A stretch of 64,000 nt of DNA, from assembly GCA_964516765.1 (NCBI GenBank), contig CAZEWZ010000007.1, positions 4,828-68,827 of the forward strand, written 5' to 3'. The DNA is from an uncultured Cryomorphaceae bacterium (GTDB lineage: Bacteria; Bacteroidota; Bacteroidia; Flavobacteriales; UBA7430). The position numbers were made by a program, and so were the translations under genes. This document shows, piece by piece, positions 1 through 64,000 of the stretch. Below the pieces are notes generated by a model. That model ran no database searches. It worked only from the letters and a program-made list of their open reading frames with translations, and was not told the origin of the DNA. Each line of letters begins with the position of its first letter. Within the stretch, counting starts at the first letter, position 1.

Positions 1-52
1 TTTAAATTTCATCCAAATAAGGTAATTTTATTATCTATTCAAATTACAATTC

Positions 53-1129
53 ATGGAAAACAATTCAAAACTTAAAAAAATACGCTTGGGTATCTCTGTC
101 GGAGATATAAACGGTGTGGGTTTAGAAGTAATCATGAATACTTTTTCGGACAACCGAATTTTTGATTTGTGTACTCCTATTATATATGCCTCTTCAAATT
201 ATGTATCAGATTATCAGAGTCAAGTTGGGTTTAAAAGCTTTATTTTTAACCTTGTTAAGTCCCCCACCAAAATAGCCCATAATAGAGTAAATTTAGTCAG
301 TTGTTGGGAAGAAAATATTGACCTTCACCTTGGTGAGGAAACTCCTGAAGGAGGCCTATTTGCATTAAAATCGCTTAGAGCCGCCGTGGAAGATTTAAAG
401 AAAGGCGAAGTAGATGCCTTAGTTACAGCGCCTATTAATAAACACAATATTCAATCTGACGATTTTAATTTCCCTGGTCACACTGAATATTTAGCAAGTC
501 AATTTACTGATGGGGAAGCTTTGATGTTTATGGTTGCAGATTCGCTTAGAGTTGGAGTGGTTACTGGTCATATTCCTATTTCAGAGGTCGCTTCAGCTAT
601 TTCTGAAGAAAAAATAACCACTAAACTCTCCCAGATGTATGATTCTTTACAAAAAGATTTCAATATTAGAAAACCCAGGATTGCTGTTTTAGGCCTCAAC
701 CCTCACAGCGGTGATCAAGGAGTTATTGGAAAAGAAGATAAACAGGTAATTATGCCCGCAGTTCAAAAGTCATTTGAATCTGGAAAGTTGATATACGGAC
801 CTTATTCTGCAGATAGTTTTTTTGCCTCAGAGACCTGTAAGCAATTTGATGCTGTACTTGCAATGTATCACGATCAGGGCCTGATTCCTTTCAAGACAAT
901 GTCTTTTAATAATGGTGTTAACTTTACGGCAGGTTTGTCTGTAATTAGAACATCTCCAGATCATGGAACTGCATATGATATTGTAGGAAAAAATCTTGCA
1001 AATCCCTCCTCATTTAGAGCTGCTGTTTATGAAGCATGTACCCTATATAAAAACAGAAAAGAATACTTATTATTAAATGATAATTCGCTAAAGTTTCGAT
1101 CTCGCTCCACCAAAAAATCGAGAGATTAA
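53..1129 (+). CDS. pdxA: 4-hydroxythreonine-4-phosphate dehydrogenase
   Basis: GDINGVG N-terminus, TAPINK, GHTEYLA, GLNPHSGD, AMYHDQGL and RTSPDHGTAYDI motifs of the PdxA family. Confidence 0.96.
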   Translation: MENNSKLKKIRLGISVGDINGVGLEVIMNTFSDNRIFDLCTPIIYASSNYVSDYQSQVGFKSFIFNLVKSPTKIAHNRVNLVSCWEENIDLHLGEETPEGGLFALKSLRAAVEDLKKGEVDALVTAPINKHNIQSDDFNFPGHTEYLASQFTDGEALMFMVADSLRVGVVTGHIPISEVASAISEEKITTKLSQMYDSLQKDFNIRKPRIAVLGLNPHSGDQGVIGKEDKQVIMPAVQKSFESGKLIYGPYSADSFFASETCKQFDAVLAMYHDQGLIPFKTMSFNNGVNFTAGLSVIRTSPDHGTAYDIVGKNLANPSSFRAAVYEACTLYKNRKEYLLLNDNSLKFRSRSTKKSRD

Positions 1130-1240
1130 GATTTGTTGGGTTCTTTTCGGATTTAGTTTTATTAATCGTGTGCAATTAGAATGCTTAAATAATCAAAAAT
1201 ATTTTTATCTTTGCTCACCTTAAAACTAAAAGTTTTGTAA

Positions 1241-1768
1241 ATGCTAACTAAATTCATAATACCTATTATTGGTCTTAAAATTGGAGAGCATGAATTTAAA
1301 TGGAAAGTTGATGGGGAGTTCTTTAAAGAATTTGATTGTAGCGAGTTGAACAATGGCGACATTGATGTTATTTTAACTTTAGTAAAAAAGTTAAACTTAA
1401 TAGAGTTGTACTTTCAAACAAATGGCCATGTTTCATGCCCTTGTGATCGCTGTGCGGGAGATTTAATCCTTTCATTTAATCACAATGAGATGAGAGTTGT
1501 CAAGTTTTCTTCAAGAAATCAAATAGATACCGAGGACTTTATAGTTTTAGGCAATGATGAACAGGAAATTGATGTTTCTCACATGGTATATGAAACAATT
1601 GTTTTAGGCTTGCCAGCGAGAAGAGCACACGGCGAAAATTTGAATACTCAAAAATGTGATTCAGATATACTTAGCAGACTAGAGATGTTTGAAGAGCGAA
1701 AAAAAAATACTATTGTTGATTCTAGATGGTCAGCATTGAACAAATTACTAACTGATAAAGATAAGTAA
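1241..1768 (+). CDS. yceD: YceD/DUF177 family protein (ribosome-associated)
   Basis: CPCDRC motif, C-terminal [10 protein letters not shown], and the conserved position directly upstream of rpmF. Confidence 0.88.
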
Positions 1769-1769
1769 A

Positions 1770-1946
1770 ATGGCGCATCCTAAACGAAAAATCTCCAAAC
1801 AAAGACGTGACAAGAGAAGGACCCACTACAAGGCAGAAGCACCTACAGTAGCAGTTTGTTCAACTACAGGAGAGGCGCATTTATACCATAGAGCCTATTG
1901 GTTTGAAGGAAAAATGTACTACAAGGGTAATGTTGTGATTGCTTAA
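1770..1946 (+). CDS. rpmF: 50S ribosomal protein L32 (58 aa, absent from the ORF track)
   Basis: Manual translation: [58 protein letters not shown], a Bacteroidota-type L32. Confidence 0.97.
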
Positions 1947-2017
1947 CATTATACAAAAGATAAAATTGAATTAATGAGCGACTTTTGACTCTTTTTATTT
2001 TTGTGTTCCAAGATTTT

Positions 2018-2058
2018 ATGTAGATTTAAACCCTAATATTTAGGGTGTAAATCTACAT
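2018..2058. repeat. 41-bp inverted repeat (19-bp arms, 3-nt loop, 1 mismatch) between rpmF and fabH
   Basis: ATGTAGATTTAAACCCTAA-TAT-TTAGGGTGTAAATCTACAT, followed by TTT. Confidence 0.8.
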
Positions 2059-2157
2059 TTTCATTTTTAGTAAATACTATATGTTTATGTGTCCAGAGAT
2101 TTACTCTTACTTAACTTTTAGTTGCAATTAAGGCTAGATTTAAAAATTTAAACAAGT

Positions 2158-3147
2158 ATGCACAACATCAAAGCAGCAATTACAGGAGTCAATGGTTGGG
2201 TGCCTGAATATAAATTGACCAACCAAGAATTATCTTCCATGGTGGACACAAATGATGAATGGATTACTTCTAGAACAGGTATTAAAGAGCGTAGAATCCT
2301 CAAAGGAGAAGGTTTAGGGAGTTCAGATCTGGGTGCTAATGCAGTCAAAGGTCTTCTGGAAAAGAAGAATATGATGCCAGATGAAATCGAATTGATTATC
2401 TGTGCTACCGCAACACCTGACATGCTTTTTCCGTCGACGGCCTGTATTATTGCAGATAAAATTGGTGCTAAAAAGGCATTTGCCTTTGATGTTATGGCTG
2501 CCTGCTCTGGATTTTTATATGCTTTATCTGTCGCTTCTAAATATATTGAATCTGGTGAGTACAAAAAAGTTATTGTTGTTGGTGCAGATAAGATGTCTTC
2601 TATTGTAGATTATGAGGACAGAACCACTTGTGTTATTTTTGGAGATGGATCAGGTGCTGTTCTATTAGAACCTGATCACGAAGGAATGGGGATTCAGGAT
2701 GCTATTCTTAAAAGTGATGGTTCGGGAAGAGATTATTTGCACATGAAAGGTGGCGGCTCAATTAATCCCTCATCTCACAAGACAGTAGATGCAAAAGATC
2801 ATTATCTTTATCAAGATGGCCAGACAGTATTCAAGTTTGCAGTCACCAATATGGCAGATGTTTCCGCAGAAATAATGGAGAGAAATAATTTAAAGAGTAA
2901 AGATGTAGCATGGCTTGTTCCCCACCAAGCTAATAAAAGAATTATTGACGCCACAGCCAGAAGGATGGGTGTTGGTGCGGAAAAAGTAATGTTGAATATT
3001 CAGAAATATGGGAATACAACAAATGGAACTATCCCACTATGTTTATGGGATTATGAAAAAAAGTTAAATAAAGGAGATATTCTCATTTTGGCTGCCTTCG
3101 GAGGCGGTTTTACATGGGGTTCCATATATTTAAAATGGGCATACTAA
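2158..3147 (+). CDS. fabH: 3-oxoacyl-ACP synthase III
   Basis: AACSGF catalytic Cys, [16 protein letters not shown] and YGNT motifs. Confidence 0.96.
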
Positions 3148-3168
3148 TCATAATTTAAAGAAATTATT

Positions 3169-3693
3169 ATGGCATTAGATCTTAAAGAAATTCAAGAACT
3201 TATTAAATTCGTTGCAAAATCTGGAGCTTCCGAAGTTGCTTTAGAGATTGGAGAAATGAAAATATCAATAAAAACACCCCCTAAAAAAGGGAAAAATAGT
3301 ACGGAGACTATTGTTCAGCAGACTCCTCCTTCTCCTATTAATCTAGTGAATTCAGATCCATCTTTAGTTGTTCAACCGATTATTCAGAAAGCTCATGATG
3401 GCACTTTACCTAGTAATGATGAATCTCCTAGTCCAGAAGACTTGAATTCAAAATACATCACTATAAAGTCTCCGATGATTGGAACTTTTTACAGGCAACC
3501 ATCCCCAGACAAGGATTCATTTGTTAGTATTGGTGATGAGGTCAGCGAAGGATCTGTGGTTTGTATTATAGAAGCGATGAAGTTATTTAATGAGATTGAA
3601 TCTGAAATATCAGGTAAAATTATCAAAGTTCTCGTGGATGATATGAGTCCTATTGAATATGATCAGCCTTTATTTTTGGTTGACCCTTCTTAA
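3169..3693 (+). CDS. accB: Acetyl-CoA carboxylase biotin carboxyl carrier protein
   Basis: EAMKLFNEIES biotinylation motif, SPMIGTFY, Pro/Ser-rich linker. Confidence 0.96.
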   Translation: MALDLKEIQELIKFVAKSGASEVALEIGEMKISIKTPPKKGKNSTETIVQQTPPSPINLVNSDPSLVVQPIIQKAHDGTLPSNDESPSPEDLNSKYITIKSPMIGTFYRQPSPDKDSFVSIGDEVSEGSVVCIIEAMKLFNEIESEISGKIIKVLVDDMSPIEYDQPLFLVDPS

Positions 3694-3713
3694 TTTTCAT
3701 ATTTTAAATAATA

Positions 3714-5057
3714 ATGATGTTTAAAAAGATTTTGGTAGCTAATCGAGGTGAGATTGCTTTGAGAGTGATACGTACAGCAAGAGAAATGGGTATAAAGACT
3801 GTTGCAGTATATTCTTTGGCTGATGCAGATAGTTTGCATGTGAAGTTTGCCGATGAAGCGGTTTGCATTGGGCCTGCAAGTAGTTCTGAATCATATTTAA
3901 AAATCCCTAATATCATCGCAGCAGCAGAGATAACTAATTCTGACGCCATCCATCCCGGTTACGGTTTTTTGGCCGAAAACTCTGTATTCTCTAAGATTTG
4001 CCAGGAAAATAACATAAAATTTATTGGAGCCTCTCCAGAAATGATAGATGGAATGGGGGATAAGGCCAATGCTAAAGCTACTATGAAGGAAGCAGGTGTG
4101 CCTACAATTCCGGGTTCTGAAGGTATTTTAGAAACCTATGAAGATGCTGAGTCGTTAGCTAAAGAAATCGGTTTTCCTGTAATGTTGAAAGCCACTGCTG
4201 GTGGGGGTGGTAAAGGAATGCGTGCAGTATATTTGATGGATGAACTTCTACCTTCATGGGATTCTGCTAGACAAGAGGCGGGAGCCGCCTTTGGGAATGA
4301 TGAGATGTATATGGAAAAGTTAATTCTGGAGCCTAGACATATAGAAATTCAAATTGTTGGTGATTATCGCGGTAAGGCTTGCCATTTGTCCGAGCGAGAT
4401 TGTTCTGTCCAGAGAAGACACCAAAAACTAACAGAAGAAGCGCCTTCTCCTTTTATGACCGAAGAGTTGAGAAAGCTAATGGGGGCAGCAGCCGTAAAAG
4501 CCGCAGAAGCTGTTAAATATGAGGGTGCAGGTACAGTAGAATTCCTAGTAGATAAGGACAGGAATTTTTATTTTATGGAAATGAATACCCGTATTCAAGT
4601 GGAGCATCCGATTACTGAAGAGGTCATAAATTTTGATTTGATTGCAGAACAAATAAAGGTAGCGGCGGGAGTGAAAATACTCGGAAAAAATTATAGTCCT
4701 ACACGCCATGCCATAGAGTGTCGAATTAACGCAGAAGATCCTTCAAATGATTTTAGGCCTTGTCCTGGCAGAATAACTACCTATCATGCGCCAGGAGGTT
4801 ACGGTGTTAGGGTGGATACGCATGTATATGCAGGTTATGTCATTCCTCCTCATTACGACTCAATGATAGCTAAGCTTATTGTTGTGGCTCAAACTAGAGA
4901 AGCTGCTATTGAGAAAATGAAAAGAGCGTTGAGAGAATTTGTAATCGAAGGAATCAAGACCACTATTCCGTTTCATCTGCAATTGATGGACCACGAAGAC
5001 TATCGTTCTGGAAATTACACAACGAAATTTATGGAAGATTTTGTATTTGAGTCTTAA
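3714..5057 (+). CDS. accC: Acetyl-CoA carboxylase biotin carboxylase subunit (start 3714 or 3717)
   Basis: [45 protein letters not shown] motifs. Confidence 0.97.
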
Positions 5058-5118
5058 AAGACCAAATTGCAAAGATTTTATTTTTAGATATCAAATTAAA
5101 GATAATTTAATTCTTAAA

Positions 5119-7041
5119 TTAAATAGCCAAGTTTAATTTGATTCTAATTTGTTCAATTTTGCTTTTTATTTTCTTTGGGCTATAGCCACAAAGGTCATGT
5201 AATTCTTTTTGTGGACCATGCTCAATAAAGTTGTCGGGAATGCCTAGGCGATAAACTTCACTATTGTATTGATTGTCAGCCATAAATTCAAGTATAGAGG
5301 ATCCCATTCCTCCTGAAATACAACCATCTTCAATAGTAATCACATGTGGGTAATTTTGAAAAACCTCATGTAATATTTTTTGATCTAATGGCTTGGCAAA
5401 TCTCATATCATAATGTGCAATATGAAATCCCTCTTTGTCGAATTCCGAGCAGACTTCAGACGCGTAGTTTCCAATATGTCCAATCGATAATATTGCAATA
5501 TCATTTCCTGATTTTAGTTTTCTTCCAGTTCCTATTTTAATCGACTTGAAATCAGTTTTCCAGTCAATCATTACACCTTGCCCTCTGGGATATCTAATTA
5601 CAAATGGTCCGTGTTCATTTTCTTGAGCAGTAAACATAAGATTCCGAAGCTCCTCTTCATTCATAGGGGCAGATATGATCATATTTGGAATACATCTAAA
5701 ATATGCGATATCAAAAACACCATGGTGAGTTGGGCCGTCTTCTCCAACTAGACCAGCACGATCTATACAAAAAACTACATTCAAATTTTGAATAGCAACG
5801 TCGTGAACCACCTGGTCAAAGGCCCTTTGCATGAATGTAGAGTAAATATTACAAAAGGGAAGCATCCCTTGGGTAGCCATCCCGGCAGAAAAAGTGACGG
5901 CATGTTGTTCCGCAATCCCAACATCAAATGCTCTATCAGGCATTTCTTGCATCATGAATTTTAAAGAGCATCCGGTAGGCATAGCTGGAGTAATCCCTAC
6001 AATTTTATCATTTTTTTTGGCAAGTTCAATGATGGTGTGACCGAAAATATCTTGGTATTTTTGAGGGGACACAACATTTTTTTTAATACTTAATGATTTC
6101 CCCGAATCTTTATTGAAAAGTCCAGGGGCATGCCATTTTGTTGTGTCTCCATCTTCAGCAGGTTGATAACCTTTACCCTTAGTTGTGATGCAATGAAGTA
6201 TTTTTGGACCGGGTATATTTTTCAGGTCTTCTAGCACATGAATCATGTGCTCTAAATTATGTCCATCTACCGGTCCAAAATATCTAAAGTTTAATGATTC
6301 AAAGTAATTGCTCTGCTCGAGCATTGAAGACTTAATCGAGTTTTCTATTTTTTGAACTATAGATTGAGCACTGGGTCCAAATTTACTAAACTTACCGAGC
6401 AGATCCCAAACCTCATTTTTCACCTTATTATATGTTCGTGATGTAGTAATATCTGTAAGGTATTCTTTTAAAGCGCCTACATTAGGATCGATGGACATAC
6501 AGTTGTCATTTAAAATGACAAGAAGATTTGAGTTTTCAATCCCCGCATGATTTAAAGCCTCAAAAGCTTGTCCTCCAGTGAGTGCTCCATCTCCAATCAC
6601 CGCAATATGTTGTTTGTCTTTCTCTCCACTAAGTTGAGATGCAATTGACATTCCAAGGGCAGCCCCAATTGATGTAGAAGAATGGCCTACTCCGAAAGTG
6701 TCATAAATGCTTTCATCGCGTTTTGGGAATCCGCTAATGCCTTTAAACTTTCTGTTGGTATGAAAAATATCTTTTCGACCTGTAAGAATCTTGTGGCCAT
6801 AAGCTTGGTGACCTACATCCCATACAAGTTGGTCGTAAGGTGTGTTAAATACGAAGTGAAGAGCGACAGATAGCTCAACTACTCCCAAACTAGCACCAAA
6901 ATGACCGCCATTGACAGAAACTGTATCAACAATAAATTGTCTAAGCTCACCAGATAATTGCATTAATTGTGCAATGTCTAATGACTTTAAATCGTCTGGA
7001 GAATCAATTTGATTTAGTAGGGATGTTTTTTCTTTTGACAA
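5119..7041 (-). CDS. dxs: 1-deoxy-D-xylulose-5-phosphate synthase (TTG start)
   Basis: GGHFGASLG, WDVGHQAYGHKILTGR, GDGALTGG, DVGIAEQHAV, GEDGPTHHG motifs. Confidence 0.97.
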   Translation of the reverse strand: MSKEKTSLLNQIDSPDDLKSLDIAQLMQLSGELRQFIVDTVSVNGGHFGASLGVVELSVALHFVFNTPYDQLVWDVGHQAYGHKILTGRKDIFHTNRKFKGISGFPKRDESIYDTFGVGHSSTSIGAALGMSIASQLSGEKDKQHIAVIGDGALTGGQAFEALNHAGIENSNLLVILNDNCMSIDPNVGALKEYLTDITTSRTYNKVKNEVWDLLGKFSKFGPSAQSIVQKIENSIKSSMLEQSNYFESLNFRYFGPVDGHNLEHMIHVLEDLKNIPGPKILHCITTKGKGYQPAEDGDTTKWHAPGLFNKDSGKSLSIKKNVVSPQKYQDIFGHTIIELAKKNDKIVGITPAMPTGCSLKFMMQEMPDRAFDVGIAEQHAVTFSAGMATQGMLPFCNIYSTFMQRAFDQVVHDVAIQNLNVVFCIDRAGLVGEDGPTHHGVFDIAYFRCIPNMIISAPMNEEELRNLMFTAQENEHGPFVIRYPRGQGVMIDWKTDFKSIKIGTGRKLKSGNDIAILSIGHIGNYASEVCSEFDKEGFHIAHYDMRFAKPLDQKILHEVFQNYPHVITIEDGCISGGMGSSILEFMADNQYNSEVYRLGIPDNFIEHGPQKELHDLCGYSPKKIKSKIEQIRIKLNLAI

Positions 7042-7066
7042 ATTTTAATATCTATAATTATAATTG

Positions 7067-7074
7067 CAAAGTTA
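7067..7074 (-). promoter_or_regulatory. Bacteroidota primary-sigma -7 box for dxs
   Basis: TAACTTTG on the minus strand (TAnnTTTG), about 25 nt upstream of the start. Confidence 0.65.
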
Positions 7075-7207
7075 CTAAACTATTGCCACATTTCTTAAGG
7101 TAGGGGTTGTTGTATAAAATTAAGATATTTTTTCATCAAAAATAATACCATAATTAATTCGTTTCTAATTTTGAACAGTTAAATTTAGGTAATACATAAG
7201 AAAAAAT

Positions 7208-7215
7208 TAAATTTG
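7208..7215 (+). promoter_or_regulatory. Bacteroidota -7 box for asnS-rpoN
   Basis: TAAATTTG, 40 nt upstream of the asnS ATG. Confidence 0.6.
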
Positions 7216-7255
7216 CTGTTGATCAAACACACAATAAAATAATTATTTATTTAAA

Positions 7256-8686
7256 ATGGATATAAAAAAAGTTTTAAGTTCTGGATTATCACAAGATTCT
7301 TTTCAGTTAAAAGGTTGGGTTCGATCAAAAAGAGGTAGCAAAAATGTATCCTTTATTGCTTTAAATGATGGATCCACTCTGCATAATATTCAAGTTGTTG
7401 TTGAAGGAGACCATTTTGAGGATACTATAAAGCTTATTCATACTGGAGCAAGTATTTTTGTAGAAGGAACGTTGGTTCACTCTAAGGGTGCTGGTCAGGC
7501 AATTGAATTGTTAGCTCAAAAAATCGAGGTGATTGGTCAAACCAATCCTGAGGAGTATCCCTTACAGCCAAAAAAACATTCATTAGAATTTCTTAGAGAG
7601 AAAGCTCATTTACGATTTCGTACAAATACTTTTGGAGCAATATTCAGAATTCGTCATGCCATGACTTTCGCGATTCATCAGTTTTTTAATAATAAGGGTT
7701 TTTCAAATATTCATACACCTATTATTACTGGTGCAGATTGTGAAGGTGCTGGAGAAATGTTTTCGGTGAGTACTTTAGAAAAGCATAGTCCGCCTCTTAC
7801 GAAAGAAGGAGCAATCGATTACTCCAGAGATTTCTTTGGAAAAGAAACAAATCTTACTGTTTCTGGACAGTTAGAAGCTGAAATGGCTGCCTTAGCGCTG
7901 GGTAAGGTTTATACATTTGGCCCTACATTTAGAGCAGAGAATTCAAATACTTCTAGACATCTAGCAGAGTTCTGGATGGTAGAGCCAGAGGTTGCTTTTG
8001 CCGATTTAAATGACAATATGTCTTTGGCTCAAGAGATGCTTCAGTATTTATGTTCATATGCATTAAAGAATTGTTTAGACGATTTGATTTTTCTTGATCA
8101 TCGTTTGGTCGAAGAGGAAAAACACAAGAAAAAGGAAGAACGACAAGAATTGGGTTTGATTAATAAACTGAAATTTGTGATTGAGAATGATTTTGAGCAC
8201 ATAACTTATACCGAAGCCTTTGATATTCTGAAAAATTCTAAACCTAATAAAAAAAAGAAGTTTAAATATTTAATTCACGAGTGGGGAGCTGATTTTCAAT
8301 CTGAACACGAACGTTTTTTGGTTGAGAAACAGTTTAAAAAACCTGTCATCATTACCGACTACCCAAAAGATATTAAGGCTTTTTATATGAGATTGAATGA
8401 CGACGGAAAGACTGTTCGCGCAATGGATGTACTATTTCCCGGAATTGGAGAAATCATTGGAGGTTCTCAACGAGAAGAGCGTTTCGATGTTTTGCAGTCT
8501 AGAATGCAGGAGATGGATATATCTCAGCATGAACTCTCTTGGTATTTAGATTCCAGAAAGTTCGGAACTGCACCACACAGTGGTTTTGGATTGGGCTTTG
8601 AAAGATTAATTCTATTTGTGACGGGTATGGGAAATATTAGAGATGTGATTCCATTTCCAAGAACTCCAAATAATGCAGATTTTTAA
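7256..8686 (+). CDS. asnS: Asparagine--tRNA ligase
   Basis: OB-fold [53 protein letters not shown]. Confidence 0.97.
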
Positions 8687-10140
8687 TGCTAAAACAGTCC
8701 CTTCAACAAAAAATATCTCAGAAACTTTCTCCACAACAGATAAAGTTAATGAAGTTAATACAACTGCCTACTATTGAGCTAGAGCAGAAAGTAAAGGAAG
8801 AGTTAGAAGAAAATCCTGCTATTGAAGAAGTGATTGATTTCGAAGAGGATATGGAAATCGATTTATTTGATTCCAGAGAAGAGCAGTCTAGAGACGGAAA
8901 TGATGTGAATATAGACGAGTATTTGAGTGATGATGAGATTCCTCGATATCGTCTTGTAGCCAATAACGCATCTCCTGATCAAGAAGATAAGTCAATACCA
9001 TTGGCTATGGGGGTTAGTTCTTTGGATTTTTTAGAGCAACAACTTTCACTTCTAAATTTAGATAATACAAAGTTTCAGATTGGTATGTTCCTAATAGGCT
9101 GTGTATGTGATGAGGGGTACATCAGGAGAGATATTTTTGCTATAGTTGATGACCTTGCCTTTTCTAAAGGTCTAGAAACAAACACAGAAGAAGTTTTAGA
9201 AGTATTAGAAGCAGTTCAAAATCTTGATCCTCCTGGAATTGGAGCTAGATCTTTGCAAGAATGTATTTTGTTGCAACTAGATAGAAAGCCTTTGAATTCG
9301 AGTATTGAAATAGCTAAAGAAGTTGTTTTAAATCATTTTAATGCTCTTTCGAAAAAACATTATGATAAGCTAATTTTAAAGTTATCTATAGATGAATATT
9401 CACTCCAAAGGGCATTAGATGAAATCAGTAAATTAAATCCAAAGCCAGCCGCATTTAGTTCTACTAAAATAGTACAGCACATTATTCCTGATTTTAAAAT
9501 ATCAATTATAGAGGGTCAATTAGATTTAACAATGAATACGGGAATGATACCTGAATTAAAAATCAACAGAGGATACAATGAAATGCTAGAGGCTTATAAA
9601 GAGTCTAAAAATAAGAGCAAATCAAAAGAGCAAAAAGAAGCCATACTTTTTGTGAAACAAAAATTAGATTCTGCTTCGTGGTTCATTGATGCTATTAAAC
9701 AAAGACACAATACATTAATGCTAACGATGACTACTATAATGAATTTTCAAAAGAATTATTTTCTTAGTGGGGATGAGAGTGAACTTAAGCCCATGGTTTT
9801 AAAAGATATAGCTGATATTATTAAGATGGATATTTCTACTATTTCTCGGGTCGCAAATAGTAAATATCTAGACAGTCCGTATGGTACATTTCTGATAAAA
9901 CATTTTTTTTCTGAAGCAATGAAAAATGATCAGGGAAACGACGTCTCTTCTAAAGAAATCAAGATGATTCTTAATGATGTTATCATTAAAGAATCTAAAA
10001 TAAAGCCCTTAACAGATGCTAAGCTAATGACAATATTAAAGAATAGAGGTTATACAATTGCAAGAAGAACGGTTGCTAAATATAGAGAGCAACTTAATAT
10101 TCCTGTTGCCCGTTTAAGAAAAGAGTTGAATTTGAAATAG
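8686..10140 (+). CDS. rpoN: RNA polymerase sigma-54 factor
   Basis: Gln/Leu-rich region I (LKQSLQQKISQKLSPQQIKLM), HTH DISTISRV, RpoN box ARRTVAKYRE; TAATG overlap with asnS. Confidence 0.97.
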   Translation: MLKQSLQQKISQKLSPQQIKLMKLIQLPTIELEQKVKEELEENPAIEEVIDFEEDMEIDLFDSREEQSRDGNDVNIDEYLSDDEIPRYRLVANNASPDQEDKSIPLAMGVSSLDFLEQQLSLLNLDNTKFQIGMFLIGCVCDEGYIRRDIFAIVDDLAFSKGLETNTEEVLEVLEAVQNLDPPGIGARSLQECILLQLDRKPLNSSIEIAKEVVLNHFNALSKKHYDKLILKLSIDEYSLQRALDEISKLNPKPAAFSSTKIVQHIIPDFKISIIEGQLDLTMNTGMIPELKINRGYNEMLEAYKESKNKSKSKEQKEAILFVKQKLDSASWFIDAIKQRHNTLMLTMTTIMNFQKNYFLSGDESELKPMVLKDIADIIKMDISTISRVANSKYLDSPYGTFLIKHFFSEAMKNDQGNDVSSKEIKMILNDVIIKESKIKPLTDAKLMTILKNRGYTIARRTVAKYREQLNIPVARLRKELNLK

Positions 10141-10208
10141 AAATTATATCTTATGACTTAATTAGATGCAAATTATCATGTTTATTCATGAAACTAATTA
10201 CTTATACA

Positions 10209-10216
10209 TATATTTG
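10209..10216 (+). promoter_or_regulatory. Bacteroidota -7 box for the ArsR-family gene
   Basis: TATATTTG, 24 nt upstream of the ATG; a small TCATG-N7-CATGA inverted repeat lies at 10176-10192. Confidence 0.55.
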
Positions 10217-10240
10217 TTTTAAATATTCCCCCCTGTTATT

Positions 10241-10531
10241 ATGAAAAAGTTTGATTTAAATAACCCAGAATTATTAAAAGCTGCATCTATTTTAAAAGTT
10301 TTAGGGCATCCCATACGTGTTTTAATTATTGAATTACTATTTGATTCAAAACGAATGACTGTCAGTGAAATATTTAAGGCTTTAAATATTGAACAAGCTA
10401 TTGCGTCTCACCATTTAAATACACTAAAAAATAAACAAGTCTTAGTCTCAGAAAGAGTAGGCAAAAACACCTATTATGCTGTTGCTGATATTAAGTTGAC
10501 GGAAATGATTTTAATTTTGAGGGGGGAGTAG
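10241..10531 (+). CDS. ArsR/SmtB-family (HlyU/NolR-like) transcriptional regulator with no cysteines
   Basis: LKVLGHPIRVLII, IEQAIASHHLNTLK HTH, SERVGKNTYY wing. Confidence 0.9.
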   Translation: MKKFDLNNPELLKAASILKVLGHPIRVLIIELLFDSKRMTVSEIFKALNIEQAIASHHLNTLKNKQVLVSERVGKNTYYAVADIKLTEMILILRGE

Positions 10532-10558
10532 AAATATCTAAATCTATAAATTGTTTAG

Positions 10559-10575
10559 TTGGCGCCAACTTTGCA
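10559..10575 (+). promoter_or_regulatory. sigma54 (RpoN) -24/-12 promoter of the C25 protease gene
   Basis: TTGGCGCCAACTTTGCA gives GG(10561-62)-N10-GC(10573-74), matching TGGCRC-N5-TTGCW, about 40 nt before the ATG at 10616. Confidence 0.75.
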
Positions 10576-10592
10576 ACTTATTAAATATAATT

Positions 10593-10610
10593 AATTAAAC
10601 TAGTTTAATT
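10593..10610. promoter_or_regulatory. Perfect 18-bp palindrome in the protease 5' leader (candidate operator)
   Basis: AATTAAACTAGTTTAATT equals its own reverse complement. Confidence 0.5.
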
Positions 10611-10615
10611 TTTTT

Positions 10616-13600
10616 ATGAAAAAAGCAGTATTTATTTCTTGTATGTTAAGTATTAATGCCTTTGCTCAAAATACTTCTCTACAATTGTTAGAAAACACAT
10701 CCCGATCAAGTCAATTTATTTTTCAAACTGGAGCGCTTGAATTTAAGACATCTGAATTCCAAAATGATTATTTCACTCTATTAGAGATGGAAGGCATGAC
10801 AAAATCTTACGACATAGGTAATCCAGACCTTCCAGTATTTACCAAGTTGATTGAAGTCCCAGCCGAGGGAGATATTTCGATTGATATATTTCAAAAGAAT
10901 TTTATTGAGATTGATCTAGCTCAAGTGGGTTTTCCTTATCAAGTATTCCCCTCACAGCCTTCCAGAAGTAAAAAGCACCTAGCGGCAGAAATACGCTTAA
11001 TTTTCAATAATCAGACTTACTCTGTAGATGAATTTTATTCTCAAGATCTAATTTCAGTCGAGAGAATTGGAGTGATGCGAGGAAAGTCCATTGCTAGATT
11101 GCAAATTGCACCATTATCATACAACCCTCTAACGAATTCTATATTAGAGGTAGAATATATCCAATTTAATTTAGCATTTGAAAATTCTATTCAACCGGTA
11201 AAGTCTGTCTATCAATCTCCATCATTTGAAACACATTTTTCCAAGTTAGCCAATCAGAGCTATTCTAAAAGCAATTTTTCTAATGCTCCTATACAAATGA
11301 TTCTTCTTGCGGACCCCATGTTTGAAGATGCTTTACAAGATTTTATACAATGGAAAACAAGGAAAGGAATTCAAGTTATTGAGGTATATAAAGGTCAAGA
11401 TGGCGTTGGAAATACTGCAGAATCAATGAAAGCCTATGTACAATCTATCTATGAAAATGCCACAGATGATACTGGTGCTCCCACTTATTTGTTAATCGTT
11501 GGGGACCATGAACAAATGCCGAGTTTTGATGAAGGGCAGCATGTCTCAGATATGTATTATTGTGAGTTTGATGGAGATGGAGATTACCTGCCTGAAATGT
11601 TTTATGGTCGGTTTTCAGCTAATTCAGTGTCAGAACTTTTACCTCAAATTGAGAAAACTCTTCAATATGAGCAATATACCATGTCTGACCCTACCTATTT
11701 AGATGAAATGCTCATGGTAGCAGGAGTAGATTCTTACTTTGCCTCGACTCATGGAAACGGTCAAATAAATTATGGTACTGATTATTATTTTAATTCCGCA
11801 CATGATTTAACTACCCATACTTTTTTGTATCCTGAGTCTGATACCCAAGCTGCGGAACAAGCAATTGTTGACCATATTAGTGAAGGAGTTGGTTTTGCAA
11901 ATTATACTGCTCATTGTGGACCAGCTGGTTGGTCAGACCCTTCTTTTGAAGTGTATGATGTTATCTCTCTTCAAAATGAAGACCAATACGGTCTATTCAT
12001 TGGTAATTGTTGCCAATCTAATACTTTTGATGGAACTACCTGTTTAGGGGAAGCCCTCCTTCGAGCAGAAAAGAAAGGTGCAGTAGGATATATTGGTGCT
12101 ACAAACAACACCCTTTGGGATGAAGATTTTTATTGGGGCGTTGGAAATGGGCCTATATCAGCTAATCCTACCTATAACGAATCCTCTGCGGCAGTTTATG
12201 ACTGCACTTTTCATGAAAATGAAGAGGTCGAAGAAATTTGGACAATCACTCAAGGTCAGATGCTTCAGGCAGGAAATTGGGCTGTTTCTGAGTCTAATGC
12301 AGATGATAAGTATTACTGGGAAATATATATGTTAATGGGAGACCCAACAGTACTTACTTATTATGGTAGGCCATCAATCCTTGAAGTAGTGCATTCAGAT
12401 GTATTGCCTCTTGGCGCATCAAGTCTAAATATTTCTACAGAGCAATATACTTATGTAGCAATCAATCAATCTGGAGTCCTATTAGATGCTTCATATTCTG
12501 ATGTATCTGGAGATGTAACTCTTTCTTTTGATCCGCTTAACAACATCGATCCTATAGAAATTGTTGCCAGCAAACAAAATAAACAAATATATATATCAGA
12601 AGTTAATGTCATTGCTTCAGATGCACCATTTATTGTGTATTCTGGATTGAGTATCAATGATGGAGATTCAGGTAATGGACTAGCTGAATCTGGAGAAAGT
12701 TTTAATGTAGATGTTAATCTTCATAATTATGGTGTGGAACCATCAAGTTCTCTTCAATTTACTGTTAATACTAGTAATTCTGATGTGGTTATCAGTTCAA
12801 ACCCAATTTCTATTGAAGATATGCCTGGTGAAGGAGACACAACAATAATAGATGCTTTTTCCATTGAATTACAAGGTATGTTCCAGGATCAAGATCCCGT
12901 TTCTCTTATTTTTACTGTTTCAGATGCAGAAGGTAACGAATGGATTACTTATGGAAGTTTCTTAGTCAATGCTCCATTCTTAGATGTCAGTTCTCACAGT
13001 TTAAATGATTCAGATGAAAATGGTTTTCTAGATTTTGGAGAATCAGCCGAATTATATCTATATCTTAACAATACCGGACATGCCAATAGCTCCGGGGGTA
13101 TTGCCAGTATATCGTCCGATTTCAGTTATTTAGAAATATTAGACAATGAAGTTTCTTTTGACGCATTTGCTCAAGGCCAACAAAGTATATTATCATTTCC
13201 TATCATGTTATCCGATGATGCACCCCCAGGTCAATCTTATTCCATAAATATTGATATAATTAACGAAGAGGGCTATTCGGATGCGTATTCGGTGACTTTT
13301 GAAACATCAAATTGTCCTTTGGCAGCAATGGAAGTCGAATTAAATTTAGCCACTGATTGGTTTGCTGATGAGATATTATGGCAGCTTTCTAATACTCAAG
13401 GGGAAGTTATAGGCTTTGCTGATTTTAATTCCTTAGAAAGTCAAACGACTTATCAGGATTTATTTTGTATTATTCCTAATTCGTATTTGACATTTACAAT
13501 AGAAGATAATTATGGAGATGGATTAAATTCCGAGGGTTATACTATCACGGTTTGTGGCCAAACTATTGCGTCAGGAAGTGATTATGGTAATGGTGAATCA

Positions 13601-13966
13601 ATATCTTTTATTGCTGGGTGTGACCAATCTTTGATGTTAGGATGTACTAATATTGAAGCTGCTAATTATAATGAAGCTGCTATTGTTGAAGACGGTTCTT
13701 GTGAATCTGGTATTGGATTTACAGAGCTGGAAAATAAGCTTATTATTTTCCCAAATCCGGCAAAAAATATACTCTTTGTTCGCAGCGAAGGTTTACTTAT
13801 TGAGTCACTTTATGTTATGGATCTGTCTGGTAAGAAGTTAATTTCTTTTTTTCCCATTGACGGTCTCCAAGAGATTAATTTAATGGGACTTGATGTAGGA
13901 TCATATCTCATTATTGTACAAACCTTAGATGGACTATCGATTAGAAAAAGTTTAATCATACACTAA
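10616..13966 (+). CDS. Gingipain (peptidase C25, Kgp-like) with propeptide, Ig-like repeats and T9SS type A C-terminal domain
   Basis: Signal peptide; propeptide GNPDLP; VGFANYTAH, IGNCC, GAVGYIG, WDEDFYW, LMGDP; C-terminal IFPNPAK...YLIIV...SIRKSLIIH. Confidence 0.92.
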   Translation: MKKAVFISCMLSINAFAQNTSLQLLENTSRSSQFIFQTGALEFKTSEFQNDYFTLLEMEGMTKSYDIGNPDLPVFTKLIEVPAEGDISIDIFQKNFIEIDLAQVGFPYQVFPSQPSRSKKHLAAEIRLIFNNQTYSVDEFYSQDLISVERIGVMRGKSIARLQIAPLSYNPLTNSILEVEYIQFNLAFENSIQPVKSVYQSPSFETHFSKLANQSYSKSNFSNAPIQMILLADPMFEDALQDFIQWKTRKGIQVIEVYKGQDGVGNTAESMKAYVQSIYENATDDTGAPTYLLIVGDHEQMPSFDEGQHVSDMYYCEFDGDGDYLPEMFYGRFSANSVSELLPQIEKTLQYEQYTMSDPTYLDEMLMVAGVDSYFASTHGNGQINYGTDYYFNSAHDLTTHTFLYPESDTQAAEQAIVDHISEGVGFANYTAHCGPAGWSDPSFEVYDVISLQNEDQYGLFIGNCCQSNTFDGTTCLGEALLRAEKKGAVGYIGATNNTLWDEDFYWGVGNGPISANPTYNESSAAVYDCTFHENEEVEEIWTITQGQMLQAGNWAVSESNADDKYYWEIYMLMGDPTVLTYYGRPSILEVVHSDVLPLGASSLNISTEQYTYVAINQSGVLLDASYSDVSGDVTLSFDPLNNIDPIEIVASKQNKQIYISEVNVIASDAPFIVYSGLSINDGDSGNGLAESGESFNVDVNLHNYGVEPSSSLQFTVNTSNSDVVISSNPISIEDMPGEGDTTIIDAFSIELQGMFQDQDPVSLIFTVSDAEGNEWITYGSFLVNAPFLDVSSHSLNDSDENGFLDFGESAELYLYLNNTGHANSSGGIASISSDFSYLEILDNEVSFDAFAQGQQSILSFPIMLSDDAPPGQSYSINIDIINEEGYSDAYSVTFETSNCPLAAMEVELNLATDWFADEILWQLSNTQGEVIGFADFNSLESQTTYQDLFCIIPNSYLTFTIEDNYGDGLNSEGYTITVCGQTIASGSDYGNGESISFIAGCDQSLMLGCTNIEAANYNEAAIVEDGSCESGIGFTELENKLIIFPNPAKNILFVRSEGLLIESLYVMDLSGKKLISFFPIDGLQEINLMGLDVGSYLIIVQTLDGLSIRKSLIIH

Positions 13967-13974
13967 AATGTTAT

Positions 13975-14003
13975 AAAAAAGGCTTGCGTTAGGAAGCTTT
14001 TTT
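13975..14003. terminator. Probable bidirectional intrinsic terminator between the convergent protease and ABC operon
   Basis: AAAAAAGGCTT-GCGTTAGG-AAGCTTTTTT hairpin with A and T tracts. Confidence 0.6.
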
Positions 14004-14017
14004 AATAGCCTTGGGGA

Positions 14018-15145
14018 CTAAAAGCTCATTTGAAGTCTGGTAAATAAGATTTTATTTATACTTTCTAATTCCTCACTTAGTTTCATCCACGTACTCTGGC
14101 TACTGATTATTAAATCCAGGGAATCAGATACGGAGCAGATGATTTGTGGGTTCAGAAAGACAAAGTCTAATTTCCCGTCATGAATTACTGCGGCCCCAAT
14201 TTGCACTAAAGGATGAAGTGGGTAATTAATTTGATACAGAAAATTATATTGAAACGGCATAGGGTTTTTCGCAGAAATTTTGGGTGAAAAAAGAGTAAAT
14301 GGACTGAAAGCCTCCACTTGATTCCTATATAAACAACCTATGCTAAGATACAAACCACTCTTAAAACTATAGTCACTACTGATACTTCCAAGCCAAGAGT
14401 ATTCTGATGTATTAAAATTTGAGAATGACGCAAATTCTCCTTTAAATCCTGCACCCTTTATTTGTCCAGCCCATCCGATACCTAAACTATAGTCGTCAAA
14501 ATACTTCCCTGCCAGGATTTGAAAATCATAGCTTTTTATATTAAAATTATAGAGTCCAGCCATAATATCTTTGTTTAAGGCCCACTCAACAGACTCGTTA
14601 TTTTTTCTAAAATACTCAATTCTCAAGGCATCTGCTCCTGGCCTTTCTATATAGTCGAAGTCAAAAAAGTCAGTTTGATTGAATAAATCATGAGAGTTCC
14701 AGTAATTTTGAATTCCCCAGTTTATTCTTTGTCTTCCATATCGGATTTTCCATTTTCCATTTTCCCATTGTGCGTATAATCGATCTATTTGATGGTGAAT
14801 CCCAAGTTTTTTTTCTTGTAAAGAACTGAATTGTAATGATGATGTTTCCAAGCCATCTCTGAAATTAAATAAATTTTCTTCCCACTGATAGCCCGAAAAT
14901 AATCGGTTTCTTACACTAATGTGAGCGCTCAAATGGTCTTCGTGGTAAATATGCCCATTCCATCTAAAATGAATTTGTTGATCTCTCCAGTCGGATGGAA
15001 TAGAAATCAAGTCGCTTAATTCTGGATTATAAAATTGAAAGCTGTTTAAATTGCTAGCGTAGTAGTTATGTTCGAAAATAGTTTGGGCCTGAAGCCATTG
15101 AAATATTGACAAGCATAAAATCAGAATATATTTAAACTGATTCAT
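14018..15145 (-). CDS. Putative outer-membrane beta-barrel protein of the ABC/LolA-like operon (start likely 15145)
   Basis: Signal peptide MNQFKYILILCLSIFQWLQAQ; IDRLY, YGRQRINWG and ERPGADALR alternating strands; C-terminal Phe (TRLQMSF). Confidence 0.65.
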   Translation of the reverse strand: MNQFKYILILCLSIFQWLQAQTIFEHNYYASNLNSFQFYNPELSDLISIPSDWRDQQIHFRWNGHIYHEDHLSAHISVRNRLFSGYQWEENLFNFRDGLETSSLQFSSLQEKKLGIHHQIDRLYAQWENGKWKIRYGRQRINWGIQNYWNSHDLFNQTDFFDFDYIERPGADALRIEYFRKNNESVEWALNKDIMAGLYNFNIKSYDFQILAGKYFDDYSLGIGWAGQIKGAGFKGEFASFSNFNTSEYSWLGSISSDYSFKSGLYLSIGCLYRNQVEAFSPFTLFSPKISAKNPMPFQYNFLYQINYPLHPLVQIGAAVIHDGKLDFVFLNPQIICSVSDSLDLIISSQSTWMKLSEELESINKILFTRLQMSF

Positions 15146-15815
15146 CACTAATGATTTTTCCATCTTCTATTGTTATAATTCTTTTTGCTTTATCAATAAC
15201 TCTTTGGTCGTGAGTGGAAAACAAAAAGGTGATATTTTCTTTTTCATTCATTTCTGCCATGATGTCTAGCAAAGTTGAGGTAGAACTACTGTCTAAGTTG
15301 GCAGTAGGCTCATCCGCAAGAATAAATCTAGGTTTTGAGGCTAGGGCTCTGGCGACTGCTACTCTTTGTTGTTGTCCACCAGACAATTGGTTAGGACGTG
15401 ATTTTAGTTTTTCAGACAATCCTACTTCAATTAAAAGCTCTTTACTTCTTTTTTTTCGGTCTTTTTCAGGAATTCCCTGAAGAAGCATTATGAATTCTAC
15501 ATTTTCTTGGGCCGTAAGTACTGGAATAAGATTATATGCCTGAAAGACAAATCCAATGTTTTTTAGCCGAAAGTCAATCATGTCATTTTCATTAAGGGAA
15601 CTAATATCTTTTCCGTCAATTTCTACAATCCCTTCACTTATTGAATCTAATCCACCAATCATATTTAGTAGCGTTGTTTTCCCAGACCCTGAAGGGCCTA
15701 CTATTGCTGTAAATTCTCCTTGATGAATACTCAAATCTACTTGCTGAACAGCTCTTACCTCCAAGTCATTATTTTTGTAAATTTTGCTAAGCTTAGTGGT
15801 TTTTATAATTTCCAT
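15132..15815 (-). CDS. ABC transporter ATP-binding protein (LolD/MacB-like)
   Basis: GPSGSGKTT Walker A, LSGGQQQRVAVARA signature, ILADEPTANLD. Confidence 0.95.
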   Translation of the reverse strand: MEIIKTTKLSKIYKNNDLEVRAVQQVDLSIHQGEFTAIVGPSGSGKTTLLNMIGGLDSISEGIVEIDGKDISSLNENDMIDFRLKNIGFVFQAYNLIPVLTAQENVEFIMLLQGIPEKDRKKRSKELLIEVGLSEKLKSRPNQLSGGQQQRVAVARALASKPRFILADEPTANLDSSSTSTLLDIMAEMNEKENITFLFSTHDQRVIDKAKRIITIEDGKIISDESV

Positions 15816-15816
15816 A

Positions 15817-17034
15817 TTAAAGAGTTCTAATTGCTTCGGTTGGTTTTAATTTAAGTGCTTTTTTGGAGGGATATATTGCTGCTATGAGTGTGAACAGAAA
15901 AACCATCAAACCAATAAATAAATAGAATTTTGGCTCAATCACTGGATATATATGGTTGGATAGGCCTACAGACTCCAGGCCATCCCCTACAATAGAAAGA
16001 TCAATACCTGTTTTTGATGTAATGCTAATAGTTAAGAAACCTAATAGCATACCAGTTGGAGCCCCGACTATTGAGAGAAATAGTGTTTCTATAATAATCA
16101 AAGAAAAAACTTTAGATTTATTCATGCCAATGGCCATAAGCATTCCTAATTCTTTTCTTCTTTCAAAAACAGCCATAAGCATGGTATTGATGATTCCGAA
16201 AATAAGTGCCAACATGATAATAATCATAATCAAGAACAGCCAGGTTTCCATTACTTCGTCTGCATATGCAAGTTCAGGTGAAATAGCTTTCCAATCTTTT
16301 ATAACATAGCCATCTAATTTACATTCTAAGGCGATTTGAGTTAGATCAACATCTTTTAAGCTAGTACACAAAATGGCTACTTGATGATAGCCTGTATTCT
16401 TGATAAGACGATGTAAATCTTTATTTTCAACGAATAAATGGCTCTCATCGTATTTACTATATTGGGTTTTGTAAATCCCACAGATTCGAAAAGCACCTGT
16501 AATAATATTGTTTTCATTGTCTTGAAATGTCAAAACTACCTTTGAATTTATACGAACATTCAACTTTTCTGCCAATGATTCCCCAATGAGCAATGCATTT
16601 TTTCTCTTTGTGTCAAAATAAGTCCCTTTTTTAAGGTTATTAATAATGTTACTAACCTCTTTTTCTTGAGTTCGGTTAACTCCTATAATTTGAACCCCAT
16701 TACTCTTCACTGGCGAGCTGACCATTCCAAACATCATTGATCGAAGTGCATAAGCCTTTATTTTGTCTTCTTTATCAAGAGTTTCAGTCAGAGCATCAAT
16801 ATTATCAAGAACATATTTATTCTCAAAGTCATTATCGTATTCTGGGTGAAGAATCTGAATGTGTGATGTGTAGTTTTGAATACTACTGAGTGTGCGTTGT
16901 TTGTTCAGTCCATAGCAAAAGGCTACAACAAATATTCCTGCCCAGATTCCTAGTACAATAGAACTGATCACAATCATTGAACGAAGGGGAGTTCGCCAGA
17001 TATTTCTCCAAGCAATTTTTATAGTTGTTTTCAT
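15817..17034 (-). CDS. ABC transporter permease, FtsX/MacB (LolC/E-like) family
   Basis: AWRNIWR...RS N-terminus, large periplasmic domain, ERRKELGMLMAIGM, C-terminal LKPTEAIR. Confidence 0.92.
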   Translation of the reverse strand: MKTTIKIAWRNIWRTPLRSMIVISSIVLGIWAGIFVVAFCYGLNKQRTLSSIQNYTSHIQILHPEYDNDFENKYVLDNIDALTETLDKEDKIKAYALRSMMFGMVSSPVKSNGVQIIGVNRTQEKEVSNIINNLKKGTYFDTKRKNALLIGESLAEKLNVRINSKVVLTFQDNENNIITGAFRICGIYKTQYSKYDESHLFVENKDLHRLIKNTGYHQVAILCTSLKDVDLTQIALECKLDGYVIKDWKAISPELAYADEVMETWLFLIMIIIMLALIFGIINTMLMAVFERRKELGMLMAIGMNKSKVFSLIIIETLFLSIVGAPTGMLLGFLTISITSKTGIDLSIVGDGLESVGLSNHIYPVIEPKFYLFIGLMVFLFTLIAAIYPSKKALKLKPTEAIRTL

Positions 17035-18257
17035 TAAACTTTCATTGCTTTAACTGGTTGAAGTCGCAGAATAGTTATGATAGGGTAAATACAACATAGC
17101 AAGACAATAAACAATACTATACAAGAATGGTTGAAAGCTATATTTATATCTAGAGAGGCGGGAATAATCGGTTCAAAACCAAAAGCTTCAATCGATTCAG
17201 CCGCTTTTTCCTGTAGTCGAATCGGATTTAAATAAAAATAATATCGGACTGGACTTACACCAATTACCCCCAGAATAACTCCTAATAGTCCCATCATTAG
17301 ACTCTCTAAGAGTAGGGTAATAATTAGTCTTCCTTTCTTCATCCCAATCGATACCAAAATCCCAAATTCATACATGCGTTCCGCAGTCATCATAACAAGA
17401 GTTCCTAATATTCCCAAAGTTATAATCATGTAAAGGATCCCCAGAATAATAATTCCTCCAGCACTGTCGGCCTGAATAGTTTGAACCAATTCGGGAAGCA
17501 GACTTCTCCAGTCTAGAAGCTCGTATTTGTCCAAATTCATTTTTTTGAGTAGTGAGTTTTTAGTTCTACTCAGTTTCGAAGGCTCATCAATTTGTAGTAC
17601 GAGTGAAGTAAGCCGTCTAGGAGCATCATAAAGCTCTTGTGCTGCAAGAAGTGGCATGAATATCATTCTGTCGTTAAGGTTAGGCACGGGGAGTCTAATA
17701 ATTCCTTGTATACGAAATATTCCATTTGCACTAGCACCATGATAGCCTTGTCCCATTAGAATTAGACTGTCTCCTACTTCAAGATTGTAATATTCAGCTA
17801 ATCCTTCACTCAAAAGAATGGCATCGCAAGTGCTCAATGGAAATTCTCCAGCTTGCATTTTAGAACGCAACTTCATTAGTTGGTCTTCCTTGTAGAAGTC
17901 TACCCCCATTACAATCGCACCTTTTGTTAAATTATTGGACACCGTTAATGCGAAGCTTTCTAGTCGCTCATTGAAATTGCCAATATTTTCCGATGTATTA
18001 ATCAGGTCTAGAAGTTCAGCATCAAGGACAAAGCTATTATCTATGCTTTGTTCTTTCCAGAATCCATTTTGATGCACTTGAAGATAACCGGTATACATGC
18101 CTACCATATTTTCAATCATCTTATTATATACTCCAATTTGGAAAGATCTAGCAAATACAGCAAAAAAAACTGCAAAAAATATTGAGGAAATAGTAATAAC
18201 ACTTCTTCGTTTATTTCTCCAAATATTTCTCCATGCCATAAAAAAGATCATTTTCAT
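17034..18257 (-). CDS. ABC transporter permease, FtsX/MacB (LolC/E-like) family
   Basis: AWRNIWRNKRRS, ERMYEFGILVSIGM, C-terminal LQPVKAM; paralog of the adjacent permease. Confidence 0.92.
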   Translation of the reverse strand: MKMIFFMAWRNIWRNKRRSVITISSIFFAVFFAVFARSFQIGVYNKMIENMVGMYTGYLQVHQNGFWKEQSIDNSFVLDAELLDLINTSENIGNFNERLESFALTVSNNLTKGAIVMGVDFYKEDQLMKLRSKMQAGEFPLSTCDAILLSEGLAEYYNLEVGDSLILMGQGYHGASANGIFRIQGIIRLPVPNLNDRMIFMPLLAAQELYDAPRRLTSLVLQIDEPSKLSRTKNSLLKKMNLDKYELLDWRSLLPELVQTIQADSAGGIIILGILYMIITLGILGTLVMMTAERMYEFGILVSIGMKKGRLIITLLLESLMMGLLGVILGVIGVSPVRYYFYLNPIRLQEKAAESIEAFGFEPIIPASLDINIAFNHSCIVLFIVLLCCIYPIITILRLQPVKAMKV

Positions 18258-19003
18258 TAGCGAAGTCTTTTCATATTTTGTTTGGTAAAAAAGTTCTCTT
18301 CAATATCCACATCAAAAGTCAGAGATCTATATTTAAGAATTGTTTTTTGCCCCTCCTCTTCTATTGGTTTCATGACTATTATGGAGGGAATAAGTTTATC
18401 TCCAAATAATTCGATTTTTGACGCAGTCATTTGGTTAATTAAAAATCCGTCTTCATCATAAAATTCTGAGGAGAGCTGCAGATAGTCTTCTTTATCAATG
18501 AAGGATCGAATTTTTCCCCAGACTACAGGTGCGTCAGGCTTTGGAGTAAGCTCAATACCGAAACAAGGCCTTCCAAGTAATATTGTATCTCCGATAATTT
18601 TATGTGTATAATCCATTAAGATTGAGGACTCCTTGACTAAATCATCATTAGTAAAGTCCGACCCCATCCATGATTGCATCATCATTGATGGAGGTAGTTT
18701 AATTGTTTTTTCAATTTTTGGCTGCCAATTCCAGATTTCTTTATCTCTTTTCAGGAATACCGAACCTTTATCTCTGGATGGAGATTCTAGAAGAATGAAT
18801 GAATATTCTGTTCCCAGAGACCAGACCTTGATATCCATTATTCTGGACCATTTAGGTCTTTTCACTTCGATGCTTATTTCAGCTATTGTGCTATTTCCTC
18901 TGATGTGATCTTCGGAGCGCCTAATAATTTCTGTTGCATCTTGCGCTTGACTTAAAAGTGAAAAAGCTAGAGATATTAGGGAAAGTAGTGAAGTATTATT
19001 CAT
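18257..19003 (-). CDS. Outer membrane lipoprotein-sorting protein (LolA-like family; start likely 19003)
   Basis: Signal peptide MNNTSLLSLISLAFSLLSQAQ; SWMGSDFTNDDL motif; C-terminal FFTKQNMKRLR. Confidence 0.88.
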   Translation of the reverse strand: MNNTSLLSLISLAFSLLSQAQDATEIIRRSEDHIRGNSTIAEISIEVKRPKWSRIMDIKVWSLGTEYSFILLESPSRDKGSVFLKRDKEIWNWQPKIEKTIKLPPSMMMQSWMGSDFTNDDLVKESSILMDYTHKIIGDTILLGRPCFGIELTPKPDAPVVWGKIRSFIDKEDYLQLSSEFYDEDGFLINQMTASKIELFGDKLIPSIIVMKPIEEEGQKTILKYRSLTFDVDIEENFFTKQNMKRLR

Positions 19004-19004
19004 A

Positions 19005-19472
19005 TTAGTATTTGATTCCAAGTTTATTGTATAAGAATGCAATTAACCAAGCAGGTCCAATTAATAAAAATTTCAGATCCTCGAAAAAAGAAGGTTTTAC
19101 TCCTTCTATTTGATGCCCAATAAATTGCCCTATCCATGCAAGTACAAAAAGCACTATTGAGATCTCAAGCGTATAGTCTGTATTGTTAAGAAAACTAATA
19201 GCAATTCCGCACAAAAATGTGAAAAACCCAACACCGACAAACATTGGGAATGATAATTTTAGATAAAAAATCATTCCAAATATGACAAATAGGCTAGCGA
19301 GGTTTGAAAATTCATAAGGAATTATTGTTTCCAATAAAGTAATATGGATTTGAGAAAGTAACGCTAACAGCGAAAAGAATATCACAGGCACACAAATCCA
19401 ATGAATGTGTTTATTTGATTTGTTTTGATGACTTTCGCCGTATTTGTCGAGCCAATCTTGAATGTCGGTCAT
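19005..19472 (-). CDS. DUF962/Mpo1-like membrane protein
   Basis: SHQNKSNKHIHWICVP, QFIGHQIEGVKPSF and LLIGPAW motifs; several hydrophobic helices. Confidence 0.88.
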   Translation of the reverse strand: MTDIQDWLDKYGESHQNKSNKHIHWICVPVIFFSLLALLSQIHITLLETIIPYEFSNLASLFVIFGMIFYLKLSFPMFVGVGFFTFLCGIAISFLNNTDYTLEISIVLFVLAWIGQFIGHQIEGVKPSFFEDLKFLLIGPAWLIAFLYNKLGIKY

Positions 19473-19514
19473 AAGTTGATGGTAAATATTTTGGAAAAAG
19501 GCTGATGACGAAAT

Positions 19515-20027
19515 TTATGATACTCTGAAGTTGAAAGTAAATTCACTCAAATCTTCATTAGCTTTGATTATTTTTTCTTTCAGAGATTCTTTATAAACAA
19601 GTAGCTTTTCCATCACCTCTTTATCTCCTGTAGCAATCATTTGAACAGCTAAAATAGCTGCATTTAAAGAGGCGTCTAATCCAACCGTTGCTACAGGTAT
19701 TCCGGGAGGCATCTGAAGAATAGACAAAATAGAATCCCAGCCGTCAATGGAAATTGAAGACCTACAAGGTACGCCAATAATTGGGAGCGGTGTAAATGCG
19801 GCCATTACTCCTGGAAGATGAGCTGCACCTCCTGCTCCGGCGATAATTACTTTAACTCCTTCCTTAGATGCTTTTGAGGCGTAGGCTTCTACTTGTTTTG
19901 GGGTCCTATGTGCCGAAAGCGCATTAACCTCGAAGGGGATTTCCATGTCATTTAAAAACTTCGCGGCCTTTTGCATTACGGGCCAATCTGAAGTACTTCC
20001 CATAATAATACTTACCATTGCTTTCAT
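19515..20027 (-). CDS. purE: N5-carboxyaminoimidazole ribonucleotide mutase (start likely 20027)
   Basis: IIMGSTSD, SAHRTP, AGGAAHLPG, QMPPGIPVATV; the -7 box at 20042-20049 lies inside the longer ORF, favouring the shorter start. Confidence 0.95.
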   Translation of the reverse strand: MKAMVSIIMGSTSDWPVMQKAAKFLNDMEIPFEVNALSAHRTPKQVEAYASKASKEGVKVIIAGAGGAAHLPGVMAAFTPLPIIGVPCRSSISIDGWDSILSILQMPPGIPVATVGLDASLNAAILAVQMIATGDKEVMEKLLVYKESLKEKIIKANEDLSEFTFNFRVS

Positions 20028-20041
20028 AGTTATCTTTTTTA

Positions 20042-20049
20042 CAAAAGTA
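20042..20049 (-). promoter_or_regulatory. Bacteroidota -7 box for purE and possibly the downstream operon
   Basis: TACTTTTG on the minus strand. Confidence 0.55.
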
Positions 20050-20122
20050 ATGAATTGAACCAATTCAAAAAAAAGTATGTTTTTATTATTTTTCCTGTGT
20101 AAAGTAATTATTTAATAAAATG

Positions 20123-20130
20123 TATTTTTG
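20123..20130 (+). promoter_or_regulatory. Bacteroidota -7 box for the hpt-adk-obgE operon
   Basis: TATTTTTG immediately before the hpt ATG, implying a very short leader. Confidence 0.45.
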
Positions 20131-20135
20131 TTTAT

Positions 20136-20666
20136 ATGAAGAAGCAAAAAGTTTACGATAAAAACTTCGAAATATATCTAGAGAAACATCTTATTAAAGA
20201 GCGTGTCTCTACATTATCTAAAGAAGTTCATCACTTTATGAAGGGTCGAATACCTCACTTTATTGCCGTGCTAGATGGATCTTTTGTTTTTGCATCGGAT
20301 TTACTACGAGCGTATCCTTCTCCCTGTAAAATTTCTTTTGTAAAATTGAAATCCTACCAGGGTTTAAGTAGCTCAGGAGAAGTACATGAGTTAATTGGTT
20401 TAAATGAGATTCCCGAAAAGGAGTGTCTTATTATTTTGGAGGATATTGTAGATACGGGTGCAACTTTAAACAAAATAGACAAAATTTTCAAAAAAAAGGA
20501 ATGGTATATTGCGACTTTATTTTTTAAACCTAAAGCGTATAGCAGTAGTCGTCATATTGACTTTGTAGGATTTGAAATACCCAATGATTTCATAGTTGGT
20601 TATGGCCTTGATTATAATGGTTTTGGACGGAATTTAAAAAATGTTTATCAATTGGCGAAAGCCTAA
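20136..20666 (+). CDS. hpt: Hypoxanthine phosphoribosyltransferase
   Basis: VLDGSFVF, LKSYQG, ILEDIVDTGATL PRPP loop, FIVGYGLDY. Confidence 0.93.
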   Translation: MKKQKVYDKNFEIYLEKHLIKERVSTLSKEVHHFMKGRIPHFIAVLDGSFVFASDLLRAYPSPCKISFVKLKSYQGLSSSGEVHELIGLNEIPEKECLIILEDIVDTGATLNKIDKIFKKKEWYIATLFFKPKAYSSSRHIDFVGFEIPNDFIVGYGLDYNGFGRNLKNVYQLAKA

Positions 20667-20675
20667 ATTAAAAGT

Positions 20676-21251
20676 ATGTTAAATTTAGTTTTATTTGGAC
20701 CTCCCGGGGCGGGTAAAGGAACTCAATCAGCTCGTTTAATAGAAGCTTACAAACTTGTACATCTTTCCACCGGAGATATTTTTCGTTTTAATATCAAAGG
20801 AAGAACAGAATTGGGCCTTATGGCAAAATTATATATCGACAAAGGTGCATTGGTTCCTGACGAAGTAACCATTGCTATGTTGGAATCTGAAGTGAATAAA
20901 AACCCTCAGGCTAAAGGCTTTATTTTTGATGGTTTTCCTCGAACTAATGCACAAGCTAAATCTTTAGATGCATTTTTAATTAGTAAGGGAACATCTATTG
21001 ACGCAATGTTGGCTCTGGAGGTAGAAGAAGAAGAATTAATTTCTAGATTACTTGAAAGGGGTAAGTCAAGTGGAAGGGCAGATGATCAAGATGCCTCAGT
21101 TATTAAAAATCGCATTAATGTGTATGAGAAAGAGACTGCTATTTTGAAGGATTATTATGCTGCTCAAAATAAATTTATTGGAGTTCAAGGTGTGGGATCT
21201 ATTCAAACTATCACCGAAAGTCTTATTAATGCAATTGATTCTCTAAACTAG
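20676..21251 (+). CDS. adk: Adenylate kinase (short LID type)
   Basis: [30 protein letters not shown]. Confidence 0.96.
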
Positions 21252-22249
21252 TGGCAGTTCACGGAAGTAATTTTGTGGATTATGTTAAAATTCATTGTGC
21301 TGCTGGAGATGGAGGTGGAGGGTCTATTCATCTTCACCGTTCTAGACTTACCGCAAAAGGTGGGCCTGATGGAGGAGATGGGGGACGGGGTGGAAACGTT
21401 TATTTACGTGGAAGCGACCAGATGTGGACTCTGCTTCATTTGAAGTATAAAAGACATGTGAAAGCGGGAAGAGGTGGAAACGGTTCTTCAAACAATAGCT
21501 TTGGAGATGACGGTTCCGACCAATATGTTGATGTACCTTTAGGAACAGTAGTTAAGGATGCAGAAACGGGAGAAGTGATGTTTGAAATCACCCAACATGG
21601 CGAGGAAGTGATTGTTCGAAAAGGTGGAATGGGGGGTCGAGGAAATAGTTGGTTTAAGAATTCAGTTCGACAAACACCCCGCTACGCTCAGCCAGGTACT
21701 GAGGGTGAACAAGGTTGGAATATTTTAGAGTTGAAAGTTCTTGCTGATGTAGGTTTAGTGGGGTTTCCTAATGCGGGAAAATCAACACTATTATCTGTTA
21801 TATCTGCTGCCAAACCAAAAATTGCAAATTATCCCTTTACTACTTTAGTTCCTAATTTAGGCATTGTTTCGTACAGAGATAATCGATCTTTTGTAATGGC
21901 TGATATTCCTGGTATTATTGAAGGTGCTAGCGAAGGGAAAGGACTAGGTCTTCGATTTTTACGTCATATAGAAAGAAATTCAACTCTTTTATTTTTGGTG
22001 CCCGCTGACGCAGATGACATTGCTTCTGAGTATAATATTTTACTTAAAGAATTAGAAACTTATAATCCACAACTTTTGGATAAGGATCGAGTATTGGCTA
22101 TTTCCAAGGCCGATATGTTAGACGATGAACTTAAAAGAGAGTTGAAAAAGACGGTTCCCAAAGAAGTGAAATCAGTATTTTTTTCTTCAATTGCTCATCA
22201 AGGTCTTATCGAATTGAAAGATTTAATTTGGACTCAGTTAAATGATTAA
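21251..22249 (+). CDS. obgE: GTPase ObgE (GTG start)
   Basis: Gly-rich OBG fold [36 protein letters not shown]. Confidence 0.96.
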
Positions 22250-22808
22250 TAAGCTTCTTCAATACGACAAAGATTTGTTTCTGCTAATTAATGATTCAGG
22301 AATTGAATTTCTAGATCCCTTTTGGGTCTTTATTTCTAGCACTTTTTCAGGGATACCCATTTTTTTGTGGCTTATTTTTTTGTGTATCAAGAAACTCGGT
22401 AATTCTTTTTGGATAGGTATATTACTTATTTGTACAGTTGTTGGCTTGGCGGATTTTATTTCAGTGCATTTTTTTAAGAACATATTTATGCGTCTAAGGC
22501 CTTGTCATGATCCAGAATTGATCGACCAAATCAGATTGCTAGTTTCAAAGGGGGGTGCCTATGGATTTGTCTCCTCTCATGCTGCCAATTATTTTGCCCT
22601 AGCAGCTATTTCTTCAATACTTTTTTCAGAGCGATCTAGATTTATTTATATCATTTATTCTTGGGCTTTTTTGGTGGCATTTAGTAGAGTTTTTGTCGGT
22701 AAACATTATCCTTTAGATGTTGTTTGTGGAGCTCTTTTAGGAATTATTATTGCTAAATATATCTGGGCCCTATTATTAAAAACGAAAGCAAAAAATTTAT
22801 TTATATGA
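22242..22808 (+). CDS. PAP2-family membrane phosphatase (possible undecaprenyl-PP or lipid phosphatase)
   Basis: K-x6-RP (KNIFMRLRP), FVSSH and [12 protein letters not shown] motifs. Confidence 0.9.
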
Positions 22809-23170
22809 TCAACTTATTTGCTGTTTTCATTGGTGGTGGACTAGGAAGTTTAAGTCGTTTTGGTCTTGCTAAGTTAGCTAGTACTTATTTAGCCCCTGGC
22901 ATTGCATATGCCACTTTTTTTTCCAACTTACTTTCTGCAATCATTTTAGGTATTTTTATGTATGTTTTACCAGACAAATTTATGTTTAATTCCACTTGGA
23001 AGCTTTTTATGCTGACAGGGTTTTGTGGTGGCTTTAGTACTTTTTCGACTTTCAGTTTTGAGACTTTTGATTTACTGAAGAATGGGCAAATTATATTTGC
23101 CATTGCGAATATTATAGTAAGTATTTCATCTTGTCTATTTGTTTTATATATTCTATACAAAAATCAATAA
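22805..23170 (+). CDS. crcB: Fluoride efflux channel (Fluc)
   Basis: GGGLGSLSRF, TFFSN, GFCGGFSTFSTF. Confidence 0.94.
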   Translation: MINLFAVFIGGGLGSLSRFGLAKLASTYLAPGIAYATFFSNLLSAIILGIFMYVLPDKFMFNSTWKLFMLTGFCGGFSTFSTFSFETFDLLKNGQIIFAIANIIVSISSCLFVLYILYKNQ

Positions 23171-23171
23171 T

Positions 23172-24788
23172 ATGTTACGAATTCTTGTTTTATCTCTAGT
23201 TTTTAATTTTCCTGTATTCTGTCAGGTAGATCCACCAAAATTAGTCGTGGGTATTGTGGTTGACCAAATGCGTTTTGATTATATCAATAGGTATTGGGAC
23301 GAATTTAGTGATGGAGGTTTCAAAAGATTAATTGGTGAAGGCTACCAATTTACAAATACACATTATAATTATATTCCTACTTATACTGGGCCAGGACATG
23401 CTTCTATTTATACAGGGACAACACCTTCTAGCCACGGAGTAATTGCCAACTCTTGGTTCGATAAAAATTCTCAGAGCTACCAGTATTGTGTGGGAGACAT
23501 AAGTATGAATACATTGGGGGCAGACAATGCATCAGGTGAAATGTCACCTTCACAAATGTTAAACACTACATTTGGCGATGAATTACGCTTGTTTTCAATG
23601 AATCGATCTAAGGTGATTGGTGTAGCTTTGAAAGATCGTTCAGCGATTCTCCCAGCCGGGCATATGGGGAATTTTGCTTTCTGGTTTGATTCAGAAAGTG
23701 GGGATTTTGTTTCTAGTTCTTATTACGGTAATCGCTTACCAAAATGGATTCGACAATTCAATAAAAAAGATCTTTGTGAATCTTATCTTTCTCAAGATTG
23801 GAACCTATTATTAAATTTAAAAAGTTATGACGAAAGTTTGGTGGATAATAGTGTGTATGAAGAACCCTTTATTGGTGAAAAATATCCCAAGTTCCCACAT
23901 AAACTCCCTGATTTGTTAGCCAAAAATGGTAAAGGACTCATTAAATCTACCCCATTTGGTAATTCACTCACAAAAGATATTGCGATTGCTGCAATTGAGG
24001 GAGAACATTTGGGTTCTGATCAGTACACAGATCTTTTAGCAGTAAGCTTCTCCTCCCCTGACTATGTAGGGCACCAGTTTGGAGTAGATTCCAAGGAAAC
24101 TCAAGATACATACCATAGGCTTGATAGAGATTTATCATCCTTTCTTTCTTATTTGGATCATAAATTAGGGACCGAAAATGTATTGGTTTTTTTAACATCA
24201 GATCATGGTGCTGTTCGAACCCCATCTTATTTAGATGATGTTAAGGTTCCTTCTGGTTATTTTGATGCCGAAGAGCCAATTAATCAATTAAAAGTTTTCT
24301 TACAGAATATATATGGACCAGGCGATTGGGTGAAAAGTTATGGTAATGCACAAATTTATTTAAATAAAGATTTAATCTTTGAGAAGTATATGAGTCTTCA
24401 GGAAGTACAACAACAGACTGCAGATTTTATGTTGCGCTTTGAGGGCGTCCAAAATGCTGTCTGTGGAAGAACTTTAGAACGTTCAGAATTTCAAAATGGA
24501 GATCTTGGATCCTTGCAGAAAGGATACAGCGTAAAGCGATCCGGAGATGTTTTGTTGGTTTTAAACCCCGCTTGGATTGAATATAATCGGACAGGCACAA
24601 CCCACGGTTCTGGCTATGCATACGACCAGCATGTTCCCCTGATTTGGTTTGGTTGGAAAATTGAATCAGGTAGGTCTGATGAAAAGGTAAATGTAACAGA
24701 TATTGCTTCGACATTGTCAAATTTATTGGGTATCAGTTTTCCTAATGGATCAGAATCAAGAGTACTTTTTCTACCTCTTATCGAATAA
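23172..24788 (+). CDS. pafA: PafA-type alkaline phosphatase (start likely 23172)
   Basis: PKLVVGIVVDQMR, TYTGPGHAS (Thr nucleophile), ALKDRSAILPAGH, DYVGHQFG, TSDHG, THGSGY. Confidence 0.9.
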   Translation: MLRILVLSLVFNFPVFCQVDPPKLVVGIVVDQMRFDYINRYWDEFSDGGFKRLIGEGYQFTNTHYNYIPTYTGPGHASIYTGTTPSSHGVIANSWFDKNSQSYQYCVGDISMNTLGADNASGEMSPSQMLNTTFGDELRLFSMNRSKVIGVALKDRSAILPAGHMGNFAFWFDSESGDFVSSSYYGNRLPKWIRQFNKKDLCESYLSQDWNLLLNLKSYDESLVDNSVYEEPFIGEKYPKFPHKLPDLLAKNGKGLIKSTPFGNSLTKDIAIAAIEGEHLGSDQYTDLLAVSFSSPDYVGHQFGVDSKETQDTYHRLDRDLSSFLSYLDHKLGTENVLVFLTSDHGAVRTPSYLDDVKVPSGYFDAEEPINQLKVFLQNIYGPGDWVKSYGNAQIYLNKDLIFEKYMSLQEVQQQTADFMLRFEGVQNAVCGRTLERSEFQNGDLGSLQKGYSVKRSGDVLLVLNPAWIEYNRTGTTHGSGYAYDQHVPLIWFGWKIESGRSDEKVNVTDIASTLSNLLGISFPNGSESRVLFLPLIE

Positions 24789-27171
24789 GATTAACTACTC
24801 CTTTTTTTGTAATTTTTTTTCCACTAAGTGTTTCGAACCTTACAATGTATGCAAAGCTATTCGTTGGAGAAGTTTCGCCATTTATTAATTTACCATTCCA
24901 ACTTGGTTGAGAACCAAATTTGTCATAAACAAGTTTCCCCCAGCGGTCATATATTTCTAGACGATATTCAGGAATCCCATACATTATAGGCCAGAATTCG
25001 TCATTTTGTGAGTCTTGGTTGGGTGTAAATGAATTAGGTATCCAAACGGTATACTCGTAATTCACATAGATTCTTGCATAACTAGAGTCAACGCAATTGA
25101 ATTCCTCGTTAATAGCGAATTGCCAAATGTCAATTTCGCCATTAATTGTTGGCGTATAAATAGGGTTTTCATCGCTGGTAGCAAACCCAGTAGAAAATTC
25201 ATATAAATAACTATTTGCGAATGTACTTTCATTTAAAATCTCAAGTGATTCTCCTAAGTTTAATTCTGTTGTATTTAGCGTGAAATATGATTGAGGTTGA
25301 GGCTCTACGCTAATGAAATTATCTAATTGAATAGAACCAGCGCAATTATCCATAAAATTAAATACAATTAAGCTAACGTCATAGTTACCTTGGCTGAATG
25401 TGGAAGCTGTATTAGATGAGTTGGAACCTGTTCCATTTCCAAGATTCCAATTAAAGGTGTGCATACTAGGGTCTAAATTACTTTCAAGTTGAACAGTAAA
25501 AGGTTCGCACCCCTTTAACGGAGAACTGCTAATATTAATATTGATTTCATCTTGAACTTCAATCGTAGTCAAAGCTGAATTATCGCAACCATTCGCAGAA
25601 ACAGTGAGGCTTACTTCTTGAGGTCCTGAGTTGTTGAATGAAATATTATCTGGATTTTGAAGATTTGAGTAAGGGGTTAGGGTATTGGGACCAAAATTCC
25701 AGGCAAAAGTTGCATTTTCAGGAAAAATACCTTGAGCAGTAAAATCATAGGAATTATTTTCAAAACACTGTGATTCTAAGTTTGGTATTTCTGGAAAAAT
25801 TTCTTCATCAAAAACTTCTATTTGACCGAGAAAAGTTTCGTCACAGTCCTCAAATTGTATGTTGAAGCTGATAGGGTAGATACCTATCTGACTGAAATTA
25901 ATTCCAGATGGGTTTTGTGCATTTGAATTAGTTGGATTGGCTTGAGAGCCAAAGTTCCAATTAAATATTGCACCCTCAGGAATTATTCCTTCTCCTAAAA
26001 AGCTAAAATTATTATTGTCAACACACTCGGGGTCTGGATTTTCAAAAAAAGGCATTAATTCTGTGTATAAGGGAAATGTGACCGAGTTTGTGTCTGCACA
26101 AATTGTATTTGGATTGGCAATCAATGTAACTGAGTATGTCCCGGTATCTAGATAAGTATGATTTGGTTCATATAAGCTGGATGATGTATTGTTTTCTCCA
26201 AAATCCCAATAATAGGTATCTGCATTATTGCTATTATTGTCAAATTCTACGTTGAGACTATTGCAGTACCAGCTTGAAAGAGGAAAAGATGCAGTAATTA
26301 CATTACAATCTACCACCAGGAATCGGAAATCTCTAATAATTTCACCAAGAAAAATACCGTCTCTGTACTCTTTTACTTTAATCCCTATAATAAACATGCC
26401 CATTAATGTTGGAGTCCCAGTTATGATGCCTGTTTGACTATTTATCTCTATAATCGGATTTGAATTCAAAGGGTAATTAGCGGAATACCCAGTTTGCCAT
26501 GGGATTATATCAAATGGAGGTGGGGTAATTTCTGTTGGATTTACATTATTGGATCCTTGTAGAGGAGTAGTGAGCTCATAAGTTAGAGAGTCTCCATCAG
26601 AATCAAAAGCAGAAAGATCTAGTATTACTTCATCACCAAGACATAATGCTAATGGAGGATAACTATTGAATTCCGGACTAGAATTACATTCTGTTCCCAC
26701 TTCATTTCCAGGGATGTATATTACAAAAGTAGAACCAATATCTCCAGGTGAAGGAACATTAATAATGGATGGATTTCTACAGCACCTCTGGTAAGCTATT
26801 TGATAGCCTCCTTGGATAGGAGGTAACTCCACTGTCGTTGTATAAACACCCTGTTCAATACACAAATCTGATGGCAATTCTAGACAGTCGTTTCCGACAG
26901 TTTGATCACTGAGGAGAGTAGAAATCGGATCGGAGATTGTGATTTGCTGTAACTCTTGGTTATTGCTGTTATAGACTGTAATAGTTCCAGATTGGTCAAA
27001 GGATGTGCCAGTTGTATTTGAGGGTCCACAATCAATGTAAATTATCAAGCTAATTTCGTACATATTGTTCCCTAAACAAGTGTAGGTCATTTCACCTCCA
27101 ATCAAATGAGTTGCCCATGAATTTGAGATTCCAAAAACAAACAACAACATAACTAAATAAAAGTTTTTCAA
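24778..27171 (-). CDS. PKD-domain surface protein with T9SS type B (gliding-motility-associated) C-terminal domain
   Basis: ATHLIGGEMTY N-domain, YQRCCRN, PKD YYWDFGE/WNFG/WNLGNG repeats, VWIPNSFTPNQDSQNDEF...IYDRWG...KGVVNLIR. Confidence 0.9.
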   Translation of the reverse strand: MKNFYLVMLLFVFGISNSWATHLIGGEMTYTCLGNNMYEISLIIYIDCGPSNTTGTSFDQSGTITVYNSNNQELQQITISDPISTLLSDQTVGNDCLELPSDLCIEQGVYTTTVELPPIQGGYQIAYQRCCRNPSIINVPSPGDIGSTFVIYIPGNEVGTECNSSPEFNSYPPLALCLGDEVILDLSAFDSDGDSLTYELTTPLQGSNNVNPTEITPPPFDIIPWQTGYSANYPLNSNPIIEINSQTGIITGTPTLMGMFIIGIKVKEYRDGIFLGEIIRDFRFLVVDCNVITASFPLSSWYCNSLNVEFDNNSNNADTYYWDFGENNTSSSLYEPNHTYLDTGTYSVTLIANPNTICADTNSVTFPLYTELMPFFENPDPECVDNNNFSFLGEGIIPEGAIFNWNFGSQANPTNSNAQNPSGINFSQIGIYPISFNIQFEDCDETFLGQIEVFDEEIFPEIPNLESQCFENNSYDFTAQGIFPENATFAWNFGPNTLTPYSNLQNPDNISFNNSGPQEVSLTVSANGCDNSALTTIEVQDEININISSSPLKGCEPFTVQLESNLDPSMHTFNWNLGNGTGSNSSNTASTFSQGNYDVSLIVFNFMDNCAGSIQLDNFISVEPQPQSYFTLNTTELNLGESLEILNESTFANSYLYEFSTGFATSDENPIYTPTINGEIDIWQFAINEEFNCVDSSYARIYVNYEYTVWIPNSFTPNQDSQNDEFWPIMYGIPEYRLEIYDRWGKLVYDKFGSQPSWNGKLINGETSPTNSFAYIVRFETLSGKKITKKGVVNLIR

Positions 27172-27212
27172 TGAAGTAGACCTTTTTATTATTTAAGTGA
27201 AATATACAAATT

Positions 27213-27857
27213 TCATTTCTTTTTTTGACAAATCATGAGGCCATCTCTAATAGGTAATAAAATATTTTCTAGGCGTTTGTCCTGCATGACTTTTTTATTA
27301 AACTCCAATAGCGCAAGAGTTACTTTGTCATGAGGGTCAATTTCTTGAATTACTTTTCCAGACCATAAAACATTGTCTGTAATAATCCATCCGCCGGGAT
27401 TCATTTTATTAATAAGTAAATCCAAATACTTTGGATAATTTTTTTTGTCAGCATCAATAAAAGCTAAATCAATATTGACCTCCATTTTTTCCAGAATCGA
27501 AAGTGCATTCCCTACATGTTGAACCACTTGGTTTTCAATCCTCGCTTTTTGAAAGTAGGAAGCTGCAATATCGTATAATTCTTCATTTATTTCAATGGTG
27601 TGAATAACTCCATCCATTGGAAGTCCTTTAGCTAGACATATGGCTGAATAACCTGTATAGGTGCCAATTTCAACAATACATTTGGGTTGAATCATTCGGC
27701 TGATCATAGCCAAAAATTGACCCTGAAGATGTCCGGAAATCATTCTTGGATTTAGAACTGATGTGTGTGTTTCGTGATTGAGTTCTACGAGTAAATTGTC
27801 TTCCACACTAGTGTGAGTCTTGCAGTAGTAATCTAATTCTTTAGAGATGAAATCCAT
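27213..27857 (-). CDS. SAM-dependent O-methyltransferase (caffeoyl-CoA OMT-like)
   Basis: VEIGTYTGYSA, FIDADK, TDNVLWSG, PIRDGL. Confidence 0.92.
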   Translation of the reverse strand: MDFISKELDYYCKTHTSVEDNLLVELNHETHTSVLNPRMISGHLQGQFLAMISRMIQPKCIVEIGTYTGYSAICLAKGLPMDGVIHTIEINEELYDIAASYFQKARIENQVVQHVGNALSILEKMEVNIDLAFIDADKKNYPKYLDLLINKMNPGGWIITDNVLWSGKVIQEIDPHDKVTLALLEFNKKVMQDKRLENILLPIRDGLMICQKKK

Positions 27858-27858
27858 G

Positions 27859-29091
27859 TCACTGTTCTTTGGGTTCGTAAATAATTGTACTCAAGGCTTC
27901 TTTATTGAATATTTCTTTAGCAACTTCTTGAATTTCGTTGGCTGTAATATTCAATATTTTCTCATTACTTTCAATTATACTCTCTACTTTACCGAAAGCC
28001 TGATAACTCTTCGCAATTGACTGCATTAGATTACAATTATTTTCTTGAGCGATAGCCAATTGCCCAATTAATTGTTGTTTAGCTTTCTTAAGTTGTAAAG
28101 GCCCCATAGATCTGTCTCGCAGTTTTTTTAATTCCTTGTGAATTAAACTAATGGTTTTTATTACAGATTGTGGTTCTGTTCCAAAGTAAATTCCCCAGAC
28201 TCCAGTATCTTCATAGGTAGTGTAATTGGACTCAATAGCATAAGTGAAACCATATTTTTCTCTTATCCCTAGGTTTAATCTGGAATTCATTCCCGGCCCT
28301 CCAAGTAAATTACTTAGTAGAATTAGAGTTCGAGCTTTAGGATCTTGTGCACTATATGCCCGATTTCCAATAATGCAATGTGTTTGAATGAGGTCTTTCT
28401 TGGCCCGTAAATTTTGGGGTTCATAATTATTAATAGGAATACGAATATGATTTTCATTTCTTCTTGTTGGTTGCTCTAAATGTTTTTCTGCATAGCTGAT
28501 AAGTTTTTGAAAATCTATGTTTCCAACCGAACTTAGTATCATTTCATCTGGCTTGTAATGCCTATTCATAAATTTATTTACAGATTCTCTATCAAAAGAA
28601 TGAAGTGTTTTTTCTAGTCCTAGAATATTTCTCCCAAGATTATGACCTTTAAAAACTAGTTCCTCATATTCATCAAAAATTGCTTCTGAGGGGTTGTCAA
28701 GATAAGAATGAATTTCATCCATAATCACATCTTTTTCTTTTTCCAGTTCTTTTTTTGGAAAGATTGAGTGAAAAATAATATCTCCAAATAATTCAATAGA
28801 TCTTTCGTAATACTGCTTCATAAATGATGCATAGTACCAAGTTTCTTCTTTGGTAGTATAAGCGTTGAGTTCTCCCCCGACATCTTCTAGTCTACTAAGT
28901 ATGTGAAATGCTTTTCGCTTTTTTGTTCCTTTAAAAAGAGCATGTTCAATAAAGTGGGCCATTCCTTGTTCATCTATATTTTCATCTCTAGACCCCACAT
29001 TAACCATTATACCACAATGTGCGACAGGACTTGAAGAAGGGTGGTGTATGATACGAATTCCGTTCTCTAATTGATGCGTTAAAATTTTCAT
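27859..29091 (-). CDS. M16 family (pitrilysin-like) zinc peptidase
   Basis: Inverted HxxEH motif (HFIEH), NAYTTKE, SRLNLGIRE. Confidence 0.93.
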   Translation of the reverse strand: MKILTHQLENGIRIIHHPSSSPVAHCGIMVNVGSRDENIDEQGMAHFIEHALFKGTKKRKAFHILSRLEDVGGELNAYTTKEETWYYASFMKQYYERSIELFGDIIFHSIFPKKELEKEKDVIMDEIHSYLDNPSEAIFDEYEELVFKGHNLGRNILGLEKTLHSFDRESVNKFMNRHYKPDEMILSSVGNIDFQKLISYAEKHLEQPTRRNENHIRIPINNYEPQNLRAKKDLIQTHCIIGNRAYSAQDPKARTLILLSNLLGGPGMNSRLNLGIREKYGFTYAIESNYTTYEDTGVWGIYFGTEPQSVIKTISLIHKELKKLRDRSMGPLQLKKAKQQLIGQLAIAQENNCNLMQSIAKSYQAFGKVESIIESNEKILNITANEIQEVAKEIFNKEALSTIIYEPKEQ

Positions 29092-29095
29092 AGTT

Positions 29096-29103
29096 CAAAG
29101 GTA
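29096..29103 (-). promoter_or_regulatory. Bacteroidota -7 box for the M16-OMT-PKD operon
   Basis: TACCTTTG on the minus strand. Confidence 0.55.
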
Positions 29104-29180
29104 GGGATAAAGAACAGTTTATATCCATAATTTATGAGTCCAAGAAGGTTTATTTGAGCAAAATTTTATTTAATAAAATC

Positions 29181-29188
29181 TATCTTTG
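29181..29188 (+). promoter_or_regulatory. Bacteroidota -7 box for the zinc metalloprotease
   Basis: TATCTTTG, 24 nt upstream of the ATG. Confidence 0.65.
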
Positions 29189-29212
29189 CTTATGATTTTT
29201 AAATAAAATAAA

Positions 29213-31732
29213 ATGAAAAAGATAATTTACTTAATTATAACTTTACTTATTTGCTCTAATTCTCCGATAAATGGACAAATATTTGGTAAATCAAAACCTG
29301 AAATATCTAAGACAGAAGTCAAAGATAAGTTCAAAGAAAAGATTAAAAAATTGGACAAGATTGAAGGTTTATTCAATTTATATAGAGACAAAGACAAGGG
29401 GAATCTATTTATAGAAATCACCAAAGAACATCTAGACAAGGAGTTTATTCATTTTAGCTATATTGAAAATGGAGTGACAGATGCAGGCTTTTTCCGTGGA
29501 AATTTCCGTGGTAGTAAAGTCTTTAAAATTCAAAAATATTATAATAGAATTGAGTTTATTCAAGAGAACACGCGCTACTATTTTGATCAGGAAAGTGCTC
29601 TTTCAAAGTCCTCGGATGCAAATATTAATCACCCTGTTCTTCTTAGTGAAAGTATTATAGTTTCAAGCAATGACAGTAGTCGTTTTTTATTAGATGCCGA
29701 CAAGATTTTTCTCACAGAAAATCTTCAGCAAATAAAAAGGGCGAGCCGACCTGGTTCTAAAGGATTTAAGATCGGTAAATTAAGTAAAACAAAAACCAAA
29801 TACCAAAAGCTTAAGAACTATCCAGAAAACACCGATCTCATTGTACAATATGCTTATGATAATCCTGTGCCTAGTGGCTTTGGTGGAGCAGCAGTTGCAG
29901 ACTCAAGATTTGTAAGTATTCTGGTACAACACTCACTTATTGAAATGCCGGCGAATAATTTTGAACCGCGTTTTGATGACCCGAGAGTCGGCTATTTTAC
30001 GACCAATGTGAATGACATGACTACTCCTAATGCGGTCAATTATAGAGACCTTATTCACCGATGGAACTTAGAGAAAAAGAATCCTGAATTGGCTTTGTCA
30101 GAACCTGTAAAGCCTCTTGTATACTGGATAGAAAACACCACTCCAATCGAACTTAGAAACATCATCAAAGAAGGAGTAGAATCTTGGAGTTTGGCTTTTG
30201 AAAGTGCGGGTTTCAAAAATGCAGTCCAAGTCAATGTTCAGCCAGATACAGCAGACTGGGACGCTGGAGATATACGTTATAATGTGCTTAGATGGACTTC
30301 CTCCCCAAATCCTCCCTTTGGGGGCTATGGACCAAGTTTTGTTAATCCTCGTACCGGCCAAATTCTTGGCGCTGACATTATGTTAGAGTGGGTTTACATT
30401 ACCAAAAGAATTGCCCAGGGTGAGTTGTTTCAAAGTTCAGCTTTATTTTTAGAGGAAGATAACTCAATGGATACACATGTCTGTGCTGCATCCGCTATGC
30501 TTCAATCTAATAATTTGTTTGCAGAAAGTGCAATCGAAGTCTTGGATTTAGGCAAAGCAAGTAGTGAAAGATTAATCCGAGAATCTCTTAGAAGACTAGT
30601 TCTTCATGAAGTGGGACACACGCTAGGTTTAAATCATAATTTCAAAGGCTCCAACTTGTTGACATATGAAGAAATTCAAAATAAAGAAACTACCTTCGAG
30701 AAAGGGCTTTGTTCTTCGGTCATGGAATATCCCTCGATTAACTTCAGTTTAAATCCAGATAATCAAGGCCTTTATTATGATTCTATTCCCGGTCCATACG
30801 ACCATTGGGCTATCAGATTTGCATATTCTGAAACAGACAATGAGGGTTTGAATGCCATTTTGGAGGAAAGCACAAAGCACGAACATAAATTTGCTAATGA
30901 TGCTGATGACATGAGGGGAACAGGTAAAGGAATGGACCCTGATGCTATGATTTATGATTTAACTTCTGAACCGGTTTTGTATGCTGTAGACCGTATAAAA
31001 TTGGTAAATAATATATTCCCTAAGCTTCTTGACAAATATAGAAAAGAAGGTGGATCATACCAGGAATTATTGAATTCCTACTTTACGCTAACGGGTCAGC
31101 ATTCGACTTCTCTGAAAATCATTAGTAGACAGATCGCTGGGGTCCATGTAGACAGGTCAATGGTCGGACAAGATACCGATATGAAGCCTTTTACTCCGGT
31201 TTCTTATGAAGAGCAAAAATCGGCGATGGATGCACTAACTAAATATGGCTTTGCACCCAACGCCTTTGAAAACTCAGAGGCATTATACCCCTATTTACAG
31301 CAGCAAAGAAGAGGTTTTAATACGCCTTATAGTGGAGAAGATCCAAAAATTCACGAGCGTATTTTAGGCATTCAGATGATGGTTGCTGATCAATTGCTTA
31401 ACAGATCGGTACTCAATAGAATGGTCAATTCTAGCCTCTATGGAAATACCTACAGTTTGTCTTCTTATTTCAAAGATCTCCATGATGCTATTTTTAAGTT
31501 TGATAAGAATAAGTCTGTAAATAGTTTTAGACAAAATTTGCAAGTTGCCTTTGTGAAAAAATTGATTAATCTAGCAAAAGACAAGAATTTGCATGCTATG
31601 GTTCAAGCTCAAGTATATAGCAAATTGAATACTATCTCGAGAGAGATGAAAAATGCAAATCCATCCGGAATAAGCACCAACACACATAGGGATTATGTTG
31701 CCTTCCTAATTCAGAAGTATTTTGAGGAATAA
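29213..31732 (+). CDS. Exported zinc-dependent metalloprotease (DUF5118/DUF5117/DUF4953-type metzincin)
   Basis: Signal peptide, PRFDDPRVGYF, HEVGHTLGLNH zinc motif, SVMEY Met-turn, GPYDHWAIRFAY. Confidence 0.9.
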   Translation: MKKIIYLIITLLICSNSPINGQIFGKSKPEISKTEVKDKFKEKIKKLDKIEGLFNLYRDKDKGNLFIEITKEHLDKEFIHFSYIENGVTDAGFFRGNFRGSKVFKIQKYYNRIEFIQENTRYYFDQESALSKSSDANINHPVLLSESIIVSSNDSSRFLLDADKIFLTENLQQIKRASRPGSKGFKIGKLSKTKTKYQKLKNYPENTDLIVQYAYDNPVPSGFGGAAVADSRFVSILVQHSLIEMPANNFEPRFDDPRVGYFTTNVNDMTTPNAVNYRDLIHRWNLEKKNPELALSEPVKPLVYWIENTTPIELRNIIKEGVESWSLAFESAGFKNAVQVNVQPDTADWDAGDIRYNVLRWTSSPNPPFGGYGPSFVNPRTGQILGADIMLEWVYITKRIAQGELFQSSALFLEEDNSMDTHVCAASAMLQSNNLFAESAIEVLDLGKASSERLIRESLRRLVLHEVGHTLGLNHNFKGSNLLTYEEIQNKETTFEKGLCSSVMEYPSINFSLNPDNQGLYYDSIPGPYDHWAIRFAYSETDNEGLNAILEESTKHEHKFANDADDMRGTGKGMDPDAMIYDLTSEPVLYAVDRIKLVNNIFPKLLDKYRKEGGSYQELLNSYFTLTGQHSTSLKIISRQIAGVHVDRSMVGQDTDMKPFTPVSYEEQKSAMDALTKYGFAPNAFENSEALYPYLQQQRRGFNTPYSGEDPKIHERILGIQMMVADQLLNRSVLNRMVNSSLYGNTYSLSSYFKDLHDAIFKFDKNKSVNSFRQNLQVAFVKKLINLAKDKNLHAMVQAQVYSKLNTISREMKNANPSGISTNTHRDYVAFLIQKYFEE

Positions 31733-31749
31733 ATTTAAAATGTTTGTAT

Positions 31750-31781
31750 AAAAAAAGACCCTCGTTTGAGGGTCTTTTTTT
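31750..31781. terminator. Bidirectional intrinsic terminator between convergent genes
   Basis: AAAAAAAGACCCTC-GTTT-GAGGGTCTTTTTTT perfect stem. Confidence 0.92.
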
Positions 31782-31794
31782 ATTGTTTTATGTT

Positions 31795-33582
31795 TTAGTC
31801 AAAACAATATTCGTTGGTTTCAATGAGTATTTTGGCTATTAATCTTCTGTGCTCCTTCAGGTTTGTAGGACTTAATTTGGTGAAACGTTTTAGTCCCATC
31901 AAGAGTATTTTTTGTTCGTCCCCTTCTGCAAGGGCATAGAGTACTTCCTTCCCATTTTTAGAAACTTCTTCGGCGGTACGATAGAGATAATTTATGCATA
32001 TAGAGATTTTCTCTTGATTGTTTTTTTCTCCGAGTTTGGTGATCAATTTTTCTGTTTTAAGGATAGCAGATTCCAGCATAAATACCTCAATCACCATGTC
32101 GGCAATATTCATCATGATTTCTTGCTCTGTGGCTAATTTATCTCCTAGTTTTTGAACTGCTGTTCCCGAAACCATTAGAATGGCTTTTTTGAGTTGTTTA
32201 AGTGCTTTTTTCTCTTCGCCCAAGATATCTGTTGAAGTGGAGTCCTCAAAAGAAGGAATGCTCATGAGTTCTTTGGCTACTTCTTTGGTGGGACCCAGTA
32301 AGTTGATTTCGCCTATCATGGCTTTTTTGAGAATCATCTTTACAATAAGAAGACGATTTATTTCATTGGTTCCCTCATAAATTCTAGAAATTCTAGCATC
32401 TCGATAGCAGGCCTCGACCTCGGATTCTGCCGAGAAGCCCATCCCACCGTATACCTGTATAGCCTCGTCACAGTTGTATTTAATTACCTCGGATCCAAAT
32501 ACTTTTAAGATTGCACATTCTATGGCATATTCTTCGACGCCCTTTAATTTGGCTTTTTGAGGATTCATTCCAGAAGCTTCTAATCGAGCAATATGATCTT
32601 CAATGTCTTGTCCGCTTCTGTAATTACCTGCGTCGGCTACATAAGTTTTTGTAGCCATTTCAGCCAGTTTGAATTGGATGGCGCCAAACGAGGCTATAGG
32701 CATTTTAAATTGCTTTCGCTCATTGGCATATTTTATCGCATAATTGAGTACTTTTTTTGAGGCTCCTGTTACCGCTACACTCAATTTAATACGTCCAACA
32801 TTTAAGGAATTCATGGCGATTTTAAATCCGTCTTCTCGTTTTCCCAACATTGCGTTCAGAGGAACTTTAACATTGTTAAAAAAGACTTGTCGGGTAGAGG
32901 AAGAGCGTATTCCTAATTTTGATTCTTCTGGATTAAGAGTTAATCCGTCCACTTTGTCTTTTTCAAAGATAAATGCCGTGATATTTTTGTCGTTTTCTAT
33001 TCGAGCAAAAACAATAAAGACATGTGCAAAGCCAGCATTCGAAATCCATATTTTTTGTCCCGTAATTTCATAGTGCTGTCCATCTTCAGATAGTACTGCC
33101 CTCGTTTTTCCGGAATTTGCATCTGAACCAGCATCTGGTTCTGTTAGGTTGTAGCAAGATATCCATTCACCAGAAGCAATTTTGGGGAGGTAATATTTTT
33201 TTTGGTCCTCGTTCCCATATAGTAAAATAGGCAAGGTTCCAATACCTGTATGCGCACCAAAGGCAGTGGCTAAAGAGCCGGTTAAGCTTGATATTTCTTC
33301 GCAAATTAACATTCCAGTATTAAAGCCCATGCCCAAGCCTTCATATGTTTCAGGAATAGTTATGCTCAGCAGGCCTAATTCTCCAGACTTACGCATCAAT
33401 TGTTCTATCAAGGCGTAATCTTTGTTTTCGAATCGCATTAAGTTCGGACGAACTTCTTTTTCATTAAATTCTTGAGTCGCCTGATGCATCATCATCTGAT
33501 CTTCATTAAACTCCTCTCTAAGGAAGACTTTATTTGCTTCGATATCTTTTACGAGGAATTCTCCTCCTTTTAGGTAGGTCAT
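31795..33582 (-). CDS. Acyl-CoA dehydrogenase (long, FadE/ACADVL-like)
   Basis: YNLTEPDAGSDA, GQKIWISNAG, KLGIRSSST, QVYGGMGF, RISRIYEGTNEINR. Confidence 0.94.
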   Translation of the reverse strand: MTYLKGGEFLVKDIEANKVFLREEFNEDQMMMHQATQEFNEKEVRPNLMRFENKDYALIEQLMRKSGELGLLSITIPETYEGLGMGFNTGMLICEEISSLTGSLATAFGAHTGIGTLPILLYGNEDQKKYYLPKIASGEWISCYNLTEPDAGSDANSGKTRAVLSEDGQHYEITGQKIWISNAGFAHVFIVFARIENDKNITAFIFEKDKVDGLTLNPEESKLGIRSSSTRQVFFNNVKVPLNAMLGKREDGFKIAMNSLNVGRIKLSVAVTGASKKVLNYAIKYANERKQFKMPIASFGAIQFKLAEMATKTYVADAGNYRSGQDIEDHIARLEASGMNPQKAKLKGVEEYAIECAILKVFGSEVIKYNCDEAIQVYGGMGFSAESEVEACYRDARISRIYEGTNEINRLLIVKMILKKAMIGEINLLGPTKEVAKELMSIPSFEDSTSTDILGEEKKALKQLKKAILMVSGTAVQKLGDKLATEQEIMMNIADMVIEVFMLESAILKTEKLITKLGEKNNQEKISICINYLYRTAEEVSKNGKEVLYALAEGDEQKILLMGLKRFTKLSPTNLKEHRRLIAKILIETNEYCFD

Positions 33583-33586
33583 AATT

Positions 33587-34765
33587 TTATTTTAATAGTT
33601 CGTATATCCCTGCAGCTCCTTGACCTGTTCCTACACACATAGTCACCATGCCAAATTTTTGATTTCTTCTTCTCATTTCATTGAATAATTGTACAGAAAG
33701 TTTTGCCCCCGTGCAGCCTAGTGGGTGACCAAGTGCAATGGCTCCTCCATTCACGTTCACTATGTCGGGGTTTAAATCCAACTCTTTTAATACGGCTAAA
33801 GATTGAGAAGCAAAGGCTTCGTTGAGCTCAAATAGTTCAATATCTTTCATTTTTAGTCCCGCTTTTTTTAATGCCTTGGGTACTGCATAAACAGGTCCCA
33901 TTCCCATTATTCGTGGATCTAATCCTGCAACTTGATAGCTTAGAAGTTGAGCTATAGGCTCTATATTCAGTTCTTTGATCATTTTTTCAGACATGACCAT
34001 AACAAAAGCGGCTCCATCTGATGTTTGAGACGAGTTTCCGGCAGTGACGCTACCATTTGCAGCAAATACGGGTCGCAATTTAGATAAGGCTTTTAGATTG
34101 GTTCCTCTTCGCGGCCCTTCGTCCTTGTCGACTATAAATTTTCGTGTTTGTCTTTGCTCTTTTTCGTCCAAAAATATTTCTTCAACTTTAATAGGTACAA
34201 TATCTTCTTTAAATAATCCAAGGTCAGCAGCATTTAGCGCTTTTTCATGAGAGTGAAAGGCGAATATATCTTGGTTCTCTCTCGAAATTTTATATCTACG
34301 CGCGACTTCTTCTGCGGTATTTCCCATTCCCCAGTACCAACTTGGATTTTTGGCAGAAACCTCAGTGTTCGGCACCAATCTCCATCCACCAAAGGGAATG
34401 GGAGACATAGTTTCTACTCCTCCAGCTATAATACAGTCAGCCATTCCCGCATTTATTTTTGCGGTAGCCAGGGCAATGGTTTCTATCCCTGAGGAACAAT
34501 ATCGATTTACGGTTAGTCCTGGAACTTGGTAAGTATTTAGACCTATTAAGGAGACCATTCTTCCAATATTGAGTCCTTGTTCTGCTTCGGGTGTTGCATT
34601 TCCAACAATCACGTCATCAATTCTATTTACATCCAATTTAGGAATGGCCTCTACCAAGTGTTTTATTGTAGCGGCAGCCAAATCATCGGGACGAGTAAAT
34701 CGGAAAACACCACTTGGAGCTTTTCCTACCGCGGTTCGATATCCTTTTACGATATATGCTTTCAT
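33587..34765 (-). CDS. fadA: Acetyl-CoA C-acyltransferase (3-ketoacyl-CoA thiolase)
   Basis: NRYCSSG catalytic Cys, NEAFASQ, GGAIALGHPLGCTG, CVGTGQG. Confidence 0.93.
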   Translation of the reverse strand: MKAYIVKGYRTAVGKAPSGVFRFTRPDDLAAATIKHLVEAIPKLDVNRIDDVIVGNATPEAEQGLNIGRMVSLIGLNTYQVPGLTVNRYCSSGIETIALATAKINAGMADCIIAGGVETMSPIPFGGWRLVPNTEVSAKNPSWYWGMGNTAEEVARRYKISRENQDIFAFHSHEKALNAADLGLFKEDIVPIKVEEIFLDEKEQRQTRKFIVDKDEGPRRGTNLKALSKLRPVFAANGSVTAGNSSQTSDGAAFVMVMSEKMIKELNIEPIAQLLSYQVAGLDPRIMGMGPVYAVPKALKKAGLKMKDIELFELNEAFASQSLAVLKELDLNPDIVNVNGGAIALGHPLGCTGAKLSVQLFNEMRRRNQKFGMVTMCVGTGQGAAGIYELLK

Positions 34766-34775
34766 TTGTAGTATA

Positions 34776-37187
34776 TTAGTTTCGTAATGGTTTTCCTTTT
34801 TTTAGCATGTGCTCTATGCGTTCCAATGTTTTTCTTTCACCGGTGAGAGACAAAAAAGCCTCTCTTTCTAAATCTAGAAGATACTGTTCAGTAACCAAAG
34901 TAGGCGAAGATAAGTCCCCTCCCGAAATAACATGAGCAAGTTTTTCGGAGATCAATTTTTCGTGCTCCGTAATAAAGCCAGCATGAAACATAGAATCTGC
35001 CCCCACCATAAAAGATCCGAGAATTTGCTTGCCTAGTACTTTGATTTTTTTCTCTTTTGAAGGAGCATTATATCCTTGTTCAGACATAGAAATGACTGCG
35101 GCTTTTGCATCATAAATTAGTCGTCTTTTATTGATGGAGATTCGATCAAGTCCTTTTCTCAATAAACCTAGTTCCATCGCTTCTTGCGCTGAGGAGGATA
35201 CCTTGGCCATTCCAATATTGAGATACATCTCTCTGATGAGTGGATTTTTAATATCTCCTGGGTTAAATCTTTCAGAGGCTCGCAAAGCCATTTCCTTTGA
35301 TCCACCCCCTCCTGGAATGAGTCCTACTCCCATTTCAACTAATCCCATATAGGTTTCTGCTGCGGCTTGAGTTTGGTCTGCATGCATAGCAATTTCACAT
35401 CCCCCTCCTAATGTCATTCCGTGAGTAGCGACTACTACTGGAGTGTTTGAATAACGAATCATTTGAGTGGTTTGTTGAAAGGCTCGAACGGCATGGTCTA
35501 TCTCTTCGTATTCTTGTTCTATGGCCATCATGAAGATCATGGCTAGGTTGGCTCCTGCAGAAAAGTTTTGTGCTTGGTTGGCAATGACAAGACCTCGGTG
35601 TTCTTTTTCACTCCGTTTAATAGCCTGTTGAATGGCTTGAAGAGTGTCTCCTGATACGGAATTCATTTTTGAATGAAATTCTAGATTAAGGACATCCTCA
35701 CCCAAATCAATGAGGCTGGCAATATTATTTTTCCAAACCGTATTAGATTTTTTAAGTATGTAGAGGTCAATGAGTCCTTTTTGGTCGGGAAGAAGTTTAT
35801 ATTTTTGAGTATCAGAGTCAAAATAATTGAGGGAACCAATATCATTTTTATAAAAGGACTTGTGTCCTTGTACTAGCATTTTTAGAACCCAAGGGGCTAT
35901 CGGTCGGTCTATTTTTTTGGCTTGGCTGCAAGCTTCTTCTAAACCAATTGCATCCCAAATTTCAAAAGGACCCAATTCCCATCCGAAACCTGCTTTCATA
36001 GCTTGGTCAATACGGTAGGTTTCATTTGAGATTTCTGGAATTCTATGGGATACATAGCTAAAAATATCACTGAACATTTCTCGGTAAAATTCTCCTATTG
36101 CTCCCTTGGCATGGTACAATATTTTTATTCTGCTACGAAGATCGTCTATCTCTTTAGCTTGAGTAAGTTCATCGAATTTTACTTGTTCTTGTACTTTGTA
36201 TTCTAAGGTTTTTAGGTTCAAAGAAAGAATGGTTTTTTTACCCTCTGCGTCTTGTATTTTTTTGTAAAAACCTTGTTTTGTTTTGTCCCCAAACCACTTG
36301 TTTTTAAACAAAGATTGTACATATTTTGGCAATAGAAAGGACGATCTTATTTCGTCCTGCTTGCAGTTTTGATAAAGTCCGTCCGCTACATGCATCAGAG
36401 TATCTAATCCTACTACATCGCAAGTTCGGAAAGTAGCTGATTTTGGTCTACCGATTATGGGCCCAGTTAATGTGTCTACGGCTTCTACCGAAAACCCTTT
36501 TTTTTCTACTAGGTGAAAAAGCGATAAGATTCCTGCCACCCCAACACGGTTAGCAATAAATGCGGGTGTATCTTTACATAACACAGTAGTTTTTCCCAGA
36601 TGTCGATCTCCAAATTGCATCATAAAACTAACAATATCTGGTTCGGTACTTGGTCCAGGGATAATTTCCAAAAGATCAAGATATCTTGGGGGATTAAAAA
36701 AATGTGTACCTAAGAAGTGTTCTTTAAAATCATCAGATCGATCTTTTAGCATCATGTGAATAGGTATTCCAGAAGTATTACTGGAAATGATACTGCCTGG
36801 TTTTCGGAGTTCTTCAACTTTTTTAAAGACCTTTTTTTTGATGTCTAATTTTTCAACTACTACCTCTATGATCCAGTCGGCTTGATCGATTTTATCAAAA
36901 TCATCAGATAGATTCCCCGTGCTGATTCGAAGGGCAAACTCTTTTTGGTATAACGCAGATGGCTTAGATTTTAGGGTGTTTTTTAAGGCATTCTTCACAA
37001 TTCTATTTTTGACGATATCTTGCTCTAAATTCAAGCCTTGTTTCTCTTCCGATTCATTTAATTCAAAAGGGGCAATGTCTAGCAAGAGAACTTGGATCCC
37101 AACATTGGCTAAGTGACATGCAATTCGAGATCCCATTATGCCCGAACCAATTACGGCTGCTTTTTGTATTTTTCTGTTATCTTTCAT
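34776..37187 (-). CDS. 3-hydroxyacyl-CoA dehydrogenase / enoyl-CoA hydratase fusion (FadN-like)
   Basis: GSGIMG NAD site, IIEVVVE, SNTSG, HFFNPPRY; C-terminal crotonase domain FSAGANL, GGGCE. Confidence 0.93.
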   Translation of the reverse strand: MKDNRKIQKAAVIGSGIMGSRIACHLANVGIQVLLLDIAPFELNESEEKQGLNLEQDIVKNRIVKNALKNTLKSKPSALYQKEFALRISTGNLSDDFDKIDQADWIIEVVVEKLDIKKKVFKKVEELRKPGSIISSNTSGIPIHMMLKDRSDDFKEHFLGTHFFNPPRYLDLLEIIPGPSTEPDIVSFMMQFGDRHLGKTTVLCKDTPAFIANRVGVAGILSLFHLVEKKGFSVEAVDTLTGPIIGRPKSATFRTCDVVGLDTLMHVADGLYQNCKQDEIRSSFLLPKYVQSLFKNKWFGDKTKQGFYKKIQDAEGKKTILSLNLKTLEYKVQEQVKFDELTQAKEIDDLRSRIKILYHAKGAIGEFYREMFSDIFSYVSHRIPEISNETYRIDQAMKAGFGWELGPFEIWDAIGLEEACSQAKKIDRPIAPWVLKMLVQGHKSFYKNDIGSLNYFDSDTQKYKLLPDQKGLIDLYILKKSNTVWKNNIASLIDLGEDVLNLEFHSKMNSVSGDTLQAIQQAIKRSEKEHRGLVIANQAQNFSAGANLAMIFMMAIEQEYEEIDHAVRAFQQTTQMIRYSNTPVVVATHGMTLGGGCEIAMHADQTQAAAETYMGLVEMGVGLIPGGGGSKEMALRASERFNPGDIKNPLIREMYLNIGMAKVSSSAQEAMELGLLRKGLDRISINKRRLIYDAKAAVISMSEQGYNAPSKEKKIKVLGKQILGSFMVGADSMFHAGFITEHEKLISEKLAHVISGGDLSSPTLVTEQYLLDLEREAFLSLTGERKTLERIEHMLKKGKPLRN

Positions 37188-37614
37188 TTTTCAATTCTTC
37201 AATAGATTCATCCACGGCATCCATGACGGTATAAAATGTCTCTAATTCTTCTAGACTGACTTTTTTTAATACACTCTCATTAAAGGATTTTACTTGATGA
37301 GCTGCAATTTTTCTAAGCCCTAATCCCTTTTCGCTCAGAAAGAGATGTATTTTTCTTTTGTCCGTTTTGTCGACTTTTTTCAAAATTAATCCCGAGCTCC
37401 ACATGCTTTTAAGAATACGAGATAGACTTTTAGATTCCATACCCATTTTGGGTCCTAACTGTGTCGATAGAGTACCTTTTTTTTCTATGTTTAGAAGGGT
37501 AAATCCCATGGAGCTTGTCGAGTCGTGTGCCTGAGCGCTACTGTTGTATAGTCTAGAAATTCCATGCCAAGAAGACCGAATTCGAAAGTCTATGATATGT
37601 TTTTTTTGTTTCAT
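37177..37614 (-). CDS. MarR-family regulator heading the beta-oxidation operon
   Basis: LGPKMGMESKSLSRILKSM HTH, DKRKIHLFLSEKG wing. Confidence 0.88.
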   Translation of the reverse strand: MKQKKHIIDFRIRSSWHGISRLYNSSAQAHDSTSSMGFTLLNIEKKGTLSTQLGPKMGMESKSLSRILKSMWSSGLILKKVDKTDKRKIHLFLSEKGLGLRKIAAHQVKSFNESVLKKVSLEELETFYTVMDAVDESIEELKNER

Positions 37615-37641
37615 TATTTTTTATTGGACGGTTAATCTACG

Positions 37642-37675
37642 AAATAAAAAGGTATGCGCGCATACCTTTTTATTT
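37642..37675. promoter_or_regulatory. Perfect 34-bp palindrome upstream of marR (operator and/or terminator)
   Basis: AAATAAAAAGGTATGCG|CGCATACCTTTTTATTT with no mismatch or spacer, 27 nt from the marR start. Confidence 0.65.
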
Positions 37676-38003
37676 TATTTCAAGAGATCCCCCATATATT
37701 TATTTCTTCAGCTATCAAGGGTTATTTATATACCTAAGTTTTGGGAAAATATTTTTGTGAATGAAAACTATGTCTCCCTCCAACATCTATTTCTTCCTTT
37801 ATGTTTTATCAACACATTTTTCAGGACAAGCTCTGTTCAAATATTGACGATCGGACCATATCGCTTTTAATTATATCGAATATGCTATGGTTTAAAATAA
37901 TACATTTTAATGTACAGACTGCAATTGCCTATTTAGAATTTTCTTATTTATATTTAAGAGAGTATGTCCAATAGCAATTTATATTTCTAATTTTATAATT
38001 GGG

Positions 38004-38551
38004 ATGATGAAGTTGTTGGTTCGATTGCAATGATAATTTGATTAATTTTCGCACACAGAGACCTACTTCTAATATAATAAATGTGAAGATATTTTTAACA
38101 GTATGTGGTTCGGTTTTGACAATAGAGCATGTGTTGATGCGCATTCTTGTGTTTATCTAAACGGTATAAATCTTCGGAGAGAGGTGTATTATAGATTAGA
38201 TGCATGCCCTTATTGCTCTTATGAATCATGTGAAATTATTTGCATATCTATGTCTTGCCAATAGCAGAATGTGACAGCCTTCTTTTTATAGAAAAGCAAT
38301 GTTGCCCCATTTGTCTAGAATATCCGGTTTATGAAGGAATTGATATTGTCGTTTCAAATGGTTGGAACATTATTGGTTTTTCATGTAGTGAAAACACAGA
38401 AGCGATAGATGCTTTTTAGTCCATTCAAGATGTAATTATTATAACTAATAATGCAGAAGGCAATGTCTGTCTTCTAGATTTCAACTTAAATGGGATTAGA
38501 TATCTAATAAAGGTTTCAGCGGTAATTAATAGTTACAATATTTGAGATTAA
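38004..38551 (+). pseudogene. Decayed gene for an exported Cys-rich protein with a VWC-like module and an uncharacterised C-terminal domain
   Basis: Stitched frames: frameshifted signal-like start at 38004; 38103-38258 CVYLNG...DACPYCSYESCEIICISMSC; frameshift; 38258-38545 PIAECDSLLFIEKQCCPIC...GWNIIGFSCSENTEAIDAF*SIQDVII...YLIKVSAVINSYNI*; internal stop at 38417-38419. Confidence 0.7.
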
Positions 38552-38576
38552 TCTGGGTTTTTTGTTTAAAAAACAA

Positions 38577-39746
38577 TTATCGCTTAAGCATTTTTAAGTG
38601 GGCCATATTATTGTTTTCGTCCATAATATCTACGCAATAGAATCCCTCAGGAACATCAGACAAGGATAGGTTTGTGAAATTCGTTTCACTCATAATTATT
38701 TGCCCATTTATATTTCGAATCTTTATGCTAATAATTTTTTTGGAATGCGAAATATGTAATATATCTTTTGTGGGATTAGGATATAAAATGGGTGAAGGAT
38801 AATCAATATTTGAATGGCCGACCTCGTAACAGTCTAAATTTTTATAAAGTTTTTCAGTCACAAAGTCAACCATAAGTTCTTCGAATGGCCCGCCATATTC
38901 CCATGGAACATGCCCTGCGCCTTCAAAGAGTAAATGATGAAAGTTCTCAAAATTCACATCATTGGAATGTTCTAGTATAGCTCCTCCTCCGCATAGTTGT
39001 GGTAGTACGGATATTCCTAATGGTTGTCCACACATATATGGAACCGTTGGATCTTGGTCGCCATGGCAAGAGATAAGAAGCTTATCAAAATCACTGGTTT
39101 CAATAAAATCTAAATCGGCAATTCCTCCGGCTAAGCTTATGGCTCCACGAATTTCACTAGAAAACTCCTCATTTCCACTATCTCCATAAATACCTCCATT
39201 GTTATTAATTGCATTCAATAAGTCAGGATCTGAAATATCTTCTAGATCCATAAAAGCTACATGGATAGCAATCACTGCACCGGCCGAATTTCCACCAAAA
39301 TATATTTGGTTAGTATCAATTCTATATGGGTTTCCCTCTGTAATCGTTTTTCTGAAATAACGAACTGAAGCCCTACCATCACTTAACGCTCTTGCAACTC
39401 CATTTAATGCTCCGCTAGCAGTTACCAATTCCGTGAATGACATTAGTCTATAGGAAATAGAGGCAACAACGTATCCTTGTTTCGAAAATTTTTCTGCCAA
39501 TGAGACCATACTTGGATTTGTTCTCACACCCGCAATAAAAGATCCTCCATGAGCTAAAATAAGCAAAGGTCTATTTTCTAGTTCATCTCCTTCAGGTTCA
39601 TAAATATCTACTTGTAGATTATGAACCTCTGAGTATGTTTGTGTAGAAACATTAAATTGATTGAATATTTCTTCCACATATCGCCCATCGCATTGGGCTT
39701 GGATAAAATATACGGGACAAAGAAAAATGATGAGTATTTTTTTCAT
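38577..39746 (-). CDS. T9SS-secreted alpha/beta-hydrolase (carboxylesterase/lipase-like; start likely 39746)
   Basis: Signal MKKILIIFLCPVYFIQAQ; HGGSF oxyanion motif, GNSAG nucleophile elbow, HGDQDPTVP, GHVPW; LYPNPTKD type A CTD. Confidence 0.88.
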   Translation of the reverse strand: MKKILIIFLCPVYFIQAQCDGRYVEEIFNQFNVSTQTYSEVHNLQVDIYEPEGDELENRPLLILAHGGSFIAGVRTNPSMVSLAEKFSKQGYVVASISYRLMSFTELVTASGALNGVARALSDGRASVRYFRKTITEGNPYRIDTNQIYFGGNSAGAVIAIHVAFMDLEDISDPDLLNAINNNGGIYGDSGNEEFSSEIRGAISLAGGIADLDFIETSDFDKLLISCHGDQDPTVPYMCGQPLGISVLPQLCGGGAILEHSNDVNFENFHHLLFEGAGHVPWEYGGPFEELMVDFVTEKLYKNLDCYEVGHSNIDYPSPILYPNPTKDILHISHSKKIISIKIRNINGQIIMSETNFTNLSLSDVPEGFYCVDIMDENNNMAHLKMLKR

Positions 39747-39844
39747 ATTTATTAAATTAATTTGCAAAAAATTAACGTAAAAAAATAAGAATTTGCGACG
39801 TTTTTTGTTGAAAGTCAAGATCATCTTAATTGAGCCATCAAATA

Positions 39845-39860
39845 ATATATATATATATAT
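39845..39860. repeat. (AT)8 dinucleotide microsatellite in a divergent intergenic region
   Basis: ATATATATATATATAT read directly. Confidence 0.8.
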
Positions 39861-40047
39861 TCTACTATAAAAGTTATATTTATTTAATATAATTTAAAAA
39901 TATTTAATATTGATGTTTTTTGAGAGAATTAAACTAAAAAATATTTTGCAAAAATTAAAATAAAGACAGCGCCTAGATTCCGTGGTTTTTTCTTGTGACC
40001 AGTAATACGGTATGATATTTGAACAATTGGTTAAAGAAATAAGCTAT

Positions 40048-40614
40048 ATGAAAAATATCTTTGCTATTGTAACTTTGTTTTCTACCTTCATTATCTCAGC
40101 ACAACCCTCAGATACTATAGAAATCCCAAATTCTTATTGCGATTCTATTGTATTAAATCCTATACTTCCATTGTATGGAAATTTGGAAGATGATTTCCTC
40201 TTAGTGGGACTAGAAACATACTTTACTGACTACTCAATTTCTTATGCGGGTTTAATGCTCGTAAACTATTTAGGTGACACTATTGCAATTGAAACCCTCA
40301 ACTCTGCCGGTAATGTATATTCCATAGGACCTAATATGTCAGAAGAGAGACAATTAATGTTGATGGAAGATTTAGTGTTTCCTTTCACGGGAGAATTGTG
40401 TATAGTTGAAGGTTTATTTGCGGGAAATCCCAATATCGTTTGTTCTTATCCAGTAAATTGGAATTTTCTTGGATTAAACGAAATGCAGAATAAACCTAGG
40501 AAACTCATAAAAATGATTGATGTTTTAGGGAATGAGAAAGAAAATCATCAGTCAGGAAAAATCTTATTCTACCTTTATGATAATGGGGAAAGTAGGAAGC
40601 GTTACAAAATATAA
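40048..40614 (+). CDS. Exported hypothetical protein with a short T9SS-like C-terminal tail (start likely 40048)
   Basis: Signal MKNIFAIVTLFSTFIISAQ; tail RKLIKMIDVLGNE...ILFYLYDNGESRKRYKI. Confidence 0.7.
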   Translation: MKNIFAIVTLFSTFIISAQPSDTIEIPNSYCDSIVLNPILPLYGNLEDDFLLVGLETYFTDYSISYAGLMLVNYLGDTIAIETLNSAGNVYSIGPNMSEERQLMLMEDLVFPFTGELCIVEGLFAGNPNIVCSYPVNWNFLGLNEMQNKPRKLIKMIDVLGNEKENHQSGKILFYLYDNGESRKRYKI

Positions 40615-40635
40615 TTTGAGTGTATTTTTTGATAA

Positions 40636-40675
40636 AAAATAAAAAAGCCATACGATTCAAATGACTTTTTATTTT
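40636..40675. terminator. Probable intrinsic terminator between the convergent hypothetical gene and fadD
   Basis: AAAATAAAAAAGCCAT-N9-ATGACTTTTTATTTT; pairs with a G-U wobble on the minus strand. Confidence 0.6.
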
Positions 40676-40709
40676 GAGATAGCCTCTGGGATATTAAAAG
40701 TAAAATCTC

Positions 40710-42479
40710 TTAACCATAAATCTCATTGAATTCTTTTTGATATTTAGCTAGAATTGGTTTTCTTTTTAACTTAAGAGTGGCAGTCAATTCTCCTCCGTCT
40801 ACAGTCCAGGCTTCCTTCATAAGAACAAATTTCTTTACTCTTTCAAATTGCGCAAATTGCTCATTAAAATACGCTATTTCTTTCTCATACTTTTTTAGTA
40901 CTTCAGGATTTTTAGTCATCTCTGCATTAGTACTATAAGGCATATTATGGATATTGCACCATACCTGTAATGATGTAAAATCGGGAACAATAAATGCACT
41001 AGTCATTTTTTGTCCTTCGCCCAAAATCATTATTTGTTCTATAATTCGGGATTCTTTGAACTTGTTTTCCATTACCTGTGGAGCAATATATTTCCCGCCA
41101 GAAGTTTTGAATATTTCTTTTTTACGGTCTGTAATTTTTAAATACATTCCATCTACGAGAGTTCCAATATCTCCTGTTGCAAACCAGCCTTTGTCGTCTA
41201 ATACTTCGGCAGTCAGCTTAGGCTTATTGTAATAGCCCATCATTACATTGGGTCCTTTGCAAAATATTTCTCCATCATCTCCAAATTTAACTTTTACACC
41301 TTCCATTATTTTTCCAACTGTGCCATAGTATTTCCCGCCAGCAGCCGGAGTGTTTACAGAAATTACTGGAGATGTTTCGGAAAGTCCATAGCCTTCAAAA
41401 ATTGGCATCTTCGCTGCAGTAAATACTCTAGCTAAACGGGGTTGAAGTGCAGCTGCACCAGAGAAAATAAATTTCATATTCCCTCCCACAGCATCTCTCC
41501 ATTTATTAAAGATTAGCTTATTGGCTAAGTTCAATTGAACTTCGTAAAACCAACCATTCTTGCCGTCTAATTCATGCCGTAACCCCAGATTTAGCGCCCA
41601 GAAAAAGAGCGATTTTTTAATACCTGTAGCTTCAGATCCTTTCCCCACAATTTTATCATATACCTTTTCCAAAAGACGAGGCACAGTTGGCATAATACTT
41701 GGTTTAATTTCTTTTAAATTTTCTCCAATTTGTTCAATACTTTCAGCATAATAAATAGAGGTTCCTCTGTAGAGATAAAAATATTCTACTACCCGTTCAA
41801 ATACATGACATAGGGGAAGAAAACTAATAGCCCTGTCTGTATCTTGAATTGGAAGAGCATCTTTTAATCCAATAAATTGAGAGAATAAGTTGTCGTGCGA
41901 AAGCATAACACCTTTTGGATTTCCGGTTGTACCTGAGGTGTATATGAGGGTAAAAAGGTCGGATGACTTCACTTCCAATTGAATGGCTTTCATTTTTGAT
42001 GCTTGCGGATTGGCTTGACCATCTTGCATGATATTATGCCAGTCTTTGGCATTCTCAATTTCATCAAAGGCATAAATAGCCTCAAGCGATTTTACTCTAT
42101 CCAAAAGCATGTGTACCTTGTCAAATATTTCTTGTGATCCAACAATTAATATCTTTACCTGAGCGTCATTTAAAATATACTCATAGTCTGATGTAGTTAT
42201 ATTTGGGTAAATCGGAACATTGATGGCTCCAATCTTATTAATCCCCATGTCTGCGATGCTCCATTCTGGTCTGTTATCAGAGACCACAGAGATTTTATCA
42301 CCACGAGTAATACCTATGTTGAGTAAACCATAACCTAAATTATCAGTCATAGAGACATATTCCTTTGCTGAATAGGTACGCCAAAAACCATTTTCTTTTC
42401 CAGCTAGCACATCAGGTTTGTTATAATTCTGTTGTGTAAATTCTGCCAATTCAAAAATTCGAGTAGGTTTCGATTTCAT
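40710..42479 (-). CDS. Long-chain fatty acid--CoA ligase (AMP-binding, FadD/FAA1-like)
   Basis: YTSGTTGNPKG, SFLPLCHVFER, EGYGLSETS, GWFATGDIG, DRKKEIFKTSGGKYIAP. Confidence 0.94.
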   Translation of the reverse strand: MKSKPTRIFELAEFTQQNYNKPDVLAGKENGFWRTYSAKEYVSMTDNLGYGLLNIGITRGDKISVVSDNRPEWSIADMGINKIGAINVPIYPNITTSDYEYILNDAQVKILIVGSQEIFDKVHMLLDRVKSLEAIYAFDEIENAKDWHNIMQDGQANPQASKMKAIQLEVKSSDLFTLIYTSGTTGNPKGVMLSHDNLFSQFIGLKDALPIQDTDRAISFLPLCHVFERVVEYFYLYRGTSIYYAESIEQIGENLKEIKPSIMPTVPRLLEKVYDKIVGKGSEATGIKKSLFFWALNLGLRHELDGKNGWFYEVQLNLANKLIFNKWRDAVGGNMKFIFSGAAALQPRLARVFTAAKMPIFEGYGLSETSPVISVNTPAAGGKYYGTVGKIMEGVKVKFGDDGEIFCKGPNVMMGYYNKPKLTAEVLDDKGWFATGDIGTLVDGMYLKITDRKKEIFKTSGGKYIAPQVMENKFKESRIIEQIMILGEGQKMTSAFIVPDFTSLQVWCNIHNMPYSTNAEMTKNPEVLKKYEKEIAYFNEQFAQFERVKKFVLMKEAWTVDGGELTATLKLKRKPILAKYQKEFNEIYG

Positions 42480-42515
42480 AATACTTCTTTAAAATAAGGT
42501 TTCATAAATATATTT

Positions 42516-42523
42516 CAAATCTA
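42516..42523 (-). promoter_or_regulatory. Bacteroidota -7 box for the fatty acid-CoA ligase
   Basis: TAGATTTG on the minus strand. Confidence 0.55.
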
Positions 42524-42566
42524 ATAAAATTATCGGCAATTTAGCAATTGGATTTTTTTTGAACTC

Positions 42567-42588
42567 TAACTTTGAAAACTTACATTTG
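42567..42588 (+). promoter_or_regulatory. Two tandem Bacteroidota -7 boxes for recG
   Basis: TAACTTTG (42567-74) and TACATTTG (42581-88). Confidence 0.55.
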
Positions 42589-42601
42589 ATAAAATTTACA
42601 C

Positions 42602-44713
42602 ATGTCTCAGAATCCGCACAAGCTCGATACACCAATCGAATTTCTTAAAGGAGTTGGACCTCAGCGAGCCGATCTTTTAAAAAAAGAATTGCAGATATTT
42701 AGATACCGAGATCTACTCGAATTATATCCCTTTAGATACATAGATAAAACTCAATTTCATAATATTTCAGAGCTCAGTGCCGACCTAATTGATCTTCAAA
42801 TTATGGGAAAGATTATCCGAATCAGTGAAGAAGGAGTAGGTAGGAAAAAAAGATTGAAAGCTATATTTGAAGACAAGACTTCTTCTATGGAGTTGGTTTG
42901 GTTTAAGGGAGTAACTTGGGTCAAGAAATCTCTTAATTTAAATGAAGAGATTGTCATTTTTGGTAAACCAACTTTATATAAGGGTATATATAGTATTTCC
43001 CATCCAGAAATTGAAACCTTGGAAGCTCATCAAGCAAGTTTGGTTACTGCTATGCAGGGCGTATATCCTTCGACTGAAAAATTAACTTCACGATTTCTTC
43101 ACTCCAAAGGTCTTGTTAAGTTAATTAAAGAGCTTTTAATTCAAGTAAGCCCCTTTATATCAGAGACACTGTCCTTGAATATTCGAAATGAATACAAACT
43201 TATGTCCAAGAAAGATGCGCTAATGAATGTGCATTTCCCTAAATCAGAAAATGATTTATTCCAAGCCCAACGAAGACTGAAGTTTGAAGAATTTTTCTTT
43301 CTTCAGTTGTCTATGTTAAAAATGAAGCTTCATAAAAAGAAGACTTTTATTTCTTATCCTTTTAAGGACATTGGAAAGTATTTTAATGAATTTTACAATA
43401 AACAATTGCCTTTTGAATTGACGGGGGCACAGAAGAGAGTTCTAAAAGAAATTCGATTAGATGTGGCCACCGGAAAGCAGATGAATAGATTGGTTCAGGG
43501 AGATGTTGGCTCAGGGAAAACGATAGTTGCTCTAATGGCAATGCTAATGGCCAAGGATAATGGTTTTCAGTCATGTTTGATGGTGCCAACAGAAATTTTA
43601 GCTACTCAGCATTACCATGGATTACATCATATGGTGGATGCATTAGGGTTGAAAATGGCCTTACTTTCAGGCTCATCAAAGGTGGCTCAGAGAAGAGTTA
43701 TTCACGAAGCTTTAGAATCTGGAGAATTAGATATTTTAGTCGGTACACATGCGCTGTTGGAAGATAAGGTACGTTATCAAAATTTGGGATTAGCCATTAT
43801 CGATGAGCAGCATCGTTTTGGTGTATCTCAAAGGTCTAAAATGTGGAATAAAAACCTTAGACCACCTCATATTTTAGTGATGACAGCTACTCCAATCCCC
43901 AGAACTCTTGCCATGACGGTATATGGAGATTTAGATGTCTCTGTTATTGATGAGTTACCACCGGGAAGAAAACCGATAACTACCTTGCATAAAACAGACC
44001 AACATCGGTTATCTATGTTTCATTTTTTGAAACAAGAAATTGAAAAGGGAAGGCAAGTGTACATAGTATATCCATTAATTGACGAGAGTAAAACTCTAGA
44101 TTATAAAGATTTGATAGACGGATTTGAAGGAGTTTGTAGACATTTTCCAAAACCTAAATATCAAGTTTCTGTAGTGCACGGTCGCATGAAATCGGGAGAT
44201 AAAGAAGCTGAAATGTCAAGATTTGTAAAAGGAGAAACAAATATCATGGTAGCCACTACGGTTATTGAGGTTGGCGTCAATGTGCCCAATGCTTCTGTGA
44301 TGGTCATTGAGTCTTCCGAACGGTTTGGCCTTTCTCAATTACACCAGTTAAGAGGTCGAGTAGGTAGAGGTGGTGAGCAGTCTTATTGTATTTTGATGAG
44401 CGGGCAGAAATTAAGCTCAGATGCGAAGACTCGCCTTAAGACTATGGTAAAAACTCAAAATGGTTTTGAAATTGCAGACGCGGATCTTAAACTTAGGGGT
44501 CCAGGAGACATGATGGGAACAAGACAAAGTGGTCTTTTGGAGTTGAAGCTAGGTGATTTATTGAAAGATTCACAAATTCTTCAATATGCTCGAAAAATAG
44601 CTCTAGCTCTTCTAGAATCTGATCCAGAAATGAAAAAAGAGCAAAATATTCCTATCTTTAAAGAGTATATGAGAGCTCACCACAAAAAAATTTCTTGGAG
44701 CAACATATCTTAA
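42602..44713 (+). CDS. recG: ATP-dependent DNA helicase RecG
   Basis: Wedge domain, QGDVGSGKT, IIDEQHRFGV, MTATPIPRT, QLHQLRGRVGRG, DLKLRGPG. Confidence 0.97.
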   Translation: MSQNPHKLDTPIEFLKGVGPQRADLLKKELQIFRYRDLLELYPFRYIDKTQFHNISELSADLIDLQIMGKIIRISEEGVGRKKRLKAIFEDKTSSMELVWFKGVTWVKKSLNLNEEIVIFGKPTLYKGIYSISHPEIETLEAHQASLVTAMQGVYPSTEKLTSRFLHSKGLVKLIKELLIQVSPFISETLSLNIRNEYKLMSKKDALMNVHFPKSENDLFQAQRRLKFEEFFFLQLSMLKMKLHKKKTFISYPFKDIGKYFNEFYNKQLPFELTGAQKRVLKEIRLDVATGKQMNRLVQGDVGSGKTIVALMAMLMAKDNGFQSCLMVPTEILATQHYHGLHHMVDALGLKMALLSGSSKVAQRRVIHEALESGELDILVGTHALLEDKVRYQNLGLAIIDEQHRFGVSQRSKMWNKNLRPPHILVMTATPIPRTLAMTVYGDLDVSVIDELPPGRKPITTLHKTDQHRLSMFHFLKQEIEKGRQVYIVYPLIDESKTLDYKDLIDGFEGVCRHFPKPKYQVSVVHGRMKSGDKEAEMSRFVKGETNIMVATTVIEVGVNVPNASVMVIESSERFGLSQLHQLRGRVGRGGEQSYCILMSGQKLSSDAKTRLKTMVKTQNGFEIADADLKLRGPGDMMGTRQSGLLELKLGDLLKDSQILQYARKIALALLESDPEMKKEQNIPIFKEYMRAHHKKISWSNIS

Positions 44714-44793
44714 ATAATAGCTAATTTTCAATCTTTAATTTTTATCCTGACATTTCCATTTTGTATGTTTGTATGTTAAATGCATTTGATCAT

Positions 44794-47070
44794 ATGGTAA
44801 AGATTAGAAGACAAGAGGCTTTGGATTTTCATTCAGAAGGTAGGCCTGGTAAAATAGAGGTGGTACCCACAAAAAGTACAATCTCTCAACGAGATTTATC
44901 TTTGGCATATTCTCCTGGTGTTGCTGAACCATGTATTAAGATTTCTGAGAAAATAGATGACGTATACAAGTATACTGCTAAGGGAAATCTAGTGGCAGTT
45001 ATTTCCAACGGAAGTGCTGTATTAGGTCTTGGTAATATTGGTCCTGAAGCTTCCAAGCCTGTGATGGAAGGAAAGGGACTTTTGTTTAAGATTTATGCAG
45101 ATATTGATGTCTTCGATATTGAGGTAGATGCCTCTGATGTAGATACTTTCGTAGCCACTGTAAAAGCTATCTCTCCTACATTCGGGGGTATTAATCTTGA
45201 GGATATAAAGGCTCCAGAGTGTTTTGAAATCGAACGTCGACTAAAGGAAGAATTGAATATTCCTGTCATGCACGATGACCAACATGGAACAGCTATTATT
45301 TCTGGCGCAGCCTTATTAAATGCATTAGAAATTGTAGAAAAAGACATTGATAAAGTTCAAGTAGTTTTCAATGGAGCTGGAGCAGCTGCTATTTCATGTA
45401 CTAAGTTATATTTGAGCTTGGGAGTTCGTTGCGAAAATATTGTGATGTGCGATAGTCGTGGTGTAATTAGAGCGGATAGACCTGATTTAAAAGGGATAAA
45501 AAAAGAATTTTCCACACAAAGAGATTTGAATGACTTAAGTGATGCTCTTAATAATGCTGATGTGTTTGTGGGCTTATCAAAAGGAAATATAGTCAGTGCA
45601 GAGATGTTAAAGACCATGGCCAATCAGCCCATCGTCTTTGCTATGGCCAATCCAGATCCAGAAATTTCTTATGCCAAAGCCATTACTGCTCGTAAAGATA
45701 TTATTTTTGCCACTGGCCGATCTGACTATCCCAATCAAGTCAATAATGTACTTGGTTTTCCTTATATTTTTAGAGGAGCACTTGATGTTCGCGCCACTCA
45801 AATCAATGAGTCGATGAAAATTGCTGCAGTCAATGCCATTGCTGAATTGACGAAAGAACAGGTTCCTGAAGATGTGAATATCACTTACGGAGAAACTAAT
45901 ATCACCTTTGGTCCCGATTATATTATCCCTAAACCAAATGATCCACGTTTGATATCGAGTGTAGCCCCAGCAGTAGCCAAGGCTGCTATAGATTCTGGTG
46001 TTGCAAAAATAAAAATTGATGATTGGGATGCATATGAGGTTTCTTTGATGAAACGTGTTGGAAGAGACAATAAGTTTTTGCGGAATGTAACCACACGAGC
46101 CAAGAGAAATCCTAAGCGAATTGTCTTTGCTGAGGCAGATCATTACAATGTATTGAAAGCTGCGCAAATTATAAAGGATGAGATGATAGGCACTCCGGTA
46201 CTTCTTGGTCGAATCGATAAGATTCAACTACTCATAGATGAGAACGGTTTTGATTTTGAGGGAGTGGAAATCATCGATCCTAAATCAGATGAAATGGTGG
46301 AAAAACTTCATGTTTATGGAGATATACTTTGGGAGAAAAAATCCAGAGATGGTTATACTCAATATGAAGCTCGACGGAAAATGCGTGAGAGAAATTATTT
46401 TGGCGCCATGATGGTGGAACTCGGAGATGCCGATGCGATGATTTCAGGATTTTCAAGGAATTATCCCGAAACTATTCGACCAGCACTTCAAATCGTGGGA
46501 ACTGCAAAGGGGGTTACTAAAGTCGCCGGTTTATTTGTAATCATGACCAGTAATGGCCCAATGTTTTTTGCAGACACTACAATCAATGTAAATCCAAATG
46601 CCGAGGAGTTAGCAGATATTGCAGAACTTACTGCAGATTCTGTTCTTAGTATGGGAATCAAGCCCATATTAGCCATGCTTGCGTATTCCAATTTTGGTTC
46701 CACAAATGATGCACATTCTAAAAAAGTAAGACAAGCAGTAGATATTCTTCACCGTAGAAGGCCAGACCTTACAGTAGATGGCGAAGTTCAGGCCAATTTT
46801 GCCGTTAATAAAGATTCTTTTTCTGAGAAATTTCCTTTTTCTAGATTAAAAGACAAACAAGTAAATGTGGTAATATTTCCGAACTTAGAATCAGGGAATA
46901 TCTCTTATAAATTACTTCAAGAATTGGCTGGATTTGAAACTATAGGCCCAATTTTAATTGGGCTCAAGAAAACTATTCATATTCTTCAACTTGGAGCTAG
47001 TGTAAAAGAAATTATAAATATGTCAACTTTGGCTGTGGCTGACGCACATTCTAAAATCCTCAAAAAATGA
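44794..47070 (+). CDS. maeB: NADP-dependent malic enzyme with C-terminal phosphotransacetylase-like domain (start likely 44794)
   Basis: [50 protein letters not shown]; TATGTTTG -7 box at 44764-71. Confidence 0.95.
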
Positions 47071-47648
47071 TTACACATATTCAAGGGAGATTGGTGGAGC
47101 TAAATCCAGCATATGCCGTAATAGATTGCAATGGAGTAGGATATATTCTACATATTTCTTTAAATACTTATTCTGAATTGGGGGACTCCGAATCCTGTAA
47201 ATTATTTTCTTACTTAGTAGTTAAAGAAGATTCCCAAACTCTGTATGGATTTTTTACAAAATTGGAAAGAAAGGTTTTTGGAATGCTTATTTCAGTTTCT
47301 GGAGTTGGTGCTTCGACCGGTCGAGTGATTTTGTCTTCGATGAGGTCTGAACAAATTAGAGACGCTATTGTACAAGAAGATGTTGCTATGATTCAGTCTG
47401 TTAAGGGAATTGGAGCCAAAACAGCACAGCGAATAATTTTAGATCTAAAAGATAAAATGCTCAAGGCATTTGATGACATTGAAATAACTCTCAAATCAGG
47501 CAATAGAAATCGAGAGGAAGCGTTATCTGCACTAGAGGTGTTGGGCTTTCCATCTAAGTCAGTGCATAAGCTGGTGGACAAACTTCTGGAAAAAGACCCG
47601 CATCTAGAGGTGGAAGAGCTTGTAAAGCAAGCGTTAAAGAATTTGTAG
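47067..47648 (+). CDS. ruvA: Holliday junction branch migration protein RuvA
   Basis: NGVGY, LYGF, ISVSGVGAS and SVKGIGAKTAQRIILDLKDK HhH motifs, EEALSALEVLGF. Confidence 0.96.
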   Translation: MITHIQGRLVELNPAYAVIDCNGVGYILHISLNTYSELGDSESCKLFSYLVVKEDSQTLYGFFTKLERKVFGMLISVSGVGASTGRVILSSMRSEQIRDAIVQEDVAMIQSVKGIGAKTAQRIILDLKDKMLKAFDDIEITLKSGNRNREEALSALEVLGFPSKSVHKLVDKLLEKDPHLEVEELVKQALKNL

Positions 47649-47651
47649 TCA

Positions 47652-50600
47652 ATGCGTTATAGCAATGCTGTAATAATATATTTTACTTTTATTATTTTTC
47701 TTCTGTTCACAATTACAGTGAAGGGTCAAGACGATAGTCTTTCTCTGCCTTATCCACAAATGCTTTTTGGTCTACCTGATAATTTCGAAGAATCCATTGA
47801 ATATAATGTCGAGATGGGTGAATTTAGATTCCAAAATAATATTGGGACCTTTTCTATAGATCGTCCCAAGTTTATGAGTGAGTCTTCTTATAAAACTTGG
47901 CTGTTTAATCAACAAGTTCATGATTATTGGCGTCAAAAAGTACAGTCAAATTTACTTAATCAAGGGGTTGCTGGAACTAAGCCAAAACTTCAAATAGGTG
48001 GTGAATCTTTTAGTAGAATATTTGGAGGTAACACAGTAGATATTCGTCCTCAAGGAGCGGCCGAATTAACTTTTGCTGGAAATGTCGACAAAACAAAAAA
48101 TCCCAATCTAACCGAAAATCAGCAAAATAACGCGAGTTTTAATTTTGATCAGAGTATTCAAATGAATGTGATTGGTAAGATTGGTACTAAGCTTTCACTG
48201 AGGACTAATTACGATACAAAAAGTCAGTTTGATTTTGAAAATCAAATGAAATTAGAATATTCAGGTGATGAGGATCAAATTATCAAAAAGATCGAGTTAG
48301 GTAATGTTAGTCTACCTCTTAGTGGTTCCCTAATATCTGGTACACAAAGCCTTTTTGGAATGAAAACACAGTTTCAATTTGGGAAAACTACTCTGACGGC
48401 AGTCTTCTCCGAACAAAAATCTGAAACAAGTACTATTCGAGTAGATGGTGGAGCTCAGACTACAAATTTTGAGATTTTCGCTGATTCTTATGAAGCAAAT
48501 AAACACTTTTTTTTAGGCCAATATTTTTATGACAATTATGATAATTCCTTGTCAAATATGCCGATTGTTACTTCAAATATAACTATAACAAATATTGAGG
48601 TATGGGTTACCAACAAAACGGGTGTGACACAAAATGTGCGAAATATTTTAGCTTTTCAAGATTTAGGAGAAAATATCAACCAAGTTTACAATTCTCAAAT
48701 TTCTCCTGGTACATCTAATGGATATAATCCAGATAATGAAAATAATAGTTTGGCCCCAAGTAACTTAGTTTTAGATTTTCCAAATATTAGGAATGTTAGT
48801 CAAGTTACTACATTGTTGAATAGTGCTGGTTTTGAACAATCAGTAGATTTTGAGAAAATTGAGAATGCTAAAAAATTAACCAATTCTGAATACAGTTTTG
48901 ATCCTCGCTTAGGTTTCATTTCTTTAAATCAAGCGCTCAACTCTGATGAGGTCTTGGGAGTCGCGTACCAATATACTGTCAATGGAGCAGTTTCCCAAGT
49001 TGGAGAATTGTCTATGGATATTTCGTCGCCAGATGTGCTAGTTCTTAAGTTACTAAAAAGTACCACAATAAATATTGATTTACCTATGTGGAATCTTTTA
49101 ATGAAAAATGTTTATTCATTGGGAGCTTACCAGGTCAATAAAGAAGATTTTGACTTACAGATTTTATATCAAGATGATGAATCAGGAACTCCTCTCCCTT
49201 ATATTCCTGAAGAAGGCATGAGTGGTGAACTTCTCATACAGAAAATGAATCTAGACAACCTTAACCAGAATAATGATCCAGGACCAAATGGAGTCTTTGA
49301 CTTTATTCCTGATTTAACCATAAGAACATCTAATGGACGAGTGTATTTGCCGGCAAAAGAGCCATTTGGTAGTTATTTGAGAGCCAAGTTTATAGAGGCC
49401 GGATTGACCAATACCCTGGCAGATCAATATGTTTTTGAGGCCTTGTATGATTCCACTCAAACGGCAGCTTCTCAGGTAGCCGAACTTAATAAATTTATTT
49501 TAAAAGGACAGTATAAATCTTCTTCTGGAGCCGATATACCTCTTAATGCCATGTCAATTCCTCAGGGTTCTGTCACAGTATCAATGGGGGGAGCTCCTCT
49601 AGAGGAAAATGTTCATTATACTGTAGATTATAATTTAGGTCGTGTGAAAATCATTGATGAGGGAATTTTAAGCTCTGGACAGCAAATAGAGGTCCAGTTA
49701 GAAAATAATTCGGGTTATACTTGGATGACCAAACGGTATTTGGGACTTCATGCTGATTATAAATATAGTGATAATCTGATTTTTGGTGCGACACTCTTGA
49801 ATCTTTCAGAAAACAGCCAATCTCCAAAAATTAATATGGGAGATGAGCCTATTTCAAATACTATATGGGGATTTAATGGCTCTTATAAAACCGACGCTCC
49901 TCTTTTAACAAAATTGATTGACAAACTTCCGTTAATACAAACAAAAGAAAAGTCAAATATTGTTTTAACAGGAGAATTTGCTCAATTTATTCCAGGACAT
50001 CCAAAGTCGATTAATGTAGATAAAACTGGAACAGCTTATATTGATGATTTTGAAAATAGCCAATCTCCTATTGATTTAAGATCATCATTAGCTTGGAATT
50101 TAGCTAGTGTTCCTCAAGATGAAATGCTATTTCCAGAAGCTATTTTGACTAATGATTTGAGGTACGGATACAATAGAGCACTAATGTCGTGGTATACAAT
50201 TAACTCCGACTTGCAAAGAGAAACAGCTTATTCTCCTAGTCATTTAAATGATGAAGATAGAGAGGCACCATATGTTAGAGAGATTTCTATCAATGAAATT
50301 TTCCCTGATAAAGATATTCCCCATGGCCAACCTCTTCGATTAAGAACTTTTGATTTAGCCTTTTATCCCAATGAAAGAGGTCCTTATAACTTTGATGTGG
50401 AAGGTGAGGCCGGGATTTCTTTTGGTGTAAATCAAGAGGGAGATTTAAATAATCCATCTTCTAGATGGGGAGGTGTGGTCAGAGAAATTGATAATAATAA
50501 TTTTGAAGCTGCCAATATCGAGTTTTTAGAGTTTTGGATGATGGATCCCTTCATTGAAAATCCGACTGCTCCTGGAGGAGACTTTTACATCAATTTAGGG

Positions 50601-53600
50601 AATATTTCCGAAGATATTCTCAGGGATTCAAGAAAAAGTTATGAAAATGGCCTACCCATAGATGGAAGTGATGAGAATATAGATACCACTGCCTGGGGGA
50701 GGGTGCCTTCTGTTCAGGCTTTGGTCAATGCTTTTAGCAGTGGAACGGATGCTAGATCCCTTCAAGATGTTGGTATAGATGGTATGAATGACGATTTAGA
50801 AAGAACTTTTATTTCTTTTGTAGGCGGAGAAACTCAATCGTATTTAGCTAAAATGAGTGCCTATCATGGAGAGGGTTCAAATGCCTATACAAAGGCTTAT
50901 AATGATCCAGCATCAGATAACTATCATTTCTACTACGGCGACGATTACAATTCTGAGGAAATAGGAATTCTTGAACGCTATAAACTATTTAATGGGTTAG
51001 AAAGGAACTCTCCCATTGATAATAATTCACAATCTTCCTATAGCCAATTACCGGATGTGGAGGATATAAATAACGATTATACTCTGAGTGAGTCCGAATC
51101 CTATTTTCAATATGAAATTAGTATGCGACCCCAAGACCTGCAAAATGTAGGTAGTAATTATATTACCTCAGTAATCGAAAATGCAGGACCTAATAACGAT
51201 ACTAGATGGATTCAGTTCAAGGTGCCTATTCGTTCGTTTGATAATAAGATTGGGAGTATCCCAGATTTTAAATCTATCCGATTCATGAGGTTATTTATGA
51301 AAGGTTTTGAGAATCAAACAGTTCTTCGATTTGCAACTCTAGATATGGTAAGAGGAGAATGGAGGAAATATTTGAATAGTCTGATTGATCCCGGGATGCC
51401 AATTGAGAATGAGCAAACTATGTTTGATATTTCTGTAGTAAATTTAGAGGAGAATGGCCGGCGAGATCCAATTAATTATGTTCTTCCTCCAGGAATTGAA
51501 CGTGAACAAATCTTGGGATCTACAAATGTTCAGCAACAAAATGAACAATCGATCAGTTTTAAAGTATGTGATTTGCAAAATGGCGATTCTAGAGGTGCTT
51601 TTAAAAATGTAACTATGGATATGCGGACTTACAACAAGATTAAGTTGTTTGTCCACGCGGAAGAAATAAGTCCCACAGAACCTCTTATAGATAGTGATTT
51701 GAGTATGTTTATTAGGGTGGGTACAGACTATAATTCAAACTATTATGAGTATGAAATCCCTTTAAAAGTTACCCCATGGGGTTCTTCAGCTCGAAGTGAT
51801 GTGTGGCCTGCGGAAAATGAGGTGGAAATTGATTTTGATTTATTAAAAGAAGCCAAGGCTGCAAGAAACAACGAAATTAGAAATGGTAATATACAGGTCA
51901 GTTTTACAGAGCCTTTTTCATACCAAGTGCCGGATGAAAATCGTAGAATATCTATTATTGGGAATCCTAATCTGGGAAATGTTCGAACTATTATGTTAGG
52001 GGTAAGAAATCCACTTTTAGATGCTGTTTTTAATCCTTTAGATGATGAGCTGCCTAAATGTGCCGAGTTGTGGATAAATGAACTTCGCCTTACCGACTTT
52101 GACGAAAGAGGCGGTTATGCAGCAAAGGCACAATTAAAAACAAGGCTTGCAGATATAGGGAGTATGACGCTTGCGGGAAACATAAGTACCGTTGGGTTTG
52201 GTAGCTTAGAGCAAAGTGTAACCGAAAGAAATAAGGAAGAAACACGACAGTATAATTTCACTTCAAATATGGAATTAGGGAAGTTATTTCCAGAAAGTGT
52301 AAATGTAAAGATACCACTATATGTGGGAATCTCGGAAACAGTTTTAACTCCTCAGTTTAACCCCTTAGATCCTGATGTTGAACTGCAAGCGACTCTCTCC
52401 GATGAAGATTTAAGTCAAGGAGCCAGAGATACATTAAAGAGCGTTACACAGAACTATACTCTAAGACGTTCTATTAATTTCACCAATGTAAGAAAAGAAC
52501 AAAGCTCAGGAGGAGGTAATAAATCCTCTCGTGAATCAGGAGGAGCTAAAGGATCTATGTCCCCGGGTAGAGGAGCTAGAGGTGGTGCGAAAAGCAAATT
52601 ATATGATATTGAGAATATCAGTTTGAGCTACTCTTACAATGAGGTGTTTAATAGGAATATTAACACTGAGTTTAGTCGTATGATTGAGCATAATGGTGGG
52701 GTAGGTTACAATTTTAGTAATAGTCCCAAAAATCACAAGCCTTTTGGTAAAATAAAATTCATTAAAAAGTCAAAGTACTTGAGGCTAATTAAGGACTTTA
52801 ATTTTTACTTACTCCCAAGAACTATCTCTATGCGCACGGACTTTAATAAGTCTTACTCTGAGACAAAAATGAGGAATATCGCGAGTTTAAATACTACCCA
52901 AGCACTAAATATTGTTGAACCTGATACTATGTTCAATAAGTTATTTAATCTCACGCAAAATTACAATCTCAAGTATGACTTAACCAGAAGTTTAAAATTA
53001 AATTTCTCTTCTAACACTCGATCTGTTGTGGATGAACCACTGGGCAAGGTGGATACTCAAGAGGAAAGAGATGCCTTGAGAGATAGTGTTTTATCTTTTG
53101 GTCGACCTACTATGTATCACCATCAATTTGATGCCAGATATACGGTGCCTATTAATAAGTTTCCTCTTACTGATTGGATTAGTTTGACATTAAATTACGA
53201 TGGAACCTATGATTGGAATGCAGGTTCGATTGCCTTAATTAACGATTCAATTAATTTGGGTAACACAATTCAAAACTCTAATAAAAAAAGAATCAATGCC
53301 CAATTAAACATGAAAACCTTTTATAATAAGGTGCCTTTTTTAAAGAAATTAAATTCCAATGCTAGCTCGAAAACAGGAAGAGGTGGGAAAAGTGATCCAC
53401 GAGGAGGACGCTCAGGATCAAAATCAGACGCCAAAGACTCTAAAGCAAAGAAAACTCCTTCAGGCAATGACTCTAAAAATCAAAAAGAGACTAACGAAAA
53501 TAACGAAGACGAAGAAAAAGAAAATGTGTTTGCTAAAGTCTTGGAGCATGTTGCACGAACGATTATTTCCGTAAAAAATGTAACTTTAAGTTATGATGAA

Positions 53601-54935
53601 ACCAATAGAACAATGATACCGGGATTCCTTCCTAGGTCGGGATTTATGGGGTTTGAAGAAAGATTTGATATAACTTCTGCCCCAGGATGGAGATTTTTGT
53701 TTGGTGACCAACAAAATATGAGACCGATTCTTATTCAGAATAAATGGATTACATCAGATACTTTATTGAATCAACAATATACACAGCAATATACTTCCAG
53801 ATTAAATTTTAGATCTACTCTTGAGCCTATTCGAAAGTTACGGATTCAGTTGACAGCTCAAAGAAGTCAAAATAGAAACAATTCTGAAACATACCGAAAT
53901 ATTGGTGGTATTGAATCCCCTGTATTTGAATCCTTAAACCAAAATGAGACAGGAAGCTTTACAATGTCTTTCCTGGCTATTGGAACTGCTTTTAGGCCAA
54001 TGAATTTAAATTCATCAGAAACCTTTGACGATTTTAGAAATATACGTTCTGAAATTTCAAAACGTCTAGCCGCTCAATATAATATCGCTTATGACCCTTC
54101 GGATCCTTATGCTATTGGTTTAGGACCAAGTTCTCAAGAGGTTCTCATTCCAGCATTCATGGCTGCTTACTCAGGAAAAAGCGCTTCTTTGCAGACACTA
54201 GATAAATTTCCAGCCATCCCGATGCCTAACTGGACTGTGAAATATGATGGTTTAATTAATATTCCATGGGTGAAAAAAAGATTTAAGACTGCTTCAATTT
54301 CTCATGGATACAGCTCTACCTATTCTGTGAATTCATATCAAACAAATCTTTTTTATGGTGCTCTAGAAAATCCCTTTACCGGAACAATAGAATCAAATCC
54401 TGAGAATTTCGATGCCAATGGAAATTATCTTACTCAATATCAAATGCAAACCATTAATATCAGTGAGCAGTTTAATCCACTCATAAAGCTAGATGTAACT
54501 CTCAATAATAGTTTGACTACCCGAATGGAGTTTAGTAAAGACCGCCAAGTTTCGTTGAGTTTAAGTAATAACCAAATACAAGAGCAATCTGGTAAGAGTT
54601 TTACCCTTGGGGTAGGTTATCGGCTGACAGATTTTGAAATTAATCTTTCTACGGCAAACGGAAATAAAACCTTTTCTTCTAATTTAGATTTGAATTTGGA
54701 TGTCTCGGTAAGAAAAACAGCTTCAGCAATCAGAAGCCTTGAAGAAAATACCCATCAGCCCGTTAGTGGAAGTACAGATGTATCTATTAAGACCTCTGCT
54801 GATTATGTATTAAGTGAGCGAATCAATATTCAGTTGTTTTACGATCGAATAGTCAAGAAATATGAAGTTGCTAACTCTTTTGATACTGTGAACAGTAGTT
54901 TTGGTATTAAACTTCGTTTCTCATTTGGTAGTTAA
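47652..54935 (+). CDS. sprA: T9SS outer-membrane translocon SprA/Sov
   Basis: 2427 aa; RIFGGNTVDIRPQG, FDQSIQMNVIGKIG, NQMKLEYSG, WNLLMKNVY, YIDDFE, ELWINELR; C-terminal barrel signal FGIKLRFSFG; ruvA-sprA synteny. Confidence 0.95.
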   Translation: MRYSNAVIIYFTFIIFLLFTITVKGQDDSLSLPYPQMLFGLPDNFEESIEYNVEMGEFRFQNNIGTFSIDRPKFMSESSYKTWLFNQQVHDYWRQKVQSNLLNQGVAGTKPKLQIGGESFSRIFGGNTVDIRPQGAAELTFAGNVDKTKNPNLTENQQNNASFNFDQSIQMNVIGKIGTKLSLRTNYDTKSQFDFENQMKLEYSGDEDQIIKKIELGNVSLPLSGSLISGTQSLFGMKTQFQFGKTTLTAVFSEQKSETSTIRVDGGAQTTNFEIFADSYEANKHFFLGQYFYDNYDNSLSNMPIVTSNITITNIEVWVTNKTGVTQNVRNILAFQDLGENINQVYNSQISPGTSNGYNPDNENNSLAPSNLVLDFPNIRNVSQVTTLLNSAGFEQSVDFEKIENAKKLTNSEYSFDPRLGFISLNQALNSDEVLGVAYQYTVNGAVSQVGELSMDISSPDVLVLKLLKSTTINIDLPMWNLLMKNVYSLGAYQVNKEDFDLQILYQDDESGTPLPYIPEEGMSGELLIQKMNLDNLNQNNDPGPNGVFDFIPDLTIRTSNGRVYLPAKEPFGSYLRAKFIEAGLTNTLADQYVFEALYDSTQTAASQVAELNKFILKGQYKSSSGADIPLNAMSIPQGSVTVSMGGAPLEENVHYTVDYNLGRVKIIDEGILSSGQQIEVQLENNSGYTWMTKRYLGLHADYKYSDNLIFGATLLNLSENSQSPKINMGDEPISNTIWGFNGSYKTDAPLLTKLIDKLPLIQTKEKSNIVLTGEFAQFIPGHPKSINVDKTGTAYIDDFENSQSPIDLRSSLAWNLASVPQDEMLFPEAILTNDLRYGYNRALMSWYTINSDLQRETAYSPSHLNDEDREAPYVREISINEIFPDKDIPHGQPLRLRTFDLAFYPNERGPYNFDVEGEAGISFGVNQEGDLNNPSSRWGGVVREIDNNNFEAANIEFLEFWMMDPFIENPTAPGGDFYINLGNISEDILRDSRKSYENGLPIDGSDENIDTTAWGRVPSVQALVNAFSSGTDARSLQDVGIDGMNDDLERTFISFVGGETQSYLAKMSAYHGEGSNAYTKAYNDPASDNYHFYYGDDYNSEEIGILERYKLFNGLERNSPIDNNSQSSYSQLPDVEDINNDYTLSESESYFQYEISMRPQDLQNVGSNYITSVIENAGPNNDTRWIQFKVPIRSFDNKIGSIPDFKSIRFMRLFMKGFENQTVLRFATLDMVRGEWRKYLNSLIDPGMPIENEQTMFDISVVNLEENGRRDPINYVLPPGIEREQILGSTNVQQQNEQSISFKVCDLQNGDSRGAFKNVTMDMRTYNKIKLFVHAEEISPTEPLIDSDLSMFIRVGTDYNSNYYEYEIPLKVTPWGSSARSDVWPAENEVEIDFDLLKEAKAARNNEIRNGNIQVSFTEPFSYQVPDENRRISIIGNPNLGNVRTIMLGVRNPLLDAVFNPLDDELPKCAELWINELRLTDFDERGGYAAKAQLKTRLADIGSMTLAGNISTVGFGSLEQSVTERNKEETRQYNFTSNMELGKLFPESVNVKIPLYVGISETVLTPQFNPLDPDVELQATLSDEDLSQGARDTLKSVTQNYTLRRSINFTNVRKEQSSGGGNKSSRESGGAKGSMSPGRGARGGAKSKLYDIENISLSYSYNEVFNRNINTEFSRMIEHNGGVGYNFSNSPKNHKPFGKIKFIKKSKYLRLIKDFNFYLLPRTISMRTDFNKSYSETKMRNIASLNTTQALNIVEPDTMFNKLFNLTQNYNLKYDLTRSLKLNFSSNTRSVVDEPLGKVDTQEERDALRDSVLSFGRPTMYHHQFDARYTVPINKFPLTDWISLTLNYDGTYDWNAGSIALINDSINLGNTIQNSNKKRINAQLNMKTFYNKVPFLKKLNSNASSKTGRGGKSDPRGGRSGSKSDAKDSKAKKTPSGNDSKNQKETNENNEDEEKENVFAKVLEHVARTIISVKNVTLSYDETNRTMIPGFLPRSGFMGFEERFDITSAPGWRFLFGDQQNMRPILIQNKWITSDTLLNQQYTQQYTSRLNFRSTLEPIRKLRIQLTAQRSQNRNNSETYRNIGGIESPVFESLNQNETGSFTMSFLAIGTAFRPMNLNSSETFDDFRNIRSEISKRLAAQYNIAYDPSDPYAIGLGPSSQEVLIPAFMAAYSGKSASLQTLDKFPAIPMPNWTVKYDGLINIPWVKKRFKTASISHGYSSTYSVNSYQTNLFYGALENPFTGTIESNPENFDANGNYLTQYQMQTINISEQFNPLIKLDVTLNNSLTTRMEFSKDRQVSLSLSNNQIQEQSGKSFTLGVGYRLTDFEINLSTANGNKTFSSNLDLNLDVSVRKTASAIRSLEENTHQPVSGSTDVSIKTSADYVLSERINIQLFYDRIVKKYEVANSFDTVNSSFGIKLRFSFGS

Positions 54936-55263
54936 AATAAAACCTATATTGTGTTAAAGTTTATTTGTTAATAACTTTAGTAACACTCGCAGGTAAAAAA
55001 ACTAGCTGACTTTGCCTTACAAAATTTTTAAATCTAATTATACTTTATCAGTGACTATTGATAAAATGTAATATGCTGAAAATTATGAATCATATAACCT
55101 CGCACATTTATTACTACACTAATACTTCTCTCAGTATCAAAAGTGATAGAAAACATCCTTATTTTGAAATTATTATTTTTCACATTGATTTTTATTTAAA
55201 GCTCATTTTTAAAAAGAACATGTATCTTTAACAATAAATTAAAAGTCAAATTAAACTCTAAAT

Positions 55264-56850
55264 ATGAAAAATCTTTTACAATTTAGCACCATTATTTTGC
55301 TGCTAAGCTCATTTATTACTAATGCTCAGACTCTTCTATCCGAAAATTTTGAAGATGGTATTGGTGCCTGGACCACAGTAGATTCTGATGGTGACGGTGT
55401 TAATTGGTTAATTGCTGATTACGGTGATGGTAATGTAGCTATTTCTCAATCATGGACTGATAACACTATTTTATATCCAGACAACTGGTTAATTTCTGAG
55501 TCAATGGATTTTTCTTCTGTTACTAATCCTAATCTTTTTTGGAAAGTCAAAGCACAAGATCCGGCTTGGGCAGATGAAAATTATACTGTTTATGTCTCCA
55601 CTTCCTCTGACATTAATATGCTAGAGACATCTGAAATTTCATTTAATGAAGTTGTTGGAGTATCGGGTGGAGAATATATGACAAGAGCCCTTGACTTATC
55701 CTCACTTGTCGGAGAAGCTAGCGTTTTTGTAGCTTTTAGACATCATAATGTTTCTGACATGTTCAATATTAATATTGATGATATAATAGTTGCCGATGTA
55801 GTTGGAGATAATGTAGATGTAACTTTATCTTCTTCTAATTACAATGTGGCTACTAGTCCTAATGCTTCCGCTCAATTTACTTTTAATGTAACTAGTTTTG
55901 GAGCTGGAGATTTATCTGATTATGAGTTTCAATATACCATAGACGGTCAAATATCCACTATCAATAGTTCATCCAGTATCGCTTTGGGAGAGTCTGCATC
56001 TTACAGCATTGATTTAACTTTTGGTGAATATACCGCCAGTGTTCAAGTCCTAAATTCCGCAGGAGAACTTATTGGAGAAGAGGTGTTTAACCTTTCAGTA
56101 GTAGCTCCTGTTCCTAATTTTTCTTTAACTGATTCATATGGCAGCCAACATGACTTGTACGAAACTATTGAAAAAGGTGATGTAGTTCTTTTAGATTTCA
56201 TGGCTTCATGGTGTGGGCCATGCGAAACGTCAACCCCTGAAATTAATTCAGTTTGGGAAGATTATGGTGAAGGCATTTCTGGTTTTCAAGTTTTTTCTTT
56301 TACCACCGAACCTACAGATAATAACTCAATTATAAACAACTTAGGTTGGGGAGGCTATTATCCCAAGTTTTCATATACAGAAGAAGGGAATAATTTATAT
56401 GCGCATTACAATTCACTTTATGGAGAGGATGGTATTCCATTGTTTATTATGATTTGTCCAGATGTAAACAATCCAGGTTTTTCTGAAGTTTCATGGTCCA
56501 CAGTTGGTTGGGCTGGCGGAGGTCAATCTCAGAATGAGACAGAAAATGCTTTATTAGACTGTAATCCTTCACTTGATATTGAACTATTATCTACTCATGA
56601 ATCGGTTGTGATTTATCCGAATCCTTCGTCTTCTAATGTTTATGTTGAACTTGATTTAAGTGACACTAAAGAGGTTACTGTTGAGGTCTTAAATCTTCTG
56701 GGTGAGATAGTTTACGTTTATTCCGAAAGCCACACCGCTGGTATTTCTACGTTTCAGTTGACTTCTGAAAATTGGTCTAATGGAATTTATCAGATCAATA
56801 TGCAAATTGATAATGAGTGGATTTCCAGGTCATTAGAGATTATAAAATAA
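55264..56850 (+). CDS. T9SS cargo: cleaved-adhesin (choice-of-anchor J) + Ig-like + thioredoxin-like (WCGPC) + type A CTD
   Basis: ENFE...WTTVDSDGDG...PDNWLIS...ENYTVYVST...VAFRHHN...IDDI; PNFSLTD...LLDFMASWCGPC...GIP; IYPNPSS CTD. Confidence 0.88.
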   Translation: MKNLLQFSTIILLLSSFITNAQTLLSENFEDGIGAWTTVDSDGDGVNWLIADYGDGNVAISQSWTDNTILYPDNWLISESMDFSSVTNPNLFWKVKAQDPAWADENYTVYVSTSSDINMLETSEISFNEVVGVSGGEYMTRALDLSSLVGEASVFVAFRHHNVSDMFNINIDDIIVADVVGDNVDVTLSSSNYNVATSPNASAQFTFNVTSFGAGDLSDYEFQYTIDGQISTINSSSSIALGESASYSIDLTFGEYTASVQVLNSAGELIGEEVFNLSVVAPVPNFSLTDSYGSQHDLYETIEKGDVVLLDFMASWCGPCETSTPEINSVWEDYGEGISGFQVFSFTTEPTDNNSIINNLGWGGYYPKFSYTEEGNNLYAHYNSLYGEDGIPLFIMICPDVNNPGFSEVSWSTVGWAGGGQSQNETENALLDCNPSLDIELLSTHESVVIYPNPSSSNVYVELDLSDTKEVTVEVLNLLGEIVYVYSESHTAGISTFQLTSENWSNGIYQINMQIDNEWISRSLEIIK

Positions 56851-56868
56851 ATCTTGGTTTATCTTTTT

Positions 56869-56900
56869 AAAAAGGCTTCCTAGTTTTAGGAAGCCTTTTT
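56869..56900 (+). terminator. Intrinsic terminator
   Basis: AAAAAGGCTTCCTA-GTTT-TAGGAAGCCTTTTT perfect 14-bp stem followed by T. Confidence 0.92.
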
Positions 56901-56903
56901 TAT

Positions 56904-56911
56904 TAACTTTG
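56904..56911 (+). promoter_or_regulatory. Bacteroidota -7 box for the second redoxin gene
   Basis: TAACTTTG directly after the terminator, about 32 nt before the ATG. Confidence 0.65.
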
Positions 56912-56943
56912 TATTTAATATTTAGTTAAAACTTAATAATCAG

Positions 56944-58416
56944 ATGATGAAAAAATTGTTTTTTATTTTTTATTTTGCCATGATTCCTTTCGGAGTATCA
57001 TTTGCACAACTTCCATCTGGTTCTGTAGCCCCAAATTTCATTATTACAGATATCGATGGGGTAGAACATAATTTGTTTGAGATTTTAGATTCAGGAAAGT
57101 CAGTTTTGTTAGATCTTTTTGCCGTTTGGTGTGGTCCCTGTTGGACCTTTGCGGAAACAGGTGTTTTTGAAGATTTTAACAATACATATGGAAACTCAAT
57201 TTTAGCTATAGCTGTCGAAGCAGACCCTAGTACTCCAGTTGATTATCTTAATGGAGGAGGTAATTCAATAGGTGATTGGACAGAGTTGATAGGATATTCA
57301 CTTGCAAATGATGATTCCATCGGAGATAATTATGCACTAGCTTTTTATCCTACGATTTATTTGATTTGTCCAGATCGTACTGTAAATGAGATTGGCCAGA
57401 CCTCTCCTCAAGGAGGATATTGGAATGTTCCATCTCTTGCTCAAGAAGTATTCCAATATACATGTGAATCCATTGAAGGAATAAATGGTAATATTCAATC
57501 CTACAATTCAGAACTCAACTTTTGTGGACAAGAGAAAATTGAGCCAGTAGTGAGTATATCAAACTCTGGTAGCGAAGTAATCACATTTTGCACAGTAGAA
57601 ACAATTGTTGATGGAGAAGTCGTCAGTTCTACAGATTGGAACGGATTCCTTCCTTATCTAGCTACCGAACAAGTAGTTTTGGAGGAAATTCCCGGAAATC
57701 TGTTAAATGTTACATTTAATATTCAGGTTGAAGACGATGTTCTTGAAACAGACAATAGTATTTCTGTTCAATTTATTCCATCTCCTCAATCACATGGTTT
57801 TATTGAAATACAGGTTAATACAGATTTCTATCCAAACCAAACTTCATGGGAAATTAAAAATTCTTCTGGTCAAGTGGTTGCCTCTCAGTCTTATGAGGGT
57901 GAAGCTTTAGGTGGTGGACCAAACGCAGGTGCTGAGCTAAATCATTCTGTTACCTTAGAACAAGATTGTTATACATTTATTGCAATGGATTCTGAAGGAA
58001 ACGGACAACCTTCTTTTTCTGCACCGGGATATACCCAAGCAGGTTCTGTTTTAGTGACAGATGCCAATGGATTAGAATTAATGAATATTTCAGGCGATTG
58101 GGGCTCAATGCAATCAGTTGACTTTGAGGTTTCCCAAGGATTAGGAATCGATTCTGAAATCAATCCATTTCTTTCCTTATTTCCTAATCCATCTTCTTCC
58201 AAAGCATCTTTAAAAGTTAATTTATTAGAGACAGAAGAAATTTATATCCAAGTAATCAATATCTTCGGACAGTCAATTTTTGTCTATCATAAGGTTTTGT
58301 CTGAGGGAATACATGAGGTTGATATCCCTTTGATGTATTGGGATTCTGGAATTTATTTTGTTGAAATGAATTTGGGTGGTCATTCTCAAACACAAAAATT
58401 GATTGTAACGGACTAA
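56944..58416 (+). CDS. T9SS cargo: thioredoxin-like (WCGPC) + CARDB/Ig-like + beta-sandwich module + type A CTD
   Basis: Signal peptide; APNFIITDIDG...LLDLFAVWCGPCW...YPTIYLICPD; DVLETDNS; TDFYPNQTSW...CYTFIAMDSEGNG; LFPNPSS CTD. Confidence 0.88.
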   Translation: MMKKLFFIFYFAMIPFGVSFAQLPSGSVAPNFIITDIDGVEHNLFEILDSGKSVLLDLFAVWCGPCWTFAETGVFEDFNNTYGNSILAIAVEADPSTPVDYLNGGGNSIGDWTELIGYSLANDDSIGDNYALAFYPTIYLICPDRTVNEIGQTSPQGGYWNVPSLAQEVFQYTCESIEGINGNIQSYNSELNFCGQEKIEPVVSISNSGSEVITFCTVETIVDGEVVSSTDWNGFLPYLATEQVVLEEIPGNLLNVTFNIQVEDDVLETDNSISVQFIPSPQSHGFIEIQVNTDFYPNQTSWEIKNSSGQVVASQSYEGEALGGGPNAGAELNHSVTLEQDCYTFIAMDSEGNGQPSFSAPGYTQAGSVLVTDANGLELMNISGDWGSMQSVDFEVSQGLGIDSEINPFLSLFPNPSSSKASLKVNLLETEEIYIQVINIFGQSIFVYHKVLSEGIHEVDIPLMYWDSGIYFVEMNLGGHSQTQKLIVTD

Positions 58417-58488
58417 TTTCATGTAATCTGATCTATACTTAATAAGTATTGGTATGTAATTTGTAGAATAAATTAAAAACTAACAATT

Positions 58489-59172
58489 ATGAAAAATTAT
58501 TTACTTACATTTATTTCTCTAATTAGCTTGACAGTATTTTCGCAGTCTCTGTCTATTGAGCCTCAGGAATATTATTTCTCCCCTTTTGGAGAACTATGTA
58601 ATGCTGATTTAGATATTACCAACCTGAGCACTCAAGATGTAAGTGTTCATGTTACTAGATCTGTAATTACAGATGTATCGAATTATTTCTGTTGGGGAAT
58701 CACATGTTATCCACCAAATAGCGATGCAATATTTACCTCAAGTAATCCTTTATTAATTCCAGCCGGTGAGACTCTTACTGGTGCTAATTCTTTTAAAGGC
58801 ACTGTAAATAATTTGCCTGAAGAATCTAGTTTATCGATTAACTATTGTTTTTGGATAGAAGGTAGTCCAGATGATGAGGTTTGTACAGATTTAATCTATA
58901 CAAATAAAGATATGTACGTCTCTTCGTCTGATATTTCTTTTATTCCAGAAATTTTCCCAAACCCAGCATTCAATCAGCTGAAAATAAAAGTAAAAGATGG
59001 TGTTGAATCTGAATTTATCCTGTTCGACATGCTCGGGAATAAAGTACTTCACAAAAAGATGCAAATCTCTTCAGTTATTAATATAAGTTCACTCGAATCT
59101 GGGATTTATTTCTATTCTTTTAATGTCCAGGGAGAAGATTCTGAGGTTCAAAAGCTAGTTGTCTCACATTAG
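58489..59172 (+). CDS. Small T9SS cargo, Ig-like domain with YFCWGITCY motif + type A CTD
   Basis: Signal peptide, IFPNPAFN...LFDMLGN...GIYFY...QKLVVSH. Confidence 0.85.
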   Translation: MKNYLLTFISLISLTVFSQSLSIEPQEYYFSPFGELCNADLDITNLSTQDVSVHVTRSVITDVSNYFCWGITCYPPNSDAIFTSSNPLLIPAGETLTGANSFKGTVNNLPEESSLSINYCFWIEGSPDDEVCTDLIYTNKDMYVSSSDISFIPEIFPNPAFNQLKIKVKDGVESEFILFDMLGNKVLHKKMQISSVINISSLESGIYFYSFNVQGEDSEVQKLVVSH

Positions 59173-59194
59173 CCAATTACATGAAATACTAACC

Positions 59195-59848
59195 ATGAAA
59201 TGTTTATTGCTTCCTATTTTTGTTGTGTTTAGTTTGAATATTTCATCACAGTCTCTATCAATTAATCCCCAAACATCCTACTATGCTCAAATGGGTGAGA
59301 CTTGTGCTGCTAATTTTAATGTTACTAATCTAAGTAATGAAGATCTTAATGTCGTAGTATCTAGGTCCATGCCTGACTATGATATTACTACCTATTTTTG
59401 TTGGGGTCCTACTTGTTATACTCCATCTTCAGATATTTCAACCACTTCTATAACGATTCCTGCAGGACAAAGTTTTGGAGGATTTACTGGATATGTCCAG
59501 GGTATACCAGAAGCATCTACTTTTTTGATTAATTATTGTTTTTATCCTGAAGACGACCCTTTAGAAAGAGTTTGTGCTGATGTGAACTTTACATCTATAT
59601 CCCTGTCTATTCTCGAGCCAGAAACTATGAAATTATTCCCCAATCCCGCTGTAGATTATTTATATGTTGAAGGCCAAGGATACTTCGATTTTATACTGTA
59701 TGACATAGTTGGGAATTTGGTACTCTCAGAAATTTTAGTTGGGAAAAGTCGTTTTGATATTTCTGATTTTGAGCCTGGAATATATTATTATTCTTTTGGA
59801 AGTTTAGGCATAAAATATGAAGTTAAAAAGCTAGTTATTGTTCATTAA
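59195..59848 (+). CDS. Small T9SS cargo, tandem paralog with YFCWGPTCY motif + type A CTD (start likely 59195)
   Basis: Signal MKCLLLPIFVVFSLNISSQ, LFPNPAVD...LYDIVGN...GIYYY...KKLVIVH; aligns by eye with 58489-59172. Confidence 0.85.
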   Translation: MKCLLLPIFVVFSLNISSQSLSINPQTSYYAQMGETCAANFNVTNLSNEDLNVVVSRSMPDYDITTYFCWGPTCYTPSSDISTTSITIPAGQSFGGFTGYVQGIPEASTFLINYCFYPEDDPLERVCADVNFTSISLSILEPETMKLFPNPAVDYLYVEGQGYFDFILYDIVGNLVLSEILVGKSRFDISDFEPGIYYYSFGSLGIKYEVKKLVIVH

Positions 59849-59867
59849 TTCCAAGATAATTTATTTT

Positions 59868-59891
59868 AAGAAGCCTTTGGCTCTTTTTTTT
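59868..59891 (+). terminator. Weak candidate terminator after the T9SS cargo cluster
   Basis: AAGAAGCC-TTT-GGCTCTTTTTTTT; short stem with a long T tract. Confidence 0.4.
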
Positions 59892-59922
59892 CCTCAAATC
59901 ACTCTAATTCGAACACAATACT

Positions 59923-59930
59923 TACTTTTG
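59923..59930 (+). promoter_or_regulatory. Bacteroidota -7 box for pheT
   Basis: TACTTTTG, 22 nt upstream of the ATG. Confidence 0.6.
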
Positions 59931-59952
59931 CTTATACTCAAACCAAATCCTT

Positions 59953-62391
59953 ATGAAGGTATCATATAGCTGGATCAAAGAATATATAAATGTGGACCTA
60001 AGTCCTGAAGACTGTGCGAAAGTTCTTACCGATACTGGATTAGAGGTAGAAGGAATTAGTGAGTATGAACATGTTAAAGGTGGTCTTAAAGGCTTACTTG
60101 TTGGTGAGGTAATTACCTGCGAAGCTCATCCAAATGCCGACCGATTGAACAAAACTAAGGTAGATATAGGTTCTGAAGTTCTTGATATTGTTTGTGGTGC
60201 ACCAAATGTAGCTAAAGGATTAAAAGTAGTTGTAGCCCCTGTAGGAACTGTCTTGTGGGATGGCGATGGGAATTCATTTAAGATTAAAAAAGGAAAGATA
60301 AGAGGTGAATCGTCTATTGGAATGATTTGTGGTGCTGACGAAATAGGAATGGGTGAAGCCAATAATAGCATAATTGTTTTAGATACCAAGGCTGAAGTAG
60401 GTTCACTAGTTAGCTCTCATTTCAATCTAGAATCGGATACTGTTTTTGATATTGGTTTAACCCCAAATCGTTCAGATGCGATGGGGCATATGGGGGTAGC
60501 TCTAGATCTTAGAGCAGGATTGGCTGCTCAAGGAAATAAACTAAATCTTTGTTCGCCCTCTGTGGATGCATTTAAATTAGATCGTATTGAACGATCTATA
60601 GAGGTCGTCGTAGATGATTTTGTTGCATGTCCTAGATATGCTGGTATATGTATTTCTGGACTTACTGTGAAAGAATCTCCTGAGTGGATTCGAAGAAGAT
60701 TACTCGCAATAGGCATTACTCCCCAAAATAATCTTATCGATATTACCAATTATGTTTTGCATGAGTCTGGAAACCCCCTACATGTATATGATGCAGACAA
60801 GATTAAGGGAAATAAGATTGTAGTTAAAAAGTTTTCTAAAGACACTAAGTTTACGACTCTTGACAAGGTAGAACGAAATTTGCATTCAGATGATTTAATG
60901 ATTTGCGATGAGGAATCGGCTATTTGTTTGGCTGGAGTTTTCGGAGGTTTAAAATCTGGAGTATCAGAAAATACTACATCTATATTTTTAGAATCGGCAT
61001 TTTTTAATCCAGTATCCATTAGAAAGAGTGCTAAACGGCATGGATTAAATACTGATGCTTCTTTTCGATTTGAACGTTCGGTTAATCCAGATAGCGTAGT
61101 TTGGTCATTGAAGCGAGCTTCACTTCTAATACAAGAGATCGCTGGAGGGTATTTGAGCTCTGAATTAATTGATATATATCCTGAGCCAATTGTTGCCTTC
61201 GAAATTCAATTTTCATATAAAAAATGTAACGAACTTATTGGAGAAGTACTAGACCGCGATTCCATCAAAGAGATTCTTCATAATTTGGAGATAAAAATAT
61301 TAGAAGAAAGTGAAGATACCCTCATGTTATCTGTTCCTCCTTACAGAGCAGATGTCCAAAGAGAGGTTGATGTAATCGAAGAAGTATTAAGGATTTACGG
61401 CTATAATAATATTTCGATGTCAGGAAGAATTAATGCCTCCTTGTCAATAGTATCTAAGCCTGATAACCAAATGATTCAGGAAAAAATTTCCAATTTATTA
61501 AGTGATAATGGTTTTTATGAGGCCATGTGTAATTCGCTAATAAAAAAATCTCATACCGAAGAATCACAGGTATTCAAACCAGAATCACAAGTTGTGATTT
61601 TAAATCCGCTTAGTCAAGATCTAAATGTCCTTCGACAATCTCTTATTTTTGGAGGTTTGGATAGCATCGCTTTCAATTTGAATAGAAAATCTGCAGATGT
61701 ATTTTTGTATGAATTTGGAAAAATTTACAACCGCTACGAGGATAAATTTATTGAAGAACAGCAATTAGCTCTTTGGATGACCGGAAAAAAACAAGAAGAA
61801 AATTGGAATGTTGGGTCACAAAATGTAGATTTCTTTTTTATGAAGGGGATAGTAGAAAAACTCCTACAAAAGTTAGGTATTCAGCGTGGAATATCCTTGA
61901 ATCCTTCTAAATCTGATTTTTTTCAAGAAGGAATTAATTTTAAGGTACGCAAGAAAAAAATTGCTGAAATAGGTTTGTTGAAAAAGAGATTGCTGAAAAA
62001 AAATGGAATTAAGCAAGATGTCTTTTACGCACAATTGAACTGGGATTTAATTATTGAGATGAGTAAAGATCAAAAGATTAAACATAAAGCTGTTTCCAAA
62101 TTCCCATCGGTGCGCAGAGATTTAGCTCTGTTATTAAACAAAGAAGTCTCTTTTTCGGAAATAGAAAATATTGCTTTCCGAACCGAAAAGCATCTTCTCA
62201 AAGAAGTCAAGCTTTTTGATGTTTATCAAGGAACTAAATTAGCAGCAGAAAAAAAATCATATGCTCTTAGTTTTACTTTTAGAGATGAAGACAAAACGTT
62301 GGTAGATAAAGTAGTAAATAAATCCATATTGCAAATATTTAAATCTTTGGAGCAACAGCTGAGTGCTGAACTTCGAGACGGTGTCTTATAG
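59953..62391 (+). CDS. pheT: Phenylalanine--tRNA ligase beta subunit
   Basis: LTDTGLEVE, HPNADRL, VCGAPNV, LTPNRSD, DASFRFER, SKFPSVRRDLA, AELR C-terminus. Confidence 0.97.
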   Translation: MKVSYSWIKEYINVDLSPEDCAKVLTDTGLEVEGISEYEHVKGGLKGLLVGEVITCEAHPNADRLNKTKVDIGSEVLDIVCGAPNVAKGLKVVVAPVGTVLWDGDGNSFKIKKGKIRGESSIGMICGADEIGMGEANNSIIVLDTKAEVGSLVSSHFNLESDTVFDIGLTPNRSDAMGHMGVALDLRAGLAAQGNKLNLCSPSVDAFKLDRIERSIEVVVDDFVACPRYAGICISGLTVKESPEWIRRRLLAIGITPQNNLIDITNYVLHESGNPLHVYDADKIKGNKIVVKKFSKDTKFTTLDKVERNLHSDDLMICDEESAICLAGVFGGLKSGVSENTTSIFLESAFFNPVSIRKSAKRHGLNTDASFRFERSVNPDSVVWSLKRASLLIQEIAGGYLSSELIDIYPEPIVAFEIQFSYKKCNELIGEVLDRDSIKEILHNLEIKILEESEDTLMLSVPPYRADVQREVDVIEEVLRIYGYNNISMSGRINASLSIVSKPDNQMIQEKISNLLSDNGFYEAMCNSLIKKSHTEESQVFKPESQVVILNPLSQDLNVLRQSLIFGGLDSIAFNLNRKSADVFLYEFGKIYNRYEDKFIEEQQLALWMTGKKQEENWNVGSQNVDFFFMKGIVEKLLQKLGIQRGISLNPSKSDFFQEGINFKVRKKKIAEIGLLKKRLLKKNGIKQDVFYAQLNWDLIIEMSKDQKIKHKAVSKFPSVRRDLALLLNKEVSFSEIENIAFRTEKHLLKEVKLFDVYQGTKLAAEKKSYALSFTFRDEDKTLVDKVVNKSILQIFKSLEQQLSAELRDGVL

Positions 62392-62392
62392 A

Positions 62393-62421
62393 TTGACAGA
62401 ACAGAATGGTTATCTTATAAT
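62393..62421 (+). promoter_or_regulatory. Perfect E. coli-type sigma70 consensus upstream of clpX
   Basis: TTGACA (62393-98), 17-nt spacer, TATAAT (62416-21); function in this host unverified. Confidence 0.35.
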
Positions 62422-62431
62422 GTAAGTATTT

Positions 62432-63664
62432 ATGGAAGAGAAAAATGTAAATTGTTCATTTTGCGGTCGCTCTAAGCAAGAGACTGATGTTTTAATTGCC
62501 GGTACCACAGGTCATATATGTAACCTATGTATTACCCAAGCTCACGAAATTATTTTGGAAGAAACCGAACACAATGAAAAAGAAGTTCTCGCCAAAGAAT
62601 TTACTATTCAAAAGCCAATTGAAATAAAAGAGCATTTAGATCTTTTTGTGATTGGTCAGGATCAAGCCAAAAAAGTTCTTTCTGTTTCGGTATATAATCA
62701 TTATAAGCGAATACTACAGGAACGAAATTCAGACGAGGAGGTAGAAATTGAAAAGTCTAATATAATGATGGTTGGTAAAACTGGGACTGGAAAAACTCTT
62801 CTAGCTCGTTCTATTGCAAAAATGCTAAACGTTCCATTTACAATTGTGGATGCTACAGTACTAACTGAAGCAGGATATGTTGGGGAAGATGTGGAAGGCA
62901 TTTTATCTCGCTTACTTCAAGCATGTGATTTTGATGTAGATCTCGCTGAACGTGGGATTATATTTATTGATGAAATTGATAAGATTGCCAGAAAGAGTGA
63001 CAATCCGTCTATCACAAGAGATGTCTCAGGAGAAGGAGTTCAGCAAGCAATGTTGAAGCTATTGGAGGGTACAGTTGTCAATGTTCCTCCTCAAGGAGGA
63101 AGGAAGCATCCAGATCAAAAATATATAAAAGTCGACACAAAAAATATTTTGTTTATCTGCGGTGGAGCTTTTGATGGAATCGAAAGACATATCCGTAATA
63201 GAATGAATACCAACGCATTAGGCTTTGGTAATGCGGCTGAAGACCAGATAGATGAAGAAAATATACTTAAGTACATTAACCCCCAAGATGTCAAAAGTTT
63301 TGGAATTATTCCAGAGCTCATCGGAAGACTACCTGTTTTAACACATCTTGATCCACTTGATAAAAAGGCTTTGAGAAATATACTTACAGAGCCTAAAAAT
63401 TCGATTATTAAGCAATACAGAAAATTATTTGAAATAGATGATATAGTACTTAAGATTGACGATGAAGTATATGATTACATCGTCAGTCAGGCAGATAATT
63501 TTGGCCTTGGAGCAAGAGGTCTTCGTTCTATCTGTGAGGCAATTATGGTTGATGCTATGTTTGAATTGCCCTCTTCTAACGAAAAAGAATTTCATGTTAG
63601 CCTTACCTATGCCAAGGAAAAGCTATCAAAAAATAAACTTAGACAGCTTCGTGCCGTTAGTTAA
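62432..63664 (+). CDS. clpX: ATP-dependent Clp protease ATP-binding subunit ClpX
   Basis: CSFCG...ICNLC zinc-binding domain, [39 protein letters not shown]. Confidence 0.97.
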
Positions 63665-63673
63665 TCTTCGAAT

Positions 63674-64000
63674 ATGAATCATAAGGTTCTAATTAGTTTG
63701 GGTTCAAATATGGGGAATCGAGAGGAGAATATCAATCAAGCCATTTATTCTATTAAATTAGGTTTAGGGACTGTTTTGGCTCAGTCTCCCATGTATGAAA
63801 GCGCGTCTTGGGGATATGATGACTCAAGCTACCTAAATAATGCACTGTGTTTATCTACATCGCTAGAACCCCTAAAGTTGATGGATGCTCTATTGCATAT
63901 TGAGTTGATTCAAGGTCGAGAACGAAATCATAACCATGGTTATGAGGCAAGAACAATAGATATAGATGTAATTCTTATTGAGGGTTTAGTTATAAATCAT
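63674..64000 (+). CDS. folK: 2-amino-4-hydroxy-6-hydroxymethyldihydropteridine diphosphokinase (partial, runs off the window; absent from the ORF track)
   Basis: Manual translation MNHKVLISLGSNMGNRE...YES...YLN...IE...GRER...ARTIDIDVIL. Confidence 0.93.
   Translation, partial: MNHKVLISLGSNMGNREENINQAIYSIKLGLGTVLAQSPMYESASWGYDDSSYLNNALCLSTSLEPLKLMDALLHIELIQGRERNHNHGYEARTIDIDVILIEGLVINH

What the first reader, a model, noticed from the sequence alone, without database searches (positions are those of the whole stretch)
10559..10575. Textbook sigma54 promoter in front of a gingipain-like protease, two genes downstream of rpoN
Seen: TTGGCGCCAACTTTGCA has exact GG-N10-GC spacing and a TTGCA -12 element. 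It places the start near 10586, about 30 nt before the ATG, and this intergenic region has no exact TAnnTTTG box (CAACTTTG overlaps the -12 element). Established: sigma54 holoenzyme needs an AAA+ enhancer-binding activator; none is encoded in this window. Inference: asnS-rpoN-arsR-protease may form a local circuit in which sigma54 switches on a T9SS surface protease. Sigma54 regulons in Flavobacteriales are poorly described.
Basis: partly seen in the sequence, partly recalled or inferred. Interest (0 to 1): 0.7.

Follow-up and report, generated by a model that had tools for sequence, protein, structure and literature searches.

The report
Conserved sigma-54 promoter before secreted protease
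The flagged 17 bases are very probably a real sigma-54 promoter driving a secreted gingipain-like protease in an uncultured marine flavobacterium; it is a new example of a regulatory arrangement already mapped in a cultured Flavobacterium, so it is solid but not surprising.

Summary
The motif TTGGCGCCAACTTTGCA lies exactly at 10559-10575 (+), 40 nt before the ATG of a Kgp-like C25 cysteine peptidase that carries a T9SS C-terminal sorting domain. The gene lies downstream of asnS, rpoN and an arsR-like gene.

A match this good is not significant across the whole 64 kb (1.49 expected). The weight comes from comparison. In 30 of 38 distinct orthologous upstream regions, a 16-nt island TTGGCAYA-N3-TTnGC sits 23-54 nt before the ATG, between unconserved flanks and often directly after the arsR terminator. 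Only 5 of 103 paralogue upstream regions score as well.

The island matches the TSS-mapped sigma-54 promoters of Flavobacterium psychrophilum (remF, dxs operon). A conspecific allele reads TGGCACTAACTTTGCA, a perfect canonical match. That allele breaks the window's 14-bp palindrome.

Metatranscriptome contigs from two orthologous lineages break between arsR and the protease gene and resume 10-20 nt after the predicted start.

Caveats:
- The two closest relatives have lost the motif.
- The window has no terminator after arsR.
- A near-sigma-A box overlaps the -12 element.
- No activator is encoded in the window.
- No 5'-end or RpoN-dependence data exist.

The "local circuit" idea is unproven. 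Verdict: a new member of a known kind.

The parts
10559..10575 (+). Sigma-54 (-24/-12) promoter: TTGGCG (-24 element, GG at 10561-10562), 5-nt spacer CAACT after TGGCGC, TTGCA (-12 element, GC at 10573-10574).
   Evidence: Sequence. It is the only match with at most one mismatch in the window. Its position is homologous to the conserved island in 30 of 38 orthologous upstream regions. The conspecific allele is a perfect consensus match.
10584..10589 (+). Predicted transcription start (about 10586). This is an inference, not a mapped site.
   Evidence: The -12 C is at 10574, and 12 nt further gives 10586. In the TSS-anchored promoter strings of F. psychrophilum, GG and GC fall at about -25/-24 and -13/-12.
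10616..13966 (+). Target gene: an 1116-aa C25 (gingipain K-like) cysteine peptidase with propeptide, catalytic domain, Ig-like domain, an uncharacterised stretch of about 380 aa, and a T9SS type A C-terminal sorting domain.
   Evidence: Pfam finds Propeptide_C25, Peptidase_C25, Peptidase_C25_C and Por_Secre_tail. TIGR04183 scores 32.5 bits against a cut-off of 23. The Kgp structure 4rbm matches at E 9e-76, with His433, Cys466 and the S1 Asp aligned.
10241..10531 (+). ArsR/SmtB-type winged-helix regulator gene (96 aa, no cysteine), conserved between rpoN and the protease gene.
   Evidence: Matches HTH_5 and NF033788. Translation. Synteny.
10209..10216 (+). Exact Bacteroidetes sigma-A -7 box TATATTTG, 25 nt before the arsR ATG. 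It is a possible source of read-through into the protease gene.
   Evidence: No terminator-like site was found in 10000-10800.
8686..10140 (+). rpoN (sigma-54) with activator-interacting, core-binding and DNA-binding domains and the RpoN box ARRTVAKYRE. Its ATG overlaps the asnS stop codon.
10566..10573 (+). CAACTTTG, one mismatch from the sigma-A -7 box TAnnTTTG, overlapping the -12 element. In the sister allele it is TAACTTTG, an exact match.
10557..10570 (+). Perfect 14-bp palindrome AGTTGGCGCCAACT overlapping the -24 element. Probably incidental.
   Evidence: Sequence. It is broken by two substitutions in the conspecific allele and absent from all orthologues. The intergenic RNA fold is not unusual (z = -0.93).

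Best explanation
10559-10575 is a sigma-54 (RpoN) dependent -24/-12 promoter for the downstream Kgp-like, T9SS-secreted C25 cysteine peptidase.

Inferred mechanism: RNA polymerase carrying the sigma-54 encoded two genes upstream binds GG (10561-10562) and GC (10573-10574) as a closed complex. An AAA+ enhancer-binding activator encoded elsewhere in the genome then remodels the complex in response to an unknown signal. Transcription starts near 10586, giving a leader of about 30 nt.

The element is ancestral to this orthologue group of marine Flavobacteriales. In most members it follows an intrinsic terminator of the arsR-like gene, so the protease gene is insulated and depends on this promoter.

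In the window's own lineage the terminator is gone. Read-through from the arsR sigma-A promoter, or the overlapping near-sigma-A box, may add sigma-54-independent expression.

What is shown: the motif, its conservation, its similarity to mapped flavobacterial sigma-54 promoters, and a transcript discontinuity in two orthologous lineages.

What is inferred: RpoN dependence, the exact start site, the activator and the inducing signal.
For: 1. Sequence. The site has exact GG-N10-GC spacing and matches TGGCAC-N5-TTGCW at 15 of 16 positions. It is the best such site upstream of any gene in the window.

2. Conservation. Of 38 distinct orthologous upstream regions, 30 carry the motif 23-54 nt before the ATG. 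G3, G4, T13 and G15 are present in 30 of 30. T2, C5, A6 and T12 are present in 29 of 30. The flanks are near random.

3. Scan-independent checks. T12 and A8 were not part of the scoring matrix. The 5-mer TGGCA occurs in 27 of 38 regions against 1.26 expected.

4. Control. Only 5 of 103 upstream regions of paralogous C25 genes score at least 10, and none scores at least 12.

5. Match to mapped promoters. Ten TSS-mapped F. psychrophilum sigma-54 promoters read TTGG[C/T]A[T/C]-N5-T[T/A]G (PMC9723704 supplement). The mutagenesis-tested remF promoter TTGGCACGATTTTAGTTGTG differs at 3 of 20 positions from orthologue L090. The dxs-operon promoter TTGGTATAATTTTAGCTATA differs at 3 of 20 from L001.

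6. Conspecific allele. L091 and run X11 read TGGCACTAACTTTGCA, a perfect consensus. Both polymorphic positions lie outside GG and TTGC.

7. Independence from context. The motif persists where arsR is missing (L103) and in a different genomic context (L118).

8. Lack of symmetry. The motif is not dyad-symmetric, as expected for a sigma element rather than a site for a dimeric repressor.

9. Transcripts. In L102, RNA contigs of four runs end at 2339-2385 and restart at 2449-2485. The predicted start is 2436. Depth is about 3-5 times higher on the protease gene. In L098, three of four runs break in the same way and restart at 2339-2443, against a predicted start of 2329. No TAnnTTTG lies between the break and the restart.

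10. Cognate sigma factor. A complete rpoN with an RpoN box is present.
Against: - No 5'-end mapping or RpoN-dependence data exist for any member.
- The window allele has G where 29 of 30 orthologues, and 9 of the 10 F. psychrophilum sites, have A. With a full-width matrix built from those 10 sites it scores poorly (5.6). With a core-only matrix it ranks 10th in the window.
- The two closest relatives (L081 at 73% and L082 at 77% protein identity) lack the motif, and their intergenic sequences cannot be aligned to the window. Homology of the window's site therefore rests on position only.
- Eight of the 38 lineages have lost or degraded the motif.
- The window has no terminator after arsR.
- CAACTTTG (TAACTTTG in the sister allele) is a near or exact sigma-A -7 box overlapping the site.
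- In the TAGATTTGGC subgroup of orthologues, the island also contains an exact TAnnTTTG.
- One RNA run (X38) has a contig running continuously across the L098 intergenic region.
- No activator or enhancer site has been identified.
- The orthologues are phylogenetically related, so the Fisher P value of 2.7e-18 is inflated.
Confidence: 0.75

Rival explanations
1. The protease gene in this genome is transcribed mainly by the housekeeping sigma-A polymerase. This would occur either from the overlapping -7-like box CAACTTTG (TAACTTTG in the sister allele) or by read-through from the arsR promoter (TATATTTG at 10209-10216). On this reading the -24/-12 match is a decaying remnant of the ancestral sigma-54 promoter with little activity.
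For: - There is no terminator between arsR and the protease gene in the window, unlike about half of the orthologues.
- The closest relatives L081 and L082 have already lost the sigma-54 motif and must use another route.
- The window allele carries a G at the otherwise invariant A.
- The sister allele creates an exact TAnnTTTG.
- In X38 one RNA contig crosses the intergenic region of L098.
Against: - GG, TTGC and the spacing are intact in both alleles found in natural populations, and the second allele is a perfect sigma-54 consensus.
- Across orthologues the invariant bases are GG, C, A and G15. A sigma-A -7 box does not explain these. The G required by TAnnTTTG is present in only 9 of 30.
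- The window's -7-like box lacks the conserved first T.
- This rival is compatible with sigma-54 acting in parallel: F. psychrophilum remF has two promoters (PMC9723704).
Confidence: 0.15
2. The match is a chance occurrence in AT-rich intergenic DNA and has no function.
For: Matches with at most one mismatch are expected 1.49 times per window. The window's intergenic sequence does not align with that of its nearest relatives, which lack the motif.
Against: - The expectation for this 84-nt region on this strand is about 0.001.
- A sigma-54-type island sits at the same place in 30 of 38 orthologous regions and in few paralogue controls.
- The sister allele keeps and improves the motif despite 5 substitutions in about 85 nt.
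Confidence: 0.05
3. The 14-bp palindrome AGTTGGCGCCAACT (10557-10570) is the operator of a dimeric regulator, for example the adjacent ArsR-type protein. The sigma-54 resemblance is secondary.
For: The palindrome is perfect, lies between the regulator gene and the protease gene, and ArsR/SmtB proteins bind inverted repeats (established knowledge).
Against: - The palindrome is broken at two positions in the conspecific allele.
- No dyad symmetry is present in any orthologous island.
- The island persists in L103, which lacks arsR.
- About 4 perfect 14-bp palindromes are expected per 64 kb by chance (own estimate: 4^-7 per position).
Confidence: 0.05

Closest known systems
Sigma-54 (motif SM4) promoters of Flavobacterium psychrophilum, mapped by 5'-end RNA-seq; the remFG-sprCDBF promoter was tested by mutagenesis (Guerin et al. 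2021, PMC9723704)
   Same: - Same class of bacteria and the same motif shape: TTGG[C/T]A[T/C]-N5-T[T/A]G.
- Same short leaders, and the targets are exported, envelope or T9SS-related proteins.
- Orthologue sites differ from the remF and dxs-operon promoters at only 3 of 20 positions.
- The window also has a conserved sigma-54-type motif upstream of dxs, as in F. psychrophilum.
   Different: - The target here is a C25 gingipain-like peptidase, which is not in the part of the published F. psychrophilum list that I read (Table 2A, a selection).
- The organism is an uncultured marine lineage, and nothing has been tested experimentally.
- The window allele keeps the canonical -12 C (TTGCA), whereas several of the ten mapped F. 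psychrophilum sites I read have T or A there.
Canonical proteobacterial sigma-54 promoters (consensus TGGCAC-N5-TTGCW, e.g. glnAp2, nifH). The consensus is cited from memory of Barrios et al. 1999 and is quoted as TGGCACGnnnnTTGC in the PMC9723704 supplement.
   Same: GG-N10-GC spacing; 15 of 16 consensus positions in the window and 16 of 16 in the sister allele; a cognate rpoN with an RpoN box.
   Different: No nitrogen or flagellar context. No adjacent enhancer-binding protein gene or recognisable upstream activator site. The promoter lies only 28 nt after the stop codon of the preceding gene.
Gingipain K (Kgp) of Porphyromonas gingivalis, PDB 4rbm/6i9a
   Same: The propeptide, catalytic domain and Ig-like domain align (E 9e-76 for the catalytic domain, 7.5e-16 for the propeptide). 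The catalytic His/Cys and the S1 Asp are conserved. It has a T9SS C-terminal domain.
   Different: It has no haemagglutinin/adhesin domains and carries instead an uncharacterised segment of about 380 aa (residues about 665-1043). It comes from a free-living marine host. A full-text search for papers mentioning both 'sigma-54' and 'gingipain' found one paper, which from its title and abstract concerns another topic; I did not read its text.
PorU, the C25-family T9SS sortase
   Same: Distant C25 homology and similar length.
   Different: NF052324 scores 46 bits against a cut-off of 450, and PDB 6za2 matches only at E 2.7e-4. No porV gene is adjacent. It is not PorU.

Membership tests
Sigma-54 dependent (-24/-12) promoter | GG and GC dinucleotides separated by exactly 10 nt, within TGGCAC-N5-TTGCW | tested here: met
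   GG is at 10561-10562 and GC at 10573-10574. The site has 1 mismatch in 16, and the conspecific allele has 0 mismatches.
Sigma-54 dependent (-24/-12) promoter | Intergenic position, oriented toward a gene and at a promoter-like distance from it | tested here: met
   It lies 40 nt before the ATG at 10616 and 28 nt after the arsR stop codon.
Sigma-54 dependent (-24/-12) promoter | Conservation of the -24 and -12 elements and their spacing upstream of orthologous genes | tested here: met
   The motif is present in 30 of 38 distinct orthologous regions, against 5 of 103 paralogue controls. GG and G15 are invariant and the flanks are unconserved. It has been lost in 8 lineages, including the two nearest relatives.
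Sigma-54 dependent (-24/-12) promoter | The genome encodes sigma-54 with an RpoN box | tested here: met
   rpoN is at 8686-10140. TIGR02395 scores 370 bits, and the RpoN box ARRTVAKYRE is present.
Sigma-54 dependent (-24/-12) promoter | A cognate AAA+ enhancer-binding activator (PF00158, GAFTGA) and an upstream activator site | not testable with these tools
   None is encoded in the 64-kb window. The rest of the genome is not available here. No enhancer site was identified.
Sigma-54 dependent (-24/-12) promoter | Transcription start about 12 nt after the -12 C, and dependence on RpoN | tested here: inconclusive
   No RNA covers the window's own promoter region. In orthologues L102 and L098, RNA contigs break after arsR and resume 10-20 nt after the predicted start. 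These are assembled contigs, not 5'-end data, and one run shows read-through.
Bacteroidetes sigma-A promoter (-7 box TAnnTTTG) | An exact TAnnTTTG box 5-40 nt upstream of the start codon | tested here: not met
   No exact box lies in 10532-10615. CAACTTTG has one mismatch. The sister allele has the exact TAACTTTG, so this rival cannot be excluded for that allele.
Peptidase family C25 (gingipains) | C25 catalytic domain with the His/Cys dyad | tested here: met
   PF01364 matches at E 1.4e-57. His433 and Cys466 align with the catalytic His and Cys of Kgp in 4rbm. The Kgp residue numbering is from memory.
T9SS cargo (type A C-terminal domain) | C-terminal sorting domain at the extreme C-terminus, plus an N-terminal signal peptide | tested here: met
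   TIGR04183 scores 32.5 bits against a cut-off of 23 at residues 1044-1114 of 1116. Pfam PF18962 scores 25.6 bits, just under its cut-off of 27. The N-terminus MKKAVFISCMLSINAFAQ looks like a signal peptide (read from the sequence). The T9SS translocon gene sprA lies in the same window.

The most novel reading that the evidence does not exclude
In this uncultured marine Flavobacteriales clade, sigma-54 may act as a dedicated switch for part of the T9SS secretome. If so, the conserved rpoN-arsR-C25 module would be a self-contained unit: the sigma factor, a cysteine-free ArsR-type repressor and a Kgp-like protease are inherited together, and sigma-54 and the repressor jointly gate secretion of the protease. 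In support, two of the seven T9SS-cargo genes in the window carry conserved sigma-54-type promoters: the C25 gene and the gene at 58489-59172. One sublineage (L081/L093/L171) has lost both motifs while keeping the one at dxs, which would suggest that a sub-regulon turns over in a coordinated way.
Probability: 0.2. Interest if true: 0.6.

Novelty: new member of a known kind. Interest (0 to 1): 0.45.

Why it matters
Marine Flavobacteriales are major degraders of algal and particulate protein, and their T9SS-secreted peptidases do much of that work. How these enzymes are switched on is hardly known, because the relevant lineages are uncultured.

A conserved sigma-54 promoter in front of a highly expressed gingipain-like protease implies signal-dependent, activator-gated control rather than constitutive secretion. 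The same organism has similar motifs at a second T9SS cargo gene and at dxs. This extends the sigma-54 regulon mapped in the fish pathogen F. psychrophilum to free-living ocean bacteria.

It also yields a lineage-specific motif, TTGGCAYA-N3-TTnGC, that can be used to predict the regulon in metagenome-assembled genomes. The finding adds a target to a known regulatory scheme. It does not reveal a new mechanism.

Tried and rejected
1. **Whole-window significance of the motif.** Not significant on its own. I moved to comparative evidence.

2. **GTDB genome scan with the C25 protein.** 77 of the 80 loci were paralogue-like C25 genes, with about 35-46% identity, no rpoN/arsR synteny and no motif. 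I used them as a negative control.

3. **Full-width matrix from 10 F. psychrophilum sites.** It overfits the spacer and scored the window's site low (5.6). I replaced it with a core-only matrix.

4. **Palindrome as operator or terminator.** Rejected. It is broken in the conspecific allele and absent in orthologues, no terminator was called, and the fold z-score is -0.93.

5. **PorU identity of the C25 protein.** Rejected.

6. **Known RNA element in the leader or intergenic region.** Only a sub-threshold DUF805b hit inside arsR.

7. **RNA evidence for the window's own lineage.** Two metatranscriptomes hold only a few short contigs within rpoN and the protease coding sequence, and none at the promoter.

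8. **Conservation test of the third extra motif (40007).** The only homologue fetched (L178) has a different N-terminal architecture, so it was uninformative.

9. **Search for an activator in the window.** Searched by motif and by Pfam; none found.

10. **Literature link between sigma-54 and gingipains.** A full-text search found one paper containing both terms, which I did not read.

Full report
**Observation**

The 17-mer TTGGCGCCAACTTTGCA is at 10559-10575 on the + strand. GG (10561-10562) and GC (10573-10574) are separated by exactly 10 nt. The site matches TGGCAC-N5-TTGCW with one mismatch, a G at 10564.

It lies in the 84-nt gap between an arsR-like gene (10241-10531) and an 1116-aa gene starting at 10616. 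Pfam and NCBIfam confirm the gene order:
- dxs (5119-7041, minus strand)
- asnS (7256-8686)
- rpoN (8686-10140; all three sigma-54 domains; TIGR02395 at 370 bits)
- an ArsR/SmtB-type regulator
- a C25 peptidase with propeptide, catalytic domain, Ig-like domain and a T9SS type A sorting domain

The window as a whole looks like an uncultured marine member of the Flavobacteriales. Near-identical sequence is present in seawater metagenomes, and the relatives are Flavobacteriales MAGs.

**Is it more than chance?**

Not on motif quality alone. Matches with at most one mismatch are expected 1.49 times in 64 kb on both strands, and 80 of 100 shuffles have at least one. It is, however, the only such match in the window. 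It is also the best GG-N10-GC site upstream of any gene. The expectation for this one 84-nt region on this strand is about 0.001 (scaled).

**The target gene**

- The best solved relative is Lys-gingipain: 4rbm at E 9e-76 for the catalytic domain and 5mun at E 7.5e-16 for the propeptide.
- The catalytic His and Cys (His433, Cys466 here) and the Asp at the bottom of the Kgp S1 pocket align. The Kgp residue numbering is from memory.
- It is not PorU (46 bits against a cut-off of 450; 6za2 at E 2.7e-4).

**Comparative evidence**

A GTDB scan returned 80 loci, only three of which (L001-L003) were true orthologues. The other 77 are paralogue-like C25 genes without rpoN/arsR synteny and, with a few weak exceptions, without a comparable motif.

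A protein search showed a clean orthologue group: about 55 clusters with 48-100% identity over the full length. Identity then drops to about 43% with 75-80% coverage. I fetched contexts for eight of the clusters and 31 more orthologous loci from metagenomes.

*Synteny.* asnS-rpoN-arsR-C25 holds in 40 of the 43 loci that have enough upstream sequence. The exceptions are L103 (no arsR; C25 follows rpoN directly) and L118 and L120 (a different context).

*The motif.* After removing duplicates there are 38 distinct upstream regions.
- 30 carry a site scoring at least 10 with a core-only matrix built from F. psychrophilum sites. It always lies 23-54 nt before the ATG, and mostly 23-41 nt.
- Aligned on the site, the logo is T2 G3 G4 C5 A6 Y7 A8 n n n T12 T13 n G15 C16. 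G3, G4, T13 and G15 are 30/30. T2, C5, A6 and T12 are 29/30. A8 is 26/30 and C16 is 22/30.
- Positions outside the 16-mer are close to random.
- T12 and A8 were not used for scoring, so their conservation is independent of the scan.
- A matrix-free check gives the same answer: the 5-mer TGGCA is in 27 of 38 regions against 1.26 expected from composition.
- As a control, 103 distinct upstream regions of paralogous C25 genes give 5 sites scoring at least 10 and none at least 12. Fisher's P is 2.7e-18, but this is inflated because the orthologues are related.
- In 15 to 17 of the 30, the site abuts an intrinsic terminator hairpin plus T-run that ends the arsR transcript.

**Comparison with experimentally mapped promoters**

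The F. psychrophilum transcriptome study identified motif SM4 as the sigma-54 motif from 5'-end RNA-seq. It confirmed the SM4 element of the remFG-sprCDBF operon by mutagenesis. The regulon covers chaperones, gliding and T9SS cargo, exported proteins and the dxs operon, and the genome encodes three PF00158 activators (PMC9723704).

I extracted ten SM4 promoter strings from its Table S2. They read TTGG[C/T]A[T/C]-N5-T[T/A]G followed by C, T or A. The -12 C is therefore not conserved in flavobacteria, and TAG can replace TTG.
- The remF promoter TTGGCACGATTTTAGTTGTG differs at 3 of 20 positions from the L090 site TTGGCACATTTTTAGCTGTG.
- The dxs-operon promoter TTGGTATAATTTTAGCTATA differs at 3 of 20 from the L001 site TTGGCATATTATTAGCTATA.
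- In those TSS-anchored strings, GG and GC fall at about -25/-24 and -13/-12. This puts the window's start at about 10586.

**The window's own allele**

It is unusual in having G at position 6 (10564) and C at position 8.

A conspecific contig (L091, 100% identical over the first 330 residues) and a contig in run X11 carry G10564A and C10566T. These give TTGGCACTAACTTTGCA, a perfect canonical match. X1 and X5 carry the window's allele. Five substitutions fall in about 85 intergenic nt, and none touches GG or TTGC.

The same two changes break the perfect 14-bp palindrome AGTTGGCGCCAACT (10557-10570). No orthologue has a dyad at the site. I therefore reject an operator reading of the palindrome.

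**Transcripts**

- *The window's lineage.* Two metatranscriptomes hold only a few short contigs within rpoN and the protease coding sequence.
- *L102* (GG at 2411-2412, GC at 2423-2424, predicted start 2436, ATG 2453). RNA contigs of four runs end at 2339-2385 and restart at 2449, 2454, 2454 and 2485. Nothing covers 2386-2448. Depth is about 3-5 times higher on the protease gene than on arsR and rpoN.
- *L098* (predicted start 2329, ATG 2342). Three runs end at 2164-2258 and restart at 2339, 2350 and 2443. One run (X38) has a continuous low-depth contig covering 2219-2420.
- L098 has no TAnnTTTG between the break and the restart (read).

These are assembled contigs, not 5' ends. They show an independent, well-expressed transcript that begins in the short segment holding the motif. 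They do not show the exact start or RpoN dependence.

**Evidence against, and limits**

- The two closest relatives (L082 at 77% and L081 at 73%) lack the motif, and their intergenic DNA does not align with the window's.
- Eight of 38 lineages have lost or degraded the motif. One example is L105, where GG has become AG.
- The window has no terminator after arsR. arsR has its own exact sigma-A box, TATATTTG, at 10209-10216, so read-through is plausible.
- CAACTTTG (10566-10573) is one mismatch from the sigma-A -7 box, and the box is exact in the sister allele.
- In the TAGATTTGGC subgroup of orthologues the island itself contains an exact TAnnTTTG. Across all 30, however, the G that this box requires is present in only 9. 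A sigma-A box also does not explain the invariant GG, C and A.
- No activator gene (PF00158, GAFTGA) is in the window, and no enhancer site was identified.

**Other sigma-54-type sites in the window**

- ATGGTATTATTTTTGA at 7151-7136 (minus strand) lies upstream of dxs. It is conserved in L081, L087, L089, L002 and L003, and F. psychrophilum dxs has a mapped sigma-54 promoter.
- TTGGTATGTAATTTGT at 58449-58464 lies 24 nt before a T9SS-cargo gene. It is conserved in L177 and L174 and lost in L171.
- ACGGTATGATATTTGA at 40007-40022 lies 25 nt before the likely true start (40048) of an exported protein. This one is untested.

Two of the seven genes with a T9SS sorting domain in the window therefore have such a site.

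**Conclusion**

The best explanation, at a confidence of about 0.75, is an ancestral sigma-54 promoter for a secreted Kgp-like protease, retained in this genome. It may now work alongside sigma-A-driven transcription.

The 'local circuit' with rpoN and arsR is not established. The promoter persists without arsR and outside the rpoN context, and it has been lost within conserved synteny.

Sigma-54 control of exported and T9SS proteins in flavobacteria has been published (PMC9723704). The computational sigma-54 survey PMC12316311 also covers Flavobacteriia; C25 peptidases did not appear in the passages I retrieved with the search terms 'protease' and 'peptidase'. This is therefore a new member of a known kind.

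Noticed in passing
window 7136-7151 (- strand), between asnS and dxs: A sigma-54-type motif ATGGTATTATTTTTGA lies 94 nt upstream of the TTG start of dxs (7041). TGGTAY-N5-TTGA is conserved at the same place in L081, L087, L089, L002 and L003 but not in L088. In F. psychrophilum the dxs operon has a TSS-mapped sigma-54 promoter. The motif overlaps an exact sigma-A box TATTTTTG (7137-7144), and a second exact box TAACTTTG lies closer to dxs (7067-7074), so there may be two promoters.
   Followed up: partly
window 58449-58464 (+), upstream of 58489-59172: A sigma-54-type motif TTGGTATGTAATTTGT lies 24 nt before a 227-aa protein with a T9SS sorting domain. It is conserved upstream of orthologues in L177 (TTGGTATGTTATTTGT) and L174 (TTGGTACACTTTTTGA, after a terminator). 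It is absent in L171.
   Followed up: partly
window 40007-40022 (+); ORF 40012-40614: A sigma-54-type motif ACGGTATGATATTTGA overlaps the first ATG of the ORF. The signal-peptide-like sequence MKNIFAIVTLFSTFIISAQ starts at the in-frame ATG at 40048, 25 nt after the motif, so 40048 is the likelier start codon. The protein has no Pfam hit. The one homologue context fetched (L178) has a different N-terminal architecture and gave no test.
   Followed up: partly
L081/L092/L093 and L171 (contigs MDTC01186192.1 and MDTC01269892.1, from the same assembly): The sister lineage of the window's organism lacks the sigma-54-type motif both upstream of the C25 gene and upstream of the orthologue of 58489-59172. 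It keeps the motif at dxs. This may be a coordinated loss of part of the regulon.
   Followed up: no
L103 (2426-2500), L118, L120: In L103 the arsR-like gene is absent and the C25 gene follows rpoN directly, with the motif intact. In L118 the C25 orthologue lies in a context without rpoN or arsR and still has a strong motif (TCGGCATAGTTATTGT). L120 is also out of context and has no motif.
   Followed up: partly
window 47652-59848: The T9SS translocon gene sprA (2427 aa) is followed by four consecutive genes for proteins with a T9SS sorting domain. The first combines a Cleaved_Adhesin domain with a thioredoxin/AhpC-like domain. More distant orthologues of the third gene (55%, e.g. L177) carry an extra cupredoxin (Copper-bind) domain.
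   Followed up: no
window 10241-10531: The ArsR/SmtB-type protein has no cysteine at all, so it lacks the usual Cys-based metal or redox sensing sites of this family. Its ligand and its target are unknown.
   Followed up: no
window 10547-10554 (+): TAAATTGT matches the F. psychrophilum SM5 box TAnnTTGY and lies just upstream of the sigma-54 motif. This recalls the paired SM4 and SM5 promoters of remF. A chance match is quite likely in this AT-rich DNA (roughly 0.1 expected in the region, own estimate).
   Followed up: no
window 14018-15163 (- strand): A 381-aa ORF convergent with the protease gene has no Pfam or NCBIfam hit. It is conserved next to the C25 gene only in the closest relatives (L081, L082). 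It is followed by genes for an ABC ATPase, two FtsX/MacB-type permeases and a LolA-like protein.
   Followed up: no
L102 and L098 (orthologous loci): The C25 orthologues are well represented in marine metatranscriptomes (up to 91% and 70% of the sampled words). Their depth equals or exceeds that of the neighbouring asnS and rpoN genes, so this protease is actively expressed in the ocean.
   Followed up: partly

What the first reader, a model, noticed from the sequence alone, without database searches (positions are those of the whole stretch)
38004..38551. Hidden pseudogene carrying a von Willebrand factor type C (VWC)-like cysteine pattern
Seen: joining two frames across a one-base gap at about 38258 gives C-x18-C-x2-C-x-(Y)-x2-(C)-x3-C-x4-C-P-x3-C-x9-CCPIC. 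From established knowledge this follows the VWC spacing ending in CCPxC, a module typical of animal extracellular proteins (vWF, chordin, collagens), with one Cys apparently mutated TGT to TAT. It is followed by a GWNIIGFSC...AF*SIQ...YLIKVS domain resembling C-termini I recall from marine Flavobacteriales proteins (unverified). Further lesions: stop at 38417, probable TGT to TGA at 38543, and a frameshifted signal peptide (MMKLLV-SIAMII-LIFA) from 38004. The ORF track misses it entirely.
Basis: partly seen in the sequence, partly recalled or inferred. Interest (0 to 1): 0.65.

Follow-up and report, generated by a model that had tools for sequence, protein, structure and literature searches.

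The report
Dead bacterial gene with VWC domain
The flagged stretch is the decaying remnant of a gene for a secreted, cysteine-rich protein of uncultured ocean Flavobacteriales that carried a von Willebrand factor type C domain, a module usually regarded as animal-specific; intact relatives exist in related bacteria, but this copy has been dead for a long time.

Summary
Window 37761-38551 (+) is a pseudogene, longer than flagged. Its order is: start codon and decayed signal peptide, a GCTD/NYN linker, a WDGGDC cysteine module, a 10-Cys VWC domain, and an ~85-aa C-terminal "GW" domain.

It has at least 9 stop codons, 4 frame-shifting indels and a 21-nt deletion.

- **Intact homologues:** they exist in marine Flavobacteriales MAGs and single-cell genomes. 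They pass Pfam's VWC cut-off (31-54 bits against 27.6). A model of one finds collagen IIA and CCN3 VWC structures as its best PDB matches.
Cys4 TGT to TAT, TAG at 38417 and TGA at 38543 replacing the terminal Cys are each borne out by a less decayed relative (L042).
the "signal peptide at 38004" is part of the WDGGDC module read in the wrong frame.
- **Neutral decay:** against L042, divergence is equal at all three codon positions (24/21/22%) and matches third-position divergence of the flanking genes. Lesions differ between lineages, and one relative (L043) has deleted the relic.
- **Not an artefact:** contigs from three separate studies carry the same sequence.

The locus has no function. 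The interest lies in the gene family.

The parts
37761..37841 (+). Probable original start codon (ATG 37761) and decayed signal peptide, MKTMSPSNIYFFLYVLSTHFSGQALFK, in frame class 0.
   Evidence: Inference from the sequence. The stretch aligns with the L042 copy (..IKVFSPAYIYVLLSALPIHILGQSKFLY). L043 keeps the ATG and L042 has ATA there. Its shape resembles family signal peptides such as MKKFLCVLFTVVLLFPCYMHSQ. No statistical test was run.
37842..37943 (+). Remnant of the GCTD...NYN...DDGSCEWLDC linker repeat, read as Y*RSDHIAFNYIEYAMV*NNTF*CTDCN. In-frame stops are TGA 37845, TAA 37893 and TAA 37908. A 7-nt deletion near 37944 shifts the frame.
   Evidence: Local alignment to the same segment of P0026 and P0179 beat 3000 of 3000 shuffles. 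P0182 gave p of about 0.001 and P0004 about 0.002. The 7-nt gap relative to L042 is seen.
37946..38135 (+). WDGGDC cysteine module, which has no Pfam family. It is broken across three frames: 37946-38011 (IYI*ESMSNSNLYF*FYNWDDE), 38014-38049 (CWFDCNDNLINF) and 38049-38135 (SHTETYF*YNKCEDIFNSMWFGFDNRAC). Stops are TAA 37955, 37988 and 38070. There are two 1-nt frameshifts, at about 38006-38013 and about 38044-38050.
   Evidence: tblastn of P0004 residues 157-262, and of P0026, P0005, P0003, P0014 and P0011, places these segments. L042 has sense codons at all three stops and is in frame at both shifts. Pfam finds no LNR or other family for the module.
38148..38314 (+). VWC domain remnant. Cysteine codons: C1 38148, C2 38205, C3 38214, C4 changed to Tyr (TAT 38220-38222), C5 38241, C6 38256, C7 38270, C8 38300, C9 38303, C10 38312. 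There is an extra Cys at 38229. A 1-nt deletion at about 38263 creates TAG 38262-38264.
   Evidence: Pfam VWC scores 20 bits with E = 8.5e-4 over profile positions 5-57 of 57. L042 has TGT at C4, and L001-4 and L042 are in one frame across 38263.
38336..38551 (+). C-terminal GW domain remnant: GIDIVVSNGWNIIGFSCSENTEAIDAF*SIQD...NGI^RYLIKVSAVINSYNI*D, then the original stop TAA 38549-38551. Lesions are TAG 38417-38419, a 21-nt deletion at 38499/38500 (loss of GDLERGY-type residues), and TGA 38543-38545 in place of the terminal Cys.
   Evidence: A family CTD HMM hits the two halves with E = 3e-9 and 4.8e-8, and they are the only hits in the window. L042 has TAC, the extra 21 nt, and TGC-TAT-TAA at the corresponding places.
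38577..39746 (-). Neighbouring intact BD-FAE esterase with a T9SS type A C-terminal domain. It converges on the relic, with 25 nt between its stop codon and the relic's original stop. It is context only, not part of the relic. The true start is probably the internal ATG, giving 389 aa.
   Evidence: Pfam hits BD-FAE and Por_Secre_tail. Homologues are 389-392 aa. Some orthologues carry the GW tail instead: L025 and P0122.

Best explanation
Window 37761-38551 (+) is a non-functional relic of a small gene of about 265 codons. The gene belonged to a large family of Sec-exported, disulfide-rich modular proteins of uncultured marine Flavobacteriales.

**The ancestral product.** Its order was: signal peptide, a GCTD/NYN linker, a WDGGDC cysteine module, a canonical 10-cysteine VWC domain, and an ~85-residue terminal GW domain (GWNMIGF...NGIGDLERGYGYLIKV...NYNIC[D/E]-stop).

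**When it died.** The gene stopped being selected at or before the split between this lineage and relatives that now differ by about 10-15% in DNA. Since then each lineage has gathered its own stops, frameshifts and deletions at the neutral rate. One lineage has deleted almost all of it.

**What is shown.** Homology, domain order, the lesions, neutral divergence, independent decay and deletion, and that the sequence is real.

**What is inferred.** The start codon and signal peptide. The first disabling event could not be identified, because no lesion is shared by all lineages.

**Function of the intact ancestor.** This is unknown. My inference is an exported, disulfide-stabilised binding or spacer protein at the cell surface, in which VWC acts as a protein-binding module, as it does in animals.
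For: **1. Homology over the whole tail.**
- tblastn maps P0004 residues 157-371 onto four consecutive frame segments.
- The stitched translation against P0134 gives 43% identity over 209 aa, and P0004 and P0122 give 40%.
- The upstream linker remnant is significant against shuffles.

**2. Intact relatives have a true VWC.** Pfam scores are above the cut-off. The AlphaFold model (pLDDT 81) has as best PDB matches 5nir and 1u5m (collagen IIA VWC), 5nb8 (CCN3 VWC) and 3bk3_C (crossveinless-2 VWC1).

**3. The family is bacterial.**
- 29 loci lie in Flavobacteriales and Cryomorphaceae MAGs and single-cell genomes, on contigs of up to 617 kb.
- P0135 sits in a 112-kb contig that shares the hpt-adk-obg block with this window.

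**4. Neutral evolution, window against the syntenic L042.**
- The relic is 77.7% identical with 94 gap columns. Six flanking genes are 88-93% identical with 0 gaps.
- Divergence by codon position is 24.3/21.3/22.1% in the relic. In the flanking genes it is 3-10%, 1-7.5% and 16-23%.

**5. Lineage-specific lesions.**
- TAG 38417 and TGA 38543 are shared with L001-4 and absent from L042. The 21-nt deletion is shared with L001-4 and also with L043, and is absent from L042.
- L042 has its own 62-nt and 21-nt deletions and has lost the ATG.
- L001-4 have a 2-nt insertion near 38180.
- The window alone has the 1-nt deletion at 38263.

**6. Deletion.** L043 lacks window 37765-38470.

**7. Replicated.** The same sequence is present in contigs of independent runs.
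Against: - No single inactivating lesion shared by all lineages was found. Inactivation before their split therefore rests only on the codon-position pattern.
- The start codon and signal peptide assignment at 37761 is a judgement from sequence, with no statistical test.
- The repaired VWC is itself below Pfam's cut-off (20 against 27.6 bits), as expected after decay.
- Transcription of the relic was not examined.
Confidence: 0.93

Rival explanations
1. The relic is the discarded former C-terminal tail of the neighbouring esterase. An inversion between two convergent genes swapped their 3' ends. The esterase gained a T9SS C-terminal domain, and its old WDGGDC-VWC-GW tail was stranded on the opposite strand.
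For: - Orthologous esterase catalytic domains elsewhere carry exactly this kind of tail. P0122 is esterase + linkers + WDGGDC + VWC + GW, and its tail is 79% identical to the P0004 tail. L025 from UBA6772 is esterase + linker + GW.
- The relic's 3' end lies 25 nt from the esterase's 3' end, in convergent orientation.
- Only about 3 of the 122 tail-family proteins are BD-FAE esterases, so adjacency by chance is not expected.
Against: - The relic has its own probable start codon, signal peptide remnant and linker. It looks like a complete separate gene.
- Nearly all listed esterase homologues, down to about 40% identity, carry the T9SS C-terminal domain. That is the ancestral state. The GW-tailed forms are a minority.
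- More distant esterase orthologues in another genomic context have no tail remnant downstream.
Confidence: 0.04
2. The gene is functional and is read through by recoding: programmed frameshifting, stop-codon readthrough or an alternative genetic code.
For: None beyond the fact that the homology runs across the lesions.
Against: - All three stop codons occur inside the relic (TAA, TAG, TGA), along with at least four frameshifts in both directions and a 21-nt loss of invariant residues.
- The flanking genes read normally with table 11.
- Divergence is equal at the three codon positions.
- A relative has deleted the stretch.
Confidence: 0.01
3. It is an artefact: an assembly or sequencing error, a chimeric contig with eukaryotic DNA, or a chance cysteine pattern in AT-rich spacer DNA.
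For: The source is a low-coverage metagenome, and VWC is typical of animals.
Against: - Identical sequence occurs in contigs from three studies.
- Six other assemblies hold related copies in the same bacterial synteny.
- Family members occur in single-cell genomes and on long bacterial contigs.
- E-values go down to 1e-22 against 1.84 billion proteins.
Confidence: 0.01

Closest known systems
Animal VWC / chordin-like cysteine-rich repeats (Pfam PF00093), for example collagen IIA VWC (PDB 5nir, 1u5m), CCN3 VWC (5nb8) and crossveinless-2 VWC1 (3bk3)
   Same: - The ten-cysteine spacing ending in CCxxC is the same.
- Intact bacterial homologues score 31-54 bits, above Pfam's cut-off.
- They share 32-35% identity over 61-65 aligned columns with the solved collagen IIA and CCN3 modules (24% with crossveinless-2 VWC1), which are the best structural matches.
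   Different: - The host is a bacterium. VWC has been listed among domains specific to opisthokonts or metazoans (PMC2770060).
- The domain sits between a WDGGDC cysteine module and a bacterial GW domain, not in animal matrix or BMP-regulator architectures.
- No ligand is known.
- The copy in this window is dead.
The unnamed 'GW-tail' family of secreted proteins of marine Flavobacteriales. In databases they appear as hypothetical proteins or as 'BPTI/Kunitz-type proteinase inhibitor domain-containing protein'.
   Same: The relic has the same module order as P0134, P0004 and P0122 (linker, WDGGDC, VWC, GW) and the same terminal ...NYNIC[D/E]-stop.
   Different: - Intact members carry varied heads: dioxygenase-like, esterase, PHB depolymerase, sulfatase, thioredoxin, Kazal, Kunitz, thyroglobulin-1 and Lcl_C.
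- The relic appears to have had none.
- The relic is disabled.
T9SS type A C-terminal sorting domain (Pfam PF18962, TIGR04183)
   Same: - It occupies the same extreme C-terminal position on exported proteins of the same organisms.
- Orthologous esterases carry either one or the other.
   Different: - There is no sequence match to PF18962 or to any NCBIfam model.
- The GW domain is predicted as a mixed alpha/beta fold with no significant PDB neighbour, not the beta-sandwich of T9SS C-terminal domains.
- The GW domain also occurs internally in proteins that end in a true T9SS C-terminal domain.
Unitary pseudogenes of free-living bacteria
   Same: It shows multiple stops and frameshifts, substitution at the neutral rate, lineage-specific lesions, and final loss by deletion.
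   Different: It has persisted over roughly 20% neutral divergence in an otherwise gene-dense genome.

Membership tests
VWC (Pfam PF00093) | Ten-cysteine pattern C1...C2xxC3xC4...C5...C6...C7...C8C9xxC10 | tested here: met
   The relic keeps 9 of 10 cysteines at the expected spacing. C4 is TAT, and relative L042 has TGT at that place. Intact homologues have all ten.
VWC (Pfam PF00093) | Profile score at or above the gathering cut-off (27.6 bits), for the relic itself | tested here: not met
   The repaired peptide scores 20.0 bits with E = 8.5e-4 over profile positions 5-57 of 57. This is expected for a decayed copy.
VWC (Pfam PF00093) | Profile score at or above the gathering cut-off, for intact homologues of the relic | tested here: met
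   P0004 43.4, P0135 42.8, P0134 39.2, P0026 38.6, P0012 31.5, P0041 37.7 and P0062 54.6 bits.
VWC (Pfam PF00093) | VWC fold | tested here: met
   In the AlphaFold model of P0004 residues 222-371 (pLDDT 81), the top Foldseek PDB matches are 5nir, 5nb8, 9oz8, 1u5m and 3bk3_C, with probability 0.6-1.0. The E-values are only 5e-3 to 0.6, because the domain is small.
VWC (Pfam PF00093) | Binding of BMP/TGF-beta-type ligands, or oligomerisation | not testable with these tools
GW-tail family of marine Flavobacteriales (unnamed) | C-terminal domain with GWNMIGF, NAYLP, NGIGDLERGYGYLIKV and terminal NYNIC[D/E] | tested here: met
   The relic has GWNIIGF, NVCLL and NGI^RYLIKV, with a 21-nt deletion, and SYNI-TGA-D-TAA at the end. 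HMM E-values are 3e-9 and 4.8e-8. The exhaustive search gave E = 8.6e-15 to P0003.
T9SS type A C-terminal domain (PF18962 / TIGR04183), considered for the GW domain | Match to the sorting-domain profile and a beta-sandwich fold | tested here: not met
   No Pfam or NCBIfam hit at E up to 10. The predicted fold is alpha/beta.
Notch/LIN-12 repeat (LNR), considered for the WDGGDC module | Match to the Pfam LNR profile | tested here: not met
   No such hit at E up to 10. The resemblance (C...C...WDGGDC) was only a recollection.
Pseudogene | Disabling lesions, loss of codon-position bias in substitutions, and presence/absence among relatives | tested here: met
   At least 9 stops, 4 frameshifts and a 21-nt deletion. 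Divergence by codon position is 24/21/22%, against 3-10/1-7.5/16-23% in the flanking genes. The stretch is deleted in L043.

The most novel reading that the evidence does not exclude
The terminal GW domain may be a second export or surface-anchoring signal of marine Flavobacteriales, used in place of the T9SS type A C-terminal domain.

Two observations suggest this. Orthologous esterase catalytic domains end either in a T9SS C-terminal domain (this window and most homologues) or in a GW tail (L025, P0189, P0201, P0122). The GW tail is also appended to many unrelated exported enzymes and to animal-type cysteine modules (VWC, Kazal, Kunitz, thyroglobulin-1).

On this reading the relic marks birth-and-death turnover in that secretome. 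The VWC module would have entered the lineage by transfer from a marine animal, or would predate animals.
Probability: 0.15. Interest if true: 0.7.

Novelty: new variant of a known kind. Interest (0 to 1): 0.42.

Why it matters
VWC has been treated as a hallmark of animal extracellular proteins (PMC2770060). My literature searches found no description of bacterial VWC domains.

This locus adds three things:
- **Independent evidence of bacterial residence.** It is a decayed copy, so it cannot be a gene-calling or annotation artefact. It shows that VWC-bearing genes have long resided in uncultured ocean Flavobacteriales genomes.
- **Gene turnover.** The family undergoes ordinary birth and death. 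One relic is caught at three or four stages of decay in natural populations.
- **Module swapping.** The tail modules are exchanged among different exported enzymes, including the orthologues of the gene next door.

The relic itself has no function, so the practical value lies in pointing to the intact family.

Tried and rejected
**Searches that found nothing or were unavailable**
The window's own genome could not be searched for intact paralogues or for PF00093.
- The word-indexed protein search with the stitched peptide found nothing.
- The first genome-contig scan with single-sequence patterns found nothing. The exhaustive HMMER search and a profile-based scan then succeeded.
- No other copy of the GW domain lies in the 64-kb window.

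**Ideas tested and dropped**
- *The relic is 5'-truncated.* Dropped after the linker remnant and a start codon with signal-peptide-like stretch were found upstream.
- *The relic is the esterase's old tail, moved by inversion.* Mostly rejected, because T9SS tails are the norm among esterase homologues and the relic has its own 5' end.
- *The WDGGDC module is an LNR repeat.* There is no Pfam support.

**The GW domain**
- It has no Pfam or NCBIfam family.
- It has no significant PDB fold neighbour. HPr-like matches had E > 1.
- A weak profile match to designed 'Pizza' NHL-type propeller blades (E = 2e-4 overall, with each repeat insignificant) was judged uninformative.

**Other checks**
- Rfam and promoter/terminator scans of 37500-38700 showed nothing beyond the known palindrome.
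- Literature searches for bacterial VWC returned only unrelated papers. In soil studies 'VWC' means volumetric water content.

Full report
**What is in the sequence**

Between marR (37177-37614, minus strand) and a BD-FAE esterase with a T9SS sorting domain (38577-39824, minus strand) lies 960 bp with no long ORF, in an otherwise tightly packed window. Its G+C is 30%, against 35% for the whole window.

- A Cys-rich run lies in one frame (38049-38264).
- It continues one base out of frame into ...CCPIC... and GWNIIGFSC...AF-TAG-SIQ...YLIKVS...SYNI-TGA.

**It is homologous to real proteins**

- A word-indexed search with the stitched peptide found nothing.
- An exhaustive HMMER search of 1.84 billion representatives with the 3' half (TAG read through) gave 120 hits, 14 of them below 1e-10.
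- The best hit, P0002, is a 78-aa ORF from four short ocean-metagenome contigs that hold the same relic at 94-95% DNA identity. It reads SISCQEPECDSL in one frame across the junction. The window's frame change at about 38263 is therefore a 1-nt deletion.
- The other hits are intact proteins of 160-600 aa ending in a conserved domain: GWNMIGF...IQDKIVIAKD..GNAYLP..FNGIGDLERGYGYLIKV...NYNIC[D/E]-stop.

**VWC membership**

- The repaired peptide matches Pfam VWC over nearly the whole profile but below the cut-off: 20 bits, E = 8.5e-4.
- Intact homologues pass the 27.6-bit cut-off: P0004 43.4, P0135 42.8, P0134 39.2, P0026 38.6, P0012 31.5, P0062 54.6 bits.
- An AlphaFold model of the P0004 tail (pLDDT 81) has as best PDB matches the VWC modules of collagen IIA (5nir, 1u5m), CCN3 (5nb8), NEL and crossveinless-2. 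Probabilities reach 1.0 and identity is 32-35% for the collagen IIA and CCN3 modules. E-values are modest because the domain is small.
- The relic keeps nine of the ten cysteines. The fourth is TAT.

**True extent and lesions**

tblastn of intact homologues maps P0004 residues 157-371 onto four successive frame segments:

| Window segment | Frame class |
|---|---|
| 37946-38005 | 2 |
| 38014-38043 | 1 |
| 38049-38261 | 0 |
| 38258-38542 | 2 |

This corresponds to NWDGGDCV / CVFDCNDNLM of a cysteine module upstream of VWC. Pfam has no family for that module.
- Further upstream, Y*RSDHIAFNYIEYAMV*NNTF*CTDC (37842-37922) aligns with the family's linker YGCTDESASNYVSYATEDDGSCEWLDC. It beat 3000 of 3000 shuffles for two of six family queries and gave p of about 0.001-0.002 for two more.
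- This linker is preceded from ATG 37761 by a signal-peptide-like stretch, which is my inference.
- The relic is therefore a whole small gene, 37761-38551.

Lesions found:
- **Stops:** 37845, 37893, 37908, 37955, 37988, 38070, 38262, 38417 and 38543.
- **Frameshifts:** near 37944 (7 nt), 38006-38013, 38044-38050 and 38263.
- **In-frame deletion:** 21 nt at 38499/38500.

**Relatives show decay in progress**

A metagenome scan with the esterase found two syntenic relatives.

*L042* (85-91% identical in the flanking genes) keeps the relic, and its lesions differ:

| Window lesion | State in L042 |
|---|---|
| TAA 37955 | CAA |
| TAA 37988 | GAA |
| TAA 38070 | CAC |
| TAT 38220 (Cys4) | TGT |
| TAG 38417 | TAC |
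| 21-nt deletion at 38499/38500 | The 21 nt are present |
| TGA 38543 | TGC-TAT-TAA |

L042 also has its own 62-nt and 21-nt deletions, small indels, and ATA at the start codon.

*L043* has deleted window 37765-38470.

Against L042:
- The relic is 77.7% identical with 94 gap columns. Six flanking genes are 88-93% identical with no gaps.
- Divergence by codon position is 24/21/22% in the relic. In the flanking genes it is 3-10%, 1-7.5% and 16-23%.

The relic has therefore evolved neutrally for essentially the whole divergence. I found no lesion shared by all lineages, so the first hit is unknown.

**Not an artefact**

Contigs of runs from three studies cover 37900-38600, or most of it, with no gaps and 0-2 base differences.

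**The family**

- A profile scan of species-representative genomes found 29 loci. All are in marine uncultured Flavobacteriales or Cryomorphaceae MAGs and single-cell genomes, often several per genome.
- P0135 (VWC plus GW tail) lies in a 112-kb contig whose hpt-adk-obg block is collinear with window 20136-22808.
- The GW tail is attached to many heads: dioxygenase-like, BD-FAE esterase, PHB depolymerase, sulfatase, thioredoxin, Lcl_C, Kazal, Kunitz and thyroglobulin-1.
- The GW domain also occurs inside T9SS cargo proteins that carry VWC and Kazal.
- It has no Pfam or NCBIfam model and no significant fold neighbour in the PDB.

**The neighbouring esterase**

- Its orthologues L025 and P0122 carry a GW tail. 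In P0122 the tail has the whole WDGGDC-VWC-GW arrangement.
- I tested the idea that the relic is the esterase's former tail, moved by inversion.
- Nearly all listed esterase homologues carry the T9SS tail. Distant orthologues have no tail remnant downstream. The relic has its own 5' end.
- I keep this idea at about 4%.
- The interchange of T9SS and GW tails on one catalytic domain remains a useful lead to the GW domain's role.

**Comparison with what is known**

- VWC has been listed among domains specific to opisthokonts or metazoans (PMC2770060).
- My searches found no paper on bacterial VWC.
- Earlier notes of this scan report intact VWC, Kazal and Kunitz proteins in such flavobacteria. I treated these as leads, and my own searches agree with them.

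**Verdict**

This is a real, long-dead pseudogene of an unstudied bacterial family that carries a true VWC domain. The locus is functionless. The family is of moderate to high interest.

**Limits**

- No phylogeny against animal VWC was made.

Noticed in passing
window 39745-40557 (orphan 200-aa gene at 40012-40614): This stretch is missing from both syntenic relatives. L042 has 68 nt and L043 about 138 nt in its place. The orphan exported-protein gene is therefore an insertion in this lineage, or has been lost in both others.
   Followed up: partly
window 38577-39824 (-): The esterase ORF is listed as 415 aa, but its homologues are 389-392 aa and begin at the internal MKKILIIF... The true start is probably the ATG at 39746-39744.
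   Followed up: partly
window 38577-39824 (-); L025 1-1221; P0122; P0266: One esterase catalytic domain occurs with at least three different C-terminal ends in related bacteria. These are the T9SS type A sorting domain (most homologues), the GW tail with or without VWC, and an Lcl_C-containing tail.
   Followed up: partly
window 37642-37675: The 34-bp perfect palindrome upstream of marR is 94% conserved in L042 and L043, while the surrounding spacer is only about 73% identical. In L043 it survives next to the deletion. This points to selection on it, as a MarR operator or a terminator.
   Followed up: partly
L011 3323-8996: A relative's contig carries three GW-domain matches within 6 kb (3368-3622, 7539-7880 and 8478-8993). 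They lie in the 346-aa protein, the 371-aa protein and P0135 (with VWC). A PHB-depolymerase-type esterase sits between the first two, and a pirin gene follows on the opposite strand.
   Followed up: no
P0041, P0062 (metagenome proteins): Large T9SS cargo proteins of 1134-1628 aa combine VWC, Kazal, pacifastin-like modules and internal GW domains with a true T9SS C-terminal domain.
   Followed up: no
P0134 (L045 67-1359): The closest intact homologue of the relic has an N-terminal intradiol-dioxygenase-like domain (Pfam Dioxygenase_C, 84 bits) fused to the linker-WDGGDC-VWC-GW tail. This is an odd partner for an exported cysteine-rich tail.
   Followed up: no

What the first reader, a model, noticed from the sequence alone, without database searches (positions are those of the whole stretch)
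55264..59848. Candidate undescribed system: T9SS-exported thiol-redox cluster next to the SprA translocon
Seen: four consecutive type A CTD genes follow sprA. Two carry the reducing-type WCGPC motif (56209-56223, 57127-57141), a cis-Pro loop, and an extra ICPD Cys with a later Cys that could form a structural disulfide. Two are small Cys-rich paralogs. Established: CGPC is the cytoplasmic thioredoxin motif, DsbD/CcdA deliver electrons only as far as the periplasm, and gingipains need a reduced catalytic Cys. Inference: a cell-surface disulfide-reduction module that could keep the Kgp-like protease active in oxic water or unfold disulfide-rich particulate proteins. The electron source outside the outer membrane is unknown.
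Basis: partly seen in the sequence, partly recalled or inferred. Interest (0 to 1): 0.72.

Follow-up and report, generated by a model that had tools for sequence, protein, structure and literature searches.

The report
T9SS-exported thioredoxin genes beside SprA

Summary
Four consecutive type A CTD genes follow sprA. g1 and g2 carry a TlpA/ResA-like thioredoxin domain with WCGPC, a cis-Pro and a family-invariant extra Cys pair. g3 and g4 are 41% identical paralogs.

These are very probably T9SS-exported thiol-disulfide oxidoreductases. The kind is not undescribed: P. gingivalis HBP35 is a T9SS cargo with measured thioredoxin activity.

The proposed link to the Kgp-like C25 protease has no support. 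That gene lies 41 kb away, and no C25 homolog occurs in 86 related loci (1.39 Mb).

What is new comes from relatives:
- The exported redox protein is paired with a g3-like Cys-hairpin protein in 25 of 88 loci.
- In 23 loci it sits beside a periplasmic TlpA-like reductase, a DUF6029 outer-membrane barrel and an Omp28 CxxC lipoprotein.
- In 25 loci it lies within 10 kb of ruvA-sprA, in at least three different gene arrangements.

I found no paper describing this module. It offers a candidate, untested route for reducing power to reach the cell surface. Whether the proteins reduce or oxidise, and what they act on, cannot be read from sequence.

Verdict: new variant of a known kind; interest moderate to high.

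The parts
47652..54935 (+). sprA, the T9SS outer-membrane translocon (context; upstream neighbour)
   Evidence: TIGR04189 2557 bits and PF14349. A 328-nt gap separates it from g1.
55264..56850 (+). g1: signal peptide (cleavage before Q22), Cleaved_Adhesin/choice-of-anchor J domain (aa 23-176), weak CARDB-like sandwich (aa 180-280), TlpA-like thioredoxin domain (aa 282-440), type A CTD (aa 450-528)
   Evidence: Pfam and NCBIfam. The family alignment A5 keeps the same architecture in 22 sequences.
56209..56223 (+). g1 active site WCGPC (C317, C320)
   Evidence: C317, P319 and C320 are invariant in A5.
56437..56463 (+). g1 cis-Pro loop (P392) and the ICPD Cys (C398); the partner Cys C433 is at 56560-56562
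   Evidence: P392, C398, P399 and C433 are invariant in A5.
56869..56900 (+). Intrinsic-terminator-like hairpin after g1 (14 bp stem followed by a T run)
56904..56911 (+). TAACTTTG, a match to the Bacteroidota -7 promoter box TAnnTTTG, 33 nt before the g2 start
   Evidence: This is a consensus match only.
56944..58416 (+). g2: signal peptide, TlpA/ResA-like thioredoxin domain (aa 23-178), CARDB-like sandwich (aa 180-285), unassigned beta-sandwich (aa 286-410), type A CTD (aa 412-490)
   Evidence: Pfam. AF2 model, mean pLDDT 83. Foldseek to ResA, TlpA and Etrx with target-normalised TM 0.7-0.76. 249 homologs.
57127..57141 (+). g2 active site WCGPC (C63, C66)
   Evidence: W62, C63, P65 and C66 are invariant in 44 sequences.
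57349..57375 (+). g2 cis-Pro (P136) and the ICPD Cys (C142); the partner Cys C174 is at 57463-57465
   Evidence: Invariant in A3. In the model C142 ends strand E137-141 and C174 ends helix H162-173.
58489..59172 (+). g3: signal peptide, Ig-like beta-sandwich with a Cys hairpin (aa 20-142), type A CTD (aa 155-227)
   Evidence: Pfam finds the CTD only. AF2 pLDDT 83, two sandwiches, generic fold matches.
58690..58707 (+). g3 Cys hairpin C68-W-G-I-T-C73
   Evidence: C68, W69 and C73 are invariant in 30 sequences. They lie on adjacent strands E65-69 and E72-74.
59195..59848 (+). g4: paralog of g3 (41% identity); Cys hairpin at 59399-59416; CTD from about 59633
   Evidence: The mechanical ORF starts at TTG 59159 and overlaps g3; ATG 59195 gives a normal signal peptide.

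Best explanation
g1 and g2 encode Sec-exported T9SS type A cargo proteins. Each combines a catalytically complete TlpA/ResA-like thioredoxin domain with adhesin-like and Ig-like modules. The catalytic features are WCGPC, a cis-Pro and a subfamily-specific structural Cys pair. They should fold in the periplasm, pass through SprA and have the CTD removed. They would then be displayed on, or released from, the cell surface, where they exchange disulfides with other proteins, as P. gingivalis HBP35 does. g3 and g4 are Ig-like cargo proteins with one invariant Cys hairpin. They are probably co-transcribed with g2 (g2-g3-g4) and are the most likely dedicated partner or substrate. The four genes are the exported half of a module conserved across Flavobacteriales. 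In relatives its other half is a periplasmic TlpA-like reductase, a DUF6029 outer-membrane barrel and an Omp28 CxxC lipoprotein, usually next to malic enzyme-ruvA-sprA. Shown here: domain content, catalytic residues, export signals and conserved gene association. Inferred: surface location, catalytic activity, g3/g4 as partner, and a reductive or isomerase direction, which I favour from the TlpA-like fold and the CGPC motif.
For: Domains and motifs. Invariance of the CxPC, cis-Pro and extra Cys pair in both families. Fold: the AF2 model of g2 (pLDDT 83) matches ResA, TlpA and the pneumococcal surface thioredoxins Etrx1/2; the best sequence match is the WCGPC protein 4k9z. Operon signals: a terminator after g1, a -7 box before g2, and gaps of 72 and 22 nt. 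Pairing with g3-like genes: 25 of 88 loci. The reciprocal test holds: two of three distant g3-like genes sit next to a T9SS-exported protein with an Omp28-like domain; one of these partners keeps a TCGPC site, the other (L087) has lost its CxxC. Extended module with TlpA-DUF6029-Omp28: 23 of 88 loci, including cultured Brumimicrobium salinarum, Salibacter and Winogradskyella. Proximity to ruvA-sprA: 25 of 88 loci, in at least three arrangements. Precedent for activity and surface display: HBP35 (PMC2907840).
Against: No activity, localisation or redox-state data exist for any family member. A CGPC thioredoxin with no reductant in oxic seawater would sit oxidised, and no electron route across the outer membrane is known. 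The TlpA-DUF6029-Omp28 genes are absent from this 64 kb window, so in this organism the two halves are unlinked or one is missing. Adjacency to sprA may be inherited synteny: housekeeping genes (recG, malic enzyme, ruvA, pheT, clpX) are conserved around it too. 51 of 88 loci, mostly Saprospiraceae and Chitinophagales or short contigs, show none of the associations.
Confidence: 0.6

Rival explanations
1. One reading: the surface thioredoxins keep the Kgp-like C25 cysteine protease reduced and active in oxic water.
For: The window does encode a genuine Kgp-like CTD protease at 10616-13966 (259 bits to Lys-gingipain, with the propeptide). Cysteine peptidases need a reduced catalytic Cys (established knowledge).
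Against: The gene is 41 kb away, with roughly 35 genes in between. tblastn found no C25 homolog in 86 related loci totalling 1.39 Mb. The module occurs in many lineages with unrelated neighbours.
Confidence: 0.05
2. The proteins act as oxidases or isomerases. They would introduce or shuffle disulfides in co-secreted cargo (g3/g4 and others), with electrons leaving to oxygen or copper, in a QSOX-like relay.
For: HBP35 complements an E. coli dsbA mutant, so it can act as an oxidant (PMC2907840). In sister lineages the g3-type domain is fused to a type 1 copper cupredoxin: L001, L084 and P0127-P0131. No external reductant is known.
Against: The TlpA/ResA fold and the CGPC motif are typical of reductants. 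The window's own g3 and g4 have no cupredoxin. The neighbouring genes in relatives include a reductase-type TlpA.
Confidence: 0.2
3. The thioredoxin domains serve the secretion machinery itself. They might manage the disulfides that couple PorG/SprF to GldK, keep the surface sortase PorU (a C25 Cys peptidase) reduced, or act as a translocon-associated folding catalyst like the PPI subunit of SprA.
For: Proximity to ruvA-sprA is kept in 25 of 88 loci across different arrangements. A T9SS plug gene lies 6 kb from the module in Winogradskyella. T9SS function depends on specific disulfides, and the paper that shows this does not mention thioredoxin, Dsb, isomerase or any oxidoreductase (PMC12635249). 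SprA carries a PPI subunit of unknown function (PMC10994853).
Against: The PorG/SprF-GldK disulfides are periplasmic, whereas CTD proteins are exported. In most lineages malic enzyme and ruvA lie between the module and sprA, so co-transcription is unlikely. Many family members lie far from any T9SS gene. No direct evidence exists.
Confidence: 0.1
4. A copper-handling pair analogous to TlpA-ScoI. The exported thioredoxin would reduce the CxxxC/CxxxxC hairpin of g3/g4 so that it can bind copper.
For: The TlpA-ScoI mixed-disulfide complex is among the fold matches (4txo). The g3 family has an invariant Cys pair spaced as CxxxC or CxxxxC. Cupredoxin fusions occur in sister lineages.
Against: g3 has an Ig-like fold, not a Sco fold. 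No conserved His or Met accompanies the Cys pair. The two Cys lie on adjacent strands of a tight hairpin, a common site for a plain structural disulfide.
Confidence: 0.07

Closest known systems
P. gingivalis HBP35 (PG0616/PGN_0659)
   Same: Signal peptide, N-terminal thioredoxin motif and type A CTD. It is secreted by the T9SS and attached to the surface via anionic LPS. The recombinant protein reduces insulin, and this depends on the two CxxC Cys (PMC2907840, PMC3120885).
   Different: HBP35 is 344 aa, binds hemin and comes from an anaerobe. It has no reported CARDB-like or adhesin modules, no g3-like partner and no TlpA-DUF6029-Omp28 neighbourhood. I could not obtain its sequence, so homology of the thioredoxin domains beyond the shared fold is untested.
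Periplasmic TlpA/ResA/CcmG-type thiol-disulfide reductases (e.g. B. subtilis ResA; B. vulgatus 4k9z/4ka0)
   Same: Same fold (target-normalised TM 0.7-0.76), the same N-terminal extension, the cis-Pro, and WCxPC (WCGPC in 4k9z).
   Different: Those proteins stay in the periplasm or on the outer face of the cytoplasmic membrane and are recharged by CcdA/DsbD. g1 and g2 carry a T9SS export domain, extra sandwich domains and an additional invariant Cys pair that 4k9z lacks.
S. pneumoniae Etrx1/Etrx2 surface thioredoxin lipoproteins
   Same: TlpA-like thioredoxins exposed outside the cytoplasmic membrane that deliver electrons to extracellular targets (PMC3914529). They are structural matches.
   Different: This is a Gram-positive system with direct access to CcdA in the membrane. 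It has no outer membrane to cross, and its partner is MsrAB2, which is not seen here.
TlpA-DUF6029-Omp28 gene triad of Bacteroidota (uncharacterised)
   Same: It is the immediate neighbour of the exported thioredoxin gene in 23 of 88 related loci. Omp28-type domains with CxxC replace the thioredoxin domain in a sister architecture.
   Different: It is not present in this window. I found no functional literature for DUF6029.

Membership tests
T9SS type A cargo | N-terminal Sec signal peptide | tested here: met
   All four proteins start with a hydrophobic leader ending just before Gln (NAQ/T, FAQ/L, FSQ/S, SSQ/S), read directly from the translations. No signal-peptide predictor was run.
T9SS type A cargo | C-terminal type A sorting domain (PF18962/TIGR04183) at the extreme C-terminus | tested here: met
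   Pfam scores are 44.1, 46.3, 45.6 and 30.4 bits against a cut-off of 27. TIGR04183 scores are 34.2, 44.6, 40.9 and 24.5 against 23.
T9SS type A cargo | Secretion that depends on SprA/PorV, with CTD removal by PorU | not testable with these tools
   This needs secretome or mutant data.
TlpA/ResA-like thioredoxin-fold oxidoreductase | Thioredoxin fold with the TlpA-type N-terminal hairpin and central insertion | tested here: met
   The AF2 model (pLDDT about 90 over aa 30-170) matches ResA, TlpA and Etrx with target-normalised TM 0.65-0.76. This was done for g2 only; g1 rests on sequence.
TlpA/ResA-like thioredoxin-fold oxidoreductase | CxxC active site at the N-terminus of helix 1, plus a cis-Pro loop | tested here: met
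   WCGPC and the cis-Pro are invariant across 44 and 22 family members.
TlpA/ResA-like thioredoxin-fold oxidoreductase | Curated family score (NCBIfam ResA, TlpA, DsbE or thioredoxin equivalogs) | tested here: not met
   The best scores are 31-33 bits against cut-offs of 97-230. The proteins are not orthologs of any named enzyme; only the general Pfam domains pass.
TlpA/ResA-like thioredoxin-fold oxidoreductase | Thiol-disulfide exchange activity and a low redox potential | not testable with these tools
   This needs an insulin or DTNB assay and a redox titration.
HBP35-like surface thioredoxin | Thioredoxin motif plus CTD in one polypeptide | tested here: met
HBP35-like surface thioredoxin | Sequence homology to HBP35 beyond the generic thioredoxin and CTD domains; hemin binding | not tested
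   The HBP35 sequence was not retrievable. It is not among the top 60 PDB hits of the family profile.
Conserved Flavobacteriales module (exported Trx/Omp28-CTD + Cys-hairpin protein + TlpA + DUF6029 + Omp28) | Exported thioredoxin-fold CTD gene adjacent to a g3-like Cys-hairpin gene | tested here: met
   The window has g2-g3-g4. The same pairing occurs in 25 of 88 loci.
Conserved Flavobacteriales module (exported Trx/Omp28-CTD + Cys-hairpin protein + TlpA + DUF6029 + Omp28) | Adjacent TlpA-DUF6029-Omp28 genes | tested here: not met
   tblastn finds none in the 64 kb window. The same holds for the closest clade, L001-L005 and L084.

The most novel reading that the evidence does not exclude
The module is an outer-membrane-spanning thiol-disulfide relay. 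A periplasmic TlpA-like reductase, charged by CcdA/DsbD, would pass reducing equivalents through the DUF6029 barrel and Omp28 CxxC lipoprotein pair to T9SS-displayed thioredoxin proteins and their Cys-hairpin partners. That would give a Gram-negative cell enzymatic reducing power on its outer surface. Uses could include keeping surface Cys enzymes such as PorU reduced, or opening disulfide-rich substrates.
Probability: 0.12. Interest if true: 0.9.

Novelty: new variant of a known kind. Interest (0 to 1): 0.6.

Why it matters
In Gram-negative bacteria, thiol-redox pathways are known only as far as the periplasm. HBP35 showed that a thioredoxin can be placed on a Bacteroidota surface, but nobody has explained how it would be recharged or what it acts on.

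This window led to a recurrent gene module in Flavobacteriales, including three named genomes (Brumimicrobium salinarum, a Salibacter sp. and a Winogradskyella sp.). The module joins T9SS-exported thioredoxin-fold proteins to a periplasmic reductase, an outer-membrane barrel and a CxxC lipoprotein, often beside the translocon gene. That makes the electron-source question testable by ordinary genetics and redox-state assays.

It also flags three families with no assigned function:
- the g3-like Cys-hairpin domain, which has no Pfam model;
- DUF6029;
- Omp28.

If the module only supplies ordinary secreted foldases, the result is a useful annotation of abundant marine Flavobacteriales proteins and no more.

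Tried and rejected
- Direct comparison with HBP35. A PDB profile search did not list it in the top 60, so homology is left untested.
- Pfam at E up to 5 on g2 domain 3 and on the g3 and g4 N-domains gave no family. g1 and g2 domain 2 gave only sub-threshold CARDB matches.
- Foldseek of the g3 model gave only generic Ig/FnIII-like matches (RbmA, transglutaminase barrels, FimC) and no functional lead. Full-length matches for g2 were low-TM multi-Ig proteins.
- C25 co-location test: no hit in 86 loci. The protease hypothesis is rejected as a neighbourhood-supported idea.
- The window's C25 as the sortase PorU: rejected. It scores 259 bits to Kgp and 22 bits to PorU, with only a weak PorU2 NCBIfam hit.
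- sigma-70 promoter and terminator scan: counts were at shuffle expectation. Only the hairpin at 56869-56900 is convincing.
- Rfam, tRNA and tandem-repeat scans found nothing in the window or the region.
- Literature searches for DUF6029, for Omp28 with TlpA and thioredoxin, and for surface or extracellular thioredoxin in Bacteroidetes found no description of the module. Two T9SS reviews mention no redox cargo other than HBP35.
- Cys-Cys distances in the AF2 models could not be measured because coordinates are not exposed. The structural disulfide rests on invariance and on secondary-structure position.
Full report
**What is in the window**

The window has about 35% G+C. Its closest named relatives are uncultured marine Flavobacteriales (MED-G21 and similar MAGs). 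Around the finding, every gene is on the + strand:

| Gene | Coordinates |
|---|---|
| recG | 42602-44713 |
| malic enzyme | 44761-47070 |
| ruvA | 47067-47648 |
| sprA | 47652-54935 |
| g1 | 55264-56850 |
| g2 | 56944-58416 |
| g3 | 58489-59172 |
| g4 | 59195-59848 (ORF opens at TTG 59159) |
| pheT | 59953-62391 |
| clpX | 62432-63664 |

sprA is unambiguous: TIGR04189 scores 2557 bits. All four downstream proteins begin with a signal peptide that ends just before a Gln. All four end in a type A sorting domain that passes the curated Pfam and NCBIfam cut-offs.

**The two thioredoxin proteins**

- g1 (528 aa) reads: Cleaved_Adhesin/choice-of-anchor J domain, a weak CARDB-like sandwich, a thioredoxin domain, then the CTD.
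- g2 (490 aa) reads: a thioredoxin domain, a CARDB-like sandwich, an unassigned sandwich, then the CTD.

The two thioredoxin domains are 34% identical. They share the same set of conserved features:
- WCGPC;
- a cis-Pro;
- a Cys immediately after the strand that follows the cis-Pro (I-C-P-D);
- a Cys at the end of the last helix.

All of these are invariant in 44 g2-family and 22 g1-family sequences.

The AF2 model of g2 (mean pLDDT 83) places the domain with ResA, TlpA, several Bacteroides TlpA-like proteins and the pneumococcal surface thioredoxins Etrx1/2. Target-normalised TM-scores are 0.65-0.76. The best sequence match among solved structures is a Bacteroides vulgatus putative thiol-disulfide oxidoreductase that also has WCGPC but lacks the extra Cys pair.

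So CGPC is normal for envelope TlpA-like proteins of this phylum. It does not mark a cytoplasmic enzyme that has been displaced. No named NCBIfam equivalog is reached, so these proteins are not orthologs of ResA, TlpA, DsbE or TrxA.

**The two small proteins**

g3 and g4 are 41% identical. Each is an Ig-like sandwich followed by the CTD (AF2 pLDDT 83). Fold matches are generic, and Pfam has no model for the N-terminal domain.

Within the close clade five Cys are conserved. Across the wider family only F-C-W-G-x(1-2)-C is invariant. These two Cys lie on adjacent strands of a tight hairpin.

A single-sequence search of 1.8 billion representative proteins found 122 clusters at E up to 0.001. Most have one or two copies of the domain followed by a CTD.

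**Transcription signals**

A 14-bp hairpin with a T run follows g1 (56869-56900). A TAACTTTG box, which matches the Bacteroidota -7 motif, lies 33 nt before g2. The g2-g3 gap is 72 nt and the g3-g4 gap is 22 nt.

I read g1 as monocistronic and g2-g3-g4 as one operon. This is inference from consensus matches.

**Relatives and gene neighbourhoods**

Both architectures are widespread:
- The g2 type has 249 hits in the protein collection. Full-length relatives occur in Cryomorphaceae, Crocinitomicaceae, Fluviicola, Lishizhenia, Flavobacterium paronense, Saprospiraceae and Chitinophagales.
- The g1 type has 152 hits, including cultured Brumimicrobium.
- In a sister architecture the thioredoxin domain is swapped for an Omp28-type domain that carries its own CxxC (TCGPC or WCGWC).

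In the closest clade the order ruvA-sprA-[one or two Trx-CTD]-[g3-like]-pheT-clpX is conserved. In several members the g3-type domain is fused to a type 1 copper cupredoxin.

In more distant Flavobacteriales the pair lies on the other side of the translocon operon, with these genes in order:

| Gene | Strand |
|---|---|
| sprA | - |
| ruvA | - |
| malic enzyme | - |
| g3-like | - |
| Trx-CTD | + |
| TlpA-like periplasmic thioredoxin, about 165 aa | + |
| DUF6029 barrel | + |
| Omp28 CxxC lipoprotein | + |
| small barrel | + |

A third arrangement puts the Trx-CTD gene 3-4 kb upstream of ruvA-sprA on the same strand. In Winogradskyella the module is complete but has no sprA nearby; a T9SS plug gene lies 6 kb away.

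Over 88 distinct loci the counts are:

| Feature within the fetched flank (10 kb or less each side) | Loci |
|---|---|
| ruvA or sprA | 25 |
| TlpA-DUF6029-Omp28 triad | 23 |
| g3-like ORF | 25 |
| triad together with ruvA or sprA | 16 |
| none of these | 51 |

For scale, a random gene in a 3-4 Mb genome lies within 10 kb of a given single-copy gene well under 1% of the time. These loci are phylogenetically related, so the counts are not independent events. The different arrangements do argue against purely frozen synteny. The last ten loci were chosen through g1 and g3 homologs, which biases the counts upward.

The reciprocal test also supports the pairing. Two of three distant g3-like genes lie next to a T9SS-exported protein with an Omp28-like domain, though the L087 partner has lost its CxxC. 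One of the two is again beside malic enzyme-ruvA-sprA and a TlpA gene.

The protease at 10616-13966 is indeed Kgp-like, with propeptide, catalytic domain, Ig-like domain and CTD. It scores 259 bits to Lys-gingipain and is not PorU. But it is 41 kb from the cluster, and tblastn found no C25 homolog in 86 related loci totalling 1.39 Mb. Gene neighbourhood gives the protease link no support.

The claim that the system is undescribed also needs qualifying. P. gingivalis HBP35 is a T9SS cargo with a thioredoxin motif. It reduces insulin in a CxxC-dependent way, occurs as a surface form attached to anionic polysaccharide, and complements an E. coli dsbA mutant (PMC2907840; PMC3120885).

**How it most likely works**

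Shown:
- export signals;
- a complete and conserved catalytic site;
- a conserved extra Cys pair, consistent with a protein built for an oxidising compartment;
- a conserved genomic partnership with a Cys-hairpin protein;
- in relatives, a conserved partnership with TlpA, DUF6029 and Omp28.

Inferred: the proteins are displayed on or released from the surface and exchange disulfides there, with g3 and g4 as partner or substrate.

I favour a reductive or isomerase role because of the fold and motif, but sequence cannot settle the direction. The dsbA complementation by HBP35 and the cupredoxin fusions keep an oxidase reading alive.

The TlpA-DUF6029-Omp28 neighbours are the one concrete lead. 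They are not in this window.

**Links to the secretion machine**

Recent work shows that T9SS function depends on specific disulfides between PorG/SprF and GldK; that paper does not mention thioredoxin, Dsb, isomerase or any oxidoreductase (PMC12635249). The F. johnsoniae translocon also carries a peptidyl-prolyl isomerase subunit of unknown function (PMC10994853). These facts make a machinery-related role conceivable, and so does the thought that the surface sortase PorU is itself a Cys peptidase.

Nothing here tests that idea. The PorG/SprF-GldK disulfides are periplasmic, whereas CTD proteins leave the periplasm.

**Novelty and verdict**

The protein kind is known (HBP35, and TlpA-like envelope reductases). 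The specific families, the Cys-hairpin partner and the recurrent module with TlpA-DUF6029-Omp28 near sprA are, as far as my literature searches reach, undescribed.

I rate it a new variant of a known kind, with interest 0.6. The most novel reading not excluded is an outer-membrane-spanning thiol relay, at a probability of about 0.12.

Noticed in passing
window 10616-13966 (+): A Kgp-like C25 cysteine peptidase with propeptide, catalytic domain, Ig-like domain and type A CTD. It scores 259 bits to Lys-gingipain and only 22 bits to PorU.
   Followed up: partly
window 24778-27171 (-): A 797-aa protein with a PKD domain and a type B (CHU_C/TIGR04131) T9SS sorting domain. Together with the esterase-like type A CTD protein at 38577-39824 (-), the window holds seven T9SS cargo genes.
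   Followed up: no
window 23139-24788 (+) and 29213-31732 (+): PafA-type alkaline phosphatase (NF042991, 731 bits) and a DUF4953 Met-zincin with DUF5117/DUF5118. These fit a particle- and polymer-scavenging lifestyle.
   Followed up: no
window 31795-37187 (-) and 40710-42479 (-): A fatty-acid beta-oxidation cluster (acyl-CoA dehydrogenase, thiolase, 3-hydroxyacyl-CoA dehydrogenase/enoyl-CoA hydratase fusion) with an AMP-binding acyl-CoA synthetase nearby.
   Followed up: no
L001 11534-12631; L084 13218-14195; P0127-P0131: In sister lineages the g3-type Cys-hairpin domain is fused to an N-terminal type 1 copper cupredoxin (site C-x4-H-x4-M), at the same position in the cluster.
   Followed up: partly
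L013 9344-9865 (-): Here the g3-like protein has no CTD. It has a lipoprotein signal followed by acidic residues (FFSCDDEE), so the same domain appears to be anchored by a different route.
   Followed up: no
L089 1300-3153 (-); L092 10001-11896; L093 10001-11917: A sister architecture: choice-of-anchor J, then CARDB, then an Omp28-type domain with its own CxxC (TCGPC or WCGWC), then a CTD. It occupies the same place in the module as the Trx-CTD gene.
   Followed up: partly
L092 2733-3989: In a Winogradskyella genome a T9SS plug-family gene (PF17116) lies 6 kb from the TlpA-DUF6029-exported Omp28-CTD module, which there has no sprA nearby.
   Followed up: no
window 52300-53700 (within sprA): SprA carries two long low-complexity inserts rich in Gly, Ser, Lys and Arg (for example SSGGGNKSSRESGGAKGS... 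and KTGRGGKSDPRGGRSGSKSD...). They were seen in the translation only.
   Followed up: no
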